Assembly: GCA_040391825.1 (NCBI GenBank)
Contig: JBEBXA010000002.1
Coordinates: 5,097 to 69,096, forward strand
Reading direction: 5' to 3'
DNA from: Pigmentiphaga sp.
Lineage (GTDB): Bacteria > Pseudomonadota > Gammaproteobacteria > Burkholderiales > Burkholderiaceae_B
DNA: 64,000 bases
Shown here: positions 1 through 64,000 of the stretch, one piece after another
Layout: each line of letters opens with the position of its first letter
How positions within the stretch are numbered: position 1 is the first letter of the stretch
Notes under the pieces: generated by a model
The model's input: only the letters and a program-made list of their open reading frames with translations
Database searches by the model: none
What the model was told of the DNA's origin: nothing
Position numbers and translations under genes: made by a program

Positions 1-2
1 TC

Positions 3-3000
3 CAAAGAGCCGGAGATCGGCAATTCGATATCGATTTCTCCGCGGCTATTTTTCAGCAGCGACACCGCCAACAACACCGGCAGCTTCAAAGCGTCGGGGC
101 TTTCGACACGCTCGCCAAAAGTCAGCTGATCGAGAAAGACCTTGTTGCTGGCCTGCAGCTTGCCGTCCTCGATCTTGTAGTGCACGTCCATCGAAAGCTT
201 GCCCCGCTCGATGGCATAGCCCGCGTACTTGGCCGCATAGGGCGTCAAGGCCGCCAGTTCGACGCCTTTGGCGCTTGCGCTGATGTCGGTGTAAAGCCGG
301 GGGCCGAATGGATGCAGCTTGCCCGTGATCTCCACCGGCGCATCACCATCCACCTTGCCGGAAACCTGGACATCGGCAGGAGCCGAATCCTTGGATGAAA
401 CTTCGGAGATACTGCCTTCGATATCGGTCAGGTTCGCACGATAGTTAGGCTTGACGAAGTTGTCGGTAAAGTTGATATTGCCACGCGCCAGCTTGACGCT
501 GCCGACACGGATGTCACGCAAAGCACTGTCTGCCGCAGGCTGGGAACTTACCGAGTCCGGATTGGTTTGCTCCGCTGCGCGCTCTGTGCCCACCTGTGGC
601 GGCGCGGCGGCCTTGGTCTTGTCAGAGCTGTCATCCGTAATTGACTTACCCTCGTCACCCTCTTGCACCAACAACTGCTGCAAATTGAAGCGACCTTGCT
701 CGTTCAGGATAATGCGGGCAAAAAAATCTTCCAGCGTAATATCACCGAGATCAGCCTTGAGCGTCTCGCCTGCGCTTTGCACATTCAGTTGCTTGAAACC
801 CAGACGCTTCCATTTGAGAAAATCGGACGAATTGACCTTGTCGATCAGATCCAGGTTCAGGACATCGGCAGCACCGCGCCAGCTGATTTGCTGTGCCTGC
901 TGCCCCGCGGCCGCGATGTACTCAAGTCGGCCATTGGCCCCCAGCACCACGCGCGAGACCTTGGCGTTGAGCTTATCCGCAAGGTATGGCGCCAACGCGG
1001 TCAGGTCCAGCCGTTCCGCCTGAACCTGCGCCTTGACCGCAAGGGGCTCGGGCACCACCGAGCCTTTCACCGCCAGCTTACCGCGGCGTTGAACGGTGGA
1101 CTGCAAAGTGAAGTCAATCGGTGCTCGCATGTCGGTGCTGAGCTTGCGCGCATCCAGCTGTAGCCCATCCAGCCGCAGGGCCACATTGGGTGACACCGCG
1201 TGGTCAGTCAGTTGCAAGCTGGTCTTGTCTACCGACAAGACATCGGCGCTAAGCTTCCAATCGGGCTCGGCCTTCGTTTTACCGCTCGGCTTTGCCGCTG
1301 GCTTGCTCCGCGCATCGGGTTTGGCGGGAGTGAGCAGCGATGCCCAGGCCAAACCGGTAGCACTACGATGTGCTGCCAAGCTCAGGCCACTGGCGGCAAT
1401 ACGATCAATATGCACCGAGCGCTCGCTGGTGTTGCCCACCAAGCCGCCCACGCTCAAATTGGCCACTTGCACGCTGGAGGCCTTGTCCGCGATGGGCGCC
1501 GCGCTAAGCTTGCGCAGGTCAAGCGCACCGTCGCTCCAGCGCAGCAAGGTCGCGGTGTCGTTCTGTTCGACGTGGAGCTTGGCCGACGCACCCAAAGTGC
1601 CGCTATCCACGCGCAAGGCGAGATAGGGTTTCCACAATGGAGCCAAAGCGGGCAAATCCAAGCTTTCAAGCTTGATATCGAGGTCGCTGGCGAAAGGCTG
1701 CAAACGAAGCGGACCACTCACCTCTAGGCGGGCTTGTTGCTCGCCGTTGGCGGAAACCTTCAGCATAGCGGCATCTTGCCCGGCGGCTTTGGGCAACTTG
1801 AGACCGGTCAAGTCTATCGTCAGTTCGCCCAAGGCATAGTCGAACTTGGCCCCCTCATCGTGCCAGGCAAGGCGGCCGCCCTGGACGGCAACGGCATCCA
1901 CCGCAACATTCCACGGCTTCGAAGCCCCCGCTACCGAGGCAGAAGAGGAAGCCGAATCGGGCCCCGCAGGCACTGATTCAGGCTTGGCATTCGGTCCAGA
2001 TGCAATCGGCGTAGCCGCTGGCGCCGGCGTGTTGGCTGCCGGCGCGGACACTTGTGCGGGTTTTTTATCCGGCGTTGAAAACCCTGCGACGATATCGATC
2101 AGATTAAGCCGGCCATCCGCAGTGCGGACGGTGCGTAAGGTGGGCTCCAGCAATGTGATCTGCTTGGCGTGGAAACGTTGCGCAAGCGGTTCCAGCGAGA
2201 AATCGCGGACAGCCAGGCTCTTGAAACTCAGCAGTTCGGCGTCGGCAGTGGCGCGCACTTCGATTTCGCGCAGCGTCGCCTCGCCTTCCAGGCTTACCGT
2301 GGGAATCGCCGTGTCGACCCCTTCCTGGAAAAGCAGACGCATATCGGTATCCAGGCGACCGCGCTTTAGGGACACCGGCCATGTACCGGGCCAGGCATCG
2401 GCCAAGTCGTCCAGACCGAGGTCGCTGATATTCAAATGCATGGACGAAGAACGCGGCGTCTCGAATGGCCGTGCGACACCTTCCAGCACGAAGGGACTGC
2501 CATTGACCAAAGCCGACAAACGCGGCTGAACATCGATGTCGGTGGCGTACGACAGGGTAGACAAGAAAGGCAGGCCGACGTCGAGATCGCGTACGTCATG
2601 CTTGCGCCCAGTCAGCTTGTCGTCGACGGTGATCTCCCCACCTTTGATGCTGACATTGTTCAGCGAGAACCGTGCTGGCCCGCTGCTGGGCGTGGCAGGC
2701 CGCGCCGCCAGGCGATCGATAATATCGTTGATGTTGAAACGTTGGGCACCCTCACGCACCAGTGCCAGTCGTGGCTGACTGATCGTCAGGGCATCCACCA
2801 CGGGAGCGAACCGGAACAAAGAGGAAATCGACGCATTGACTTCCACCTGCTCGACGGAAAAATCGGCACTGCTAGCTGCCGGGTCGAGGATTTCAAGCTT
2901 GTTCACCCTGAGGCGCAGCTTAAATGGATTGAATGAAACCTCGCCCACCCGAGTGGGTCGACCCAGTATTTCAGCAACCGGACCAGAAACCACGTCCCGT

Positions 3001-3134
3001 ACCAGCCAGGGAATGCCCCAGGCCATCAGGCCCAGCAAGAGCGCCCATACCGCCAGCACCACCACTAAAATTCGCAATAGCGGACGTCGCCGCTTTTTTA
3101 GACTTTCGCGCGCTAATGCCAGGGATACGGCCAC
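3..3134 (-). CDS. DUF748 (AsmA-like) domain protein, 3' end runs off the window
   Basis: Not in the ORF track because it is truncated. I translated both ends by hand and they are in the same frame. GTG at 3134 follows GGAG and reads MAVSLALARESLKKRRRPLLRILVVVLAVWALLLGLMAWGIPW...GEVSFNPFKLRL (N-terminal TM). The window edge reads ...EIDIELPISGSL, typical of the DUF748 C-terminal region. Confidence 0.85.
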   Translation of the reverse strand, partial: MAVSLALARESLKKRRRPLLRILVVVLAVWALLLGLMAWGIPWLVRDVVSGPVAEILGRPTRVGEVSFNPFKLRLRVNKLEILDPAASSADFSVEQVEVNASISSLFRFAPVVDALTISQPRLALVREGAQRFNINDIIDRLAARPATPSSGPARFSLNNVSIKGGEITVDDKLTGRKHDVRDLDVGLPFLSTLSYATDIDVQPRLSALVNGSPFVLEGVARPFETPRSSSMHLNISDLGLDDLADAWPGTWPVSLKRGRLDTDMRLLFQEGVDTAIPTVSLEGEATLREIEVRATADAELLSFKSLAVRDFSLEPLAQRFHAKQITLLEPTLRTVRTADGRLNLIDIVAGFSTPDKKPAQVSAPAANTPAPAATPIASGPNAKPESVPAGPDSASSSASVAGASKPWNVAVDAVAVQGGRLAWHDEGAKFDYALGELTIDLTGLKLPKAAGQDAAMLKVSANGEQQARLEVSGPLRLQPFASDLDIKLESLDLPALAPLWKPYLALRVDSGTLGASAKLHVEQNDTATLLRWSDGALDLRKLSAAPIADKASSVQVANLSVGGLVGNTSERSVHIDRIAASGLSLAAHRSATGLAWASLLTPAKPDARSKPAAKPSGKTKAEPDWKLSADVLSVDKTSLQLTDHAVSPNVALRLDGLQLDARKLSTDMRAPIDFTLQSTVQRRGKLAVKGSVVPEPLAVKAQVQAERLDLTALAPYLADKLNAKVSRVVLGANGRLEYIAAAGQQAQQISWRGAADVLNLDLIDKVNSSDFLKWKRLGFKQLNVQSAGETLKADLGDITLEDFFARIILNEQGRFNLQQLLVQEGDEGKSITDDSSDKTKAAAPPQVGTERAAEQTNPDSVSSQPAADSALRDIRVGSVKLARGNINFTDNFVKPNYRANLTDIEGSISEVSSKDSAPADVQVSGKVDGDAPVEITGKLHPFGPRLYTDISASAKGVELAALTPYAAKYAGYAIERGKLSMDVHYKIEDGKLQASNKVFLDQLTFGERVESPDALKLPVLLAVSLLKNSRGEIDIELPISGSL

Positions 3135-3147
3135 GATACGACTCCGG

Positions 3148-3489
3148 TCAGTTACCGCTGCTAGCCGTCATGAAAAGCTTGGTAGACCGGGCGCCACTAC
3201 GACAAAACGCCAGGATCGGGCCGGGCAGGGTCTGCAGCAGCGAGGAAAAGGTGGCGACGTCAGTGGGCTGGATATTGGCGCCATTGACGGGTTGATGCAC
3301 ATAGGTCAAACCGGCTGCGCTGGCCGCCTGGCTCATCTGTTCGCTGGATGGCTGCGCCGGTCCACCCTCGAAATCAGGGCGGTTATTGATGACGCTTTTG
3401 AAGCCGGCAGCCGCCACGGCTGACATGTCTTCAGGGGCAAGCTGCGGCGCCACCCCAAAATTGTCGGTGATCTTGGTAAATGCAGACAT
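3148..3489 (-). CDS. TIGR01244/DUF442 family sulfurtransferase (phosphatase-like fold)
   Basis: VINNRPDFEGG motif and C-x5-R loop (FCRSGARS); 113 aa. Confidence 0.85.
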   Translation of the reverse strand: MSAFTKITDNFGVAPQLAPEDMSAVAAAGFKSVINNRPDFEGGPAQPSSEQMSQAASAAGLTYVHQPVNGANIQPTDVATFSSLLQTLPGPILAFCRSGARSTKLFMTASSGN

Positions 3490-3583
3490 GCTGTTCTCCG
3501 TCAGGAATTCCGTTTAGTGGCAATCCTAACTCGGAGCAGCTTGCCGAACAAACGCTCAGCTACAAAACTGAACGCTTGCTAAC

Positions 3584-3909
3584 AATATGCCCCCACGCTT
3601 GGCACTACGTGCCGGCGCTGCCCCCCGAGGGGGTGCTTTTTGCCTTGGGACGGCCCAGCGGCAAAAATGGCCCCCACGCTTGGCACTACGTGCCGGCGCT
3701 GCCCCCCGAGGGGGTGCTTTTTGCCTTGGGACGGCCCAGCGGCAAAAATGGCCCCCACGCTTGGCACTACGTGCCGGCGCTGCCCCCCGAGGGGGTGCTT
3801 TTTGCCTTGGGACGGCCCAGCGGCAAAAAATATGCCCCCACGCTTGGCACTGCGTGCCGGCGCTACCCCCGAGAGGGTGCTTCTTGCCTGAGGGTACCCT
3901 CAGGCAAGA
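3584..3909. repeat. Tandem array of an 81-bp hairpin-rich REP/BIME-like unit: three near-identical copies plus a fourth variant ending in a perfect 28-bp palindrome
   Basis: CCCCCACGCTTGGCACT starts at 3590, 3671, 3752 and 3835 (periods 81, 81, 83). Palindrome TCTTGCCTGAGGGTACCCTCAGGCAAGA lies at 3882-3909. There are no unique spacers. Confidence 0.95.
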
Positions 3910-3922
3910 CACTTGCCACTGC

Positions 3923-4792
3923 TTACGAGCCAGCGCGACCCTGGATTTCCAGCTCTACCCGGCGATTGGGTGCGAGGCAGGCGATCAGGTCAGAACGTGC
4001 ACGCTGGTTGCATTGCACCACCGGCTCGCGCGAGCCGCGGCCTTCGGAACTCACCAGTTTGGTGGCTACGCCCGAATTGACCAGGTATTGCACGATAGTG
4101 GCGGCCCGTTGCTCGGACAAACGCAGGTTATATGCCGCGCTGCCCAACCTGTCGGCGTGGCCCACCACGTGCACGTGCTCGATATTCAGAGAACGTAATT
4201 CGGCGCTGATTTCATTCAAACGGCGACGGCCGGCCGGAGAAATGCTGTTCAGGTCAGCCTTGTCGAAGGCAAACAGGGTGTCGGCTTCAAGCGTGACTTT
4301 GCGCGGTGCCGGTTTGGGAGCCGGAACGGGGACGACCACCGGGGCCGGGGCCGCCACCACTGGGCGTGGATAGACGAAATCGGCGCATTCCCGACGATTC
4401 CAGTTGCCGGCTTCGGTCAGCATGTCCTTGTTGAAGATCAGCTGATACTGGCAAGTCATGAACTCATTGCCCTTGCCAGTCCGGAAGTTGAAAATGTAAT
4501 CCCAGGTATGGACACCAAATACGCCTTCATTGAAATGCGGGTGGCCAATCAAGTCATACACCTGCGCTTTGCTCAAGCCTGGAATCATTTGACGCAAATT
4601 ATCCAGGTTGACGAAAGTACCCTCCTTGAACGAGGCCGATTCACGGTCGGGGAATGTCACGCTGCTGGCAGACGTGTTCTTGACTACAGGGGCCTTGTCA
4701 GACGAGCCCCCGAACATCGAGCATCCACCCAAGGCCAGCAGCGCGCCGAACAGGGCCGTCAGTGCGACCGTACGTTTGTTTTTCTTGAACAT
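3923..4792 (-). CDS. Lipoprotein with N-terminal SmpA/BamE-like and C-terminal OmpA-like peptidoglycan-binding domains (TpgA-like autotransporter partner)
   Basis: Start moved to ATG 4792 (GGAG RBS). Lipobox LGGC; BamE-like GLSKAQVYDLIGHPHF..WDYIF; PA-rich linker; OmpA motifs GHADRLGSAAYNLRLSEQRA and NRRVEL. Confidence 0.88.
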   Translation of the reverse strand: MFKKNKRTVALTALFGALLALGGCSMFGGSSDKAPVVKNTSASSVTFPDRESASFKEGTFVNLDNLRQMIPGLSKAQVYDLIGHPHFNEGVFGVHTWDYIFNFRTGKGNEFMTCQYQLIFNKDMLTEAGNWNRRECADFVYPRPVVAAPAPVVVPVPAPKPAPRKVTLEADTLFAFDKADLNSISPAGRRRLNEISAELRSLNIEHVHVVGHADRLGSAAYNLRLSEQRAATIVQYLVNSGVATKLVSSEGRGSREPVVQCNQRARSDLIACLAPNRRVELEIQGRAGS

Positions 4793-4821
4793 CCTGATCT
4801 CCGATGAGTCGACTGAGCGCA

Positions 4822-7800
4822 TTACCATTGGTAGCCTGCGCCGATGACGGCGCCCAGCTTGCCCTGTGAGTTGACGTTGCCGGCAAACTTGTAGACCCAG
4901 CGGCCGTTTTCAGACACCGTCGATACCCCCAGCGCTATTGCTGACTGGCCCAAGTAATGGCTGGCTGCAGCCGATGCCATGCTGCGTCCCGGCGTATAAG
5001 CCTGGGGCAGGCCTGCAACCGCCATGGCCGATGCTGCGCCAGCGTAGGCATTGCGTTCGACATTGCGCAGTTCGTTACGGACGTTGCTCACGTCGCCCGT
5101 GATGGCATTAAGCTGACGCACGTTGACCGCATCGGTTCCTTCCCGGCCATCAGCCACGTTGGTGATCTGCCGCTCTTGCCCGGCCGCGCCCACCGACACC
5201 GTACCTGCGCGATCAGCCAAAGAGCCCTGCCCCAAGGCAACGCTGTTGCTGGCCACTGCGTTGGCGCCGCTGCCCAAGGCCATGCTGTGGGTGCCGGAGA
5301 CGTTAGCGCCATTACCCAACGCCACCCCTTCGGAACCACTGACCACGGAGCCATTGCCCAGGGCCACGCCATTGGCGCCACCGATCTCTACACGTGAGTT
5401 GTTGCCCATGGCAACGCCACCCGCCGCGATTGCTTGCGTACCCTGACCCACCGCGATCGAGTTGGCGCCGGAAGCCACCGACGAGTTACCCAGTGCGGTC
5501 GCTTTTTCACCACTTGCCGTTGCCGCATTGCCTACCGCGGTCGCGCTCGCGCCTGAAGCAACCGCGCCAGCACCACCGGCAGCGGAATCGGTGCCCGTCG
5601 CTTTGGGTTTATCGCGGCCGGCCACGTTCTCAACCTGGAACATGCCATCCTTGCCCTCTTGGATATTGGTGACGTCGCCCTCGATCTTGGTCACATCATT
5701 GCGGATGTTGGTCACCTCTCCCGAAACTGCCTTCAACTGCCGGACATTGGCGGCATCCGTGTCTTCGACGCCGTCGGCCACATTGGTGATCTGGCGCTCA
5801 TTACCCGCCGAGCCCACGGATACCGTATTGGCGCGGTCCGCTACCGAGTCCGCACCCAGCGCAACGCTGTTATCGGCCGTAGCCTGCGAGCCCGCCCCGA
5901 CTGCCGTTGACTTTGCACCGCTGGCGGTCGACCCCGACCCCATCGCGGTAGCGTTCGAGCCTGTCGCGGCAGCGCCCGCGCCTACGGCAGACGCGCCCGT
6001 GCCGGATGCTGCAGCGGCACCGCCCAGTGCAACGCTGTTATCCGCTGACGTGACAGCGCCATTACCGGCCGCCACGCTGTTGGCGCCGCCCGATACGGCT
6101 TGCGGGCCGATAGCCACGCTTTCAGCACCGGTAGCTTGGGAATCCGCCGCGGTGGAATTGGCGTGGAAGTATTTCACCCCGTTGTCGCTGACATTCTGAA
6201 TGCGCTTGTACAGGCTGATGTTACTCATGACATTGGTTTCGTCCTGAGTCCAACCCCACAATTGCCCGCCATTGATCGCGTCAGTGCTGCTGGACGTAAT
6301 AGCTCCTGCCGCCAGATTGGTGATACGAGTCGACGTTCCTCCGGAATTCAGAGTAATCAAATTCTTGCTGGCGTCGTCGTACTTCACCGCCAGCTTGTCG
6401 ATTTCGCCGACTTGGGTATTGACCGCCTTCAATTGCGCGATATTGGCGGCGTCCGTGTCGGCGCTACCTGCCGCCACGTTGGTCAGCTTGCGCTCGGCGC
6501 CGGCGCTGCCTACCGATACTTCGCCTACCGAGGTTTGCGGCGCGGTCAAGGCGTAGGCGACGTAGTCGGTCTGCGCGCCTACCGCCGTAGCAGACGCCGC
6601 ACCCAGTGCGATGCTGTTTTCATGTGCGGCATTGGCGGCACGGCCGATCGCCACGGCGTCCGTAGCGGAAGACTTGGCGTCGCCACCAGCCGCAATGCTC
6701 TCAGTACCGGTGGCCGAGGATTGCGCCAGGGTCGAGTTCGCGCGGAAATACTTGGTGCCGTTAATGTCGATATCAGTAATACGGCTGCTGATTGTCGTAA
6801 CGTTCTGGTTGGTCTCGAACAGTTGCGAACCATTGACCGCATCGGTGCTGGTATCGCTGATGTCGCCTGCCTTCACATTGGTGATACGCGTACCGCCGGC
6901 CCCAGCCAAGGTCACCCTGGTCTTGCTGGCGTCATCGTATTTGACGGAGTTGGTATCGACCGTGCCGATATCCGCTTCCAGAGCCCGCAACTGACGCAAG
7001 TTGACTGCATCGGTATCCATCGTACCGCCGGCCACATTAGTGATCTGGCGTTCTTTGCCTGGCGCGCCTACCGAGACCGCACCCATGGTCGGCAAGGCTA
7101 CCTTGCTGTACGCCTCGACACCACTGGCCACGCGATCAGCCACCGATTGAAAGCCCAGCGCCACGCCGCCGGCGGCAGTGGACGAAGCCCCGGCGCCCAG
7201 GATGGTTTGCCCGTTGGCATTGCCGAAAGCGCTGTCCCCGATCACCACCGAATGGCCCTTGCGAGCGGCATAGTTGGCATCCGGTACACCCAGCTTATTG
7301 GGATCGGTAAAGATATCGCCCGCATTTTCGTTCGGCAGGATGTGCTGGGCGCCAGTGCCTATCACCACTTCTTGCGAACCGTTGGCGGATGCGCCATCGC
7401 CGATCAATACTTGATTATTCTGAGCAGCAGGGATGTCCCAGCAGGTCGCGCCTGCCAGACCCAGCACGTTCAAGCAGTTGTTCTTGTCTACCCACGACGG
7501 GGCATCACCGGGAAGAAGCAGGCCATTGTTATAGGTCAGGCCCGTGTTCATATTGGTGATGTAGTTACCCGAGGTCACGCCACCCAGCAGAGTCAAACGC
7601 TGCTCTGGCAAAGGACCACCCAGCACGCCTCCCAAGGTCCCGGTAACAGGCGCCAGGTCCAAAATGGGAACACCCAAAACGTTCACGACGCTGAAGCGTG
7701 CATTGATGTTTTCGCGATTGACGCTCAAGGCACCCGAACGCAACCATGCCTGCTCCTGGCCGAATACGCTCATGGTCAGGGGAGCCAGGCCTTGGCCTAC

Positions 7801-8376
7801 CCCCCCAAGCACGCCTGCCGTACCGATAACCAGGCCTGACGGAGGCGCCGGGTTCAAAGGAGGAGGAACCGAGCCGGACACTGCCGCCATCGGAGCGGGG
7901 GCCGCGGCAGGAGCCAAGACCGGTCCCAGCACGGGCAGCGAAGCCAGTGGAGCCAAGGTGGGCGTATTCGCCGTTGAAGTCAGGGGGACTACCGCCAAGG
8001 TGTTGGCCAAAGCCTTAGGCGCCTCGGTCAAGGGCTGGGGCGTAGTTGCGGGCTCAAGCACGGGCACCACGAGGTCAGTCAGACCCGCCATCGCTGCCGC
8101 GGTTTGCGATACCTGATTAAGCACAGGCGCAGCGCTCACCGCATTATTGGCGGCAGGCTGCAAAAGCTGGCTCATGATCCCGGCTGCCGGCGCGTCTGGT
8201 ATGCCATGCATGTCGGCAGCACTCGCTGGCGCCGCGACAAATGCGGCAACAAATACGGCGGCGGCAACCGTCCCGGTGCGGGCGCTGCCGCTTTTTCCTT
8301 TCACACGTGCCGTTTCAGCAACGGCAACCCAGCAATGAAGTGCGTCATTCCAGACGGTACGATAGATCTTGTTCAA
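4822..8376 (-). CDS. YadA-family trimeric autotransporter adhesin with extended signal peptide (ESPR)
   Basis: Likely TTG start at 8376 (MNKIYRTVWN...WVAVAE, ESPR motif). YadA head repeats (A-x-G-x-x-A), necks (RQITNVADG..TDAVNVRQL), anchor AGAASAMAVAGLPQ...GAGYQW with a terminal aromatic residue. Confidence 0.95.
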   Translation of the reverse strand: MNKIYRTVWNDALHCWVAVAETARVKGKSGSARTGTVAAAVFVAAFVAAPASAADMHGIPDAPAAGIMSQLLQPAANNAVSAAPVLNQVSQTAAAMAGLTDLVVPVLEPATTPQPLTEAPKALANTLAVVPLTSTANTPTLAPLASLPVLGPVLAPAAAPAPMAAVSGSVPPPLNPAPPSGLVIGTAGVLGGVGQGLAPLTMSVFGQEQAWLRSGALSVNRENINARFSVVNVLGVPILDLAPVTGTLGGVLGGPLPEQRLTLLGGVTSGNYITNMNTGLTYNNGLLLPGDAPSWVDKNNCLNVLGLAGATCWDIPAAQNNQVLIGDGASANGSQEVVIGTGAQHILPNENAGDIFTDPNKLGVPDANYAARKGHSVVIGDSAFGNANGQTILGAGASSTAAGGVALGFQSVADRVASGVEAYSKVALPTMGAVSVGAPGKERQITNVAGGTMDTDAVNLRQLRALEADIGTVDTNSVKYDDASKTRVTLAGAGGTRITNVKAGDISDTSTDAVNGSQLFETNQNVTTISSRITDIDINGTKYFRANSTLAQSSATGTESIAAGGDAKSSATDAVAIGRAANAAHENSIALGAASATAVGAQTDYVAYALTAPQTSVGEVSVGSAGAERKLTNVAAGSADTDAANIAQLKAVNTQVGEIDKLAVKYDDASKNLITLNSGGTSTRITNLAAGAITSSSTDAINGGQLWGWTQDETNVMSNISLYKRIQNVSDNGVKYFHANSTAADSQATGAESVAIGPQAVSGGANSVAAGNGAVTSADNSVALGGAAAASGTGASAVGAGAAATGSNATAMGSGSTASGAKSTAVGAGSQATADNSVALGADSVADRANTVSVGSAGNERQITNVADGVEDTDAANVRQLKAVSGEVTNIRNDVTKIEGDVTNIQEGKDGMFQVENVAGRDKPKATGTDSAAGGAGAVASGASATAVGNAATASGEKATALGNSSVASGANSIAVGQGTQAIAAGGVAMGNNSRVEIGGANGVALGNGSVVSGSEGVALGNGANVSGTHSMALGSGANAVASNSVALGQGSLADRAGTVSVGAAGQERQITNVADGREGTDAVNVRQLNAITGDVSNVRNELRNVERNAYAGAASAMAVAGLPQAYTPGRSMASAAASHYLGQSAIALGVSTVSENGRWVYKFAGNVNSQGKLGAVIGAGYQW

Positions 8377-8875
8377 TTTGAGCCCCCAGCGAAAGCAACC
8401 CTGACCAAGCCAACCACCCATGGCGGCCTGCGATGAAATCTTTATTCACGAAGGGTTACGCAAAATGTGTGCCATACGATGACGGCCACAGCATTTCTCT
8501 AGCCAGGAGGAACTGAAACGCAGCCTCAAACCAGGAAAAATCATTGAAAACAAAGGGGATATCGCCAGTTCGCTTATTCTTTGGCGCTGCGATAGTCGCG
8601 CTTTTTCTGACTCAAATACCAAGGGCGATCACTCGAAAACCCTGAAACGTTACGGCTAGGGCGAAACACTGTTACGTAACATTGCCGAGATGGTCCCAGC
8701 CAGAAAAATGGCGAATTCAAGCCCGGAACGAGAAAAGCGGCCTCAAGATTGCCCGTATTCGTTATGATCGCCCGGCCGCACGTAGCGCCTGGCCGTACAG
8801 GGCCGCAGATTGCGCCACAATGGCGCCTATCCAGCTTCGCGCCCTACTCTTACTACTATATGGAATGGAGTCGTT

Positions 8876-9502
8876 ATGAACCACCCGCAGGTCGACCGCC
8901 CCCGTCAACGTCTTATCGTCGCCATTACAGGCGCGAGTGGTTCGATCTATGGCCTGCGCCTGCTGGAAGTGTTGCGCGAGCTTCCCGACTGGGAAAGCCA
9001 CTTGGTCGTCTCCGATGCGGGGGTACTTAACACCATGCATGAACACGGCCTTGGCCGCAAAGATCTGAACGAGCTGGCCGACGTGGTCTATAACCCACGC
9101 GATGTGGGCGCTGCTATCGCCAGCGGCTCTTTCCTTACCGCAGGCATGGTCATCGCCCCAACGTCGATGAAAACACTGGCGGCCGTCTCGCACGCCTATG
9201 CGGATAATTTGATCACACGCGCCGCCGACGTTATCTTGAAAGAGCGCCGCCGCCTGGTCTTACTGACCCGCGAAGCGCCGCTGAACCTCGCGCATCTGCG
9301 CAATATGACAGCGGTAACCGAGATGGGAGGCATCATCTTTCCGCCTGTGCCCGCCTTCTACGCCGGAATCAAAAGCGTGGACGATCTCGTTAATCACACT
9401 GTTCTACGTACGCTGGACCTGTTCGGCATCCACTCGCAACGCCTGGGTCGATGGACCGGTTTGAAACACGGCAGCGTCATCGCCGACGAACAACAGAACT
9501 AA
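8876..9502 (+). CDS. ubiX: Flavin prenyltransferase UbiX
   Basis: LIVAITGASG, IASGSF, APTSMKTL, LKERRRLVLLTREAP, PPVPAFY motifs. Start set at ATG 8876 after GGAG. Confidence 0.93.
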   Translation: MNHPQVDRPRQRLIVAITGASGSIYGLRLLEVLRELPDWESHLVVSDAGVLNTMHEHGLGRKDLNELADVVYNPRDVGAAIASGSFLTAGMVIAPTSMKTLAAVSHAYADNLITRAADVILKERRRLVLLTREAPLNLAHLRNMTAVTEMGGIIFPPVPAFYAGIKSVDDLVNHTVLRTLDLFGIHSQRLGRWTGLKHGSVIADEQQN

Positions 9503-9516
9503 AACGCGCATGCCGC

Positions 9517-9540
9517 ACCCCCGGGGTTTTGCCGGGGGTT
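9517..9540. terminator. Hairpin between convergent ubiX and pobA
   Basis: ACCCCCGG-N7-CCGGGGGT inverted repeat. Confidence 0.5.
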
Positions 9541-9544
9541 ATCC

Positions 9545-10738
<1,194 letters not shown>

Positions 10739-10848
10739 TTAGTGCTTTTTCGATACTTTGATCTTACGAGCGCCTAATCATCAAGTGAATAGATTTTGAA
10801 GACATTCGCAGGGATAATCCGAACATTCACTCCGAGCAAATCTTGACT

Positions 10849-11796
10849 ATGAAACCTAGCGTTCCAACCTATGCCTTATACGGTGAACACGAAAAAACCC
10901 TAAGTCTTGACAGCCTTCATTGTGAATCCATACCCCAGCGCAGCCGCTTGCACGACTGGGAAATAAAACTGCATCGCCATGATCTTTTCGTGCAAATTCT
11001 GTACATTCGAAAAGGCCAAGCGCAGATCCAGTTTGAAGGCCATCGAGCCGAGGTGCAGGGCCCTTGCGCCCTCTACGTCCCGGCCTTGCATGACCACGGC
11101 TTCCGGTTTTCGCAAGACGTGGATGGCGCAGTGCTGACCATCGTGGCACAGCAGTTGGACAAGCTGCTGGCCCAGGATCTTGATCTTCTCTCGTCGTTCA
11201 ATACTCCTCATCACATTCCCCTGGACGACCAAAATGCAGGCGCCACGCATTTCACCCGCGCGCTGGAACACCTCCTGGAGGAATACGATGACTCGCAAGC
11301 GTGGCGCCTCTCTGTGTTGGAATCCTTGCTGCGCACGGTCCTGATACTGCTCGGACGAAAAATTGCCACTTCAAGCCACCAAGCTACGGGGGAACGGCCC
11401 TCTCGCAGCGTGCTTCATTTGCGGCACTTCAAGACACTGCTCAACAGCGGCTTTCGCGGACAGCACCACATTGCCCACTACGCAGGCAAACTCGGCATTA
11501 CCCCGACTCAGCTCAACCGGATCTGCCGAGATGAACTCGGGCTGTCCGCGCTGGGAGTCATCAACGAACGGCTGTTGATCGAAGCCAGACGTGACCTTGC
11601 CTACTCTTCGCTCAGCATCAAAGAAATTGCTTTGACGCTGGGGTTTTCCGACCCCGCTTATTTTTCGCGGTTTTTCAGCAAGCACAGCGGCGCATCTCCT
11701 AGCGCTTTTCGCACCATGATTCACCATCAGTTGAACCATGGGCGCCATCCAGACACAGACGCCCGGCAAGCCGGTGCGCTTGCGCCCCGTGCGTAG
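10849..11796 (+). CDS. pobR: AraC-family regulator, PobR type
   Basis: Divergent from pobA. N-terminal YALYGE..LHCESI..RSRLHDWEI..HRH cupin and C-terminal double HTH (LGFSDPAYFSRFF). Confidence 0.85.
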   Translation: MKPSVPTYALYGEHEKTLSLDSLHCESIPQRSRLHDWEIKLHRHDLFVQILYIRKGQAQIQFEGHRAEVQGPCALYVPALHDHGFRFSQDVDGAVLTIVAQQLDKLLAQDLDLLSSFNTPHHIPLDDQNAGATHFTRALEHLLEEYDDSQAWRLSVLESLLRTVLILLGRKIATSSHQATGERPSRSVLHLRHFKTLLNSGFRGQHHIAHYAGKLGITPTQLNRICRDELGLSALGVINERLLIEARRDLAYSSLSIKEIALTLGFSDPAYFSRFFSKHSGASPSAFRTMIHHQLNHGRHPDTDARQAGALAPRA

Positions 11797-11990
11797 ATGA
11801 AAGCGCTTTGTCCCGCTCGCAAAATGTTGCCGACCCTCGCTTGACCACAAGTCCGGCTTAGCCTTAAATTCAGCATTCTGTAAGAATCACTTAAGACCGG
11901 CTGCTTACTTAGCGCGGTCGCCAAGCGCGCAGACCGTGTGGATCGCTTGGGTACGCTCCCTTTTGCCCCACTCCGAGGATTTTCCCCGCG

Positions 11991-13379
11991 ATGAGCACTG
12001 CGCCCTCTAAATCGAAACCGGCTCCCGCCGTACCCCGGCCCCTGCTTGGCACGATCGACGTCATTGCACTGGTTGTCGGCATTGTGATCGGCGCAGGTAT
12101 TTTCAGCGCACCGGCCCTGGTTGCCGCCAACGCCGCCACGCCTACCCATATGATGCTTGCCTGGCTGCTGGGGGGCTTGATTTCCCTCGCAGGCGCCATG
12201 TGCTACGCCGAACTCGCCACGACCTATCCCCACTCAGGCGGCGATTACCACTATTTGCGATTGGCCTTCGGACGCAAGCTTGCCTTCCTTTTTGCCTGGG
12301 CTCGGCTCACCGTGATCCCCACCGGGTCCATCGCCCTGCTCGGCTATGTATTTGGCGACTACGCTACGCAGATATGGAACTTGGGCCCGGCTTCCCCGGC
12401 CATCTACGCCGCCATCATGGTCATCAGTCTGACCTTGCTGAACATTGTGGGCCTACAAACCGGAAAATGGACCCAGAACTTGCTGACGCTGCTGGAGGTA
12501 GGCGGAGTCCTGCTGATTATCGGCGCCGGTCTGCTTCTGGCCCCAACAGCGCCGCAAGCTTTATCCCTACCCACCGCCACCGTCTCCAATTGGGGCCTGG
12601 TGCTGATCTTCGTCATGCTGACTTATGGCGGCTGGAACGAAGCGGCTTATGTCTCCGCCGAAGTTGTCGGCCCCCAGCGCAATTTGCCACGGGCCCTGCT
12701 ATGGAGCCTGGGCATCGTGACCCTGCTCTATGTACTGGTCAACCTTGCCTATTTGAAAGTGCTGGGCTTGAACGGCATGGGCGCTTCTCCCGCCATTGCC
12801 TCCGACATGATGCGAATCGCGCTGGGCAACACTGGCGCAACGCTGATTGCCCTGCTGATCGCGATTTCGGCAATCACCTCGGCCAACGCCACCATTCTTA
12901 CCGGCGCGCGCACTACCTATGCTTTCGGGCGCGACACCCCAATGTTTTCCTTGCTCGCCCGATGGCACTCCGGCAGTAATACGCCGGTACATGCGCTATG
13001 GGTCCAGGCCGCGATATCGCTGTGCTTGATCTTGATGGGCGCGCTTACCCGCAGCGGTTTCGCCACCATGGTCGAATACACCGCTCCAGTTTTCTGGCTA
13101 TTCTTCACTTTGAGCGGCATTGCCCTGTTCATATTGCGCCGTCGCTCCCCTGATCTGCCTCGCCCCTTCCAGGTTCCCCTCTACCCCTGGACCCCCTTGA
13201 TTTTCGTCGCCACCAGCGGCTACCTGCTCTATGCCAGCCTGCGGCATACCGGTGTAGGCGCACTGGTCGGTCTCGCCGTGCTGGCTATCGGTGCCGTTCT
13301 GCTCTCATTTCCTCAATCAACATCGACACCATCTGCCTCCGACCTTCCCACAAAGGAGTTCAATCATGAATCGCCGTGA
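11991..13379 (+). CDS. APC-family amino acid permease
   Basis: GIVIGAGIF, YAELATTYPHSGGDYHYL, YGGWNE and RPFQVPLYP motifs; about 12 hydrophobic segments. Confidence 0.92.
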   Translation: MSTAPSKSKPAPAVPRPLLGTIDVIALVVGIVIGAGIFSAPALVAANAATPTHMMLAWLLGGLISLAGAMCYAELATTYPHSGGDYHYLRLAFGRKLAFLFAWARLTVIPTGSIALLGYVFGDYATQIWNLGPASPAIYAAIMVISLTLLNIVGLQTGKWTQNLLTLLEVGGVLLIIGAGLLLAPTAPQALSLPTATVSNWGLVLIFVMLTYGGWNEAAYVSAEVVGPQRNLPRALLWSLGIVTLLYVLVNLAYLKVLGLNGMGASPAIASDMMRIALGNTGATLIALLIAISAITSANATILTGARTTYAFGRDTPMFSLLARWHSGSNTPVHALWVQAAISLCLILMGALTRSGFATMVEYTAPVFWLFFTLSGIALFILRRRSPDLPRPFQVPLYPWTPLIFVATSGYLLYASLRHTGVGALVGLAVLAIGAVLLSFPQSTSTPSASDLPTKEFNHESP

Positions 13380-13929
13380 TTTCTGTCTTGGGTTTATGGT
13401 AGCCGCCACGTCAACGACGGGGCTGTCCGCAATCGCGCAACCGATAAGCAGCACCCAGCCCCTGGCGCGCACACCGGACGTCATTTTCGTTCCTACGCCC
13501 GAAGCGGTGGTGGACGCCATGCTGAGCGTAGCCAAGGTGGGGCCGAACGATATTCTGTACGACCTGGGTTCTGGCGACGGCCGCATCCCCATCGCCGCGG
13601 CCAAGCGTTTCGGAACACGGGGAGTCGGTGTGGATCTGGACCCGGAACGCATAGAAGAAGCGAACGCCAATGCCAAGCGTGCGGAGGTCACTGACAAGGT
13701 CCGGTTTATCCAGGGCGATCTGTTTGAGCAGGACTTGTCCAAAGCGACAGTCATCTCCCTCTACCTGCTACCCACCTTGAACCTGAAGCTGCGACCGACC
13801 CTGCTGGCGCTCAAGCCCGGCACACGTATCGTTTCGCACGCCTTCGACATGGGCGACTGGGCACCCCAGCAAACTCTCAACGTAGACGGCAAGACGGTTT
13901 ATTTCTGGACCGTACCCGAGAAAAAATAA
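13366..13929 (+). CDS. Class I SAM-dependent methyltransferase with a Tat-like N-terminus
   Basis: ATG 13366 after AAGGAG. MNRRDFCLG twin-arginine-like motif; DVIFVPTP, YDLGSGDGRI and GDLF motifs. Confidence 0.85.
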   Translation: MNRRDFCLGFMVAATSTTGLSAIAQPISSTQPLARTPDVIFVPTPEAVVDAMLSVAKVGPNDILYDLGSGDGRIPIAAAKRFGTRGVGVDLDPERIEEANANAKRAEVTDKVRFIQGDLFEQDLSKATVISLYLLPTLNLKLRPTLLALKPGTRIVSHAFDMGDWAPQQTLNVDGKTVYFWTVPEKK

Positions 13930-14183
13930 CCCACCCCCAAGTTTCCAGGCCGCCGGTTGCAGTGCCGTCGGCGGCTTGGGCTTGCTGCATCCACCAAGCA
14001 GACCTGTGGCGAGCCGGCCGTATCTCCCCCTCCGACGCTAAAAACGTGGCCTTTCAGGACCGCGGGAAGCCTGCTGCCTAGCTAGCTCCGGAACCTACCT
14101 AAGCGCAATACCCACTCGTGAAACTGACTCACGACATCTTGTACTTCTTTTGCGCTTGATCTATATTCAAAACAATTTTTCGT

Positions 14184-14206
14184 ATACGCATCATTGCAAT
14201 GCGTAT
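14184..14206. promoter_or_regulatory. Inverted repeat upstream of the monooxygenase (candidate IclR operator)
   Basis: ATACGCAT-N7-ATGCGTAT in an AT-rich stretch about 30 bp before ATG 14238. Confidence 0.55.
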
Positions 14207-14237
14207 CCATGCTCACACATTGGATGGGAGTCCAGGT

Positions 14238-15371
14238 ATGGCGTCTCCGACCGTGGCGATTATCGGTGCCGGAATTGGAGGCATGGCGACGGCCATTGCT
14301 TTAGAAAAGGCCGGAATAGAGGTTCGGGTCTATGAGCAGGCTGCGCAGTTCGGGCGCGTAGGCGCCGGAATCAATTTGACGCCCAACGCGGTCAAGGCAT
14401 TGGATGGCTTAGGCGTGGGGCAACGCGTCCGCGAAACGGCATTCCAGCCCACTTACCGGATCAGTCGGCTCTGGGACTCTGGCCAGGAAACCTCCCGTCT
14501 TGAACTTGGTTCTCTGGGCGAAATCCGCTATGGCGCCCCGCAGTTGACGATACATCGGGCAGATTTGCTGACAGCGCTTGAAGATGCCTTGCCCGCGGAC
14601 TCTGTACGTTTCGGCAAGAAAGCTGTCGACGTCAGGCAAGCCGGTGATCAGCTGCAGATCGAATTCAAGGACGGCGAACTTGCCGAGGCTGACGCGGTGA
14701 TAGGCGCAGACGGCATCCACTCGGTCGTACGGCAGAAAATCGCCGGGCACGAAGCGCCTGAGTTCACGGAGAAGGTCGCTTTCCGTTCGATTGTTCCCGC
14801 GGCGGCACTGCCGCAGTACGACCTGACGCCTAGCACCAAGTGGTGGGGGCCCGACTCTTCCAGCCAGATCTTTACTTTCCTGATCAACCGCGGCAAAGAG
14901 CTTTTTGTTTTCGCGACTGCCGCGGAACCGTCCTGGACCAATGAGTCCTGGTCGGTCCAGGGCAGCAAAGACGAGCTCTTGCAAGTATGCGATGGCTACC
15001 ACGACGAAGCCATCGCCATTCTTGATCAGTGCGGCACCGTGCTCAAAACCGCGCTTTACGCGCGCGACCCACTTGAACGATGGACCGATGGCCGCATGAC
15101 CATGCTGGGGGACTCCTGCCACTCGATGCTGCCTTTCATGGCGCAAGGTGCGGCAATGGGGTTGGAAGACGCCGTCGTCTTGAGCCGCTGCCTTCATGGC
15201 GTTGATGCCGGCGGAATTCCAAGTGCGTTCGAGCGCTACCAAGCCGCGCGCATCAAGCGAGCCAGCCGGATCCAATTGGCCTCCCGCCAGAACGACTGGC
15301 TGCGCTCGGACACCAATGCAGACTGGGTGTACGGATACGACGCATGGACCGTGGCCCTGCCTGCACAGTAG
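14238..15371 (+). CDS. Group A flavin monooxygenase (salicylate hydroxylase / 6-hydroxynicotinate 3-monooxygenase-like)
   Basis: GAGIGG, GAGINLTPN, GADGIHS, LGDSCHSMLPFMAQGAAMGLED. Start moved to ATG 14238. Confidence 0.88.
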   Translation: MASPTVAIIGAGIGGMATAIALEKAGIEVRVYEQAAQFGRVGAGINLTPNAVKALDGLGVGQRVRETAFQPTYRISRLWDSGQETSRLELGSLGEIRYGAPQLTIHRADLLTALEDALPADSVRFGKKAVDVRQAGDQLQIEFKDGELAEADAVIGADGIHSVVRQKIAGHEAPEFTEKVAFRSIVPAAALPQYDLTPSTKWWGPDSSSQIFTFLINRGKELFVFATAAEPSWTNESWSVQGSKDELLQVCDGYHDEAIAILDQCGTVLKTALYARDPLERWTDGRMTMLGDSCHSMLPFMAQGAAMGLEDAVVLSRCLHGVDAGGIPSAFERYQAARIKRASRIQLASRQNDWLRSDTNADWVYGYDAWTVALPAQ

Positions 15372-15419
15372 CAAACCTGATCGTGCTTTAGCCAGTTTGA
15401 ATCCAACCGGAGCAATAAA

Positions 15420-16385
15420 ATGCAAAGACGCACTTTTCTCGGGCAAGCCATTGCGGTGGGTGCGGCAACGGCGTCGCCATCCGTTCTAGCCCAAGCACCT
15501 TTTCCCTCAAGGCCCATCAGGATGCTGGTCGGCTTTGCCCCAGGCGGTGCAACCGACGTCGCGTTTCGGGTGCTGGCGCAGAACGCGTCCGAACTGCTGG
15601 GGCAAACAGTAATCGTGGAAAACAAACCGGGCGCGGGCATGGTCATACCGGCCCAGATGATGCAAACCGTCCCCGCGGACGGCTACACCATCGCGCAGAT
15701 TGCGGTCTCGGTGTTCCGCATGCCTTATCTGGTCAAAACCAGTTGGGACCCTCTGAAAGACCTTCGCTACATCATCGGGCTGGCGTCCTATCCATTCGGC
15801 TTGGTAGTAGCCGCCTCATCGCCGATTCGTACCCTGGCCGATTATCTGGCCTATGCCAAGGCTAACCCAGGCCAGATGACCTACGGCACACCCGGAACAC
15901 TTTCGTCGCCCCACTTGACGATGGAGGACCTGGCCTATCAAGCGGGCGTCAAATTCAACCACGTGCCCTATAAAGGCGGCGCCGAAGCCTTGCAAGCACT
16001 GCTGGGCGGACACATCACTTCTTTGGCTGACGGCCCAAGCTGGGCGACCTATGTAGAAAGCGGCAAACTACGCTTGCTGACCACGGGCAATGTCGCGAGA
16101 AGCCCGCGTTTTCCAGACGTTCCCACCTTGCAGGAGCTGGGTTACAACATTGTGCAGAATGCGCCCTTCGGTCTCGCCGCCCCCCGCGACACGCCTTCCG
16201 CCAATGTGAAGAAACTGCACGACATCTTCAAGCAGTCGATGGAAATGGCAAACTATCGAGCTGCGCTGAAACAGTACGATCTTGATGCCGCTTACTTGAG
16301 CAGCGAAGATTTCTCGCGCTTTGCGGCCGACATCACCAAAAAGGAAAAAATCCTTATAGATAGACTGGGCCTGCAAAGGCTATAG
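15420..16385 (+). CDS. Bug/TctC tripartite tricarboxylate transporter substrate-binding protein
   Basis: MQRRTFL Tat-like leader, FAPGGATD, VENKPGAG, HVPYKGG, PDVPTL. Confidence 0.93.
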   Translation: MQRRTFLGQAIAVGAATASPSVLAQAPFPSRPIRMLVGFAPGGATDVAFRVLAQNASELLGQTVIVENKPGAGMVIPAQMMQTVPADGYTIAQIAVSVFRMPYLVKTSWDPLKDLRYIIGLASYPFGLVVAASSPIRTLADYLAYAKANPGQMTYGTPGTLSSPHLTMEDLAYQAGVKFNHVPYKGGAEALQALLGGHITSLADGPSWATYVESGKLRLLTTGNVARSPRFPDVPTLQELGYNIVQNAPFGLAAPRDTPSANVKKLHDIFKQSMEMANYRAALKQYDLDAAYLSSEDFSRFAADITKKEKILIDRLGLQRL

Positions 16386-16443
16386 AATTTGCGGGGCCAG
16401 CGACAATCGCCGGCGCCGGCCCATTCCTTGAAGATGTATTTGC

Positions 16444-17277
16444 ATGCCCAGCAACCAGAAGCCCTTGCATGACACGCCCGATGCCTCCGAACCGGATTCA
16501 AAAGTAAAAGATCCGTATTGGGTCGACGCCCTGGCCCAGGGGCTCTCTGTGCTCAAGGCTTTCGATGGCGACCAAGCCACCCTGACCCTGACCGAACTCG
16601 CGCAAAGCCTTGGGTGGAGCCGCAGTAAGCCCTATCGCTTCGTGCATACGCTGGAGCGGCTCGGCTATCTTGAACGCGAAGAACCCGGGCGCCGTTATCG
16701 GCTGACCGCGCTTTCCATGCAACTGGGATTCGCGTATTTGAATCGCCTGCCTCTGGTGGAGCTTGCGCAGCCCGTTCTCAATCGCCTGCGCAATGAGGTT
16801 AACGCCTCCGTACACATGGCGATTCTCGACAAACAGGAATTGGTTTATGTTGCCCTCGCGCGGATTCCGCTGCCGACGGCGATCAATATTCATGTCGGCT
16901 CGCGCATGCCGGCCTATGCGACTTCGATAGGGCGCATCTTGCTGGCCCACCAATCCGAGGAAGAGCTGGATGAGATTATCGGGCCAGCTCCCATTCCCGC
17001 CTTGACCGAAAAATCCACGGTAGACCCGCAGCGTTTCCGGGACCTGCTTCAACAAGCGCGCGCAAGCGGATTTGTCTTCAACGACGAGGAATTCCACCTG
17101 GGGGTGCGCTCGATTGCCGCCCCGATCTTCGACTCTACCGGCAAAGCCGTGGCAGGCTTGAACGCCACCGCCATGACTCACGCTTTCACCGATGCCATCA
17201 TTCAAGACAAGATCATTCCCGCCGTACGCAGCGCCGCGGCGGAGTTGTCATCAGGGCTCGGTTTCCGGGCTGGCTAA
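16444..17277 (+). CDS. IclR-family regulator (PcaR-like)
   Basis: [14 protein letters not shown] start; [17 protein letters not shown] and [14 protein letters not shown] effector domain. Confidence 0.92.
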
Positions 17278-19091
17278 AACTTAGCTACCCGCTCGAGGAT
17301 TTCGCTGCCGTAAGCTTCGAGCTTACGCGCTCCAACCCCGCTGATCGCCCCCAGCTCGGTAGAGCTTTCCGGCCGGGCCAGGGCGATTTCACGCAATGTT
17401 GCGTCGTGAAAAATCACGTAGGCAGGTACACCATGGCTGCGCGCGACTTCACCGCGCCATGCCCGCAAAGCGGTAAACAAGGTTTCGGCCTCGGGAGGTA
17501 GCGTGACCGTGGAACGCGCACGCGGCGAACTCTCGCGCGTGCGCGACTTCTTGGCGGGCTCGCGCCGCAGCATCAAGGTGCGTTCGCCCTTCAGCACACT
17601 GCGGCTGCCTTCCGTCAGGGCCAAAGTGCCGTAGGCTTCATGATCGACCGCCAGCAGGCTTTGCGCAATCAACTGCCGCAGCACATTGCGCCAATCCTTG
17701 TCGCTGAGATCTGCGCCCACCCCGAACACGCTTAACTCATCATGCCGGTACTGTGTAATACGTTCGGTTTTCTTTCCGCGCAGAATGTCCACCACATGCG
17801 CCGAGCCAAACCGCTGACCGCGCTCTTTCCACAAACGGTATACCGCGGAAAGTATTTTTTGCGCCGCCTCGGTGCCATCCCAGGCCTGTGGCGGCTCAAG
17901 ACAAGTGTCGCAATTGCCGCAGGCTTCAGAAGCCTCGCCAAAATAAGCCAGCAACCTCGTGCGCCGACACTCCACGGTTTCGCACAAGCCCAACATGGCT
18001 TCCAGCATAGAGGCCGAACGCCGTTTAAAGGCTTCGTCGCCAGTGGATTCATCGATCATGCGACGCTGCTGCACCACGTCTTGCAGGCCATAAGCCATCC
18101 AGGCCGTAGCTGGCATACCGTCGCGGCCTGCGCGGCCGGTTTCCTGGTAATACCCTTCAACCGATTTGGGTAGATCCAGGTGGGCGACAAAGCGCACGTC
18201 GGGCTTATCTATGCCCATGCCAAAAGCAATCGTGGCAACCATGACCACGCCGTCTTCCCGCAAAAACCGGGCCTGGTTGGCCGCGCGCCGCGCTGCATCC
18301 AGGCCAGCATGGTAGGGCATCGCGTCCAGGCCATGGCTGCACAAAAATTCAGCGGTTTCTTCCACCTTCGCCCGGGACAAACAATAGACGATGCCGGCAT
18401 CGCCCGCATGCTCCTGGGTGAGGAAATCCAGCAACTGGCGGCGCGGATCATTTTTTTCAACGATGCGATAGCGAATATTGGGCCGATCGAAACTCGATAT
18501 GAATTTGCGCGCCTCGTCCAGGCTCAACCGGTTCGCTATCTCAAGACTGGTGGCAGCCGTTGCGGTAGCCGTCAGTGCGATACGCGGCACATTCGGCCAA
18601 CGTTCATGCAAAGCAGACAAGCCCAGATACTCAGGGCGGAAATCATGTCCCCATTGCGACACGCAGTGGGCTTCGTCAATAGCGAACAAGGCGATACGGC
18701 CCCGTTCAAGCAAGGCCAAACAACGATCAGTCAGCAAGCGCTCGGGTGCGACATAGAGCAGGTCGAGCTCTCCAGCCAAAAAGGCTTGCTCGACCTCACG
18801 CACACGCGCGTAATCCTGGGTGGAATTGAGGAAGGCCGCACGCACCCCTAGTTCGGTCAATGCGTCGACTTGATCCTGCATCAGAGCAATCAGGGGCGAC
18901 ACGACGACCCCGGTTCCTTCGCGCACCAAAGCCGGCACCTGATAACAGAGCGACTTGCCTGCCCCGGTCGGCATCAGCACCAGGGCGTCGCCCCCCTCAA
19001 CCACATGCTGCACGATGTCCTGCTGCGGCCCGCGAAACTGGTCGTATCCAAAAACCCGCTGCAGGACTTCTTGCGCGCGCTGGTCAACCAT
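17274..19091 (-). CDS. recQ: ATP-dependent DNA helicase RecQ
   Basis: [37 protein letters not shown], Zn-binding Cys cluster and HRDC domain. Start moved to ATG 19091. Confidence 0.97.
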
Positions 19092-20268
19092 TGGCACCAG
19101 CCCTATCCGCGACGAGTTCTTGCAAGCCATGCTTGAGGTCGGCGATCAGGTCATCCGGATCTTCCAGTCCAATATGCAGCCGCACGGCGGGGCCTTCCGG
19201 CTGCCAGCGCGTTGCGGTGCGGTAAGCGGCAGCGTGCACGACGGTAATCAGGCTTTCGAAACCACCCCAGCTTGATCCAATGCCGAAAAGCTTCAATGCA
19301 TTGGCGAAACGCGCAACGGCGGCGTCATCGATAGCCTTGAACACCACCGAAAACAGGCCGGACGCCCCTCGGTAATCGCGTTTCCACAACGCATGCCCTG
19401 GATCGCTTTCGAGGGCGGGAAAAAGTACGCGTGAAACCTCTGGCTGAGCTTCCAGCCAGCGCGCCACCTTCAGCGCGTTCTGCATCTGCTGCTTCAGGCG
19501 CACGCCTATCGTTCGCAAACCCCGCAGAGCCTGATAGCAATCATCCGGACTCACGCTGTAGCCATAGTCGTACACCGTCTGGCGTACCGGCTTCCAATAA
19601 CGTTCGTTAGTGGTGACCACGCCGATCATCAAATCGGAATGCCCCCCTATGTATTTGGTGCCGGCATGAATAGAGATATCAATACCCAGCTCAAATGGGG
19701 AAGCAAAATAAGGCGTGACCCAGGTATTGTCGGCCAGTACCGGAATATCGCGCGCATGCGCCGCCGCGGCAATAGCCGGGATGTCCTGCATCTCGAAAGT
19801 AAGCGAGCCAGGCGATTCGCAAAAGACCGCTCCGGTGTTCTCGCGCAACAACTTGGCGATGCCGCCGCCGATAAGGGGGTCGTAGTACTCCACCTCGATG
19901 CCCAGCGGGACCAGGCGGCGGTCGCAAAAGCCACGCGCCGGCGAATAAGCCGAATCGGGCATCAGCAAATGCTGGCCGGGCTTGAGGACAGCCAGCAGGG
20001 CCACCACGATGGCCGACAAGCCATTGGGCAAGGCAACCGCCTGGTGTGCGCCTTCCAGTTTGGCGACGGCGTCTTCGAACGCAAAAGTAGTGGGCGTACC
20101 ATGCCGGCCGTAACTGACCGGCTTCTGGGAGATATCGCGGTGGGTCTCGTATTCCTCGATCGTGGGGAAAATGACGGTGGAAGTACGAAACACGGGCGTA
20201 TTGACCATGCCGGAATGGTCTTCGGGCGAACGTCCTGCGTGCGCCAGCACGGTATCGGGTTTCTGCAT
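19084..20268 (-). CDS. metC: Cystathionine beta-lyase
   Basis: [43 protein letters not shown] (PLP lysine), SWGGFESL. Confidence 0.93.
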
Positions 20269-20420
20269 GGGGAATCTCTGCGAAGCGCGGCGGGAGCCGT
20301 ATTGCCACAGAGTTTAACGGACGCGCCCGCAGAATTCGGCAAGACACTACCCGCGGCGATGGATAGAAGGCACGCAGATCGGCCTGGATCTGGCCACGCC
20401 TCTCTTTCTCCGGTAAAGAA

Positions 20421-20467
20421 AAAGCCCCCAAAGCTTGGATTAATGTCCAATTTTTGGGGGCGGTTCA
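20421..20467. terminator. Hairpin with an A-tract (minus-strand terminator of the Spy-like gene); the right arm resembles an IS3-family terminal inverted repeat
   Basis: GCCCCCAAAGCTTGGA-ttaatg-TCCAATTTTTGGGGGC preceded by AAAGAAAAA. The reverse complement of 20444-20467 is TGAACCGCCCCCAAAAATTGGACA. Confidence 0.6.
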
Positions 20468-20547
20468 AAGAAAAGAGCCAGGTACTGATGAAACAAGTGC
20501 CAGGGCTAAGAGATCACGGGCAGTTGCAGCACGCGAGCCCTGGTTGC

Positions 20548-21183
20548 TCAGCCACGCGCCGGGTGTTCGCCGCGTTGTTTGCCTCGATGCTCGGCGCGGT
20601 CCATACGCGCTTTCAGGGCTTGAGTGACGGTGTCCTTCTGCTTGGCGTCAAGCGAGTCGTAGACGACCAGCCAAGCATCGCGCGCCGCATCCAGCCTGGA
20701 CTTCAGCGCATCGCGCTGTGCATCTTGACGAGTCGACAGAGCACGCAGGTCCAGGGGTCCGGCATCAAGCTGAGCCTTCAGTGCTTTGCGATCTTCCACG
20801 CGTTGGGCGCGCATGGCCTTGCCCAGCTCAGTACGCTGCGACTCGGCCGCATTCCAGAGAGTTTGCTGGGAATCGGTCAAGCTCAGCTTGGACTTCATGT
20901 GCGCCAGTGCAAGCATTGGCGACTGCGCCATCGGCCCGAAAGCGCCATGATGACTGATCCGTTTCGCTTGGTGATGGCCTTTGTGGTAATGGCCCCTGTG
21001 ATGCTTAACGCCATCAGTGCCGCGCTGGCCCATTTTTTTTGCACCGGCCTGATCGGGCTGGGTCGTCGGGGCCGAACTGGGGGTAGCCGATGCGTCTTGT
21101 GCATAAGCAGCCTGCAGGGCGCCGCCGGCGCCGGTAGCCAGGGCCAAAGAGAGGGCAATCGTGCGAAGGGTATTCTTGGTCAT
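20548..21183 (-). CDS. Periplasmic Spy/CpxP-like (LTxxQ) protein with a His-rich segment
   Basis: ATG 21183 after AAGGAG. Signal peptide ending AYA; LSLTDSQQ and LDAKQK motifs; KHHRGHYHKGHHQ segment. Confidence 0.75.
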   Translation of the reverse strand: MTKNTLRTIALSLALATGAGGALQAAYAQDASATPSSAPTTQPDQAGAKKMGQRGTDGVKHHRGHYHKGHHQAKRISHHGAFGPMAQSPMLALAHMKSKLSLTDSQQTLWNAAESQRTELGKAMRAQRVEDRKALKAQLDAGPLDLRALSTRQDAQRDALKSRLDAARDAWLVVYDSLDAKQKDTVTQALKARMDRAEHRGKQRGEHPARG

Positions 21184-21280
21184 TGCTGTACTCCTTATCA
21201 ACGCCGCTCACTAGGTGCGGCGGTGACTGCATTCTGATGGCGAACTCGTTTCGGATCGGTTGCGAAACCGGCCTTAGCTG

Positions 21281-21296
21281 TTTCAAGCGATTTCAA
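21281..21296. promoter_or_regulatory. Direct repeat, candidate OmpR-family binding site
   Basis: TTTCAA at 21281 and 21291 (10-bp period) in the divergent region between the Spy-like gene and the response regulator. Confidence 0.4.
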
Positions 21297-21336
21297 CCCG
21301 CTTGCGGCAAGCCGTCTATACCGCGAACATTCAAGC

Positions 21337-22086
21337 ATGGACAAAACCGTCTCTACCAAGATACTCGTCGTCGATGACGACCCCTCGCTGCGGCAACTGC
21401 TGGCAGATTATCTGAACCGCCAAGGCTACGACACCTTGCTGGCCGCCGACGCTACTGACCTGGAGGCCCGCATTACCCGCTATTCGCCGGCCTTGCTGGT
21501 GTTGGACCGCATGCTGCCGGGTGGAGACGGCGCCGATGCTTGTCGCCGTCTGCGCGAGCATGGCGAAGATTTGCCCATTATTCTTTTAACGGCCCGCGAC
21601 GAAACCGTTGACCGCATCATTGGCCTGGAGTCCGGCGCCGACGATTACCTAGGCAAACCCTTCGACCCGAGAGAGCTGCTCGCGCGCATCGAAGCCGTTC
21701 TGCGTCGTAAAAGCGGTCCTTCCGCCCTTATCAAGGATGCGCCGGTGTCATTCGGCCCATTCACCTTCGATCCTCAGACCCGTACCTTGCATAAAGGCAG
21801 TGAACCCGTCCGTTTGACCGGCGGCGAGTTCAACTTGCTGGAAGCCTTGTTGCGCAATGCAGGCAAGCCGCTATCGCGCGAAAGACTGCTGGCGCTAGCC
21901 CGCGACGATGAAGCCGGGGAGCGCAATGATCGCGCAATCGACATCGCCATTTTGCGGTTACGCCGCGCCCTGGAAGACGACCCCAAGCAACCCCGATGGA
22001 TACAGACGGTGTGGGGCATCGGCTACCGCTTTGCACCGCTAGGCAGCGCCGACGACGCAGTGCCGATCTCTCCGGCCTTGCCATGA
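21337..22086 (+). CDS. OmpR-family response regulator
   Basis: ILVVDDD, LVLDRMLPG, GADDYLGKPF, winged helix IQTVWGIGYRF. Confidence 0.95.
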   Translation: MDKTVSTKILVVDDDPSLRQLLADYLNRQGYDTLLAADATDLEARITRYSPALLVLDRMLPGGDGADACRRLREHGEDLPIILLTARDETVDRIIGLESGADDYLGKPFDPRELLARIEAVLRRKSGPSALIKDAPVSFGPFTFDPQTRTLHKGSEPVRLTGGEFNLLEALLRNAGKPLSRERLLALARDDEAGERNDRAIDIAILRLRRALEDDPKQPRWIQTVWGIGYRFAPLGSADDAVPISPALP

Positions 22087-23585
22087 ACCGGTCCAGCTTG
22101 CGCCGCCTGCTTTCGCAACTGGTGCCGAGCGCGCTGCGCACACGTTTGATATTACTCATCCTGGGGGCGGTCCTATTTGCCCAGGCCGCCACCTTTCTGG
22201 CTATTTCGCACTATCGCCGAAATTTCTTGGAAAACGTAACGCCCGACCTGATGGCCACAACCATCCGCACCCTGCGCGCGTCCATCGCCCAGATTGACGA
22301 AGCCGACCGTGCAGCGTTCGTCTCCAGTGCCTCCCAAGGCGAATGGCGTCTTGAACTGCGGCCGATACCCCCCCATCCGCGTCGCAAGCGCCCTCCTCTC
22401 AGCGCCCAAGGGCATGAACACCCGCCACCGCACTTTGCGCAATCCACTCCCGGCAGGCTGGACCCCGACAGCCCTCTTGCCGCGCCTGAGCGGCGCCCCC
22501 CGCCCAGGGAATCTTCGCGCTGGGCGGACGACGACCCTCGCAATGCCATGCGGGGGTTGATCCGCCGATTGAACATGCAGTTGGGTGATGGCACCCGGGT
22601 TGCCCTATCACGCGGCCCCGAACCCGCCCTTTATATATCGCTAAGCTCATCCATTCCCTATGACGCCGAATCCGCCACCCGAGCCTGGCTGGTCATCTCG
22701 CTGGAACGCATCAGCCCGCCAGTCAGAACGCCCTTGCTGGTGATCTGGCTGGGCGGCCTGGGCCTGATTCTGTTTCTGGCGGCCGGCTTTTCCTGGCACA
22801 TTTCGCGACCCATCACATCGCTGGCGCACGCGGCCGACCGCCTGGCCGCTGGCAAACCAGAACGTGTGCTGCCATCGGGCCCTCGCGAAACCCGTGTGCT
22901 AGGCGAGCGCTTCAACGCCATGCTGGATGCCCTGGACGAATCGGACAGCGTGCGTCGCACCTTGCTGGCGGGTCTGCCGCACGACCTTAAAGGGCCTTTG
23001 TCGCGCATGCGGCTACGCACCGAGATGGTCGACGACGCGGCGCTCAAAGAGGGGCTGCGCAAAGATGCTCAGGATATGCTGCACATCGTCGACCAATTCA
23101 TCAGCTTCGTACGTGGCAGCGACCCCGCCACCTACCACTTCACTCCCATAGACCTGAGCGTCTGGCTGCACGAACGCATTCATGCCTGGCAAGGCACGGG
23201 AAGCGACATCAACTATGCAGCCTCCTCTGAGCAGGAATTGCTCGTGGACGGTGATGCGGTGGCCCTGGCCCGCCTGGTGGACAACCTCATCCAGAACGCC
23301 ATGCAACACGGGGCCCCTCCCATTGACGTCACTCTGGAAAAACACGGCGCTTACGCCGTCATCGCGGTGCGCGACCACGGCCCGGGCATTTCCAGCGAAC
23401 GGCATGCGGAAGCCCTGCAACCCTTCTCGCGCCTGGACCCGGCTCGCAGCCGAACCGGCAATGTCGGATTGGGCCTGGCGCTGGTCGACACCATCGCCCG
23501 CGCCCACGCGGGACATATAGAGCTCCAGAGCCCCGAAGGTTCGGGCTTGCGCGTCGCGCTATCTTTGCCACTCAGAAGCGCTTAA
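22083..23585 (+). CDS. EnvZ-like sensor histidine kinase
   Basis: ATGA overlap with the regulator stop. Two TM segments, HAMP, H-box GLPHDLKGPLSRMRL, DHGPGI and GLGLA G-boxes. Confidence 0.93.
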   Translation: MNRSSLRRLLSQLVPSALRTRLILLILGAVLFAQAATFLAISHYRRNFLENVTPDLMATTIRTLRASIAQIDEADRAAFVSSASQGEWRLELRPIPPHPRRKRPPLSAQGHEHPPPHFAQSTPGRLDPDSPLAAPERRPPPRESSRWADDDPRNAMRGLIRRLNMQLGDGTRVALSRGPEPALYISLSSSIPYDAESATRAWLVISLERISPPVRTPLLVIWLGGLGLILFLAAGFSWHISRPITSLAHAADRLAAGKPERVLPSGPRETRVLGERFNAMLDALDESDSVRRTLLAGLPHDLKGPLSRMRLRTEMVDDAALKEGLRKDAQDMLHIVDQFISFVRGSDPATYHFTPIDLSVWLHERIHAWQGTGSDINYAASSEQELLVDGDAVALARLVDNLIQNAMQHGAPPIDVTLEKHGAYAVIAVRDHGPGISSERHAEALQPFSRLDPARSRTGNVGLGLALVDTIARAHAGHIELQSPEGSGLRVALSLPLRSA

Positions 23586-23706
23586 CACAGGCCCACATAG
23601 GGCCTGGCAAGGCCCTCGATTTGACCTATACGCCACGCTAACGAGGGTTTCCCCTCGATTCATGGCAAAATCGACCTAGGGACAAGCACGTCCAATCAAG
23701 CAGACA

Positions 23707-25473
<1,767 letters not shown>

Positions 25474-25491
25474 GCGTCAATATCCTTGCCA

Positions 25492-25525
25492 CCCCCTCGT
25501 CGGCCGGCCGCCAGGCACGAGGGGG
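25492..25525 (+). terminator. Hairpin after glnS
   Basis: CCCCCTCGT...ACGAGGGGG inverted repeat; no clear U-tract. Confidence 0.4.
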
Positions 25526-25604
25526 ACACAACCGCTAACCCATATAGTCGCGCGTACCGGTAGAATCCGTACTTTGCGCAATTGCGTCATCATCGGCGCC
25601 CCTT

Positions 25605-26378
25605 ATGGAAGCCAGTACCATTCTCGATTTCAAAAGCACCACGCTCTACGCGATCCGCGTGGTGTTGCACACTGCCGATATGCCAGCGATCCTGGACGCT
25701 CTCGAACAGCGTATGGACGACGCCGCCGGTTTCTTCGAAGATGAACCCGTCGTTATCGACGCCTCGCGCCTGTCTGATCCGCTGGACTGGGGGCAACTGG
25801 TCGACGCCTTGAAACGGCACGGTTTGCCGACCATTGGCGTCATGGCGCCGGAAGCGCTGCTGGAATCAGCCCGCCTGGCGGGCCTGGCACAAGTGTCCCT
25901 GCCTGCCATGCCGGTCAAATCAGCAACGGAAGAAAGCCCCTCTACGGAAACGGCTTCGCGTACACCCGCCCCCGCGGCCCCCGAACCGGCTGCCGCCGAA
26001 GTGGTGCTGGAACCCGCTATTTCCACCCAGGCTCCCGGCGCCACGGCAACGCTGCTAATCGAAAAGCCGCTGCGCTCGGGCCAGAAAGTCTATGCTCGCA
26101 ATTCGGACCTGATCGTCATGGGCGTGGTCAGCCACGGCGCGGAAGTCATCGCCGACGGCAACATCCACGTTTACGGACCGCTGCGGGGCAAGGCCATGGC
26201 CGGGGCGCGCGGCGACACCGCGGCCCGCATTTACACTACCCAGTTCCAGGCTGAACTCGTGGCCGTCGCAGGCGTCTACCGCGCCATGACGGCCATGCTT
26301 TCCGCCGACATCCAAGACAAACCGGCTCTGATCCGCCTTGATGGCGAGAAACTGCTGGTCGAATCGCTAGCGATCTAA
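25605..26378 (+). CDS. minC: Septum site-determining protein MinC
   Basis: PLRSGQKVYA, GAEVIADGNIHVYGPLRGKAMAGA. Confidence 0.95.
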   Translation: MEASTILDFKSTTLYAIRVVLHTADMPAILDALEQRMDDAAGFFEDEPVVIDASRLSDPLDWGQLVDALKRHGLPTIGVMAPEALLESARLAGLAQVSLPAMPVKSATEESPSTETASRTPAPAAPEPAAAEVVLEPAISTQAPGATATLLIEKPLRSGQKVYARNSDLIVMGVVSHGAEVIADGNIHVYGPLRGKAMAGARGDTAARIYTTQFQAELVAVAGVYRAMTAMLSADIQDKPALIRLDGEKLLVESLAI

Positions 26379-26398
26379 CTCATAAGGACCATCCCTCC

Positions 26399-27214
26399 AT
26401 GGCACGTATTGTCGTCGTGACTTCAGGCAAAGGCGGCGTCGGGAAAACCACGACGAGCGCCAGTTTTTCTTCGGGATTGGCGATGCGCGGTCACAAGACC
26501 GCGGTCATCGACTTCGACGTAGGATTGCGCAACCTCGACCTCATCATGGGTTGCGAACGGCGCGTGGTCTATGACTTGATCAATGTCGTTCAGGGTGAAG
26601 CCACGCTTAATCAGGCTTTGATCCGCGACAAGCAGCTCGACAACCTGTATATCCTGCCCGCCTCGCAAACGCGCGATAAAGATGCCCTTACCCGCGACGG
26701 CGTGCAGCGCGTCATCGACGGCCTGCGCGAGATGGACTTCGAATATATCGTATGCGATTCGCCTGCCGGCATCGAAGCAGGCGCCCTGATGGCAGCCTAC
26801 TTTGCCGATGATGCGCTGATCGTCACCAATCCGGAAGTATCCTCGGTACGCGACTCCGACCGCATTCTGGGCATTCTGTCGGCCAAATCGCGCCGCGCCG
26901 AAGAAAGCGAAGCCCCGGTCAAGGAATTCTTGCTGCTGACCCGCTATAACGCCAAGCGGGTGGCCGACGGCGAAATGCTCTCCCTCAAGGACGTCGAAGA
27001 CATCCTGCGCATCAAGCTGATCGGTGTCATTCCCGAATCGGAAAACGTACTGCATGCGTCCAACCAGGGCTTGCCGACCATCCATCTGAAGGGCACTGAA
27101 GTTGCCGAAGCCTATCAAGACGTGGTGGACCGCTACCTGGGCGAAGACAAACCGCTGCGCTTCGTCGACTATGAAAAACCAGGGCTCTTCAAGCGCCTGT
27201 TCGGAGGAAAATAA
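26399..27214 (+). CDS. minD: Septum site-determining ATPase MinD
   Basis: TSGKGGVGKTT, DFDVGLRNLDL, DSPAGIE, C-terminal amphipathic GLFKRLFGG. Confidence 0.98.
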   Translation: MARIVVVTSGKGGVGKTTTSASFSSGLAMRGHKTAVIDFDVGLRNLDLIMGCERRVVYDLINVVQGEATLNQALIRDKQLDNLYILPASQTRDKDALTRDGVQRVIDGLREMDFEYIVCDSPAGIEAGALMAAYFADDALIVTNPEVSSVRDSDRILGILSAKSRRAEESEAPVKEFLLLTRYNAKRVADGEMLSLKDVEDILRIKLIGVIPESENVLHASNQGLPTIHLKGTEVAEAYQDVVDRYLGEDKPLRFVDYEKPGLFKRLFGGK

Positions 27215-27217
27215 CAG

Positions 27218-27481
27218 ATGTCCTTCCTCTCTTTTTTCCTCGGACAGAAGAAACCCCCTTCAGCCGGCGTCGCCAGAGAACGACTGCAGATCATTCTTGC
27301 GCACGAACGTATGGACCGGGGGGCAGCGACGTCCGACTACCTGCCTCAACTTCAACAGGAACTGATTGCGGTCATTTCCAAGTACGTCAACATCAATCCC
27401 GATGACATCAAGGTCCACCTTGAACGCCAGGACACCTACGAGGTCCTGGAAGTCAAGATAGAAATGCCTTCGCCCAACTAG
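27218..27481 (+). CDS. minE: Cell division topological specificity factor MinE
   Basis: [30 protein letters not shown]. Confidence 0.96.
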
Positions 27482-27800
27482 GCTTAGGCCTGTACTGGTT
27501 TTCGTCCCGAGGCGAATTCGTCGGCATGCTCCCCCTTGCTGGCCGGCAGCCACACAGCACACCGGTGCTCGACCCCGAGCCCACCAACAGCAAGCACGCC
27601 CAGGCGGCAAAACGCCGCCTGGCATCCGCATAGCACCCTGCCGTAGCAGGCTATTACGCTATCCCGCCTTCCCGAGAGCATTGCACCTGAACGGAACCCA
27701 GCAGGAACGCTGGATTCCGGGCTGCCGCATTGGCGCCAAAGAGCTCCCCCGCTAGCCGCACCCGTTCTGAAAAGACGGTTTTTTTCACGGAATGGTCAAC

Positions 27801-27849
27801 TTGACGGCCCTCCTTCCAAGTTTTAATATTGAACACGTTCAAAATTAAA
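27801..27849 (+). promoter_or_regulatory. Sigma70-type promoter with an overlapping 28-bp palindromic operator
   Basis: TTGACG (27801-27806), 17 bp, TAATAT (27824-27829). Palindrome TTTAATATTGAAC-AC-GTTCAAAATTAAA at 27822-27849 pairs at 12 of 13 positions. Confidence 0.75.
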
Positions 27850-27902
27850 TGCGCATCAAATCAGCACTTGCGCTATGTCACGCCGAATAAATAGAGGAAA
27901 TC

Positions 27903-28775
27903 ATGAGGATTTGCCGTTTCAATGAAGGCCGTCTGGGCCTGGTAGAAGGCGACACCGTATACGACGTATCCGCCGTAATAGCCAAGCTGCCCAAACTGCA
28001 ATGGCCTGTCGCCCCTGGCGACCAGCTTATCGAACACCTGGAAGAGCTCAAACCCGCCTTGGCCGCAGCCAAAGCCGGCGCCGCCACTTTTGCGCTTAAA
28101 GACGTCAAGCTGCTCAGCCCGGTCGCCAATGCCGCCAAAGTCATCGCCGCTCCGCTGAACTACCATGCTCACGTGGACGAGTCCTTGGCCGACTCGCAAA
28201 TTCACAACAATGTCCACGTGGCTACCTATGATGGCTTCAAGAGCCCGGTCGCCAAGTTCGGGGTTTTCCTGAAATCCGCACAGTCGGTAGTGGGCGCAGG
28301 CGAAGGCGTCAAAATCGCTTTCCCCGGACGCCGCAACGACCACGAAGTCGAGCTTGCCGTCATCATCGGCAAACAAGGCAAGGACATTAAAGCAGCCGAC
28401 GCTTTCTCTTATATCGCTGGCTACAGCATCGGCCTGGACATGACCGTGCGCGGCACCGAAGACCGCAGCTATCGCAAATCGGCTGATACCTACTCGGTAT
28501 TGGGCCCTTATCTGGTCACCGCCGACGAAATCGCCGATCCCGGCAAGCTCGACTTCTCGATTTACGTGAACGAAGAGTTGCGCCAGAAGGCCAATACCCG
28601 TGACCTGATCACCGGCATTGCCGAACTGATCGAAATCTCGTCGCACGTCTACACCCTGTATCCCGGCGATATCATCATGACCGGTACGCCTGAAGGCGTT
28701 GCTTCGATTCAGCCCGGTGACGTCATGCACGCACACATCGATCAGATCGGATCGATGCAGGTCGCCATTCGCTAA
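27903..28775 (+). CDS. Fumarylacetoacetate hydrolase family protein
   Basis: DHEVELAVIIGK, YSIGLDMTVR, RKSADT, LYPGDIIMTGTPEGV. Confidence 0.92.
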   Translation: MRICRFNEGRLGLVEGDTVYDVSAVIAKLPKLQWPVAPGDQLIEHLEELKPALAAAKAGAATFALKDVKLLSPVANAAKVIAAPLNYHAHVDESLADSQIHNNVHVATYDGFKSPVAKFGVFLKSAQSVVGAGEGVKIAFPGRRNDHEVELAVIIGKQGKDIKAADAFSYIAGYSIGLDMTVRGTEDRSYRKSADTYSVLGPYLVTADEIADPGKLDFSIYVNEELRQKANTRDLITGIAELIEISSHVYTLYPGDIIMTGTPEGVASIQPGDVMHAHIDQIGSMQVAIR

Positions 28776-28835
28776 CGCCCGCTGCGGCCGCTCAGGCGGC
28801 CACAGCCTTTCCCGACCGCGGGCAGAGGAGAGACA

Positions 28836-29915
28836 ATGAATACGCGCACACTACAGAGTCCGGATGCCACCACGCTCGACATTCGCGCCGAGCGCGAAGC
28901 CTTCTATGCCCGCATCGGCGCCGACAATCTGGCCCCCCTGTGGGAACAGTTGCACAATCTGGTCACCAAGACACCGCGTTCCGATTGCCAGGCCGCGCAC
29001 TGGTCCTACAAGAAGGTACGTCCCTACCTGACCGAGGCCACCGAACTGATCACCGCCGAGGAAGCCGAGCGCCGCGTGCTCATCCTCGAAAACCCCGGGC
29101 TACGCGGCAAAGCCGCCATCACGACTTCGCTCTACGCAGGCCTGCAAGCGATTCTGCCGGGCGAAGTCGCCCGCGCACATCGCCACAGCCAAGCAGCACT
29201 GCGCTTGATCCTGGAAGGCGACGGCGCCTATACCTCGGTCAATGGCGAAAAAACCATCATGCGTCGGGGCGACTTCGTCACCACCCCTTCCTGGACCTGG
29301 CACGATCACGGCAACGATACCGACACTCCGATGATCTGGCTGGACGGCCTGGACGTGCAATTGGTGGCCCTGCTGGATGCAAGCTTTGCCGAATCGTCTA
29401 CGGATGACCGCCAAACCCTGAAGCGCCCGGTGCGCGACAGCATTCTGCGCTATGGCAACGGACTGGCCCCGGTCGACTGGACACCCACGCCCAACAAGGC
29501 ATCGCCCTTGTTCTGCTATCCCTACGAGCGCACCTGCGAATCCCTGCATGGCATGAAAGCCGCCGGCGAACCCGATCCGCATCACGGCTACAAGCTGCGC
29601 TACATCAACCCACTTACGGGCGGTGCTCCCATGCCTACCATGGGAACTTACGCGCAACTGCTGCCCAAGGGCTTCCAAGGTTCGCCCTATCGCTGCTCGG
29701 CAGGCACGGTTTTCGCCGTGCTCGAGGGCCGTGTCGAGGTCACCTTGTCTGACCGTACTTTCATTGCCGAACCCAACGATGTTTTCGTCATACCCAGCTG
29801 GGCTGCCCACAGCCTGCGCACAGGCGAAGACAGCGTGTTGTTCAGTTTCTCTGACCGGCCCGTCCAGGAAGCCCTGGCGCTGTGGCGCGAAGACCTCGGC
29901 AGCATTGGCGCTTAA
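28836..29915 (+). CDS. gtdA: Gentisate 1,2-dioxygenase (bicupin)
   Basis: AERRVLILENPG, AHRHSQAALR, TPSWTWHDHGN, WLDGLD, YINPLTGG. Confidence 0.9.
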   Translation: MNTRTLQSPDATTLDIRAEREAFYARIGADNLAPLWEQLHNLVTKTPRSDCQAAHWSYKKVRPYLTEATELITAEEAERRVLILENPGLRGKAAITTSLYAGLQAILPGEVARAHRHSQAALRLILEGDGAYTSVNGEKTIMRRGDFVTTPSWTWHDHGNDTDTPMIWLDGLDVQLVALLDASFAESSTDDRQTLKRPVRDSILRYGNGLAPVDWTPTPNKASPLFCYPYERTCESLHGMKAAGEPDPHHGYKLRYINPLTGGAPMPTMGTYAQLLPKGFQGSPYRCSAGTVFAVLEGRVEVTLSDRTFIAEPNDVFVIPSWAAHSLRTGEDSVLFSFSDRPVQEALALWREDLGSIGA

Positions 29916-29962
29916 GGCGTCACTGTCCCACTCAAGCATTCACCGCATCACCGAATCGAATC

Positions 29963-31168
29963 ATGGAACATCATCCCGTCGTTATCTCCGGCGCAGGGCC
30001 AGTCGGCCTTGTAGCTGCGCTATCCTTGGCACAAAAGGGTGTCAACGTAGTCATCATCGAAACCGAATCGCATGTCCCCCAAGACCTGCGCGCCGGCACC
30101 TTCCACCCGCCTACCGTTGAAATGTTCGACACGCTGGGCATCGGCGACACCATGCGCGGCATGGGCATACCCGTGCCCGAATGGCAGATCCGCGATCGCC
30201 GCACCGGCCTGGTTGCCCAGTTCGACCTGGGGCTGATCTCTGACCTGACCCCCTACCCCTACCGCTTGCACGTCGAACAGCACAAGCTGTCCAGCTACGT
30301 GGGTGAACTGCTCAAGGGCTACCCCAACGTCAAAATCCTGTTCTCGCACGAATGCACGGGCTACGAGCAAGATGCCGACGGCGTCACGGTTTCCTATACC
30401 GGCGCGACCGGCAAGGGCGAGATCCGCGCCAGCTACCTGATCGGCGCAGACGGCGCGCGCAGCATCGTGCGCAAAACCATGGGCACCGAATTCGAAGGGT
30501 TCACCTGGCCCGAACGCTTCCTGGTTTTCGCCACCCGCTATGACCTGCGCGAGCAAGGCTACACCGGCAATGCCTATATTGCCGACCCGGACGAATGGAG
30601 CGCCATTTTCATCCAGCCCCATGACGGTCCTCCCGCCATCTGGCGCATTGCGTTCCCGATCACGCCAGACATGGAAGAAACCGACGTGCTCGCACCAGAG
30701 TTCGTGCAGAGCAAGATCAAGGGCTTCCTGTCCCCCGATCTCGACTACGACATCCCGTACAAGAGCGTATACCGCGTCCATCAACGAGTCGCCCACGACT
30801 TCCGCGATCGCCGGGTATTCGTCGCCGGCGATGCGGCCCACGTCAACAACCCCTTGGGCGGCATGGGCTTGAACAGCGGTATCCATGACGCCATGAACCT
30901 GACCGAAAAATTGGCCGAGGTCATCCTGAATGGCGCAAACGACCAATTGCTCGATCGCTATCATCGTCAGCGTCGCACCGTAAACGTGGAATACGTCCAG
31001 GCGATAACGATCCGCAATAAACGCTTGTTGGAAGAACGCGACCCCGAAATACGCCAGCAAAGACTGGACGAAATGCGGGCAACCGTGGCCAACCGCGACC
31101 TTCATCGCGAATATCTCATCAACTCGTCGATGATAGCCAGCGTGCGCCGCGCCAATGAAATCGCCTAA
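29963..31168 (+). CDS. FAD-dependent aromatic hydroxylase (PheA/TfdB/MhpA-like)
   Basis: GAGPVG, GADGARSIVR, GDAAHVNNPLGGMGLNSGIHDA. Start moved to ATG 29963. Confidence 0.88.
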   Translation: MEHHPVVISGAGPVGLVAALSLAQKGVNVVIIETESHVPQDLRAGTFHPPTVEMFDTLGIGDTMRGMGIPVPEWQIRDRRTGLVAQFDLGLISDLTPYPYRLHVEQHKLSSYVGELLKGYPNVKILFSHECTGYEQDADGVTVSYTGATGKGEIRASYLIGADGARSIVRKTMGTEFEGFTWPERFLVFATRYDLREQGYTGNAYIADPDEWSAIFIQPHDGPPAIWRIAFPITPDMEETDVLAPEFVQSKIKGFLSPDLDYDIPYKSVYRVHQRVAHDFRDRRVFVAGDAAHVNNPLGGMGLNSGIHDAMNLTEKLAEVILNGANDQLLDRYHRQRRTVNVEYVQAITIRNKRLLEERDPEIRQQRLDEMRATVANRDLHREYLINSSMIASVRRANEIA

Positions 31169-31203
31169 GATCAAGGCCCGGCCGGGGTGGCCAGCCACCC
31201 GCT

Positions 31204-32235
31204 TTGCTTCACATTAAGCCCCTCAGGAGACAACTCATGCAAGATTTCGGACCCACACTAGGCCGGCGAGAGTTCATCGCCACCGTCATCGCAGGCAGCC
31301 TGGCGTCCACTCGCGCCTTTGCCGCCAACGACTCGTTTGGCCTGGCCGACAAACCGGTACAGATCATCGTGCCGTTTACCCCCGGCACCACTCCTGACCT
31401 GTGCGCGCGTCTCTTTTCCCCCAAGCTGGCCAGCCATACCGGCCGCACATTCGTAGTGGAAAATCGTGCCGGCGCCTCCGGCATCATTGGCCTGGGGGCC
31501 GTCGCCAAAGCCGCTCCCGATGGGCACACCATCGCTTTCAGCACCAACACTGCCCTGACCTTGCCCATGGTCTACTCATCGGTGCCGTTCGATGTGCTGG
31601 ACAGCTTTTCGCCCATCGCCATGCTTGGCTCGATCAACTTTGCCTTGTGCGTGCACCCATCTCTGGGCGTCAACACGTTCAAGGAATTCATCGACTACGC
31701 CAAGCGCAATCCCGGCAAGGTCAACTACGGTTCACCCGGCAAAGGCACCTTCCATCACCTCTGCATGGAAATGTTGATCGCTCCGCTGGGCCTGGACTTG
31801 GTGCACGTGCCTTACAAGGGTTCGGCCGGCGCCACCACCGATCTGCTGGCTGGCCACATCAAAGCCATGTTCCAGCCTATGCACGTAGCCGTACCGTTCC
31901 AGAAGGACAAGCGCACGATCATTCTGGGTGCTTCGCGCAAAGCGCAGGACCCCTCGCATCCATCCATCCCGCCTCTGGCCACTGTCGGCCTCCCCAACTA
32001 CGATGCGGATGCGTGGTACTCGGTAATCGGTCCTCGTGGCATGCGACCGGAACTCGTCCAGTCCTACAACACCGAGATCAACCGCCTGCTGAACACCGAC
32101 GAAGTGCGCACTACCCTGCTCAAGCAAGGCTTGACTACGGATCCGATGTCACCCGCCGATTTGGCGAAGCGGTCCAAGGAAGAGTTCGCCAAGTGGCAGA
32201 AGGTCGTGAAAGACGCCCATATCACCCCTGAATAA
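31204..32235 (+). CDS. Bug/TctC substrate-binding protein
   Basis: GRREFI leader, PFTPGTTPD, VENRAGASG, HVPYKGS. The true start may be ATG 31237. Confidence 0.92.
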   Translation: MLHIKPLRRQLMQDFGPTLGRREFIATVIAGSLASTRAFAANDSFGLADKPVQIIVPFTPGTTPDLCARLFSPKLASHTGRTFVVENRAGASGIIGLGAVAKAAPDGHTIAFSTNTALTLPMVYSSVPFDVLDSFSPIAMLGSINFALCVHPSLGVNTFKEFIDYAKRNPGKVNYGSPGKGTFHHLCMEMLIAPLGLDLVHVPYKGSAGATTDLLAGHIKAMFQPMHVAVPFQKDKRTIILGASRKAQDPSHPSIPPLATVGLPNYDADAWYSVIGPRGMRPELVQSYNTEINRLLNTDEVRTTLLKQGLTTDPMSPADLAKRSKEEFAKWQKVVKDAHITPE

Positions 32236-32385
32236 ACCTCGGATAGCTCCAGACACCAGGCATCTCTTGCAGCCCGGCACCCAGCATCTCGCGTGTAGTC
32301 GCCGGTAACATAGGCGTTGCGTTTGCAAGACGGTCTGGAGTGCGCTCGGGCCAGATCCGCGGGCTTGCCTGGCGGCCAGGCGTGA

Positions 32386-32430
32386 AACAAGAAGCCCCCT
32401 GTTCTTATTAGGAACAGGGGGCTTCTTGTT
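32386..32430. terminator. Bidirectional rho-independent terminator
   Basis: Perfect 19-bp stem AACAAGAAGCCCCCTGTTC / GAACAGGGGGCTTCTTGTT between convergent genes. Confidence 0.85.
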
Positions 32431-32486
32431 AGGAAAACTGGCTCAAGCGCCAGTCGGCTTTATCCGCTAGGCGGCTTCAAGCCATA

Positions 32487-32714
32487 TCAGCGATTCTTGC
32501 CGACCTGGTCGCCAATGACACCGCCGATGGCGGCTCCGCCAACGGTACCCAGCACACCGCCACCCGTTACCGCTGCACCCGCTACACCACCCAAGCCTGC
32601 GCCGACGGCAGTACTTTTCTGCCGACCCGACATGCCATCCCAGGTGGAACATGCCGCTGCGGACACGGCCAGTGTTGCGCCAATAACAATCTTCGCAAGC
32701 AAATTCGTCTTCAT
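32487..32714 (-). CDS. Glycine-zipper lipoprotein (OsmB-like)
   Basis: ATG 32714 after GGAG; lipobox AAAC; GAGLGGVAGAAVTGGGVLGTVGGAAIGGVIG. Confidence 0.88.
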   Translation of the reverse strand: MKTNLLAKIVIGATLAVSAAACSTWDGMSGRQKSTAVGAGLGGVAGAAVTGGGVLGTVGGAAIGGVIGDQVGKNR

Positions 32715-32938
32715 GATGATGGGCTCCTTGTGTTGCCTGTAATTTAATTCTTTGCTACTGCAGGTCTGAGTGACAACGACCCAGCGCATACTGTGACAGT
32801 GCCAGATTCATCGCACGCTGTCTGTGAGCGATCTAGACAAGCATTACACAACGTAACCTCAACAGCCACGCCACTTTCAGATCGAAAGTCCGGCCAATTG
32901 AGCTTATGCTTAAGTTATCTGCCAACTAGGAGGACACT

Positions 32939-33763
32939 GTGAGTACCGCGAACACTGCGCTACCCTGGTCCTTGCAACACATCGATTTCGACCGAATCAT
33001 TCCTGAGCGGGTTCGCGATGACGAAACGCTATTTTTCGTGCTGTGCAGCGCATCGTTCGTAGAAAGCGGCTCCGACGTCTATACCCGAAACCTGGTCAGT
33101 TATTATCACGACGATCCCGATTTGTCGCGGTGGCTGAACGAACACTGGGAGCCAGAGGAATTACAGCACGGCAGGGCCTTGCGTGCCTATGTCGAGCGGA
33201 TCTGGCCCGAATTCGACTGGAGCAGTGCATTCCATCATTTTTTCGAGGAATACTCGAAACGTTGCACCGTTGCAGAATTCGAAGCCACACAAGCCCTGGA
33301 ATTGGCTGCACGCTGTGTCGTCGAAATGGGTACCGCCACGCTCTACCGCAGTCTGGCGCGATATGCCTCTGAGCCGATATTGCACGAAATTGCCGAACAC
33401 ATACGCAGCGACGAAATTCGCCACTACAAATACTTCTATCAATATTTCCTGCAGTACAACCAAAGAGAAGGCAATAACCGCCTGATCGTTCTGGGTGCGC
33501 TCGTGCGTCGCCTGCTGGAAATTCGCAACGATGATTCCGAATGCGCGGTTCGCCACGTCATGGCCTTTCGCGATCCAAGCCGGGCCCACGACAAGCAGTG
33601 CTTGCAGGACATCAATGCCCAAACCCGGCACCTTATCCGGCGTAATGTCTCTGCCGACATGAGCGTAAAAATGTTCATCAAGCCGCTTAACCTGTCGCCA
33701 GGTCTCAGCACGGCAATGCAGTATCCGCTGCGCAAAGTGGTGCAATACGCCTTCTTGCGTTAG
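32939..33763 (+). CDS. Ferritin-like diiron-carboxylate protein
   Basis: GTG after AGGAG. FVESGS, EELQHG, VVEMGT and DEIRHY give the E / ExxH / E / ExxH pattern. Confidence 0.85.
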   Translation: MSTANTALPWSLQHIDFDRIIPERVRDDETLFFVLCSASFVESGSDVYTRNLVSYYHDDPDLSRWLNEHWEPEELQHGRALRAYVERIWPEFDWSSAFHHFFEEYSKRCTVAEFEATQALELAARCVVEMGTATLYRSLARYASEPILHEIAEHIRSDEIRHYKYFYQYFLQYNQREGNNRLIVLGALVRRLLEIRNDDSECAVRHVMAFRDPSRAHDKQCLQDINAQTRHLIRRNVSADMSVKMFIKPLNLSPGLSTAMQYPLRKVVQYAFLR

Positions 33764-33820
33764 CGTCGGGGTTCCTTCGCCAGAACGAACTCCGGCAGAA
33801 CGCTTTCCTCGGCAAGCAGT

Positions 33821-34087
33821 TCAATCAGCGGTCGTTTTCCCCACGGTTTCCGCGTAGCGGCCTTCCAGGTAATTAAGGACTTCGGCAGCCCGGTGTTCAG
33901 GCCAATCCCAAACGCTGGCCCAGGGCGCACCAGCCATCATGGCAAAATCACGTTTGAAACCGACAATGACCGCGCGCCGGGCGGCATAGCCCAAGCGTGC
34001 TTCACGCGCACTGATCAAGGCATCGAGCGAACGCTCAATATGCTCCCTAAGGCCGGGGTCGGCGCCAATCGTTCGTGGTATCGGCAT
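33821..34087 (-). CDS. Small hypothetical protein
   Basis: 88 aa from ATG 34085-34087; helical, protein-like composition; fits between neighbouring genes without overlap. Confidence 0.5.
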   Translation of the reverse strand: MPIPRTIGADPGLREHIERSLDALISAREARLGYAARRAVIVGFKRDFAMMAGAPWASVWDWPEHRAAEVLNYLEGRYAETVGKTTAD

Positions 34088-34209
34088 GACGTCACGTTTG
34101 GAAATAGAAATGATGGGATGGTGTCGGGCTGCTAGCGCGGGCTCCCAGCCCGCGGCCTTCTTGCCGGCCTGGCAAGGCAGGCCGGCCGAAAGCGTCGAAA
34201 GCGCCAGGA

Positions 34210-34509
34210 TCATTTACGGCCCCGGAGCGACCACCAGGTAGAAGGCTTCACCGCCTCGCCGGTGACAGGGTCCAAATAGAGCTTGATCTTGGCGCCATTG
34301 CGGTCATAACCTTCCACCTCCCAGCAACCATCATCGGCTTCCACTTCACGCACTTCATAGCCCAATGCTTCGGCTTTGCGGACCGCTTCGTCAATCGCGA
34401 TCCATCGTTCGCGCGGCTGGTAAGCGCATTTATCAGCCGCGTTAGCAGCCGAAACAGCAGTCGTGCAAGCTAGTGCAATAATCAGAGCGAAAGTCTTACG
34501 CATGTTCAT
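34210..34509 (-). CDS. Secreted PepSY-domain protein
   Basis: Signal peptide; GYEVREVEADDGCWEVEGYDRNG..LYLDPVTGE. Confidence 0.9.
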   Translation of the reverse strand: MNMRKTFALIIALACTTAVSAANAADKCAYQPRERWIAIDEAVRKAEALGYEVREVEADDGCWEVEGYDRNGAKIKLYLDPVTGEAVKPSTWWSLRGRK

Positions 34510-34579
34510 ATCCTCATCAAACCGTGGTCAATGGCTTGCACAATATCAACTTGGCGCTTTTTCTCGCTGACTGCTGTTG

Positions 34580-34595
34580 TCAGCGTTTTATCAGC
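34580..34595. promoter_or_regulatory. Direct repeat, candidate binding site of the adjacent response regulator
   Basis: TCAGC-N6-TCAGC (11-bp period) between the divergent PepSY genes. Confidence 0.5.
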
Positions 34596-34635
34596 CTGAG
34601 CCTGTTAGTGTCGCTTCATGTTTGCACAATCCCTT

Positions 34636-34953
34636 ATGTCCCGATTACTGCCCAGCCTTGCCATGACGCTGCTGGCAGCCGTCCTGGCCGCAGCCTCTGG
34701 CAGCGTCGGTGCTCGCGACCATTGCAAGAAAGATCAGGATTGCGCGCGCGAAGCGCTGGCCCACGGAGAGATCCGTCCGCTATCCGCCGTGCTACGCGCA
34801 GTGCGAGAAAAAGTACCGGGCGATATCATTGAAATCGAACTGGATCGTGACCACGGCATTTGGATCTATGAAGTCAAGGTGCTACCACCCAGCGGACGCC
34901 GCAAGAAACTCGACATTGACGCGCGCACGCTTGAAATCCTGAAGATCGATTGA
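34636..34953 (+). CDS. Secreted PepSY-domain protein
   Basis: Signal peptide; GEIRPLSAVL, GDIIEIELD, YEVKVL, IDARTLEIL. Confidence 0.88.
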   Translation: MSRLLPSLAMTLLAAVLAAASGSVGARDHCKKDQDCAREALAHGEIRPLSAVLRAVREKVPGDIIEIELDRDHGIWIYEVKVLPPSGRRKKLDIDARTLEILKID

Positions 34954-34954
34954 T

Positions 34955-35620
34955 ATGCGCATATTGCTTGTTGAAGACGAACCTCGAATCGCGGCGGACT
35001 TGCGCGCTGGACTTGAACGCGCGCAATACGCAGTCGATCACGTTGCAGACGGCGAAACGGCCTGGTTTCAGGCTGGCACCGAAGATTACGATGCCGTCAT
35101 CCTGGACTTGGGCCTACCCAAATTGGATGGCCTGTCCGTACTCAAGCGATTACGCGCATCCGACATCATCACGCCTGTCCTGATATTGACTGCACGCGAT
35201 GGCTGGCGCGACAAGGTCGAAGGCATCGATGCCGGCGCCGACGACTATCTGAGCAAGCCATTCCAGATGGAAGAGCTGATGGCCCGTTTACGAGCCATCA
35301 CCCGGCGTGCGGCAGGCCAGGCTTCCGCCATTCTTCGAGCCGGCGCGGTTGAAGTCGACACTCGCACCCGTGTGGTAACGGTGCAGGGCAATGCGCTGAC
35401 CTTGTCCTCTCTTGAATACCGATTGCTGTGCTACCTCTTGCACCACAGCGGCAAGGTGCTGTCGCAAGGCGAGCTGATCGAGCACATCTATTCCGGTGAT
35501 AGCGACCGCGACACCAACGCGATCGAGGCGCTGGTGGCGCGGCTACGCCGCAAGTTGGGTATAGAGCTGATCGAAACCCGCCGGGGTCACGGCTACGTGA
35601 TACCTGACAACGCGGCATGA
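34955..35620 (+). CDS. OmpR-family response regulator (QseB/BqsR-like)
   Basis: MRILLVEDE, ILDLGLPKLDG, GADDYLSKPF, IETRRGHGY. Confidence 0.95.
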   Translation: MRILLVEDEPRIAADLRAGLERAQYAVDHVADGETAWFQAGTEDYDAVILDLGLPKLDGLSVLKRLRASDIITPVLILTARDGWRDKVEGIDAGADDYLSKPFQMEELMARLRAITRRAAGQASAILRAGAVEVDTRTRVVTVQGNALTLSSLEYRLLCYLLHHSGKVLSQGELIEHIYSGDSDRDTNAIEALVARLRRKLGIELIETRRGHGYVIPDNAA

Positions 35621-36987
35621 GCCGGCATTCGCTGCAATTGCGCCTGGGGCTGGCTGCGGGTCTGCTTATTACCCTCGCGCTCGCATTGGCGGGAGCAGGT
35701 TTGACCCTGCTATTCGATCGGCAGATGGAACGGCGCGCTGGCGCCGAGCTGCGACTGACGCTGAAGTCGCTCGCCGCCCAGTTACGCGTCGATGCTCAAG
35801 GTACGCTACATCTGGACGGCGAACTGGTCGAACCCCGTTTTTCCCAACCGTACAGTGGACTGTATTGGCAAATAAGCGCCGATAACGGCGCGCTTCTACG
35901 ATCCCGCTCCCTTTGGGACGAAGCCTTGGACGATAAGCCCTCGGCATTAGCCCCCTACCCTGCAACCTCGTCTTTGCCCGGCCCGGAAAACAGTCGCGTG
36001 CTGGTCCTGTCCCGAACGGTGGTAATCGGCGGCGCGGATGCTGAACGCGAGGCCCGTATCACCGTTGGCATGGACCACGCCGACTTGCGCCTTGAGCGCC
36101 GCTCCTTTCTGAATTTGCTGATCCCATCACTGCTTGCGCTCTGCCTTTTGCTCACTCTCGCCATGGCAGGCTTCCTGCGGCTGGCGCTACACCCCTTCAG
36201 GGTGCTGCGCGCCAGCCTCAACGCGGTGCATTCCGGCCGGGCACGGCGGCTGGACCGGGCAGTGCCTGACGAAGTTCGACCCGTGGTCGACGACCTCAAT
36301 CGGCTGCTTGCCTTTCAGGATGCCGCCATCGAACGCGCCCAGACGCAGGCGGGCGATTTGGCGCACGGGCTGAAGACACCCTTGACCATCCTGGGAGCCA
36401 TGGCGCGCCAGGCTCAAACACAGGGCCAACAGGCGCTGGGCCAGGATCTACAAGAACAAATAGCATCGATGCAACGTCACGTGGAACGCGTATTGGCTCG
36501 GGCGCGCGCCGGCTTGACCGCGGCGGTAGGAAAGCAATCTACGAATGTCGCCGAGGTGGTCAACAAAACCCTCAGCGCGATTCAGACTTTGCCCGACGCC
36601 CAGAAGCTGGACTGGGAAACGGAAATTCACCCCGACTTGCACTTCTCCGGCGATACAGGCGACCTGACCGAACTGCTCGGCAACATCATGGACAACGCCC
36701 GGAAATGGGCGCGCTACCGCGTGCGCATCAGCACCGAAATCGCAGGCGAAGACGACTTCATCCTGATCATCGAAGATGACGGTCCAGGCCTACCCGCAGA
36801 CGAAGCGCTTCGGATCGAACGCGGGCGACGCTGGGACGAATCGCGGCCGGGAACGGGGTTCGGGCTCGCCATTGCCCGTGATCTGGTCGAAGCTTATCGC
36901 GGCAACATCGGGTTCTCGAAGTCGGCACAACTAGGGGGGTTGAGCGTAGCGATGACTCTGCCGCAAACGCAAGGGCATACAAACTAA
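35617..36987 (+). CDS. Sensor histidine kinase (QseC/BqsS-like)
   Basis: Two TM segments; EPRFSQPYSGLYWQI periplasmic motif; LAHGLKTPL H-box; GNIMDNARKW, EDDGPG, GTGFGLAI. Confidence 0.93.
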   Translation: MSRHSLQLRLGLAAGLLITLALALAGAGLTLLFDRQMERRAGAELRLTLKSLAAQLRVDAQGTLHLDGELVEPRFSQPYSGLYWQISADNGALLRSRSLWDEALDDKPSALAPYPATSSLPGPENSRVLVLSRTVVIGGADAEREARITVGMDHADLRLERRSFLNLLIPSLLALCLLLTLAMAGFLRLALHPFRVLRASLNAVHSGRARRLDRAVPDEVRPVVDDLNRLLAFQDAAIERAQTQAGDLAHGLKTPLTILGAMARQAQTQGQQALGQDLQEQIASMQRHVERVLARARAGLTAAVGKQSTNVAEVVNKTLSAIQTLPDAQKLDWETEIHPDLHFSGDTGDLTELLGNIMDNARKWARYRVRISTEIAGEDDFILIIEDDGPGLPADEALRIERGRRWDESRPGTGFGLAIARDLVEAYRGNIGFSKSAQLGGLSVAMTLPQTQGHTN

Positions 36988-38144
36988 GCCAGCGCCTGAC
37001 TCAACGACGTAGACAGCCATGCTTCGCCATCCGCCGTACTTCCCCCCAAACGCAATTGCATGATCAGGGCAGCGAGCTCGCTTTGGTTGCGGGTGCCGGT
37101 TTTCGAGAAAACAGATTTCAATTGGCTACGCGCGGTCTCGACCGACACCCCCAGCTGATCGGCAGCGGCGGGCAGTTGATGGACCCGAGCTAAGGCTTCC
37201 AACAAACGCAACTCGGCGGCCGTCAGGCGAAACAGATCGCTCAACACTTGACGCGCGGGCAGTGGACTCCACCCTGCGCGCTGAATCAAAAGCATCACAT
37301 TGCCCGGACCGTCGGCCACATGTCGATTCGGCTCTCGCAAGGGTAGCGCTAGCAAGTATTCCCCTGCACTGGTGGCGGTGGCTGGCAAATAAAAACCAGT
37401 GCTACGCGCAACTGCGTGTACACCCGAAGCACGATCAAGCAAGGCTCGAACATTGGTTTGGATATCCGGTGCGCGCTTTCCGGCCAAAGGGCAATCAGGC
37501 TGCGCCAGCCAGTGATGGCCTGCGCTATTGGCCATGATCAAATTGCGGCTGAAATCCAGGACCAGTACAGGAAAACCCAAGGCGTTCAGCACTTGGTTTC
37601 CAAGCGCCAAAGAACTTTCAACTTTATCCAACTGGAGCCTGAGCTTGGCTACCCGCTGCAAGTGCGGCATCAAGTGATGAATCAGTTGTTCCTGCTCCGC
37701 GTCAAAGCCCCCTCTATCACTGGTCCGCTGAAACGACACCAGGGAGTGCCGGCCCGTTTCGCGCGCAAGGATTGCGCACAACACCGAACCGACACCATGC
37801 TTGCCCAAAAATTCTTGATAAAAGGGCGAACGCTTGATTTCGTTAGCGCCCAGATGACGCTGATCGACGTAGATTTCTCCTGCGGGCAGATGATGCGCGG
37901 CGGCAGGCGTTGGGTCCAACAACTGGAAATCGTTCAGGAAATCTCGCAAAAAATCGGGATGCATCCCTTCCTGATCATTAACTTCAAAGCGTCCATCCAA
38001 GTCATTCCAGATCATGAAGCCACATTGGCTCGCTCCTATTTCCCCTGCCAGCAGGGTCAAAGCCTGGTGCCACGCCTGCCTGGACAGTAGACCATCGTAC
38101 AAAGCCCCTACCAAATGCTCTTCCCGCGAAATTTTCGGCAACAC
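36984..38144 (-). CDS. LuxR-type HTH regulator with N-terminal GAF/PAS-like sensor region
   Basis: C-terminal LFRLTAAELRLLEAL..AADQLGVSVETARSQLKSVFSKTGTRNQSEL; N-terminal LYDG..W..AL..L region and PHLQR motif. Confidence 0.85.
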   Translation of the reverse strand: MLPKISREEHLVGALYDGLLSRQAWHQALTLLAGEIGASQCGFMIWNDLDGRFEVNDQEGMHPDFLRDFLNDFQLLDPTPAAAHHLPAGEIYVDQRHLGANEIKRSPFYQEFLGKHGVGSVLCAILARETGRHSLVSFQRTSDRGGFDAEQEQLIHHLMPHLQRVAKLRLQLDKVESSLALGNQVLNALGFPVLVLDFSRNLIMANSAGHHWLAQPDCPLAGKRAPDIQTNVRALLDRASGVHAVARSTGFYLPATATSAGEYLLALPLREPNRHVADGPGNVMLLIQRAGWSPLPARQVLSDLFRLTAAELRLLEALARVHQLPAAADQLGVSVETARSQLKSVFSKTGTRNQSELAALIMQLRLGGSTADGEAWLSTSLSQALA

Positions 38145-38277
38145 GGTTTCCTGTCGATCTTATTGATTTTTATGGAAAAAATGCGGTTTGGAAGCCGCCA
38201 CAACACTTTCACTGTCCACGCAGAACAGACGTCCTGCACATTCTCATGCCATGGCGGAAAGCGTAACGACGAAGTTC

Positions 38278-38299
38278 GCATCCCCCAATCGGGTGATGC
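38278..38299. promoter_or_regulatory. 22-bp inverted repeat between the LuxR-type regulator and the lipoprotein gene
   Basis: GCATCCCCC-AATC-GGGTGATGC pairs at 8 of 9 positions. Confidence 0.5.
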
Positions 38300-38385
38300 C
38301 CGATTGACAGAGCAATGTAATACTCGCTCACATTTTAAAAATCGAGCTCGGCAACTCCAACGGTCGCGCTGATATAAGGAACGCA

Positions 38386-39333
38386 ATGAAATTCATGATG
38401 AAAGCAAGTGCAGGGGCTGTCGCTTTAGCACTACTCGCCGCTTGCGGCGGTGGAGACGGTGACGGCGGTAGCAGCGGAGGCGGAGGCGACGCCAAGCTCA
38501 GCCAGGAACAAGTCGTATGGCTCGGTCATGAAAGCGCCTTCATCGGCACCGGCATACCCATGATTGCCAGAAGTCTCGCTGATGCCGCACTGAGCTTCCT
38601 CGACGAGGAAAGTCCTGCCGCTCAAAAAAATTGCGATCCCTTGAATGGAGAAACAGGTACAGTCTCCAGAACCTTTGCCGATGTAGACGAAGACGGTCTG
38701 CTCAGCGACGGCGACAAGGTGGAGCTGAATTTTGAGGCTTGCTACGACAGCGACGAAGACATTAGCCTGAACGGTCCGGTGACTGTCACGTTCGGTGGTT
38801 TAACCGGAGATATATTTGACTCATCAGTTGATTCCACAGCGAAGATTTCGTTGCTGATAAACAGCCTGGGACTGGATCAAACAGAAACTCTAAATGGCAC
38901 GATAGAGCTGGATTACTCTTACGATACTAAAGGTACCCTAGGTCGTGACGACGACGTAGAATCGCTAGCAGTTACCTCTGATAAAATTGCCATCACAAGC
39001 CAAGAGGACAGCAAGACTTACAGCGTCGACATCACTAATTATTCAAGCGCTGCTACTTGGGGCTACGACCACCTCCTGTATTCTCTGATCAAATACGGAG
39101 TAGCTGGTACCGACGCTCTGCTAGGTAGCTTCAATTATCAGGTAAGCACTTCCGCCCCTGTCACCGAACAAGACGATGGCACCATCACAGATGGCGAGTT
39201 CAAGGCTGTCGGTTCCGGTGAAACCATCACGACCCTCTTCATCACTGCTAGCGGTGGCGAGACCACGGTCAAGATCAGCTCGACCAGCGGCGTCACCGCC
39301 ACGATGGATTACGCGGAGTTCGACAACCTGTAA
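38386..39333 (+). CDS. Hypothetical acidic lipoprotein
   Basis: Lipobox LAAC followed by a Gly/Ser linker; D/E/S/T-rich beta-type sequence; DVDEDGLLSDGD Ca-binding-like loop. AAGGAA lies upstream of ATG 38386. Confidence 0.8.
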   Translation: MKFMMKASAGAVALALLAACGGGDGDGGSSGGGGDAKLSQEQVVWLGHESAFIGTGIPMIARSLADAALSFLDEESPAAQKNCDPLNGETGTVSRTFADVDEDGLLSDGDKVELNFEACYDSDEDISLNGPVTVTFGGLTGDIFDSSVDSTAKISLLINSLGLDQTETLNGTIELDYSYDTKGTLGRDDDVESLAVTSDKIAITSQEDSKTYSVDITNYSSAATWGYDHLLYSLIKYGVAGTDALLGSFNYQVSTSAPVTEQDDGTITDGEFKAVGSGETITTLFITASGGETTVKISSTSGVTATMDYAEFDNL

Positions 39334-39383
39334 GTCCTCTGCAGACACGGCGCGCTACATCGGCCATCGTGTCTTCAAGAACT

Positions 39384-39415
39384 AAAACGCCGCTGGAAAA
39401 TCCAGCGGCGTTTTT
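39384..39415. terminator. Bidirectional terminator
   Basis: AAAACGCCGCTGGA-aaa-TCCAGCGGCGTTTTT. Confidence 0.85.
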
Positions 39416-39519
39416 ACGCGCTTACGGCCTGACCAGCGGCTCTGTGCCATCACCAGATCTCCAAGACGGCAGCCTTCCACGAGGACTGGCTGCCTTTTCG
39501 AGACAAAGACCTGTATCGA

Positions 39520-41187
39520 TTACTTCAACGCCTTGTAGCGGAAACGCTTGGGCTTGGCGCCCTCCTCACCCAGACGGCGCTTCTTGTCGGCCTCGTATTC
39601 CTGATAGTTGCCATCGAAGAAGACGACTTGCGAGTCGCCTTCAAAAGCCAGGATATGGGTAGCAATACGGTCCAGGAACCAGCGGTCATGGCTAATCACC
39701 ATCACGCTGCCGGGGAACTCCAACAAAGCATCTTCCAGGGCGCGCAGGGTTTCCACGTCCAGATCGTTGGAGGGTTCGTCAAGCAGCAACAGATTGCCGC
39801 CCGCCAACAAGGTCTTGGCCAGATGCAGGCGGCCGCGCTCACCACCCGACAAATTGCCGACGATCTTGTTTTGGTCTCCACCCTTGAAGTTGAAACGTCC
39901 CAGGTAAGCACGCGCGGGCATTTCGAAACGGCCCACCGTCAAGATGTCAGCGCCATCGGCCACCGCGTCAAACACGGTCTTGCCATCTTCCAGCGCGTCT
40001 CGCATCTGCTCGACATAGGCCGTTTTCACGGTTGAACCCACTGCCACTTCACCGCTGTCAGGCTGCTCTTTACCGGAGATCATGCGGAACAGGGTCGACT
40101 TACCCGCACCGTTGGGGCCGATAATGCCCACGATGGCTCCGGGCGGCACCTTGAAGTTCAGGTCATCGATCAACAAGCGCTCGCCATAGCCCTTACTGAC
40201 CCCCTTGAATTCGATCACTTCATTACCCAGACGCTCGGCCACGGGAATAAAAATTTCCGAGGTCTCGTTGCGCTTCTGGTATTCGTGCGAACTCAGTTCT
40301 TCAAAACGGGCAATACGCGACTTGGACTTCGCCTGACGCGCCTTGGGGTTCTGGCGCACCCATTCAAGTTCCTTGCGTATGGTTTTCTGGCGCGCCGACT
40401 CATTGGCTTCTTCCTGCTTCAGGCGCGCTTCTTTTTGTTCCAGCCAGGAACTATAGTTGCCCTTCCAGGGGATGCCGTGGCCACGATCCAATTCCAGTAT
40501 CCACTCAGCCGCGTTATCCAAAAAGTAGCGATCGTGGGTAACCGCAACCACCGTTCCGGGAAATTTCTGCAGGAACACTTCCAGCCAGTCCACACTTTCT
40601 GCGTCCAGGTGGTTGGTGGGTTCGTCCAGCAATAGCATGTCGGGCTTGGACAGCAGCAAGCGGCACAGGGCTACGCGACGCTTTTCACCGCCGGAAAGAT
40701 GCTCGACCTTGGCTTCCCAGGGGGGCAAGCGCAAAGCATCCGCAGCAATTTCCAGTTGATGCTCGACGTCGCCACCGCTGCTTCCCGCCGCAATGATCGC
40801 TTCCAGATCAGCTTGCTCGGTTGCCAGCGCATCGAAGTCGGCGTCGGGTTCGGCATAGGCTGCGTACACTTCGTCCAGGCGTTTCTTGGCGCCGAACACA
40901 GCGCCCAAGCCTTCTTCCACCGCCTCACGCACTGTATGCTCGGGATTCAACTGCGGCTCTTGCGGCAGATAACCTATATTCAGATTGGGCATCGGCTGGG
41001 CTTCGCCCTCGATGTCCTTGTCGACACCTGCCATGATCTTCAGCAGCGTAGACTTGCCCGAGCCGTTCAGGCCAAGCACGCCTATCTTGGCTCCGGGGAA
41101 AAACGACAGGGAAATATCGCGCAGGATGTGCCGCTTGGGCGGCACGATCTTGCCAACGCGATTCATGGTGTAGACGTATTGGGCCAT
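39520..41187 (-). CDS. ettA: Energy-dependent translational throttle ABC-F ATPase
   Basis: MAQYVYTMNRVGKIVPPKR, two ABC cassettes, ELEWVRQNPKARQAKSKSR linker. Confidence 0.97.
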   Translation of the reverse strand: MAQYVYTMNRVGKIVPPKRHILRDISLSFFPGAKIGVLGLNGSGKSTLLKIMAGVDKDIEGEAQPMPNLNIGYLPQEPQLNPEHTVREAVEEGLGAVFGAKKRLDEVYAAYAEPDADFDALATEQADLEAIIAAGSSGGDVEHQLEIAADALRLPPWEAKVEHLSGGEKRRVALCRLLLSKPDMLLLDEPTNHLDAESVDWLEVFLQKFPGTVVAVTHDRYFLDNAAEWILELDRGHGIPWKGNYSSWLEQKEARLKQEEANESARQKTIRKELEWVRQNPKARQAKSKSRIARFEELSSHEYQKRNETSEIFIPVAERLGNEVIEFKGVSKGYGERLLIDDLNFKVPPGAIVGIIGPNGAGKSTLFRMISGKEQPDSGEVAVGSTVKTAYVEQMRDALEDGKTVFDAVADGADILTVGRFEMPARAYLGRFNFKGGDQNKIVGNLSGGERGRLHLAKTLLAGGNLLLLDEPSNDLDVETLRALEDALLEFPGSVMVISHDRWFLDRIATHILAFEGDSQVVFFDGNYQEYEADKKRRLGEEGAKPKRFRYKALK

Positions 41188-41556
41188 GTATGAATAAAGA
41201 AAAAATAAAACGGTGAATGAAGCAAATCATTCGCCAGGGCGGCCCGCAAGACTGCACACGGGCCATGAACAGGCCACCCATGGTGGCCCGCCGCTCAAGC
41301 CGCTAGTCTAGCTTGATACCTGCCTGCTTGATGATGTCGCGATTACTGTCTGACTCCGCCTGGCGGGTAGGCAACGACTATGCGCACCGGTTTTTGCCGA
41401 GCAGCCCCGGGGAACATACAAGCCCCCCTTTCAGGAAGGGAGTCTGGCTCACGCTATTGTAGGACGCTCAGCCCTCTCCCGGCTTTCGGGTACAGCAACG
41501 GGCTGCCGGCTCCTTGGTATGCTATTAGCACGACTCACTTGCTTATCGCCGCCGCC

Positions 41557-43143
41557 ATGCTGCCTTTCGACTGGAAATTCCCCTACCCCTCGCAGAAAAT
41601 GCCTTTGTTAGCCGCCAACGCGGTCAGTACCAGCCAACCGCTGGCGGCCCAGGCCGGCCTGCGCATGCTGTATGAAGGCGGCAATGCCATTGACAGCGCC
41701 CTTGCGACCGCCATTGCCTTAACCGTGGTCGAACCGGTCATGAACGGCATAGGGGGCGACATGTTCGCCATCATCTGGCACGAAGGCAAGCTGCACGGCT
41801 TGAACTCCAGCGGCTGTTCGCCCGCAGCCTGGACACAAGACTATTTCCGTGGGCGCTCGAGCATGCCGCTCACAGGATGGGACACTGTCACCGTTCCTGG
41901 GCAAGTAGCGGGTTGGCGCGCTCTGTCGGAACGCTTTGGCAAACTTCCCTTCGCTCGCCTTTTCGAGCCCGCCATCGAATATGCCCGCAGCGGCTTCCAG
42001 GTCACACCACAAATTGCCCGTTTGTGGGCAGGGCAGGCGCCGAAGCTGGCCCAAGAACCCGGTTTTTCCGAAGCCTTCTACCGTGACCAACGTACCCCAC
42101 AAGCGGGTGAGCGCTGGCGCTTTGCCGAACAAGCCCGCACGCTGCAAAGCATCGCGGAAAGTCACGGCGACAGTTTCTATCGCGGCGAATTGGCGGAAAA
42201 AATCGTGGCCTTCGCCCGTAAAACCGGAGGCGCCCTTACGCTGGAAGACTTAGCGGCCCATCAAGCACTGTGGGTGGAACCCCTGCGGCAAGATTTCCGC
42301 GGCTACACCTTGCACGAAATCCCGCCCAACGGCCAAGGTATCGCCGCGCTGAGTGCGCTGGGCATGCTTGAACATCTGGATCTGGAAGGTATGGGGCTGG
42401 ATAGCCCCGCTGCCTACCACACCATGATAGAAGCCATGAAGCTGGCATTTGCCGACCTGCACGAACACGTATCCGACCCGACCGCCATGCGCCACGAAGC
42501 CGCCGCGCTGCTGGACCCGGCCTACCTGGCCGAGCGTGCCCGTCTCATCAAACCGGATACCGCCAGCCAGGTCGCGGCGGGAGCCCCCAAGCCCGGCGGC
42601 ACGGTTTATCTTGCCACTGCGGACGCCGCCGGCTCCATGGTGTCCTTCATCCAGTCCAACTTCCGCGGCTTCGGCTCAGGCGTGGTCGTCCCCGAAACAG
42701 GCATCGCGCTGCACAATCGCGGCATCAGCTTCAACCTGCAGCCCGACCACGTCAATTGCGTAGGCCCGTCCAAACAACCCATGCACACCATCATTCCCGG
42801 CTTTGTGACGCGCGATGGTCAACCCACCATGGCATTCGGTGTCATGGGTGGATCGATGCAAGCACAAGGTCACGTGCAAATGGTGGTGCGCCTCGCAGCC
42901 TATGGCCAGAACCCCCAGGCCATGAGCGACGCACCGCGCTTTCGGGTCGACGACAACGCCGTCATGCTTGAATCCCACACGCCTGCCGACGTAGTGCAAG
43001 GCCTGCGCGACCGGGGCCATCCAGTAACGGTCGATGCGCCACAAAGCTTGGACTTTGGTTCAGCCCAGCTCATATACCGTAGCGAAGAAGGCTATATCGC
43101 GGCCTCCGATTCGCGCCGCGACGGACAAGCGGTCGGATTCTAA
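41557..43143 (+). CDS. Gamma-glutamyltransferase family protein (YwrD-like)
   Basis: STSQPLAAQAG, GGNAIDSA, PPNGQG, GTVYL (Thr nucleophile), GVMGG. Start moved to ATG 41557. Confidence 0.92.
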   Translation: MLPFDWKFPYPSQKMPLLAANAVSTSQPLAAQAGLRMLYEGGNAIDSALATAIALTVVEPVMNGIGGDMFAIIWHEGKLHGLNSSGCSPAAWTQDYFRGRSSMPLTGWDTVTVPGQVAGWRALSERFGKLPFARLFEPAIEYARSGFQVTPQIARLWAGQAPKLAQEPGFSEAFYRDQRTPQAGERWRFAEQARTLQSIAESHGDSFYRGELAEKIVAFARKTGGALTLEDLAAHQALWVEPLRQDFRGYTLHEIPPNGQGIAALSALGMLEHLDLEGMGLDSPAAYHTMIEAMKLAFADLHEHVSDPTAMRHEAAALLDPAYLAERARLIKPDTASQVAAGAPKPGGTVYLATADAAGSMVSFIQSNFRGFGSGVVVPETGIALHNRGISFNLQPDHVNCVGPSKQPMHTIIPGFVTRDGQPTMAFGVMGGSMQAQGHVQMVVRLAAYGQNPQAMSDAPRFRVDDNAVMLESHTPADVVQGLRDRGHPVTVDAPQSLDFGSAQLIYRSEEGYIAASDSRRDGQAVGF

Positions 43144-43149
43144 ACAGGC

Positions 43150-45372
43150 CTAATCCAAGCGAACAGTTGAAGACACAAGAGCCTGCCCCTCAGGCTGCTC
43201 TTGCTGTTCCTGGTTCAACATCCGGCTGGCCACCTTGCGCAGAGGTGCCAATTGCCGTGCCATCAAAGCCAGCTGCGTCTGCACCAAACGATGCCTATCA
43301 TCCACTTCATCAGGTAAGTTTTCCAGATCCTGGGCCATGGCTTCTTCTTCCAGGTTACGCACAGCAAGCGGAGCTTGAGTCGCCAGGCTAGCTGCAATTT
43401 GCTCCAGGCCTTCCAGCAAACGCGACGTGGTTCTGGCGATCGCCTCATCGCTCGCGTCATCCGGCAAACTTTCCCGATGTGCCCCTAGCGCCGATAAATA
43501 ATTCAGCAAAGTGTGCGACAACACCAAGAAGCGCAGGCCCACATCCGCATCACGGCGAAAATGCCCCGGTTCCGACAAGATATTGGACATGGCCATCGAA
43601 AATGCCGCGTCGGCATTATGCGCATTGCGGCGCGCCAAACGATAAGCCAGATCATCGCGCTTGCCGGTTTCATACTGGATCATGATTTCACGCAAATAGC
43701 GACGGTTCGCATCCAAGGCCTGTGCCGCGATCTGATTCAACCTGCGCCCCTGCCAGTCGGGCAAAACCACCAACACCGCCAAACCCGCGATTGCGCTGCC
43801 TAGCAAGGTATCGACAAAGCGCGGCACGAACAAATCATAGCCATTGCCGATCTGGTTAAAGCACAACAGCACCACTAGCGTAATGGCGGCGGTGCTCAAC
43901 ATATACCGCGTGGAACGCGTAGCAAAAAACATTACCCCCGCCGCCACCGCAAACAGCGACTGCAGCAAGGCACTGGAAAACAGTCGGAACAACATCCACC
44001 CCAGCACCAGCCCCAATATCGTCCCCAAGACACGCTGCACCATACGGGTACGCGTTGCGCCGTAGGTCGATGAGCAAACAAACAACGTAGTCAGGATGAT
44101 CCAATACCCTTGCTTGGGATGGATAAGGTGCAACATCCCATAGCCCGCTGCCAAGGCCAGCGACAAACGCAAGGCATGTCGGAACAGAGGCGCTGACGGA
44201 GTCAACTGCAAGCGAACCCGATCGAAAGCGTCGCCCAAAGACTGTGGCGAGCGGTCGAACAAGCTGGTGTCTTGCTGTTCGTCAGGTTTATCGGGTTTGC
44301 TTGCACTGCCCAGGCGTCGATCCAGCTCGCTCAGATTGCCCGATAAAGCACGCAATGAACGCAGCAAACGGTGCCACAAAGGATTGTTTTGCGCGCTTAT
44401 ATAGGCCAGCGATGCCTCCAGATCGGCCTTGGCCTGCTGGCTTTCATCCCCCATATCGAACGACTGGCGCATCTGCACCGCCGTGGCCAGCCGCCAACAA
44501 GCGTCCGCTTCCAGCTGCAGCAAACGTTGGCAACGAAACATCACGTCACTATGAAAAAACGCATCCGCCAATTCGTTATACGGGTAGTGCGAAGAACTGG
44601 CTCGTTCATGCACATCTTGCGCAATAAAATACAGCCGCAGATAACTGCTGGTTTTACGACCCGGCCGGCTCTGCCCCACCCTGCTGAAAATGCTTTCCTT
44701 GGCAGCGTTCAGCGCTGCCACTACCTTGCCGTTGAACTGAGCCAATTCCAAGCGGCGGGCCTCGACATCTACCCCGCGCACCGGTTCGAACAGGGCAGAC
44801 TTCAGCTTCAGATAGTCACCCAACAAGACATAAAGCCTTGCAAGCCTTTGCTGCACCGGCTGATGCACAAACAAGGCCGCCCATAAGACCGACAACACCC
44901 CATACCAGCTTGCGCCCAACATCAACAGGGCCGGCTCTTTCCAGAAACTGCCAGTCTCCGTTGCCTGCTCTACACCGATGGTGGTGTAGATAGCCAGAAT
45001 CAGCGTCGCATAACCAATGGCGCGGTAGCGTTCGCCTATCGCACCCAACATGGTCAGCCAGAAAGCGCTTGCAGTCAGGCCGGCCGCGAATATCCACGGA
45101 TGGCCGACCGCAGCCTTTACCGCGACTGCGGTCAGGGCGAAACAAAGCAAGGTGATCACCTGCGCAAGCAAGCGTCCACGCCAACTGTCATCAGTTTCCG
45201 CCAAAGCGCAGGCGATCACACCCAGGAAAAGCGGGATGACCGATTCCATGCGGTCATTGACCCAGCACAGCACCATGACGCTGGACAGAGCAATGAATAC
45301 GCGCAGGCTGTAAACGAAAGTGTCGTGTGCCCACAGACGGCGCAGGGTGGTTAGCAGGGAGGCTAAACGCAT
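43150..45372 (-). CDS. yccS: YccS/YhfK (FUSC-like) putative transporter
   Basis: N-terminal TM block (PLFLGVIACALAETDD), helical middle, FRHALRL..GYWIILTTLFVC, RRNAHNADA. Confidence 0.88.
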   Translation of the reverse strand: MRLASLLTTLRRLWAHDTFVYSLRVFIALSSVMVLCWVNDRMESVIPLFLGVIACALAETDDSWRGRLLAQVITLLCFALTAVAVKAAVGHPWIFAAGLTASAFWLTMLGAIGERYRAIGYATLILAIYTTIGVEQATETGSFWKEPALLMLGASWYGVLSVLWAALFVHQPVQQRLARLYVLLGDYLKLKSALFEPVRGVDVEARRLELAQFNGKVVAALNAAKESIFSRVGQSRPGRKTSSYLRLYFIAQDVHERASSSHYPYNELADAFFHSDVMFRCQRLLQLEADACWRLATAVQMRQSFDMGDESQQAKADLEASLAYISAQNNPLWHRLLRSLRALSGNLSELDRRLGSASKPDKPDEQQDTSLFDRSPQSLGDAFDRVRLQLTPSAPLFRHALRLSLALAAGYGMLHLIHPKQGYWIILTTLFVCSSTYGATRTRMVQRVLGTILGLVLGWMLFRLFSSALLQSLFAVAAGVMFFATRSTRYMLSTAAITLVVLLCFNQIGNGYDLFVPRFVDTLLGSAIAGLAVLVVLPDWQGRRLNQIAAQALDANRRYLREIMIQYETGKRDDLAYRLARRNAHNADAAFSMAMSNILSEPGHFRRDADVGLRFLVLSHTLLNYLSALGAHRESLPDDASDEAIARTTSRLLEGLEQIAASLATQAPLAVRNLEEEAMAQDLENLPDEVDDRHRLVQTQLALMARQLAPLRKVASRMLNQEQQEQPEGQALVSSTVRLD

Positions 45373-45594
45373 GATTGAGTCAAAAATTGGCTAGGCGTAA
45401 CTATCGCATGCCCGAGCACTGCCGTATACGCGACAGACAAATCATGCTTTCGTCGTACGAGCCAACAACCCTACTACTTCATTTTCCGATATACCCACGA
45501 ACCAGATAACGCCAGAAATGACAGGCGAAGCGTGGTTCGGCATGTCCGCATCAGCAAAAATTCTGGCTGCTGTTGTCGAAAAGCTGAAAGCTCA

Positions 45595-46635
45595 TTACCC
45601 ACCATAGCCATCCGGATTGTTGAACTGCCAGTTCCAACCATCACGGCACATGTCCTCAATATTCCGTTGTGCGATCCAACCCAATAGCGCACGAGCCTCT
45701 GAAGGATCTGCCCAGGCCTGCGCAATATCCCCGGGCCGCCGGCTTTGCATCGAGTACGAAATAGTTTTACCTGAAACACGCTCGAAAGCTCGCATCAACT
45801 CCAGCACACTCGTCCCTTTACCCGTGCCGAGATTGATCGCCGTGAACCCCTGGGCTGAGTCTTGAGCATACTCAACCGCCTTGACGTGCCCCAGTGCTAG
45901 GTCCGACACGTGCAGATAGTCCCGCACCCCCGTGCCATCGACCGTGTCGTAGTCATTGCCGAATACATTCAGGTGCTCAAGCTTGCCAACAGCGACCTGC
46001 GTAATATAAGGAAAAAGATTATTGGGCCGGCCTTGCGGCGCTTCGCCTATACGGCCGCTCTCATGAGCTCCGATGGGATTGAAGTAGCGAAGCGCAATAG
46101 CCGTGTGCGACTTGTCAGCCGCACACCAATCTTGAAGTACCTGTTCGACCATGGCTTTCGTCCAGCCATAGGGGTTGGTGGGGGCAATTCGATGGTCTTC
46201 CCTGTAAGGTAAAGACAAGGGCTCTCCGTACACCGTAGCAGATGAGCTGAACACCAGAGTATTGACTGCGGCTCTATCCATGGCCTGCAAGAGCGTAAGT
46301 GTGCCGGCTACATTGTTCTGGTAATAGGCCAGGGGCTGTTCAACCGATTCGCCGACCGCCTTCAGCGCTGCAAAATGCACGACGGCGCTCACCGGTGCCC
46401 CGCTTTCCCTGCATCGCGCAAAAAGTTGATCAAGCAGTACCGCATCACGGACATCGCCGTGAACGAAATCGACACTGGCACCTGTGAGTTCCTCTACCCT
46501 GCGCAGCACCTCTAAAGAGCTATTGCTAAGATTATCAAGCACCACCGCACGATAGCCGGCCCTGGCCAGCTCAACCAAGGTGTGCGAACCGATGTAGCCA
46601 GCACCGCCAGTGATAAGTAGTGATGTCATCGCCAT
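45595..46635 (-). CDS. galE: UDP-glucose 4-epimerase
   Basis: TGGAGYIGSHT, HFAALKAVGES, FSSSATVYG, YGWTK (YxxxK), LRYFNPIGAH. Confidence 0.96.
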   Translation of the reverse strand: MAMTSLLITGGAGYIGSHTLVELARAGYRAVVLDNLSNSSLEVLRRVEELTGASVDFVHGDVRDAVLLDQLFARCRESGAPVSAVVHFAALKAVGESVEQPLAYYQNNVAGTLTLLQAMDRAAVNTLVFSSSATVYGEPLSLPYREDHRIAPTNPYGWTKAMVEQVLQDWCAADKSHTAIALRYFNPIGAHESGRIGEAPQGRPNNLFPYITQVAVGKLEHLNVFGNDYDTVDGTGVRDYLHVSDLALGHVKAVEYAQDSAQGFTAINLGTGKGTSVLELMRAFERVSGKTISYSMQSRRPGDIAQAWADPSEARALLGWIAQRNIEDMCRDGWNWQFNNPDGYGG

Positions 46636-47182
46636 CAGTTCATGCCCAAGAGAGTTAATAAGCGCGCCGCTTGCTTTCCATTATCCATGCAGGGGTTTTT
46701 GTGGCTGCCAGCCTCCCGATCAGCTCGCCGAACAAGCAGGCCAACTCCCCTGCCCAAGCCGCATTCTAGCCTACCCAAATCCACCATTCTGGGCAGAAAA
46801 AGTCATAGCCTCGGCCAAGCCATCCACATAGAAAAAGCTGCAGAAGCGTCGAAACCTACAGGGGGACTCCACCGCCAGCCCCTCCGCAACCCCCGTTTAC
46901 CCGCGTCGCGCACGCTTGGCGGCAGGTGCCCTCAACTCCCGCCATGCGATAATGGTCCGTGCTCATGCCAGATAGGCAGGTTTGCGCCCAGCTGTCTCGT
47001 TCCTGCAAGGCCCCTGCCTGGCACGAAAATCCGCCACCGGCGTGGATGAATCGATTTCACCGCATCGACTGGTAAATCTCAGCCTTACTTAAGCCACGGC
47101 AAGACTCGCGCGGCAGGATGTAACACCCGGACGCTCGCCTGCGTTCCCGGTAGACCACCTCACAATCCAACTCCTTGAAACC

Positions 47183-47977
47183 ATGAAACAGTACCTTGAA
47201 CTTATTGAGCGAGTTCTCAAAGACGGCACAGACCGGTCAGACCGGACCGGCGTCGGTACAAAGGCGGTATTTGGCCACCAAATGCGCTTTGACCTGTCGC
47301 AGGGGTTTCCCGTCGTCACCACGAAAAAGCTGCATCTTCGGTCCATTGTTGTCGAGCTCTTGTGGTTTTTGCGTGGCGACACCAATATCAAATGGCTCAA
47401 GGAAAACAAGGTCTCGATTTGGGATGAGTGGGCGGATGAGAACGGCGACCTTGGCCCGGTCTATGGCAAACAATGGCGCGATTGGGTCGCCGCCGATGGC
47501 CGCCACATCGACCAGATTGCCGAGCTGATCGCGCTGATCAAACGTGACCCGAATTCACGACGGCAAATCGTGAATGCTTGGAACGTGGGTGATTTGCCCG
47601 ATATGAAGCTGTCTCCCTGCCATTGCCTGTTCCAGACGGCGGTGATGGATGGCAAACTGCACCTGCAGCTTTATCAGCGATCTTGCGACGTGTTTCTGGG
47701 CGTGCCTTTCAATATCGCCAGCTATGCGCTGCTTCAACATCTGATCGCGCATCAGTGCGATCTTGAAGTCGGCGATTTCGTCTGGACGGGTGGCGACGTC
47801 CATCTTTACTCCAACCATCTGGACCAGGCACGCTTGCAACTGACACGCACGCCGTATCCTTTGCCCAAGCTGCGCATCAAGCAAAAGCGGGCTTCCATCG
47901 ATCTGTACGAATTCGACGATTTCGAGCTCGTGGGCTACGAAGCTCATCCGCACATCAAGGGAGAGGTGGCCGTTTAA
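47183..47977 (+). CDS. thyA: Thymidylate synthase
   Basis: DRTGVGT, TTKKLH, GPVYG, PCH catalytic Cys, [18 protein letters not shown]. Confidence 0.97.
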
Positions 47978-48028
47978 GACTGGCCGATCCTATTTCCGCA
48001 TCGGAACTTTCCGACGCAGGCCGTTAGC

Positions 48029-48054
48029 AAGGGACTCCAAACGGAGTCCCTTTT
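48029..48054. terminator. Terminator after thyA
   Basis: AAGGGACTCC-aaac-GGAGTCCCTT followed by TT. Confidence 0.8.
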
Positions 48055-49058
48055 CAATAAACACCGGAGCTATCCGAGTCTGGGGCCAGCGCTATTCCAC
48101 CCATATTTTCCTCCAGGCGTTTACGCGCCGCCTTGGCATATTGCGTTGGGGTCAGCCCCGCCCATTTGGCAAATGCGCGGGCGAGCACTTTGTCTGACGC
48201 ATACCCCACTTGATCAGCAATGCGCGACAGCGGGAGGTTTTCGGTTTCAAGCAGGGTCGCCGCCAAGGTCATACGATGTGCAGTCAGATAATTGATCGGC
48301 GAATCATCCACGTAATCGCGAAACCGCTCACTAAAGCTGCTACGCGACATTCCTACCTCTTTGGCCAGCGATTCAATGCTCCATGTCTTGCACGGATAGC
48401 GATGGATGAGCATGATGGCGCGAGCAATGTTCGGATCGGTAAGGCCCCGTAGCCAACTGGCCTTAATGGCAGGGTGACTTGCCATGTATCCACGCAGAAT
48501 GTTCACCAGCAATAAGTCCGTCATCCGTCTGGCGGATAGCTTCCACCCTGGGCGCTGTTCAAGTGTTTCGTCGACCAGGGCATGCATCATCAGCGACAAA
48601 GTACTGGTAGCGGGAAGATCCGCCACCTTGACGTGAATCAGGCTGGGTAAGACCTTGATGACCGTGCTGCGGCTAAAGGCCGACAGCCACAAGTGCGCGG
48701 TGAAAAGCTCGATAGAACGCCCGGCCCCGCCGGCTTGCATCACAATGGGGGCATCCCCGTGGGCGCCCACGGTGTGGCGGGCAAGCAAGGGAGCAATAGG
48801 CTCTGGGATCAAACCTGGCGCGGAAGAGATCGAATGCCGTGTGCCATGAGGCAGCATAATCAGATCCAGCGGCGCGACCTCGACCGGCTTCAAACCTCCT
48901 TCCTCTATCCAGTACCCGCCCCCTACCGACATCCGGATAAGTGCGCCCTCGGTGCCCGCTGATGAGTACGCGAAGGGCGAACCCAGGACGAATCTGGCGG
49001 TGACTGCCTGATCCGCTTTGCAATTTGCCAATACTTCGCTAAGAACGTCCACGCGCAT
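48054..49058 (-). CDS. AraC-family regulator with Cupin_6 N-terminal domain
   Basis: DVLSEVL start; GLTDPNIARAIMLIH..WSIESLAKEVGMSRSSFSERF; VGYASD. Start moved to ATG 49058. Confidence 0.9.
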   Translation of the reverse strand: MRVDVLSEVLANCKADQAVTARFVLGSPFAYSSAGTEGALIRMSVGGGYWIEEGGLKPVEVAPLDLIMLPHGTRHSISSAPGLIPEPIAPLLARHTVGAHGDAPIVMQAGGAGRSIELFTAHLWLSAFSRSTVIKVLPSLIHVKVADLPATSTLSLMMHALVDETLEQRPGWKLSARRMTDLLLVNILRGYMASHPAIKASWLRGLTDPNIARAIMLIHRYPCKTWSIESLAKEVGMSRSSFSERFRDYVDDSPINYLTAHRMTLAATLLETENLPLSRIADQVGYASDKVLARAFAKWAGLTPTQYAKAARKRLEENMGGIALAPDSDSSGVY

Positions 49059-49230
49059 CCCCTTTGTGTGCATGGTAGCGAAACTGCGGCTTCGCGCAAC
49101 TTGCGGCGATGTCGGACGAATAGCGGTAAATCTTGGTTGACCAGGGGTTGAGGCCATATCGGCAATCGCCAACAATGCGAATCACCGCCGGACGACACAT
49201 CGGCTTTGTACAAGAAGCAGGCATCAATTC

Positions 49231-50400
49231 ATGAAAAACAATCTTGCAAACGGGGTCACCATCGTGGGCGCCGGTATCGCCGGATCCGCCTTGGCAGTTG
49301 CGCTCGCGTCCCGCGGCGTCGACGTCACGGTCATAGAAAAACAGAGCGAGTGGAAATTTCAAAGCTCGGGAATTTTCATATACAGCAACGGCCTGGTCGC
49401 TCTCTCCAAGGTAGGCGTGCTGCCGGCCATCTTGCAAGCGGGGTTTGTTGTAGCCGACGGCAAGAACATATACCTGGATCAAGACGGTGAACCGATTGTG
49501 GACGTGTTCTATCCTTCCGCGGAAAATGGCGCCGTACCTCCGGTCATCGGCATCAAACGAGCCGAGATGCATCGTGTACTGGCAAAAAAAATGCAGGATC
49601 TGGGCGTCCAGGTCAAACTGGGCACGACCGTTGAATCTTTTGAAGACCGGACGAACGAGGGGCCGGTGTTAGTGCGCTGCTCAGATGGGTCCACCATTAG
49701 CTGTGACTTGCTTGTCGGAGCGGACGGGGTCCGGTCGGACATTCGTACCCAGTGCTTCGGCCCGATTATCCCCACCTATACCGGATTCGGGGTATGGCGC
49801 AGTATTCATCGGCGCCCACCGGAACTGATTGCCAAACTGTTAATGATGGGAGTGGGCAAGCGGCTGGGTGCGATGCCGATTTCCCAAGATACCCTATACG
49901 TGTACGCAACCAGTAATGAGCCGGGTCGGCCCTGGTACGAACCCACTCAATGGCACGCCTTGATGCGCGAGAAGTTCGACGAGTTCCAAGGACCTGCGCG
50001 GCAATTCCTGGATGAACTCTCCCCTGCGACCGAAACCCTGTATACCTCGGTGGAAGAGGTCCATTTGCCTTTGCCCTGGCACAAAGGGCGCGTGCAACTT
50101 ATCGGCGATGCTGCGCATGCGTCTACCCCCTTCATGGGCCAAGGCGGGGCCATGGCTCTTGAAGATGCGGTCGTACTTGCCGAGATGCTGTTCGAAGACG
50201 CTGACATCAAGACCATCCTGGCCCGCTTCGGTAAACGCCGCTATCCCCGCTGTTCTTTCGTGCAAGATGTATCGCGTAAAGTTGGCGAGGCGGGCGGCCT
50301 GGAAAACGATGCAAGCTGCATCGTGCGCAATCAAAGTATGCGTGAAAACGCTCAAGCTGATGTCGACCGCTTTTATCGCATGATGCTGGCCGATTTTTGA
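49231..50400 (+). CDS. Group A FAD-dependent monooxygenase
   Basis: GAGIAG, GADGVRS, IGDAAHASTPFMGQGGAMALED. Confidence 0.9.
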   Translation: MKNNLANGVTIVGAGIAGSALAVALASRGVDVTVIEKQSEWKFQSSGIFIYSNGLVALSKVGVLPAILQAGFVVADGKNIYLDQDGEPIVDVFYPSAENGAVPPVIGIKRAEMHRVLAKKMQDLGVQVKLGTTVESFEDRTNEGPVLVRCSDGSTISCDLLVGADGVRSDIRTQCFGPIIPTYTGFGVWRSIHRRPPELIAKLLMMGVGKRLGAMPISQDTLYVYATSNEPGRPWYEPTQWHALMREKFDEFQGPARQFLDELSPATETLYTSVEEVHLPLPWHKGRVQLIGDAAHASTPFMGQGGAMALEDAVVLAEMLFEDADIKTILARFGKRRYPRCSFVQDVSRKVGEAGGLENDASCIVRNQSMRENAQADVDRFYRMMLADF

Positions 50401-50470
50401 TCGCTTATATAGGCCGCGCTTAGAGAGTTGCCGTCTATCGCACCAGTTGTGGCGGCAGTGTAAATACACA

Positions 50471-50512
50471 AAAAATACCCCCAACCCACGCGATGCGCTT
50501 GGGTTGGGGGTA
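50471..50512 (-). terminator. Terminator for the dienelactone hydrolase gene
   Basis: TACCCCCAACCCA / TGGGTTGGGGGTA stem preceded by an A-run. Confidence 0.75.
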
Positions 50513-50572
50513 CGGCCGGCTACCTAACCCAGATCAGCATTTCTGGTGGTCTGAGCTTAGGCAATAGCCGAT

Positions 50573-51241
50573 TTATCCCACGTGTTTGTGCAGGAATTCA
50601 AGGGTACGCGACCAAGCCAACTCGGCGCTGGCCGGATGGAAAGAGCCGCGTGCGCTGCAACTGAAGCCGTGACCTGCCGGGTAAATATGTACCGGCACGT
50701 CGGGCTGAGCGGCCCGGACCTTCTCCACTTCGCTCAAGGGAATGGAGTGGTCGGTCTCGCCGAAGTGAGCCATGGTGGGCACACGGGGACGCTCGTTCGC
50801 CAAGCCCGGAATGCCAGCGCCATAGTAGGGCACCGATGCCGAGAAACCATCCAGGCGCGACGCGGCGGCCCAGGCGATCGTGCCGCCCCAGCAATATCCG
50901 ATAATCGCGACATGCCCGGCTTCGCTAGCCACAGCGGCAGCGGCGGCCACGTCCTTCAACGCATTATCGAGCGAGGCCTGCTGCATGAAGACACGGCCCT
51001 TGGCGATATCGTCGGGCGTGTAGCCCAGCTCTACATTTGGTTCGACCCGGTCGAACAGCGCCGGAGCGATGGCCAGGTAGCCTTCTTCTGCATACCGGTC
51101 GCATACGCTGCGAATGTGCTCGTTGACGCCAAATATTTCCTGGCAAATGACGATGCCGCCGCGGGGCTTGCCGGCGGGATCTGCGCGATAGGCTGAGAGG
51201 CGTGTGCCGTCTGATGCGGTCAATTCGATCTGAGTACCCAT
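50573..51241 (-). CDS. Dienelactone hydrolase family protein
   Basis: QEIFGVN, GYCWGG nucleophile elbow, HFGETD, AGHGF. Start moved to ATG 51241. Confidence 0.92.
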   Translation of the reverse strand: MGTQIELTASDGTRLSAYRADPAGKPRGGIVICQEIFGVNEHIRSVCDRYAEEGYLAIAPALFDRVEPNVELGYTPDDIAKGRVFMQQASLDNALKDVAAAAAVASEAGHVAIIGYCWGGTIAWAAASRLDGFSASVPYYGAGIPGLANERPRVPTMAHFGETDHSIPLSEVEKVRAAQPDVPVHIYPAGHGFSCSARGSFHPASAELAWSRTLEFLHKHVG

Positions 51242-51543
51242 GATTCCTTTGGTATATCCGTAACCACTATGGAAAAGCTCCCGGCGCTGTGGATTGCCAC
51301 CAGGCCCTGTCCTTGTTTTATCAGAAATCGGGTGAACCGGCACCCCTTCCTGCCAACCAGGCCATTGCCCTGCAGCACAGCGGTCTCGCCCTAGAGTGTC
51401 CGACCATTTCTCCGCTGTGTCCAGCGCATGCGCCACCCACCATGCTCTTCGCAAACGCTGAGCGACCGGCAAGCGGTGGGCCGCTGACATGCCTTCATGC
51501 TAGATTGATGACCTCATTTGTTTCGCTCGCACTCCTACGCACC

Positions 51544-52032
51544 ATGGCCGTCCCGCTTACCTTGATCGTCGCTTATTCCCGCAACCGCGCCATTGGCCGC
51601 GACAACACCCTGCCGTGGCGCCTGCCCGGCGATCTGGCGCACTTCAAGCGCACTACCTTAGGCCAGCCCATTATCATGGGCCGCAAAACCTGGGAATCGC
51701 TGGGACGCCCTTTGCCGGGACGCACCAATATCGTCATCACCCGCAACCAGAACTATGCCGCCCAGGGTGCAGTCGTCGTGAACACCCTGGATCAAGCCGT
51801 AGCGGCATGTGGCGATGCCGCGCGGGCTTACATCATTGGCGGGGCACAAATCTACACAAGCGCGCTCAAACACGCCGACGAGATTATTGCCACGGAAATC
51901 CATGCCGAGGTGGATGGCGATGCCCACTTCCCTGATTTGCCTCCCCAGCAGTGGGAAGAAACCGAGCGTGCCTCTCAAGCAGAGGAAAACGGTTTGACCT
52001 ACGACTTCGTGACCTATCGCCGTCGCCCATAG
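51544..52032 (+). CDS. folA: Dihydrofolate reductase
   Basis: IVAYSRNRAIG, LPWRLPGDLAHFKRTT, IMGRKTWES, RPLPGR, IIGGAQIY, DGDAHFP. Confidence 0.95.
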   Translation: MAVPLTLIVAYSRNRAIGRDNTLPWRLPGDLAHFKRTTLGQPIIMGRKTWESLGRPLPGRTNIVITRNQNYAAQGAVVVNTLDQAVAACGDAARAYIIGGAQIYTSALKHADEIIATEIHAEVDGDAHFPDLPPQQWEETERASQAEENGLTYDFVTYRRRP

Positions 52033-52116
52033 CCAACTGCCTATGACGTCATAGTCAGTTGGTAGCTTGCTCAAGCCGGCTAAAGCCCGTCAAATCTTCA
52101 TACGAAAAAAATATCG

Positions 52117-53169
52117 ATGGAGACACTCATGCCGGCCCTGGACGAGAACTGTACGATAGGTTTGCTTTCTTCATCGGGAAGGCGCTCTACCCGACGGCAA
52201 TTGCTAAGCGGTGCGGTAGCGGCGCTATGCCTGACGAGCGTGGGCGGAGTCTATGCTCAGGCTGGCGGCGCCACCTACCCCGACCACTTGATACGCATCA
52301 TCGTCCCCTACACACCGGGCAGCATCGGAGATCTGTTCATACGGCCCATCACGCAACAGATGGGCCAGCAATTGGGGCAGTCGGTCATCGTCGAAAATCG
52401 CCCCGGCGCAAGCCAGGCGATCGGGGCCGAATTGGCTGCGCAGGCCGCCCCTGACGGCTATACCTTGTTCATGGGCACCCAATCTGGCTTTGTGCTGAAT
52501 CGGGCGGCGCGTAAGCACTTGCCTTTCAATCCGGAAAAAGACTTCACTCCGATCACGATGCTCTTTACCGCCCCCATGTATATGTTCGTCAGCCCTAGCG
52601 TGCCGGCGAAATCAGTGAAAGAACTGATTGAACTGGCCCGAGCCAAACCCGGCTCACTGACGTTCGCTTCGATAGGCCCGGGAACTTCGTCGCATCTGGC
52701 CGGCGAACTGTTCAAGACCATGGCGGGTGTGGACATGCTGCATGTTCCCTACCGTGGCGGCCCCGACGCCACTACTGCAGTCGTCACCGGGCAGGTCGAC
52801 GTAATGTTCAACGGCGGCAACGCCCTCCCCCAGATGACCCGCGGCAAGGTACGTCCCCTGGCTTTCGGCAGCCTGAAGCGTTCGGACATCCTGCCGGAAC
52901 TACCCACTTTGGACGAATCCGGCCTACCGGGCTACGACGTTTCCCCATGGTTCGGGCTATTCGCGCCGGCCGGCACGCCGCCCGCCATCATCGCCAAGCT
53001 GAATGCCACGCTCATGCCTCTGCTCAAGTCAGAAGAAACACTGAAAAGAGGAAATACCTTGGGCTTGAACGTCAGCCCGACGACACCCGAAAAACTGGGT
53101 GCAGTCCTGAAGGCAGACTACCCTATCTGGGAAAAAATCATGCGCCAGGCGGGAATTCAGCCGGAGTAA
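52117..53169 (+). CDS. Bug/TctC substrate-binding protein
   Basis: TRRQLL leader, PYTPGSIGD, VENRPGAS, HVPYRGG. Exact start uncertain. Confidence 0.92.
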   Translation: METLMPALDENCTIGLLSSSGRRSTRRQLLSGAVAALCLTSVGGVYAQAGGATYPDHLIRIIVPYTPGSIGDLFIRPITQQMGQQLGQSVIVENRPGASQAIGAELAAQAAPDGYTLFMGTQSGFVLNRAARKHLPFNPEKDFTPITMLFTAPMYMFVSPSVPAKSVKELIELARAKPGSLTFASIGPGTSSHLAGELFKTMAGVDMLHVPYRGGPDATTAVVTGQVDVMFNGGNALPQMTRGKVRPLAFGSLKRSDILPELPTLDESGLPGYDVSPWFGLFAPAGTPPAIIAKLNATLMPLLKSEETLKRGNTLGLNVSPTTPEKLGAVLKADYPIWEKIMRQAGIQPE

Positions 53170-53294
53170 GAAAAGCGTATAACTTCCACCGAACCGCATT
53201 CGCCTGCTCGAGCGAACATCTCGCGATTAAACCGTCAAAGCCGCTCAAGGTTCTTGATGTGCGGATCTGACGGAGACTTCAGCAAGGGCTAACG

Positions 53295-54290
53295 CTATTT
53301 GACCCGGAAGCTTTCGCGTACACCTGCTTCATCCACCACTTTTCTCCAGCGAACGATCTCTGAACGGATAAAGTCATCGGTTTTGTCTGCATCCATCCAT
53401 TTGGCGTGAGCGCCTGTCTTGCCGAATTGTTCGATGATTGCCGGTTCGCTCAAAATCTTCTTCATCGTTTGACTGAGCTTGTCAACAATGGGCTTCGGCG
53501 TACCGGCAGGAGCAAGCAAGGCAAGCCATGCATAGGCAACGATGTCGGGAAAGCCCAGTTCGGCATAGGTAGGTACGTCGGGAAAAAGCGGCAGGCGCTT
53601 ATCTGACGTCACAGCAAGAGGTCTCAGCTTTCCAGCATTGATAAGCTGCATGACGGCGGGAAGGCTTTCGACACTGATGTCGGTATGTCCGGCGATAAGG
53701 TCAGCGACAGATTCGGCCGAACCTTTGTATGGCACCTTTATCGTTCGTATCCCTGCCTGCCATTGAAAGAGCTCGCCTACCAAATGAGGAATCCCGCCCA
53801 CCGTCGGTACGGCAAACCGCACCTGACCCGGGTTCTTCTTAGCGTAGGAAAGCAGTTCGGTAGCCGTTTTGTACGGGGTGCTGTTGTTGGTCAACATCGC
53901 CATTTCATAATGGCCGACATAGGAAATGGCGGAAAAATCCTTGACGGGATCAAACCCTATATCGTCGAAGAAAGGCAGGGCCGTCGCCAAAGGACCTGAG
54001 GGGCTTAACAGCAAGGTGTAGCCATCGTTCTTCGCTTTGGCCGCATGGCTCGTTCCTATCATTCCGCCGGCGCCGGGACGGTTGACGACCACGAAGGTTT
54101 GCCCCAATTCGGTTGTCAGGCGGGCAGCTACGATACGGGTAATATTATCGCTCGCCCCACCCGGGGGATAAGCGGAGATTATGCGCACCGAGCGTTCAGG
54201 CCAAGAGTCGGCGCTAGCTTGTACGGCGAACGTACAGGCCACACCAAGAAACGTCAGGAAACCAGTCATCCATCGCAAATTTTTCATCAC
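53295..54290 (-). CDS. Bug/TctC substrate-binding protein
   Basis: YPPGGASD, VVNRPGAGG, KVPYKGS, PDVPTY. Confidence 0.92.
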   Translation of the reverse strand: MMKNLRWMTGFLTFLGVACTFAVQASADSWPERSVRIISAYPPGGASDNITRIVAARLTTELGQTFVVVNRPGAGGMIGTSHAAKAKNDGYTLLLSPSGPLATALPFFDDIGFDPVKDFSAISYVGHYEMAMLTNNSTPYKTATELLSYAKKNPGQVRFAVPTVGGIPHLVGELFQWQAGIRTIKVPYKGSAESVADLIAGHTDISVESLPAVMQLINAGKLRPLAVTSDKRLPLFPDVPTYAELGFPDIVAYAWLALLAPAGTPKPIVDKLSQTMKKILSEPAIIEQFGKTGAHAKWMDADKTDDFIRSEIVRWRKVVDEAGVRESFRVK

Positions 54291-54321
54291 GGTCCTCGTT
54301 GATGTAAATGCAGTACTTGAT

Positions 54322-55182
54322 TTATTTGAGACGCATCAATCGCAAGGCGTTTTCGGATAGCACCTTGTCAATCACGCCGGGACGCCAGGGCCAGGACTTG
54401 TACGCCTGGATCATTTGAGGAAAGGGCTTAGAGGGATAATTGCTGCCGAACAGCGCGCGGTCCGACAGAAAATTATTGGCAAGCTTGAAATACTCGCCCG
54501 ACCCCGGAATTTCCGGCGCCATATACAAGTCGGGCGATAACCACACATTGCTGCAATGGAAAGCAACGCCGATCATTTCCATTACCCAGGGGTAACCCGC
54601 ATGCGCAACATGGATGTCCAGCTTGGGGAAAGCCGTAGCCAAATCGTAAATCTGAGTTGGATTACTTAGCTCATACGGACGTCCCGTAGTCTTCTGCAAG
54701 ACCCCGCTAAGCGTGATGCTGACTGGCACATTACGCTGCTGACATGCTTCGTAAATCGGATAGAGCCGTATGTCGGTCACCAGCTTGATATCCGGGTTTA
54801 GACTGATCGTGGGCTCTATGCAAATGCCGCGAAAACCCGCATGCGCGAGGCAACTATCCATCTCGGCCAACCACTGCTCAGGGCCTTGGCTCAGATCCAG
54901 CCCTGCCCAGGCCACAAAGCGGTCAGGATGTGCGTCCAGCAGCTCTTTTATTTCTTTGTTGGAAATAATGCCGAAAGGCGGCGGCGATTGGCGGCCCATC
55001 AATACGCCGTATTGCATATCGACGGCATCCATCTCCTCTAACAGCAATGGTAAGGAAGCTTGTCTCGCGGACTCTGCGCGCGGATAGTCGGGGTGGCGAG
55101 TTTGCTCCACCCCGCCCGGTTGAAACAATACTGATGACTTGAGGCTAGGAATGGGCGGACGCAGCCTCATATCGACTACCAT
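54322..55182 (-). CDS. Amidohydrolase_2 family protein with atypical metal motifs
   Basis: TIM-barrel pattern (RFVAWAG, YPIYEAC..NVPV, HVAHAGYPW, NVWLSPD, LFGSNYP). DMRLRPP replaces DxHxH. Confidence 0.82.
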   Translation of the reverse strand: MVVDMRLRPPIPSLKSSVLFQPGGVEQTRHPDYPRAESARQASLPLLLEEMDAVDMQYGVLMGRQSPPPFGIISNKEIKELLDAHPDRFVAWAGLDLSQGPEQWLAEMDSCLAHAGFRGICIEPTISLNPDIKLVTDIRLYPIYEACQQRNVPVSITLSGVLQKTTGRPYELSNPTQIYDLATAFPKLDIHVAHAGYPWVMEMIGVAFHCSNVWLSPDLYMAPEIPGSGEYFKLANNFLSDRALFGSNYPSKPFPQMIQAYKSWPWRPGVIDKVLSENALRLMRLK

Positions 55183-55320
55183 GATTTGTCTCCAAAAACT
55201 TCAATGAAAGGTGCGGAGCGGCGTGCTCCTTGAATAACAGCGACTACGCCGGAACAGCGGCAAGAAGTGTCTGGATGCTATCGACGGCCATTTAGCCTGT
55301 CTAATATTTAGTACATTGAT

Positions 55321-55343
55321 ATCGATATGTTTTAAGTATCGAT
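55321..55343. promoter_or_regulatory. LysR recognition site (T-N11-A)
   Basis: ATCGATA-N9-TATCGAT. The inner ATAT-N7-GTAT is close to the BenM/CatM ATAC-N7-GTAT box and lies about 80 bp upstream of the LysR start. Confidence 0.65.
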
Positions 55344-55422
55344 TGCAAGCAAACAGAAAGACCTGGCACATTTTTAAGCACGGACGCTAAAGAAATGGCG
55401 GACTAATCTGGGAGAGGGTCAG

Positions 55423-56352
55423 ATGGAACTTCGTCACCTGCGCTATTTCATAGCTGTCGCGGAAGAGCTGCATATGGGGCGCGCCGCGCAGCGGCTGCAT
55501 ATATCCCAGCCGCCTCTAAGTCAGCAGATCGCTGCCCTTGAGGCCGAGATCGGCACGCAACTTTTCATTCGAAGAGGCCGGGGCATACATCTAAGCGCCG
55601 CGGGCAGCGCCTTTCTTGAACATGCGCGCAGTACGCTCGCAATGTCCGAACAGGCGGTGCAAGTGGCACGCGAAGTAGGGCGCGGCGAAACCGGCCACCT
55701 TTCAGTCGCTTACGTCAGCTCGCTGGCCTACACCTATCTGCCGCACATCCTCAAACAGTTCCAGCTTGAGTACCCTGCGGTGCAGTTGGAATTGCGCGAA
55801 ATGAGTGTGGTGGACCAGGTGCGCGCTCTGCAAGAGCGCAGCCTGCAAGTGGGTGTCTTGCGCGGCCCCCTCGACAACCAAGGCATAGATCTCAACGAGT
55901 TGATATCCGAACCCTTTGTGCTGGCCCTACCCGTGCAACATCGCCTGGCGGCGCATACCGTGCTGCCTATTGCCGCCCTTCGCGAGGAAGCCTTTATCGT
56001 GCACCTGAGGGGAGTGTTTTATGCTCCCCTGCTCGAGCTATGCCGACAAGTGGGTTTCGAACCCAAGGTAGTGCAAGAGGTTACTCAAATACACGCTGCC
56101 GTCGGTTTGGTCGGTGCTGGCGTAGGGGTAGCGTTGGTTCCCGCCTCGGCACGTGCCTTGAGAATGGAAGGCGTCACGTTCAGAGAAATCGACAACACAA
56201 CCATCACCACCAGTATTCTGGCAGCCACGCCTGCGGGAGATACCTCGCCATTAACTCGGAACTTTTATACGGTTGCAATGCGCGCCGTCAAAGAAGCAAG
56301 CAAATCGCTACTGTATGGTGCTGCTGAACCCCGGGAAGAAGTTTGCGTATAA
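55423..56352 (+). CDS. LysR-family regulator (BenM/CatM/HcaR-like)
   Basis: MELRHLRYFIAVAEELHMGRAAQRLHISQPPLSQQI; GVGVALVP. Confidence 0.95.
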   Translation: MELRHLRYFIAVAEELHMGRAAQRLHISQPPLSQQIAALEAEIGTQLFIRRGRGIHLSAAGSAFLEHARSTLAMSEQAVQVAREVGRGETGHLSVAYVSSLAYTYLPHILKQFQLEYPAVQLELREMSVVDQVRALQERSLQVGVLRGPLDNQGIDLNELISEPFVLALPVQHRLAAHTVLPIAALREEAFIVHLRGVFYAPLLELCRQVGFEPKVVQEVTQIHAAVGLVGAGVGVALVPASARALRMEGVTFREIDNTTITTSILAATPAGDTSPLTRNFYTVAMRAVKEASKSLLYGAAEPREEVCV

Positions 56353-56403
56353 ACGGCTGAGCGTGATCAGCCCAATGATGTATCGACGCAAAACAAGCTG
56401 CAG

Positions 56404-57717
56404 CTAAACAGGGGGAAGCGGAGCAAAGCGGGACAGCAGCTTCCGCAAGCCCATCGGATCCTCATGCAGTCTCAGCGCCTGGTTTACCCACTGAAGATCG
56501 GCACTGTCTCCCAAGACCCGACGGGCCTTGTCCAGCAGTTGCAGCTCGTCGTAAGGCAGGGCGGGATCACCCGGGCTGTTTTCCACCAGAATTTCCTGCC
56601 GCCTGCCCCCAGCCTGTACGCATAAGCGGGCCGGCCAGCTACGCGGGTAATACGAATCCAGCGCCGGATCTGCGTAAATGCGGATGCTCTGAGACAAGGC
56701 CTGCACAGCCTGGCTGCGGGGAGGAACTTCCCGCGCCACATCGTCAAGCGCAGTTGGCGCAAGCGCGGCCAGCGCCAACTGCCAGCGGGCGCTGACCATA
56801 CTCGCCAAACGGCTCGCGCAAGCGGGTTCACGATCTATCATGCTGCTATAAGCAGCAGGCACGCCCAGCTCTATGAATTCGATTTTTTCCGGATCCAGGC
56901 CGCCAGCAATCAGGCTGCGCATACCGTGGATGGCAGCCAGCACCTGCTTGGCCGCACAATGCGGCTTGATGCTCAATTGTTCGATAACGGCGCTGTTGCC
57001 GGCGACTACCTCAGGCGCCAACTCAGGCACGCCCGTAGCGCGCAGCCAAGTTGGATTGAGAATAGAGACGTCGCCATCAAAACTATCCGCAGCAGCCAAG
57101 GCGGAGAGACAGCCCGCGCGCACCGCATTGCCGAACAAAAGCCAACGACCGGGACGCGACCCCGAACTCTTGCCTATCACACGCGGAGTTTGCGCCAGCG
57201 CCAAAGCCAGGGCATGCGCCATGCGCTCTGGGTTCAGGCCCAATAAGCGCCCCGTGGCAGCGGCCGCACCAACCGGCGCCACCACATAGCTTGGCCAGAT
57301 TCCAGCCCCAAGCAAGCCCGCTCCGCCCAGGGCCTGCGCAATGCGGACGGCAATCTCTTGGCCGACAAACACAGCGTCCAGAAAATGATCGGCAGCAAGC
57401 GGACCAGCGCCATGGGCCACCATGCCCAGCGCTGCCGGCAGCACGATGGCCGTAGCAGTGACGGCAGTAGGCCGATGAATATCATCTATTTCGGTCAAAC
57501 GCATCGTCGCGGCATTGCGGGCAACGGCCCCCAAGGCGGAACTATCGTTGCGCCCCAAAAACGCCTGAAGCGCCCGGCCTTCGGCAGTGCGAGCGCCTGC
57601 CATCAGCGCCAGCACGCCATCGGCCGCATGTAACATCAAGCGGTCGCGATACGCCGCCCCCGATGCACAGGCGGCCAGGTGTGCCAGTTCGTCCAGCGTA
57701 AGCGTGGACACCATCAA
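56404..57717 (-). CDS. MmgE/PrpD family protein (degenerate motifs)
   Basis: DGVLALMAG, EIDDIH, VLPAAL, GAAAATGRLLGL, IKPHC, GDPALP. Confidence 0.82.
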   Translation of the reverse strand: MMVSTLTLDELAHLAACASGAAYRDRLMLHAADGVLALMAGARTAEGRALQAFLGRNDSSALGAVARNAATMRLTEIDDIHRPTAVTATAIVLPAALGMVAHGAGPLAADHFLDAVFVGQEIAVRIAQALGGAGLLGAGIWPSYVVAPVGAAAATGRLLGLNPERMAHALALALAQTPRVIGKSSGSRPGRWLLFGNAVRAGCLSALAAADSFDGDVSILNPTWLRATGVPELAPEVVAGNSAVIEQLSIKPHCAAKQVLAAIHGMRSLIAGGLDPEKIEFIELGVPAAYSSMIDREPACASRLASMVSARWQLALAALAPTALDDVAREVPPRSQAVQALSQSIRIYADPALDSYYPRSWPARLCVQAGGRRQEILVENSPGDPALPYDELQLLDKARRVLGDSADLQWVNQALRLHEDPMGLRKLLSRFAPLPPV

Positions 57718-58787
57718 GGACTCAACACTTCAGCCCTGCCACCCATGGCGGTGAGCAAAGGCAAACTACGGTGCCAGGCCCCGCCCGGAAAATCCAACTG
57801 CGCCGACAGCACGGCCAAGCTACCTGGAGGCAAGGAGGTCCACGACGCTCTGTCGCTTGCGGCAACCACCGCCAGCGGCGCCATACCGACGCTGGCTTCC
57901 AGCGTCCAGCGCGACAAGCTGCCTGGTGCTCGGGCCAGCACATCGCTTTGCACGCCGCCAGTGGTAATGCCTTGCGCCATCTCCAGAAACCAGTCTTGCG
58001 CGACTGTCCAGTCGGACGGGACAGCGACGCTGGACCGGCTTTCAGCCACCCTGACCCATGCCCCCTTATAGGCGACCGAAATTTCGATGGCGTATTGCTC
58101 GCCCAAGACCGCGTCGCCTTCCATGCGCACCAAGGTAGCGTCTTGGACTAGATTGGGCGCTATCCTTTGCAAGACTTCTTCCGCACCGGCCAAACGCGCG
58201 GAAAGCTCTACCGCGGCCAGTACCTCAGAGGCCCTACGAGCACGCTCGGGTATCGCCCGCAACGCGCGGGCGCCTATGGCGCTTGCCTGACGAGCAAGCG
58301 TCAACTCCGCCTGATCACAGGGTTGGCGCAAACCGGAAAAAATCTCGCTAGCATCTACCAGGCGTTCGCCTACCCCCTGCTTTAGCAGCGGCAACATGAC
58401 CGAAGATGGCACCTCATCCAAGCCGACAATGCCAATCTTGCCCTCGGTAACATGCTCTTCGATAAAGGACAGCGCGCCCGCACCAAGGCGCGGAGCGGCT
58501 ATCACCTGACTCAGGTGCGACACCTCGCGAATCCAGGGATAAACGCGCTTGGTCAAGGCTGCCAGCAATTGCGGCCTTCCTTCCGGCAAAACCACCAATA
58601 GCGCTTCGCTCCAATAGGGAACGAAATTACATAGCCAATGCACGGCAGCCGGTTGGATGAAAGAGGTGTAGGCGAACACAGCGCCTATGCCTTGCTTGCG
58701 CATTGCTTCCTGCAAACGACCTACCCGGCCATCCAAGACTGCAACCGGGACTTCTTCGCGCGACCAACTGATGAGTCCACGACGCAT
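57714..58787 (-). CDS. M24/creatinase-fold protein lacking metal ligands
   Basis: MRRGLISW start; creatinase-N-like RVGRLQEAMRKQGIGAVF..WLCNFVPYW; C-terminal domain without the D/D/H/E/E set. Confidence 0.72.
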   Translation of the reverse strand: MRRGLISWSREEVPVAVLDGRVGRLQEAMRKQGIGAVFAYTSFIQPAAVHWLCNFVPYWSEALLVVLPEGRPQLLAALTKRVYPWIREVSHLSQVIAAPRLGAGALSFIEEHVTEGKIGIVGLDEVPSSVMLPLLKQGVGERLVDASEIFSGLRQPCDQAELTLARQASAIGARALRAIPERARRASEVLAAVELSARLAGAEEVLQRIAPNLVQDATLVRMEGDAVLGEQYAIEISVAYKGAWVRVAESRSSVAVPSDWTVAQDWFLEMAQGITTGGVQSDVLARAPGSLSRWTLEASVGMAPLAVVAASDRASWTSLPPGSLAVLSAQLDFPGGAWHRSLPLLTAMGGRAEVLSP

Positions 58788-58822
58788 GATTCAAGCTCCT
58801 AGAAACCCGCAACGGCAGCTGC

Positions 58823-59926
58823 TCATAGCGGCACCGTAAATAGTTCTCGCGGCGTGCGCGTCAGCACCCGACACCCCTCTTGCGTCACCCGCACCGTATC
58901 GCCCAAGACGATGTAGCCGGCCACCGGATGATAGGTGTTCGGGTGAACGATCAAGGTCATGTCCGGCTCCAGTACCAGATCCACGTCTTCCAGTACATGC
59001 GGGCCATCGACGAACAAGCCGACACCATGGCCACGTACCCGTGTGTATTCCGACGTGATGTATTCGGCCAGGCCATGCCTGCGAAAAACATCGTTTTCAG
59101 CGCGGGCGATATCGCCATGGGTAGCGCCCGGTTTAACGGCATCGATCCCTGCTTCCAGCGCTTCGAGGTATATCGCATGCGCCTGCAGCTGTGCCTCGGA
59201 TGGCGGCCCCATCACCAGCGTCCGGCATATTTGGGCGTAATAGCCGTCAAGGCAAGGCGTCAGTTCGGTGGTGACTAGATCACCTTTCGTTAAGCGGCGC
59301 TCGGTAGGTGGGCGCATGCCACGCAACTCCGGCCCGCCGGACCCCATGATCATGAAATTTTCCGGACAAGCTTGAGAGCGGAACCAGGCCTCGGTGTCGG
59401 CGATCAGTTCGTACTCGCGCCGTCCCACCTGCGCGGCGGCACGAAAAATTTCGTAACCCTCGTCTGCCAGCTTGACCGCGCGTTCTACCGCGTCGGCCTC
59501 GGCCGTGGATTTACGCACCATCAGTTGATCAAGCATGGCAGTGGTGCGCGCCAAGCTTCCCCCCAACTCGCCTCGGCCCAAGCGCCAAGGCACTGCCGAA
59601 GACGGCGCCAAACCCACATTACGGGTAGTGGCGGACTTGAGCTCGGCCTCGACATAGTCGAGCAGAACCGGCGACCAATCGACATCCAATTGGGGTTGCT
59701 CCGCGGCGATACGTGCGGCCTCGACCGGCGTCTCGACAATCAGGCGCACCCTGCCGTCGAGAGGAATCAAGGCAATCGCCACACCTTCCATCGGGGTAAC
59801 GTCGATGGCATATCTCAAGTAATCGCTGCGCCAGCCGTTGCCCGCCAGCACCAGCAGATCAAGGCCTGCGTCGGACATGGCCCGACGCAGGCGCGTCATG
59901 CGTTCATCACGTAGCGCAGCACTCAT
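58823..59926 (-). CDS. M24 (Xaa-Pro peptidase/creatinase) fold protein with altered active site
   Basis: Creatinase-N domain, VRKSTAE, GDLVTTELTP..GYYAQICRT, RGHGVGL, HPN, GDTVRVT. ATG 59926 overlaps the stop of the upstream gene. Confidence 0.85.
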   Translation of the reverse strand: MSAALRDERMTRLRRAMSDAGLDLLVLAGNGWRSDYLRYAIDVTPMEGVAIALIPLDGRVRLIVETPVEAARIAAEQPQLDVDWSPVLLDYVEAELKSATTRNVGLAPSSAVPWRLGRGELGGSLARTTAMLDQLMVRKSTAEADAVERAVKLADEGYEIFRAAAQVGRREYELIADTEAWFRSQACPENFMIMGSGGPELRGMRPPTERRLTKGDLVTTELTPCLDGYYAQICRTLVMGPPSEAQLQAHAIYLEALEAGIDAVKPGATHGDIARAENDVFRRHGLAEYITSEYTRVRGHGVGLFVDGPHVLEDVDLVLEPDMTLIVHPNTYHPVAGYIVLGDTVRVTQEGCRVLTRTPRELFTVPL

Positions 59927-61665
59927 GATGACAGTTCCTCCTCTTGTTCGACGGCCCAACCGTAGTCTCTGGCCGCGCCTTCCGAGGTAACGTAGCCGTC
60001 ACGCAGGTCTTCTCGGATAGCTTGTGGCGAGCGTGCTTGCGGATCTCCATAGCCTCCGCCTCCCGCAGTCCAAAACGCCACGGTATCGCCCGCCGACACC
60101 ACGATATTGCTTTCCTTGGTCACCGAGCGCTCGGTGCCGTCCAGGCGGCGAATCCTGGCGGCGTTGCTGCGCCCGTTTTTGCCGCCCTCCAATCCCCAAG
60201 GCGGCTGGGTAATGCGTTCAAGGTTGACGTTGACTGAACTACGCTCGAGCGCGCGGTAGCGCAACTCGACGCCCAGACCTCCGCGGTTGCGGCCGGGGCC
60301 GCCGCTGTCTTCGCGCAGCTTGTGACATTCGACCAGAAAGGGGTAATGGATTTCCTGCAACTCTACCGGCGTATTGCGCACATCCCCCTGGCAGATGGAC
60401 ACAGAAGCCGACGCACCGTCCTCGCTTGATCTGCCGCCCCAGCCACCGCCAAAGATATTCATCAACACATAGCGCGCGCCGGTATCTTCCCGGTTGCCGT
60501 AGAAGGAGCATCCGCCCATGTCCCCCTTATGCGCCGCGGGTATCACACCCGGCAAAGCAGACGCCAAGGCACACAGGATGGTGTCGATGACGGTGGGCAA
60601 GGCAATGCTCCACAAACCCAGCGCAGCAGGCGGCCGGGCGTTGAGCATGGTCCCCTCGGGAGAGATCAGGGTCAGGGCGCGAAAGCCGCCTTCATTGACC
60701 GGGGCATGGGGCATGGTCAGGCATTTGAACGCCACCCGCGCCGCCGACAAGCCTCCAGAGAAACCTGAGTTCAGCGGTCCGGGCACCTGCTCGTTCATTT
60801 CCGAGTAGTCGATCGTAAGATCCGAGCCGCTCACCACCACCGTCACCTTGACGCGCAGCGGCACATCCAGCCGGCGGCCATCGCTGTCAAGCCAGGTTTC
60901 CGCCGTATAGCGACCATCGGGCATTTTGGCGACGACTGCACGGGCCTCTGCTTCCGCCATGTCCCAGGATGCGGCGATGCAGGCATCGACGGTCTGTACC
61001 GAGTGACGGGAAAGCAGTTCTGACAACCTGCGTTCGCCCAAGTGGCAGGAAGCGATCTGGGCACGCAAATCGCCCAGCGACGCATCCGGAAAGCGGATGT
61101 TATCGGTAATCATCTGCCAGACGCCGTCATTGCGCTTACCGGCATCGTAGATCTTGATCGAGCGCATCTGAATGCCTTCGTGGAAGATCTCTGTGGTCTG
61201 CACGTTGCCAAAACCGGTGCGCAGGCCACCCACATCGACCCAATGAGCACGGTTGGCGGCAAATGCCACGACCTTGCCTTCGTGGAAGCATGGCGTATAG
61301 ACAACCACGTTATTCAAATGCTGCCCGCATACACCGGCGTGGTTCATGATGATGACGTCGCCGGGTGCGAAGCCATCCAAGCCGAAACGATCGATACCAT
61401 CCTGCACGGCGATGCCCAGGTCGGCCAGGAAAATCGGCAAGCCTCCCGCGTTCTGGCAGATCATCCGGCCCTGGGTATCGATCAGCCCGCAGCAGAAATC
61501 GCGCACTTCGTAGATCATCATGTTGTAGGCGGATTTGCACAGTGCGAGCGCCATTTCATCCGCATACGCAAGTAGTGAATTCGTCACCACTTCCAACGTT
61601 ATGGGATTCACCTGGACGCCGCTGGCGCCGGGCGGATTCGTTGTTTGCTGCGTGATCGGGTTCAA
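59923..61665 (-). CDS. Hydantoinase B / 5-oxoprolinase subunit
   Basis: TTG 61665 after AAGGAG. ITLEVV, RDFCCG, AHWVDVGG, EGIQMR, GGGWGG, NTPVE, DSGGPGRNRGG, TAGGGGYGDP. Confidence 0.93.
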   Translation of the reverse strand: MNPITQQTTNPPGASGVQVNPITLEVVTNSLLAYADEMALALCKSAYNMMIYEVRDFCCGLIDTQGRMICQNAGGLPIFLADLGIAVQDGIDRFGLDGFAPGDVIIMNHAGVCGQHLNNVVVYTPCFHEGKVVAFAANRAHWVDVGGLRTGFGNVQTTEIFHEGIQMRSIKIYDAGKRNDGVWQMITDNIRFPDASLGDLRAQIASCHLGERRLSELLSRHSVQTVDACIAASWDMAEAEARAVVAKMPDGRYTAETWLDSDGRRLDVPLRVKVTVVVSGSDLTIDYSEMNEQVPGPLNSGFSGGLSAARVAFKCLTMPHAPVNEGGFRALTLISPEGTMLNARPPAALGLWSIALPTVIDTILCALASALPGVIPAAHKGDMGGCSFYGNREDTGARYVLMNIFGGGWGGRSSEDGASASVSICQGDVRNTPVELQEIHYPFLVECHKLREDSGGPGRNRGGLGVELRYRALERSSVNVNLERITQPPWGLEGGKNGRSNAARIRRLDGTERSVTKESNIVVSAGDTVAFWTAGGGGYGDPQARSPQAIREDLRDGYVTSEGAARDYGWAVEQEEELSS

Positions 61666-61675
61666 TCCGTTCTCC

Positions 61676-63730
61676 TTAGGCCAGCTTGATGGAAATGACG
61701 ATGTGTCCGTGCTCAGTGACACGAGCACGATCGCCAGGAAACACCACGGTCGTGGAGTTAGGCTCTTCGATGACCGCCGGCCCCTCAAAGGTAAAGCCGG
61801 GCGCCAAGCTGGGCCGCCACAAAATTCTTGCGTCCACCGGGTGCTCGGGATCTTCGTAAACGACCTTGCGCATCTGCTCGGGACGGGGTGCTTCCGGCAC
61901 AAAGGGCTCAGACAAGAAAGCTTCGATGCTGGTGCCTTCGCGCGCCAGGCTGACGGTCAAACGCAGGTTGGCGACCTCTATCGATTCGCCCACCGCGGCA
62001 TGTCCATAGCGCATGTCGTGCAAGGCATCAAAAGTGGCCCGCACGGTTTCGTCGCCATTGGTCAAAGAGGTCAAGCTGGGCAAAGGCACGGGAATACTGT
62101 GTTCTTGCCCGCGATAGCGCAAATCAGCAAAGTATTCGAATACGGCTTTTTCCGCATCCAGATCGTCTTCGGCCATCTGACGACGCGCCGAATCAGCCAG
62201 TTCGTCGAAAGCGGCATGAACCCGTTGCGCGTCCAGCTTGCCCAGCTCACCGACAAAAGTGCGGACCAGATCATGCCGCCAAGGCGCCAACAACATGCCA
62301 AGCGCGGAAAAATTCCCCGGAAGCTTTGGAATAACCAGGGTGGGAATATAGATTTCCTTGCACAGTGCAGCCGCGTGGACAGGACCCGCGCCGCCGAAAG
62401 CTATCATCACCGCATCGCGGGGATCCACGCCCTTGCGAACCGAGACGGCTCGCACCGCTAGAGCCATTGAGGAATCAGCAATACGCACCACGCCTGCCGC
62501 AGCTTCAACCGTCGACAGGGAAAGCGGATCTGCAATTTGCTTTGCCATCGCGGCTACCGCACCTGCAGTATCGAGGTTCATGCCGCCGCCCAGAAAGCGG
62601 TTGGCATTCAAACGACCCAACAGCAGATTGGCATCGGTAACTGTTGGCTCCTGCCCGCCACGGCCATAGCACACCGGCCCGGGTGCGGCGCCCGCGCTCT
62701 GAGGACCGACATGCAAGCCGCCACTGCCATCGCGCCACGCAATACTGCCGCCGCCCGCCCCGACTTCGACAATCGACACCACCGGTAACTGCATAGGCTG
62801 CCCGGTGGAATAGCCGCCGATGTAATAGCCCTCTTCAATTGCCGGCACACCATCGATGATCAAGGTCGCCTTGGCGGTCGTACCACCCATGTCGAAACCT
62901 ATGGCTTGCGGCATGTTCAACAGCTTTGCAACGTAACCGGCGCCTATCATGCCGGCGACAGGGCCTGATTCCATCATGGAAACCGGTTCGATCGCTGCGT
63001 GCTTGAGCGACATGCTGCCGCCGTTGGAACGCATGATCTGGATAGCGCCGCCAAAACCGCTGCTGCCCAGATGCGACTCCAGGCTTTGCAGATAGCTGCG
63101 CACACGCGGCCCGACATAGGCGTTGAGGACAGTGGTGGAAGTACGTTCGTACTCGCGGAATTCGCGCAGGATCTCGTGCGACAAAGTCACGAACAAACTC
63201 GGAAATGCTTCGCGCAAGATCCGCCCCGCGATGATTTCATGAGCAGGATTGGCATAAGAATGCAGGAAGCACACCGCCACCGATTCAATTTTGTCGTCCA
63301 TCAACTTTTGGCCCAGCGCCAGCACGCCGGCCTCATCGATAGGCGTCAACACTTCGCCTTTCGCATTGAGCCGTTCCTTGACTTCGAAGCGAAGCCGACG
63401 CGGCACCAGGGGCTGGGGCCGCTTGAAATTGATGTCGAAGGCATCCGGCCGATTGCCTCGGCCGATTTCGTAGACGTCGCGAAAGCCCTCTGTAGTCAAC
63501 AATGCAGTGGCTGCACCCTTGCATTCCAATACGGTGTTGATCGCCATCGTTGAACCATGCAGGAACTCATCGAGTTCGCTCAAGCGGACATCCGCCAGTT
63601 CAAATGCGCTTGCCACCCCGGCAGTCGGATCGGCAGCTTGGGTCAGTGTTTTTGAAAACACCAGCTCACCGTCCCGGTATCCGACCAAATCGGTAAACGT
63701 GCCGCCGATATCCACACCGATAGAATTCAC
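61676..63730 (-). CDS. Hydantoinase A / 5-oxoprolinase ATP-binding subunit
   Basis: GVDIGGTFTD, HGST, REYERTSTT, ESGPVAG, FDMGGTT, GAGGGSIA, SAGAAPGPVCYG, FGGAGPVH. Confidence 0.95.
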   Translation of the reverse strand: MNSIGVDIGGTFTDLVGYRDGELVFSKTLTQAADPTAGVASAFELADVRLSELDEFLHGSTMAINTVLECKGAATALLTTEGFRDVYEIGRGNRPDAFDINFKRPQPLVPRRLRFEVKERLNAKGEVLTPIDEAGVLALGQKLMDDKIESVAVCFLHSYANPAHEIIAGRILREAFPSLFVTLSHEILREFREYERTSTTVLNAYVGPRVRSYLQSLESHLGSSGFGGAIQIMRSNGGSMSLKHAAIEPVSMMESGPVAGMIGAGYVAKLLNMPQAIGFDMGGTTAKATLIIDGVPAIEEGYYIGGYSTGQPMQLPVVSIVEVGAGGGSIAWRDGSGGLHVGPQSAGAAPGPVCYGRGGQEPTVTDANLLLGRLNANRFLGGGMNLDTAGAVAAMAKQIADPLSLSTVEAAAGVVRIADSSMALAVRAVSVRKGVDPRDAVMIAFGGAGPVHAAALCKEIYIPTLVIPKLPGNFSALGMLLAPWRHDLVRTFVGELGKLDAQRVHAAFDELADSARRQMAEDDLDAEKAVFEYFADLRYRGQEHSIPVPLPSLTSLTNGDETVRATFDALHDMRYGHAAVGESIEVANLRLTVSLAREGTSIEAFLSEPFVPEAPRPEQMRKVVYEDPEHPVDARILWRPSLAPGFTFEGPAVIEEPNSTTVVFPGDRARVTEHGHIVISIKLA

Positions 63731-63748
63731 TATTTTTCTCCAGAATCT

Positions 63749-64000
63749 TTATTCGATCTTGATGCCCGTGCGCTCGATCAGCTCTTTGAATTTGGCTGAT
63801 TCGGCACGCACGAATGAAGTGGTTTCAGCCGGCCCGAGATCGGTCGCCACATGGCCGATCTGTGCCAGTTTTTCCTGAATGGCGGGGTCCTTCAGCACGG
63901 CATGGACTTCACTGCCCAGCCGCGCAATGATTTGGGGGTCGGTGCCTTTGGGCGCCGCCAATACCCACCAGTTCGCAAACAAGAGCTGGGGAAACCCAGC
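63749..64000 (-). CDS. Bug/TctC substrate-binding protein, C-terminal part (5' end beyond the window)
   Basis: WWVLAAPKGTDPQIIARL..KFKELIERTGIKIE, a typical Bug C-terminus. Confidence 0.85.
   Translation of the reverse strand, partial: AGFPQLLFANWWVLAAPKGTDPQIIARLGSEVHAVLKDPAIQEKLAQIGHVATDLGPAETTSFVRAESAKFKELIERTGIKIE

Follow-up and report, generated by a model that had tools for sequence, protein, structure and literature searches.

The window, a stretch of 64,000 nucleotides, ends in a compact series of minus-strand genes followed by three genes of another kind and a convergent gene, and all nine complete open reading frames of this region match named families in Pfam, so that the gene positions and family calls of the earlier note hold throughout. 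BugA, the first gene of the series visible in the window, is a TctC/Bug periplasmic binding protein that is cut by the window end after its C-terminal 83 codons (63749..64000, minus strand), and the fragment clusters with Bug proteins. Eighteen base pairs downstream lies HyuA (61676..63730, minus strand), a 684-residue ATP-binding (ASKHA) subunit of a hydantoinase/oxoprolinase-type cyclic amidase with the domains Hydant_A_N, Hydantoinase_A and Hydant_A_C. After a further 10 bp comes HyuB (59923..61665, minus strand), the hydrolytic/metal subunit (580 aa; Hydantoinase_B, 521 bits), for which the open reading frame extends from 59923 to 61902 and the gene is taken from the TTG start at 61665, preceded by GGAGA. 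The stop codon of HyuB overlaps the start of M24a as ATGA; M24a, a pita-bread protein of catalytic type (58823..59926, minus strand; Peptidase_M24, PF00557, 113 bits), is 367 aa long, with its start at the ATG at 59926 and not at the TTG at 59959. A gap of 35 bp containing AGGAG separates M24a from its degenerate pita-bread partner M24b (57714..58787, minus strand; 357 aa), which matches Creatinase_N only, and at the next junction TTGATG overlaps the TGA stop of M24b. The last gene of the series (56404..57717, minus strand) encodes an MmgE/PrpD-family protein that resembles IRG1 and cis-aconitate decarboxylase. The ATGA and TGATG overlaps imply translational coupling of HyuB with M24a and of M24b with the PrpD-like gene, and the spacings agree with the tight packing, two overlaps and other gaps of less than 40 bp reported before.

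The remaining genes lie downstream of this series. LysR (55423..56352, plus strand; HTH_1 and LysR_substrate) is convergent with the PrpD-like gene and, as the earlier note had seen, divergent from an amidohydrolase and a binding protein, with a 240-bp control region between them (55183..55422). The amidohydrolase (Amidohydro_2, PF04909; 54322..55182, minus strand) is most similar to the uncharacterized protein BB4693 (PDB 3irs, 1e-43), and the binding protein is BugB (53295..54290, minus strand; TctC, PF03401, 239 bits). A third binding protein, BugC (52117..53169, plus strand; TctC, 207 bits), closes the neighborhood in the convergent orientation. No match to TctA or TctB, the membrane subunits of the tripartite tricarboxylate transporter, was found among the window's open reading frames that were scanned.

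HyuA and HyuB are most similar in structure to two enzymes that open rings at the expense of ATP: N-methylhydantoinase (PDB 7hk5; 1e-138 for HyuA and 5e-83 for HyuB) and caprolactamase (PDB 6yra; 1e-100 for HyuA and, with chain B, 8e-71 for HyuB). The matches are full length, and the two-subunit architecture and the lengths are shared with CapAB and with N-methylhydantoinase, in which A and B are fused (PDB 7hk5/9h03). The ASKHA motifs of the A subunit are DxGGTxxD, DxGGT and GxxPGP (PMC8453981), and all three are intact in HyuA, as in CapAB (DIGGTFTD at residue 7, DMGGT at residue 280 and GAAPGP at residue 347). Hyd-type enzymes have subunits of approximately 690 and 580 aa and no gamma subunit (PMC5214803); HyuA and HyuB have the corresponding lengths, and no gene for a small gamma subunit is found near them in the window. 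Because of these lengths, the missing gamma subunit, the intact motifs and the nearest structural relatives, assignment of HyuAB to the ATP-dependent hydrolase type, as previously proposed, is supported at the level of sequence. The predicted metal-ligand tetrad of HyuB is D56-H116-N119-H141, which retains three of the four ligands of CapB; the third ligand is asparagine in 40 of 42 members of the clade and histidine in the other two, and because asparagine replaces an aspartate of CapB and its relatives, the chemistry of HyuB may differ. Both proteins score far below the 1000-bit cut-off of the NCBIfam caprolactamase equivalogs (CapA, 479; CapB, 289). By sequence identity, HyuB proteins linked to the genes described here form a tight and distinct clade: a HyuB encoded on a Neorhizobium plasmid that also carries both M24 genes is 64% identical, whereas the other 925 plasmid HyuB records are all less than 60% identical (approximately 41% for the best among the matches listed), and that of Agrobacterium is approximately 35% identical. 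HyuAB of this clade is always linked to the pair of M24 genes, unlike the characterized N-methylhydantoinase and CapAB, which have no such pair.

M24a matches prolidase best in the PDB (3q6d, 7e-29), and its matches to creatinase (1chm, 5.5e-18) and ectoine hydrolase DoeA (9e-8) are weaker. Where M24 peptidases have the metal ligands Asp-Asp-His-Glu-Glu, M24a has E221, Q232, H300, H328 and G342 (numbered on the 367-aa protein), so that four of the five are replaced; of 54 sequences, 53 keep the E-Q-H-H-G set, and the last is gapped or aberrant there. The replaced ligands argue that M24a is a non-peptidase member of the family, as had been suggested. M24b has no sequence match in the PDB, and its Pfam match is confined to the N-domain, yet its AlphaFold model (pLDDT 90.4) superposes full length on prolidases and creatinases in Foldseek (TM 0.72-0.77), and for this reason the description of the two as paired M24-fold proteins is correct. 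M24b aligns with M24a in HHalign (95% probability, 17% identity), has glutamate and arginine at the first two ligand positions and has no conserved histidine in the C-domain; it is a complete pita-bread fold without a metal site. It belongs to a small orphan family with 549 representatives among 1.84 billion sequences. The conservation of the two proteins is reciprocal: invariant positions make up 28% of the C-domain and 9% of the N-domain of M24a, versus 11% of the C-domain and 19% of the N-domain of M24b. Creatinase, ectoine hydrolase DoeA/EutD and DMSP lyase DddP have in common with this pair the Creatinase_N domain and pita-bread fold, a canonical dinuclear metal site that has been lost or altered, and a role in breaking down small nitrogen compounds and not peptides. 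They differ in that the pair consists of two unlike, always adjacent subunits, of which one has the E-Q-H-H-G site and the other lacks a site. To our knowledge, no characterized M24 enzyme is such a heteromer, and literature searches found none.

The PrpD-like protein contains both family domains (PF03972, 71.6 bits; PF19305, 48 bits), which it shares with IRG1/cis-aconitate decarboxylase (CAD), iminodisuccinate (IDS) epimerase and 2-methylcitrate dehydratase, and it matches no NCBIfam model. The family profile ranks Bacillus subtilis IRG1 first among PDB entries (8e-28), then CAD (1e-21), IDS epimerase (3e-18) and PrpD (8e-14), and its matches extend over almost the full length; single-sequence similarity is only 3e-5. 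The family call made earlier stands, and its leaning toward a dehydratase or epimerase is refined: by profile, the protein ranks closest to the decarboxylases.

The HyuA-HyuB-M24a-M24b-PrpD core with its Bug proteins is a conserved, co-inherited unit. Its gene order is identical in Paraburkholderia, Ramlibacter, other Burkholderiales and Alphaproteobacteria, dozens of species from two classes of proteobacteria sharing it, and because the order recurs across both classes the arrangement is not the chance mosaic that the earlier note had named as a refutation. The module is carried by more than 50 species, and a count of genomes at species level gives at least 163, their sources being soil, freshwater, sludge and hosts; Paraburkholderia caffeinilytica, Ramlibacter aurantiacus AW1 and Neorhizobium galegae are among its cultured carriers. 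Eighty related loci were compared, and co-occurrence was counted in the 48 that span 15 kb or more: M24a adjoins M24b in all 48, and HyuAB lies beside the pair in 33. Of the 33 loci with HyuAB, 21 carry the PrpD-like gene and 22 carry an Amidohydro_2 gene of the ACMSD type, and neither gene occurs in the 15 loci without HyuAB (Fisher 1.9e-5 and 7e-6, respectively); these tests overstate independence because the loci share phylogeny. The 15 loci in which M24a and M24b occur without HyuAB indicate that the pair is an enzyme in its own right. HyuA is 57-79% identical to its counterparts in related loci, BugA is 55-67% identical to the Bug protein directly upstream of HyuA in canonical loci, and BugC is 50-62% identical to the convergent Bug protein that bounds canonical betaproteobacterial loci on the 3' side. 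Transporters vary by lineage, and most belong to types associated with carboxylates (Bug, TAXI-TRAP, MFS and ABC). Hydroxylating enzymes recur nearby, namely molybdenum hydroxylases (10 loci), Rieske oxygenases (11 loci) and TauD (18 loci); the neighboring oxygenases differ among lineages and could be a coincidence of gene-dense catabolic regions. Comparison with the literature and with databases found no characterized operon or paper that matches the module, which bears out the statement that the combination is not a named pathway.

In these relatives, the PrpD-like gene is followed by a decarboxylase of the ACMSD/gamma-resorcylate decarboxylase family (PDB 2dvt, 1e-26; ACMSD, 2e-25) that is 64-75% identical across classes, and a different LysR gene stands divergently upstream of the first Bug gene. 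In the window, the slot of the decarboxylase is occupied by LysR, Amidohydro_2 and BugB (53295-56352), an amidohydrolase of the BB4693 type being found instead. The suggestion that all ten genes (three Bug genes, HyuAB, two M24 genes, the PrpD-like gene, Amidohydro_2 and LysR) constitute one pathway controlled from the internal LysR site draws on the contiguity of the genes and the short gaps between them, and on the possibility that the window's amidohydrolase could functionally replace the Amidohydro_2-family gene that follows the PrpD-like gene elsewhere. However, the two amidohydrolases are of different subfamilies (BB4693-like versus ACMSD-like) and have 20% sequence identity; none of LysR, Amidohydro_2 and BugB is orthologous to any gene of the 80 related loci, the window's LysR being approximately 29-30% identical to the operon-divergent LysR of the relatives and BugB no more than 38% identical to any Bug protein there (near-full-length matches); and the trio occurs by itself in another organism (locus L086) with 71%, 80% and 70% identity, respectively, in the same arrangement, and within 10 kb of it lies no gene of the Hyu, M24 or PrpD kind. 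Further relatives of the window's amidohydrolase adjoin FAD oxidoreductases rather than Hyu or M24 genes. A single pathway of ten genes is accordingly improbable, and LysR-Amidohydro_2-BugB is an independent cassette and no part of the conserved unit. Of the single cluster that had been proposed, BugA-HyuAB-M24ab-PrpD and BugC stand, and LysR, Amidohydro_2 and BugB fall away, which leaves two of its three Bug proteins. An ACMSD-type Amidohydro_2 gene is absent across the whole window, and because so strongly conserved a decarboxylase is absent, the pathway encoded here may lack a step or have changed. Since the region upstream of BugA falls outside the window, the conserved LysR could be located just past the window end.

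With confidence that is moderate and no higher, the functional unit is taken to be a six-gene operon, BugA-HyuA-HyuB-M24a-M24b-PrpD-like (56404 to beyond 64000, minus strand), plus the convergent BugC, serving the catabolism of an anionic (carboxylated) cyclic amide. Each step of the predicted pathway is modeled on the chemistry of the protein family concerned. The Bug proteins would capture a carboxylate in the periplasm, with the TctAB membrane part encoded elsewhere; HyuA would activate the ring carbonyl with ATP, and HyuB would hydrolyze it, opening a stable ring of the lactam, hydantoin or pyridone type. M24a and M24b, which we infer to act after ring opening, would pair as a heterodimer to break a C-N bond in the ring-opened compound; the C-domain of M24a would provide the active site, and the N-domain of M24b would cap it. 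The IRG1-like protein may then decarboxylate, or epimerize/isomerize, the resulting substituted polycarboxylate of the succinate or aconitate type. Most relatives would add a non-oxidative decarboxylation by the ACMSD-type enzyme, in place of which the window has the independent cassette. As for the substrate, a 2-oxo N-heterocyclic (pyridone-like) polycarboxylate is a tentative candidate of low likelihood; a carboxylated hydantoin or cyclic ureide derived from oxidized purines or pyrimidines, and equally an N-substituted 5-oxoproline or opine-like lactam, are each slightly less likely; an oxindole-type lactam is very doubtful; and the rest of the likelihood falls to some other class.

Peptide-like substrates, with HyuAB opening pyroglutamyl or diketopiperazine rings and M24a/M24b acting as a dipeptidase of the Xaa-Pro type, are improbable too, slightly more so than the ten-gene pathway. 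Prolidases are the top matches of the M24 proteins (by sequence for M24a, and by fold), M24B enzymes are specialists for tertiary amides, and an MslH-like epimerase of C-terminal residues adjoins M24a and M24b in loci where HyuAB is absent. These points are offset by the replacement of four of five metal ligands in M24a and the missing metal site of M24b, and by IRG1-like and ACMSD-like partners and carboxylate transporters that are ill suited to simple peptide breakdown.

There is a small chance that the module is a divergent copy of a known route, such as those for creatinine/N-methylhydantoin, 5-oxoproline, caprolactam/valerolactam, Ti-plasmid opine-lactams or indoleacetate (iad/iaa). N-methylhydantoinase is the best structural relative of HyuAB, and creatinase is related to the M24 proteins. 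Moreover, HyuAB and mmgE genes lie near succinamopine-lactam genes on Ti plasmids (PMC6733357), and the Hyd branch includes predicted 2-oxoindoleacetyl-CoA lactamases (PMC5214803); both systems are precedents for Hyd-type opening of carboxylated lactams to substituted dicarboxylates (PMC6733357; PMC5214803), but such clusters have no M24 pair, and the module has no opine oxidase or CoA-dependent enzymes. Against a copy of any of these routes stand the caprolactamase scores given above, the distance of Agrobacterium and other plasmid HyuB proteins outside the clade (at most approximately 41% identity among the matches listed), and a match of M24a to creatinase that is not of creatinase level. 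No N-carbamoylsarcosine amidase, sarcosine oxidase, opine oxidase or CoA ligase/mutase is among the recurrent neighbors, and the aerobic iad pathway has no Hyu or M24 enzymes. That HyuAB is instead an ATP-dependent carboxylase like those of acetone or acetophenone, with the decarboxylase-family partners processing its carboxylated product, is very improbable, for although the HyuAB family includes carboxylases, the IRG1-like and ACMSD-like partner families are (de)carboxylases and caprolactamase itself requires bicarbonate (PMC8453981), there is no gene for a small gamma subunit, HyuB at 580 aa is of Hyd-type length whereas carboxylase homologs are approximately 100-200 aa longer (PMC5214803), and similarity to carboxylases is much weaker than to hydrolases.

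A catabolic operon for a carboxylated cyclic amide might, in a more speculative and unlikely extension, provide oxygen-independent hydrolytic opening, paid for with ATP, of hydroxylated N-heteroaromatic compounds or very stable 2-oxo N-heterocyclic polycarboxylates in place of ring-cleaving dioxygenases, together with a new heteromeric, non-dinuclear M24 C-N hydrolase in which a pseudo-enzyme caps the catalytic subunit; if so, M24b would be the first member of its orphan family to have a function. All proteins of the module so far bear generic names only. Solving the module would identify the compound acted on by a separate and strongly conserved clade of cyclic amidases that depend on ATP, enzymes of biocatalytic interest for hydrolysis of stable lactams; it would show what an orphan M24 family does, apparently as a pair of catalytic subunit and pseudo-subunit with a remodeled metal site; it would bring a new activity to the small MmgE/PrpD family; and it would probably show by what route a common nitrogen heterocycle is recycled in nature.

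The inserted cassette is a caution for inference from gene neighborhoods, as three adjoining and plausible genes prove to be unrelated to the operon beside them. In its divergent spacer there is a single weak sigma-70-like match, which does not exceed the yield of shuffled sequence, and an imperfect palindrome at 55315-55348 with the inverted repeat TTGATATCGATA / TATCGATTGCAA.

The genes were placed with an ORF listing and Pfam scans, which bore out the positions and families given in the earlier note. On the minus strand, in order of transcription, lie the C-terminus of a TctC/Bug binding protein that continues past the window edge (BugA, 63749-64000), Hydantoinase_A (HyuA, 61676-63730), Hydantoinase_B (HyuB, listed ORF 59923-61902), an M24 protein matching Peptidase_M24 (M24a, listed ORF 58823-59959), a second matching Creatinase_N only (M24b, 57714-58787) and an MmgE/PrpD protein (PrpD-like, 56404-57717). 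Reading of the junctions refined the start of HyuB to a TTG at 61665 preceded by GGAGA, and that of M24a to an ATG at 59926 that overlaps the stop of HyuB as ATGA; M24b, with AGGAG ahead of it, begins after a gap of 35 bp, and its stop is overlapped by the PrpD start. The earlier description of two 4-bp overlaps, with other gaps under 40 bp, was correct. Together with a convergent TctC/Bug gene (BugC, 52117-53169, plus strand), this operon constitutes the module discussed below. A promoter and terminator scan returned signals no better than in shuffled sequence, Rfam gave no match, and a look-up of RNA-seq runs returned none. Exact-sequence look-ups of the window proteins also gave no match, and the genomic context was therefore taken from homologues.

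A search with M24b retrieved more than 700 homologues, for the most part in Burkholderiales. The order HyuA-HyuB-M24a-M24b-PrpD was identical in the three genome contexts inspected; in two of these a Bug comes first and an Amidohydro_2 last, and a convergent Bug and a divergent LysR are present as well. When one genome per species was scanned, 163 species proved to have relatives; 80 loci were retained, in which gene families were mapped by tblastn because antisense shadow ORFs in high-GC loci corrupt ORF-based maps. Cultured carriers include Paraburkholderia caffeinilytica, P. fungorum, Ramlibacter aurantiacus, Pigmentiphaga kullae K24 and Neorhizobium galegae. In Betaproteobacteria the canonical layout is LysR< Bug> HyuA> HyuB> M24a> M24b> PrpD> Amidohydro_2> Bug<. 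The transporters vary by lineage, the majority being of carboxylate-associated types: Alphaproteobacteria have a TAXI-TRAP transporter instead of Bug (and a convergent PrpD), Paraburkholderia has MFS transporters, and a Neorhizobium replicon from the plasmid collection has an ABC system. Co-occurrence was counted in the 48 loci that span 15 kb or more. M24a adjoins M24b in all 48, and HyuAB is present in 33; PrpD occurs in 21 of the 33 loci with HyuAB versus none of the 15 without (Fisher 1.9e-5), and the conserved Amidohydro_2 in 22 versus none (Fisher 7e-6). These p-values overstate independence because the loci are phylogenetically related, but the pattern nevertheless covers two classes, and the repetition of the HyuA-HyuB-M24a-M24b-PrpD order across both shows that the gene set is conserved elsewhere and is not a chance mosaic.

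The earlier note had joined ten genes into one catabolic pathway, including the LysR (55423-56352, plus strand), Amidohydro_2 (54322-55182, minus strand) and third TctC/Bug protein (BugB, 53295-54290, minus strand) that lie between PrpD and BugC. These genes fill the slot in which relatives carry a decarboxylase, but the ten-gene unit is the weaker explanation. For the window's Amidohydro_2, proposed as a pathway member, none of the 80 loci contains a homologue, and the protein is 20% identical to the canonical Amidohydro_2, which belongs to the ACMSD/gamma-resorcylate decarboxylase group and maintains 64-75% identity across classes; no ACMSD-type gene was found anywhere in the 64-kb window. 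The best structural relative of the window's protein is the uncharacterized Bordetella protein BB4693 (1e-43). The internal LysR, also counted in the pathway, has approximately 30% identity to the conserved divergent LysR. Only two of the three Bug proteins assigned to the unit keep their place: the BugA fragment shares 55-67% identity with the Bug that precedes HyuA in relatives, and BugC shares 50-62% with the convergent Bug found there, whereas BugB reaches at most 38% with any Bug of the related loci in near-full-length matches. The nearest relative of the window's Amidohydro_2 (80% identity) is on a metagenome contig, where it is accompanied by a divergent LysR (71%) and a trailing Bug (70%) in the same arrangement, with no Hyu, M24 or PrpD gene within 10 kb; remoter relatives adjoin FAD oxidoreductases. 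Because its orthologs are absent from the 80 loci and the trio stands alone elsewhere, 53295-56352 is an independent three-gene cassette. NCBIfam has no name for either Amidohydro_2, for M24b or for the PrpD-like protein.

The closest structural relative of HyuAB is a fused N-methylhydantoinase (A part 1e-138, B part 5e-83), with caprolactamase also among the best, although HyuAB scores well under the caprolactamase equivalog cut-offs. Carboxylases of the same family match far more weakly, and action of HyuAB as a carboxylase is a weaker explanation than ring hydrolysis. By the motifs and ligands defined for caprolactamase (PMC8453981), HyuA has all three ATP-binding motifs, but the metal ligands of HyuB are D56-H116-N119-H141 in place of the Asp-His-Asp-His of CapB. 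Of 42 clade members, 40 have Asn and two have His at residue 119 (window approximately 61309-61311), a position where Asp is conserved in caprolactamase, hydantoinases, oxoprolinases and carboxylases (PMC8453981). Comparison of HyuB with 72,556 plasmids found only the Neorhizobium replicon to be close (64%), and it carries M24a and M24b too; the remaining 925 matching records were all below 60%, the best of them, Agrobacterium included, being approximately 41% among the matches listed. Within loci where HyuAB directly precedes the M24 pair, HyuAB is 57-85% identical. The plasmid identities thus set the module-linked HyuAB apart, at the level of sequence, as a distinct and strongly constrained clade. 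Orthology to Ti-plasmid opine-lactam enzymes was rejected because the Agrobacterium HyuB is approximately 35% identical. In four alphaproteobacterial loci (L052, L053, L060, L062), two different HyuAB pairs flank M24a-M24b-PrpD, which suggests either that ATP-dependent ring opening takes place twice or that there are two substrates.

M24a aligns with prolidases (7e-29), and breakdown of peptides or diketopiperazines was considered as an explanation of the module, but is weaker. The five metal-ligand positions of M24a are occupied by Glu, Gln, His, His and Gly; this set is found in 53 of the 54 sequences aligned, and the one exception is gapped or aberrant there. A PDB search with the M24b sequence gave no match; the predicted model of M24b (pLDDT 90.4) has the complete two-domain prolidase/creatinase fold, and at E <= 1e-3 its family accounts for only 549 representatives in a set of 1.84 billion clusters. 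By profile comparison M24b and M24a are distant paralogues that share 17% identity; the first two ligand positions of M24b are Glu and Arg, and its C-domain has no conserved His. The two proteins show reciprocal conservation: 28% of positions are invariant in the C-domain of M24a versus 9% in its N-domain, and 19% in the N-domain of M24b versus 11% in its C-domain. In creatinase and prolidase dimers, the active site is covered by the N-domain of the partner. Because of this precedent and the reciprocal conservation, M24a and M24b are inferred to form a heterodimer with one composite active site, and the conserved N-domain of M24b is predicted to cap the M24a site. The pair also occurs in a second context lacking HyuAB (L017, L019, L025, L028, L031, L036, L044), for example L025 8865-15513: LysR< M24a> M24b> Bug> TauD-family dioxygenase> CapA/MslH-like epimerase> 2-hydroxyacid dehydrogenase. 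Two genomes, that of Ramlibacter aurantiacus AW1 and a MAG of Burkholderiaceae, contain both kinds of locus; the pairs are L024 with L044 and L021 with L036.

As a single sequence, the PrpD-like protein is barely recognizable against solved structures (3e-5), but its family profile matches B. subtilis IRG1 (8e-28) and then cis-aconitate decarboxylases (1e-21) ahead of IDS epimerase (3e-18) and 2-methylcitrate dehydratase (8e-14). The most likely general scheme, to which about an even chance is given, is uptake, ring hydrolysis, C-N hydrolysis and decarboxylation or isomerization: a carboxylated cyclic amide would be taken up via Bug, its ring hydrolyzed by HyuAB at the expense of ATP, a C-N bond hydrolyzed by the M24a/M24b heterodimer, and the product decarboxylated or isomerized by the IRG1-like enzyme, with an extra ACMSD-type decarboxylation predicted in relatives. 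A pyridone-type polycarboxylate, a carboxylated hydantoin or ureide, and an N-substituted 5-oxoproline are plausible substrates, each improbable when taken singly. A known pathway in diverged form is a weaker explanation. The earlier note did not recognize the combination as a named pathway, the library searched contained no paper describing it, and public annotations of the module give generic names only. The parts are from known families and the logic of transport, ring opening, C-N cleavage and decarboxylation is conventional. Four features appear to be undescribed: the set of genes itself, the HyuB with Asn, the IRG1-like partner and the putative M24 heteromer, whose site is re-modelled.

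Hydroxylating enzymes recur near the module across loci: Ior-type and XDH-type molybdenum hydroxylases (10 loci), benzoate/anthranilate-type Rieske oxygenases (11), TauD-family dioxygenases (18) and luciferase-like monooxygenases (7); amidase-signature proteins are found in four alphaproteobacterial loci. Their presence suggests that different oxidations upstream converge on one nitrogen-containing carboxylate, which the M24 pair then receives, although the neighbours may be partly coincidental. Where this compound is a cyclic amide of high stability, HyuAB and the two decarboxylase-type enzymes would be needed. Oxindole-3-acetate (auxin) was considered as a substrate because Rieske, amidase and TPP genes are nearby, and was rejected because the characterized aerobic iad pathway has no Hyu or M24 enzymes; its sole remaining support would be the analogy of an anaerobic Hyd-type lactamase. 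For a link to creatinine or guanidine, the review consulted offered nothing specific. A third gene beside the Ior-type molybdenum hydroxylase genes encodes a conserved protein of approximately 330-350 aa (L039 2462-3628, L046 1329-2321, L068 4853-5902) that matched no Pfam or NCBIfam model. A cytochrome c was considered, but the protein has no CXXCH motif; it may resemble 4,5-dihydroxyphthalate decarboxylases.

Just upstream of BugC, 48054-51490 encodes an AraC (Cupin_6) regulator, an FAD monooxygenase and a dienelactone-hydrolase-family protein, which in other genomes are not conserved beside the module. A cluster of gentisate type for aromatic catabolism (27903-32235, plus strand) comprises a fumarylacetoacetate-hydrolase-family protein, a gentisate-dioxygenase-like bicupin, an FAD aromatic hydroxylase and a Bug, and a PobA-like FAD hydroxylase (FAD_binding_3, 348 bits) with a divergent AraC regulator (9545-11796) looks like a 4-hydroxybenzoate hydroxylase/PobR pair. 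At least five Bug/TctC genes are present (15420-16385, 31204-32235, 52117-53169, 53295-54290, 63749-64000) and the window ORFs scanned include neither of the membrane subunits TctA and TctB; Alcaligenaceae-like genomes show this "orphan Bug" pattern. Four ORFs of coding-like composition had no Pfam match: 19639-21237 (532 aa), 32939-33763 (274 aa), 36984-38144 (386 aa) and 38386-39333 (315 aa). At 3923-8421, the gene for a trimeric autotransporter adhesin of 1199 aa (ESPR signal, YadA head, stalk and anchor) precedes one for an OmpA/BamE-domain protein. The organism was also detected in insect metagenome runs.

Follow-up and report, generated by a model that had tools for sequence, protein, structure and literature searches.

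A tandem pair of M24-fold proteins with rebuilt and missing metal ligands in Pigmentiphaga: a candidate two-subunit, non-peptidase hydrolase

Proteins of the M24 'pita-bread' fold are routinely annotated as Xaa-Pro peptidases. In the window analysed here, a stretch of 64,000 nucleotides of Pigmentiphaga sp. DNA, two genes of this type lie one behind the other on the minus strand, and the locus raises the question whether their products are peptidases at all. A sequence-only reading had placed a tandem of M24-fold ORFs at this site, had considered them a possible heteromeric non-peptidase enzyme and had predicted that automated annotation would call them peptidases. Both ORFs exist (protein A at 58823-59926, protein B at 57714-58787), and all public names encountered do say Xaa-Pro peptidase. 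The features of the locus are the following.

53295..54290, minus strand: second TctC/Bug binding protein (Pfam TctC, E 1e-70)
54322..55182, minus strand: Amidohydro_2 (PF04909) enzyme, a recurring accessory gene (Pfam)
55423..56352, plus strand: LysR-type regulator, beside the operon on the opposite strand (Pfam HTH_1 and LysR_substrate)
56404..57717, minus strand: MmgE/PrpD-family protein (Pfam)
57714..58787, minus strand: M24 protein B, 357 aa, presumed partner subunit; full M24B fold without metal ligands (ORF, Pfam, AlphaFold2, Foldseek)
58788..58822, minus strand: A-B spacer of 35 nt, with an AGGAG ribosome-binding site 8 nt ahead of the B start
58823..59926, minus strand: M24 protein A of 367 aa, with the site E221/Q232/H300/H328/G342; presumed to be the catalytic subunit (ORF and Pfam)
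59923..61665, minus strand: HyuB-like beta subunit, whose start codon near 61665 is uncertain (Pfam Hydantoinase_B, E 3e-156)
61676..63730, minus strand: HyuA-like alpha subunit of an ATP-dependent hydantoinase/lactamase (Pfam Hydant_A_N, Hydantoinase_A, Hydant_A_C)
63749..64000, minus strand: TctC/Bug periplasmic binding-protein gene that leads the operon; only its 3' part lies inside the window (open-ended ORF)

Ligand positions and pockets of the two proteins

Protein A is a two-domain M24B protein, in which Creatinase_N is followed by the pita-bread domain (Peptidase_M24, PF00557, Pfam E 2.4e-32; AlphaFold2 pLDDT 88-89). Its top sequence match was a prolidase (3q6d, E 7e-29), and in the Foldseek comparison PepE and prolidases were found at TM 0.7-0.78, with creatinase structures among the best matches. 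When the protein was aligned by HMMER to prolidases, among them 1pv9 of Pyrococcus furiosus, the ligands D, D, H, E and E fell on E221 (TELTP, the first Asp), Q232 (YAQICRT, the second Asp), H300 (GHGVG, the His), H328 (VHPN, the first Glu) and G342 (LGDT, the bridging Glu), exactly the residues named by the earlier reading; an intact binuclear ligand set, which was looked for in this alignment, was not present, four of the five ligands being substituted. Each of the five residues was invariant in the 68 orthologues from Beta- and Alphaproteobacteria used for measuring conservation (68/68), thus the site does not represent a chance or decayed state. Since both bridging ligands are gone (D to Q and E to G), no binuclear centre can form. 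This does not establish a metal-free state, because the invariant E/H/H residues could still hold one metal. The loop 297-310, which contains H300, was predicted with low confidence in the monomer AlphaFold2 model.

Met204, located 17 residues ahead of the first ligand and also invariant (68/68), aligns with the His of the prolidase 'PHG' motif, His243 in EcPepP; the residue after it is variable among the orthologues (H, R, T or A). In EcPepP His243 is essential, and mutation of an Asp ligand or of His243 abolishes the activity (PMC10377022). The NCBIfam scores of protein A were in all cases far under the cut-offs (score/cut-off: PepQ_Arch 92.9/630, PRK09795 72.4/393, PepP PRK10879 25.8/465, the ectoine hydrolase models TIGR02993 48.3/613 and NF038259 44.6/575, the DMSP lyase DddP model NF043017 15.8/600). 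Judged from its sequence, the claim that protein A is not a canonical Xaa-Pro peptidase is indirectly supported by the replaced ligands, the invariant Met204 and these scores.

In the case of protein B, the only Pfam match was Creatinase_N (E 1.9e-6), and the NCBIfam search gave no match. The downstream paralogue had been described as keeping the creatinase-N domain and having none of the ligands; the latter part stood, while the former was too narrow, as the AlphaFold2 model (pLDDT 88.9, pTM 0.86) contains the complete two-domain M24B fold, and Foldseek aligned it with prolidases, creatinase, DoeA and DddP at TM 0.7-0.76, with E down to 1e-16. In the profile-profile alignment residues 11-272 of protein B matched residues 5-263 of protein A (probability 94.5%, E 8e-8), and the identity between the two proteins is 18%. 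The two Asp ligand positions are occupied by E235, a residue that varies among the orthologues, and by the invariant R246. No conserved His was found among the orthologues, consequently protein B has no ligand set. Its pocket keeps the invariant polar residues R198, E203, R221, Y240, K241 and R246, together with the nearly invariant E297 (96%). Because of these residues protein B is possibly not purely structural, and the degenerate pocket, instead of being dead, could have a catalytic or regulatory role of its own. The N-domain carries an invariant N-terminus, MRRGL, and an invariant FxPYW loop; its best profile match was the creatinase N-domain (E 0.0028), with FxPYW falling on the FGRPY loop of creatinase. 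That protein B might be a decaying pseudogene was rejected, since the frame is intact, the sequence is conserved in two proteobacterial classes (35-64% identity) and the structure was predicted with high confidence.

Pairing of A and B and their gene neighbourhood

In the 70 genome loci found via B, protein A was encoded directly upstream of B in every case, and B was directly downstream of A in each of the 70 metagenome loci found via A, so that the informative related loci amount to 140/140 with a fixed A-then-B order. The family is large, with about 175 clusters matched by the B profile (50% identity, E <= 1e-30), and it was met in 162 genome loci and >560 metagenome loci. The pairwise identities of A correlate with those of B (r = 0.92), A and B have the same nearest neighbour in 50 of 68 pairs, and the two trees are congruent, with 45 of 65 bipartitions in common. 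The ATG of A overlaps the HyuB stop codon as ATGA and is preceded by a GAGGAGGA ribosome-binding site, while the start of the MmgE/PrpD-family gene overlaps the stop of B (TTGATG). These overlaps and the ribosome-binding sites, including that of the A-B spacer, indicate translational coupling. A and B obligately co-occur and co-evolve, as is the case for heteromers with a degenerate paralogue, and the conclusion that they are one functional unit is indirectly supported by the adjacency seen from each side, the coupling and the congruent trees. Their domains differ in conservation: in A the catalytic half is the highest (N-domain 0.55, C-domain 0.76), in B the N-domain (0.62, C-domain 0.51). 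No A-B fusion (about 720 aa) was found among the best 150 relatives of B in a search of 1.84 billion representatives with the B profile; a 776-aa ORF in L028 was rejected as a fusion, as it is merely an extended B frame.

The TctC gene stands ahead of HyuA in related loci as well. HyuAB was located directly upstream of A-B in 33 of 60 genome loci, and the gene immediately upstream of A in 46 metagenome loci was TctC in 28 cases and HyuB in 12. Stand-alone modules of the types TctC-A-B and LysR / A-B-TctC occur without HyuAB, and for many genomes and the majority of metagenome loci no HyuAB was found within 6-9 kb of the pair. As roughly half of the loci lack HyuAB, A-B works independently of it, and the possibility that A and B are obligate HyuAB subunits was rejected on account of the many loci without HyuAB. 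A PrpD-like gene follows downstream on the same strand in 18 of 70 related loci, a LysR gene recurs next to the cluster, and Amidohydro_2 was detected near the pair in 14 of 47 long genome loci, in some related loci directly after PrpD. The pair is accompanied by varying accessory genes (HyuAB, TauD, Amidohydro_2, PGA_cap, Rieske oxygenase, amidase and TPP enzyme, as detected by tblastn and Pfam). Because of this variation no single pathway is readable from the neighbours, and the targeted tblastn and Pfam scans found no single known one; raw ORF clustering of the neighbours was swamped by shadow ORFs of the high-GC DNA. A 196-aa ORF which follows B in the TctC-A-B clade belongs to no Pfam family. 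The sequencing runs containing the window DNA were insect-metagenome DNA only, with zero RNA runs. The gene context indirectly supports small-molecule catabolism, not proteolysis, and in this respect agrees with the small-molecule role that had been suggested for the pair.

Comparison with known systems

The closest known proteins are prolidase/PepQ, PepE and YpdF/aminopeptidase P (PDB 3q6d, 1pv9, 1wy2, 4ege), which have the order Creatinase_N then pita-bread in common with A and B and provide the best sequence and fold matches. The dimer 'embrace' of homodimeric M24B enzymes may serve as a model for the proposed A-B complex. However, the prolidase-type enzymes are homodimers of a single gene product with a binuclear D, D, H, E, E site and essential His residues, whereas A and B are encoded by two diverged genes, A having Met at the His243 position and E, Q, H, H, G as ligand set, and B having none. 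Creatinase (PDB 1chm, 1kp0, 7yto) resembles A and B in its two-domain fold, and it is a non-peptidase C-N hydrolase without a binuclear centre; its site is metal-free and uses the catalytic His232 and Arg/Phe from an N-domain loop of the partner. It is a homodimer, and its sequence similarity to A is modest (E 5.5e-18). Its ligand positions, which we take to read N, A, H, E, H, differ from those of A, and its His232 presumably aligns to the invariant Met204, so that A would be without this residue.

DoeA/EutD and DddP, both homodimers, carry out C-N or C-S chemistry on small molecules with the pita-bread fold and belong to catabolic clusters, but they are set apart from A by the NCBIfam scores. 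DddP keeps six invariant ligands of a binuclear Fe site, and its active-site tunnel is shaped by the N-domain of the partner, the same embrace being present in creatinase and prolidases (PMC4108388); the six ligands are absent from A and B. A degenerate paralogue that joins a catalytic one and has a part in its function is known from the mitochondrial processing peptidase alpha/beta (MPP, M16) and from C. elegans PID-5/APP-1 (M24B) (PMC11266112). PID-5, in which the Asp positions are occupied by Asn or Gln and the bridging Glu is replaced by Gly, was predicted to form a heterodimer with APP-1 (PMC10377022). These are eukaryotic systems with peptides or proteins as substrates, whereas A and B are bacterial, co-transcribed and found in small-molecule catabolic operons; moreover, the 'active' subunit A has itself lost the binuclear site.

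HyuA and HyuB of the window came closest to the NCBIfam models of the caprolactamase (CapAB) alpha and beta subunits, yet with 479 and 289 bits, respectively, against cut-offs of 1000; OplAB and N-methylhydantoinase are related known systems. All of these catalyse the ATP-dependent hydrolytic opening of stable cyclic amides, and no M24 partner for them was described in the literature found.

The proposed enzyme and its alternatives

The reading to which we lean, and which seems somewhat likelier to be right than wrong, is that A and B form an obligate heterodimeric (alpha-beta or multiple) non-peptidase M24B hydrolase, with a catalytic A, a capping B and a small anionic nitrogen compound as substrate. 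The adjacency in the 140 loci points to a two-subunit, non-peptidase hydrolase, and we infer a physical complex from the complementary domain conservation and from structural precedent. The sole catalytic centre would be the pita-bread domain of A, where the ancestral binuclear D-D-H-E-E site would have been rebuilt as E221-Q232-H300-H328-G342, surrounded by a putative Arg-rich shell (R183, R235, R282, R296, R298). A single metal is probably bound at the MA position, by His300 and His328 together with Glu221 or Gln232; alternatively, the site may be metal-free. The pita-bread pocket of B would be catalytically degenerate, while its N-domain, by analogy with the known embrace, would insert with the MRRGL tail and the FxPYW loop into the open pita-bread of A and complete the substrate tunnel. 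Analogy and gene context suggest that a C-N bond would be hydrolysed in a small, anionic, carboxylate-bearing nitrogen compound and not in a peptide; an amidine-type substrate is a guess. The compound would be imported via the TctC/TTT system, and in this window HyuAB, as an ATP-dependent ring-opening amidase acting before A-B, would probably convert a cyclic amide, imide or ureide into the A-B substrate. The PrpD-like and Amidohydro_2 enzymes would also belong to the cluster, presumably under LysR control.

The alternative that A and B are two separate homodimeric enzymes for consecutive steps of one pathway, A being remodelled and possibly mononuclear, B metal-free and creatinase-like and their linkage reflecting pathway coupling, appears rather unlikely. 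The conserved polar pocket of B, the creatinase precedent for metal-free catalysis together with the creatinase structures among the best fold matches, and the lack of A-B fusions in the best 150 relatives of B would all fit with it. However, this pocket is without a conserved His or any other evident general base, the C-domain of B is its less conserved half, which is the opposite of A and of the expectation for a catalytic domain, and strict adjacency in fixed order within very different contexts exceeds what is usual for consecutive enzymes. It is improbable that A is still a peptidase or dipeptidase with an unusual metal site, acting for example on the linear product that HyuAB would form from a cyclic dipeptide, with B as a pseudoenzyme partner. 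The nearest sequences and structures are indeed prolidases and the public annotations label A an Xaa-Pro peptidase, but both bridging ligands are lost, the residue equivalent to His243 is Met, a change to be viewed against the inactive EcPepP mutants, the uptake proteins are of the TctC type, which bind carboxylates and are not peptide transporters, and the neighbours are PrpD-like, Amidohydro_2 and TauD, not genes of peptide metabolism.

A role of A and B without catalysis, as accessory or scaffold subunits in a larger HyuAB complex and comparable to the extra subunits of acetone and acetophenone carboxylases, would agree with the order HyuA-HyuB-A-B with its overlapping stops and starts and with the frequent position of HyuAB directly upstream. 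It is nevertheless very improbable in view of the many genomes and the majority of metagenome loci which carry the pair without HyuAB nearby, and of the active-site region, which is the most conserved part of A and has an invariant polar constellation typical of catalysis. Returning to the heterodimeric hydrolase, a bolder version of it is unlikely to hold in full: A-B may represent a new heterodimeric M24 class, with a mononuclear site of the 2-His-1-carboxylate type (H300, H328, E221) completed by the MRRGL tail and FxPYW loop of the partner, and di- or tricarboxylates with an amide, ureido or amidino group, e.g. citryl-type amides, would be cleaved; where HyuAB is present, the substrate would arise through the ATP-driven opening of the corresponding cyclic imide or lactam. 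Such a class would mean an unrecognised and widespread catabolic route of soil and freshwater.

No published description of the A-B pair was found in the literature on M24 heterodimers, on hydantoinase and creatinase/PrpD clusters and on creatinase active-site residues, and a 2024 review of pseudopeptidases names only EBP1 for M24 (PMC11266112). If A and B do form a heterodimer, it would be, as far as the literature searched shows, the first bacterial heteromeric M24B enzyme, and an example of a binuclear site that was rebuilt while a degenerate paralogue was kept as partner. This large two-gene family without the peptidase machinery points to a systematic mis-annotation. The pair is carried by the cultured Paraburkholderia caffeinilytica, Ramlibacter aurantiacus, Pigmentiphaga kullae and P. 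humi, thus it offers a target for enzymology with cultured hosts and named residues, in which the LysR regulator could serve as a substrate-finding biosensor.

The metal-ligand positions of protein A

The five metal-ligand positions of A (367 aa, the presumed catalytic subunit of the tandem M24 pair) were mapped by HMMER alignments against solved prolidases. The sequence-only reading had claimed the residues E/Q/H/H/G at these positions, and since the alignments map all five as claimed, that assignment was exact.

Residues of A at the prolidase ligand positions
Asp 1: E221, motif TELTP
Asp 2: Q232, motif YAQICRT
His: H300, motif GHGVG
Glu 1: H328, motif VHPN
Glu 2 (bridging): G342, motif LGDT

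Each of the five positions was 100% invariant across 68 A/B pairs taken from genomes of Beta- and Alphaproteobacteria, as were M204, C234, R235, Y294-T-R-V-R-G-H-G301 and N330. Since the five-position pattern is fixed in all 68 pairs, decay of the site was ruled out, and the remodelled M24 pair is clearly real and beyond chance. M204 sits 17 residues ahead of ligand 1, at the position of His243 of E. coli aminopeptidase P, the mutation of which abolishes activity (PMC10377022). The NCBIfam equivalog scores of A were far under the cut-offs (PepQ 92.9/630, DoeA 48/613, DddP 15.8/600). With four of the five ligands replaced, Met in place of His243 and these low scores, the loss of the peptidase machinery is well supported, and the view that A is not a canonical Xaa-Pro peptidase has indirect support.

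Judged from the alignment, the MB site (D, D, E to E, Q, G) appears effectively gone, and the MA site, where D, H, E, E have become Q, H, H, G, retains two His. A mononuclear metal site, with E221 close by, and a metal-free mechanism are both plausible. The loop 297-310, which bears H300, was the sole low-confidence part of the monomer model; this would fit a site that is ordered only by the partner, by metal or by the substrate.

Protein B and its pairing with A

B (357 aa, the presumed partner) alone gave no sequence match in the PDB. With hhalign, its family profile aligned to the A family at 94.5% probability (E 8e-8, 18% identity) across B residues 11-272. Its AlphaFold2 model was confident (pLDDT 88.9, pTM 0.86), and in both domains this model matched prolidases, creatinase, DoeA and DddP, with TM of 0.7-0.76 and E values as low as 1e-16. 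Taken together, these results show B to be a full M24B protein, a complete, highly diverged paralogue without the ligand set. The second Asp position of B is occupied by an invariant Arg, R246, and no conserved His was found in B among the 68 pairs. Thus the proposed absence of ligands was borne out; B retains more than the creatinase-N domain, because the model comprises both M24B domains. The invariant residues of B concentrate at the N-terminus (M1 R2 R3 G4 L5) and in the FxPYW loop (P57, Y58, W59), which aligns to a loop, FGRPY, in the N-domain of creatinase. In creatinase this loop gives Phe62 and Arg64 to the site of the partner.

A B-profile scan with one genome per species yielded 162 loci, and A lay directly upstream of B on the same strand in 70/70 loci with enough upstream sequence; the three apparent exceptions (67/70) were overlap or frameshift artefacts. 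In the converse scan, where metagenome contigs were searched with A-specific motifs, B was directly downstream of A, again in 70/70. The A-A and B-B pairwise identities correlated strongly (r = 0.92), the same locus was the nearest neighbour for both proteins in 50/68, and the two trees had 45 of 65 bipartitions in common. These values, together with genomes that carry two diverged A-B units in differing contexts (e.g. Ramlibacter aurantiacus and a Burkholderiaceae MAG), point to co-inheritance of A and B as a unit. Obligate pairing is well supported from each side, in agreement with the earlier proposal that the tandem proteins act together. The B profile matched 175 clusters of representatives at E <= 1e-30, and no A-B fusion occurred among the best 150 representatives.

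The two-pair genomes include R. aurantiacus AW1, with loci L024 and L044 on one contig, and one Burkholderiaceae MAG (L021 and L036). The paired copies are 63% identical in A and 49-56% in B, and their architectures are HyuAB-A-B-PrpD and LysR / A-B-TctC-TauD-PGA_cap. Two diverged pairs in differing architectures suggest that the pair was duplicated as a unit and then specialised on different substrates. On one MAG contig (L023:1766-2922) the match to A is broken in two, with residues 17-269 in one frame and 257-366 in another, either by a frameshift or by an assembly error.

Operon and gene neighbourhoods

ORF calling and Pfam revealed a compact minus-strand operon, TctC/Bug-HyuA-HyuB-A-B-MmgE/PrpD, in which HyuAB is an ATP-dependent ring-opening amidase.

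The operon and its neighbours in the window
63749 to the window end, minus strand: TctC/Bug binding protein, operon member
61676-63730, minus strand: HyuA, operon member
59923 to about 61665, minus strand: HyuB, operon member
58823-59926, minus strand: M24 protein A, Pfam Peptidase_M24 (E 2.4e-32)
57714-58787, minus strand: M24 protein B, Creatinase_N only in Pfam (E 1.9e-6)
56404-57717, minus strand: MmgE/PrpD-family protein, operon member
55423-56352, plus strand: LysR regulator, next after the operon
54322-55182: Amidohydro_2 gene, beyond LysR
Beyond Amidohydro_2: second TctC gene

The HyuB stop and the ATG of A overlap (ATGA) and a GAGGAGGA site precedes A, the A-B gap of 35 nt contains AGGAG, and the PrpD-like start overlaps the stop of B; these junctions indicate translational coupling. 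The longest HyuB ORF (59923-61902, 659 aa) has a TTG start at 61902 and overlaps HyuA by about 225 nt, its Pfam match starts only at residue 99, and the HyuB starts of relatives overlap HyuA by 4 nt. The true start is probably near 61665, where no ATG is available. In NCBIfam the closest models of the window's HyuAB were caprolactamase alpha and beta, well under the equivalog cut-offs. The only DNA near-identical to 57714-59926 came from four insect-metagenome DNA runs of one study (word share 0.67-0.93), and the window probably derives from an insect-associated Burkholderiales genome.

Genes associated with the pair at related loci
HyuAB directly upstream: 33/60 genome loci
HyuB directly upstream: 12/46 metagenome loci
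TctC directly upstream: 28/46 metagenome loci
PrpD-like downstream, same strand: 18/70
TauD-family dioxygenase nearby: 16/47 long genome loci
Amidohydro_2 nearby: 14/47 long genome loci
TauD/TfdA examples: L004:7640-10076; L069:3101-3934; L063:3991-4845; L001:2418-3530

The block LysR / TctC-HyuA-HyuB-A-B-PrpD-(Amidohydro_2) / TctC recurs in Paraburkholderia caffeinilytica, R. aurantiacus and several MAGs. Among the other architectures, Pigmentiphaga has LysR / A-B-TctC-TauD-PGA_cap-2-hydroxyacid dehydrogenase, in Rhodospirillales TRAP-TauD-HyuAB-A-B is accompanied by a Rieske oxygenase and an amidase, and TctC-A-B also occurs without further partners in a housekeeping neighbourhood. Such variety, which includes arrangements lacking HyuAB, argues for A-B as an autonomous catalytic module, joined to accessory enzymes that differ by lineage.

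A TauD/TfdA-family 2-oxoglutarate dioxygenase adjoins the pair across three otherwise different architectures, and in Pigmentiphaga-type loci it always occurs with a PGA_cap protein. In a soil Betaproteobacterial TctC-A-B clade a 196-aa ORF (L085:10086-10676) starts on the stop codon of B; it matched no Pfam family (best E 0.03) and could be a third component of this version of the module.

Related systems and the proposed mechanism

The nearest counterparts of A-B in mode of action would be creatinase, DoeA and DddP, in which the M24B fold serves a non-peptidase function. The NCBIfam scores and the ligand analysis place A-B outside DoeA, DddP and the Xaa-Pro peptidases, and its ligand pattern also appears to set it apart from creatinase. 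An active subunit next to a degenerate paralogue, as proposed for A-B, occurs in the alpha/beta mitochondrial processing peptidase (PMC11266112), and in C. elegans PID-5 and APP-1 are proposed to form such a heterodimer (PMC10377022); these are eukaryotic, unlike the bacterial A-B. EBP1 is the sole M24 entry in a 2024 review of pseudopeptidases (PMC11266112), and full-text literature searching turned up no account of a comparable bacterial M24 pair. In public records A is named 'Xaa-Pro dipeptidase/aminopeptidase' or 'M24 family metallopeptidase', and B 'hypothetical' or 'aminopeptidase P family N-terminal domain-containing protein'.

DddP, creatinase and prolidases are described as dimers in an embrace, the N-domain of one subunit inserting into the active site of the other (PMC4108388), and A-B may form an asymmetric version of it. 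The conservation of the N- and C-domains (0.55 and 0.76 in A, 0.62 and 0.51 in B) is the pattern that would be expected for such an arrangement. On balance, the evidence leans slightly towards a heteromeric non-peptidase hydrolase, with A as the catalytic subunit and B as its partner. The interpretation in the sequence-only reading is partly supported; B may have a purely structural role, and a substrate of the amidine type would be a candidate. Many Arg residues are invariant, R183, R235, R282, R296 and R298 in A and R2, R21, R81, R198, R221 and R246 in B, with R3 of B conserved in 67/68; these suggest that the substrate is anionic and bears a carboxylate, as does the constant presence of TctC-type binding proteins beside the pair.
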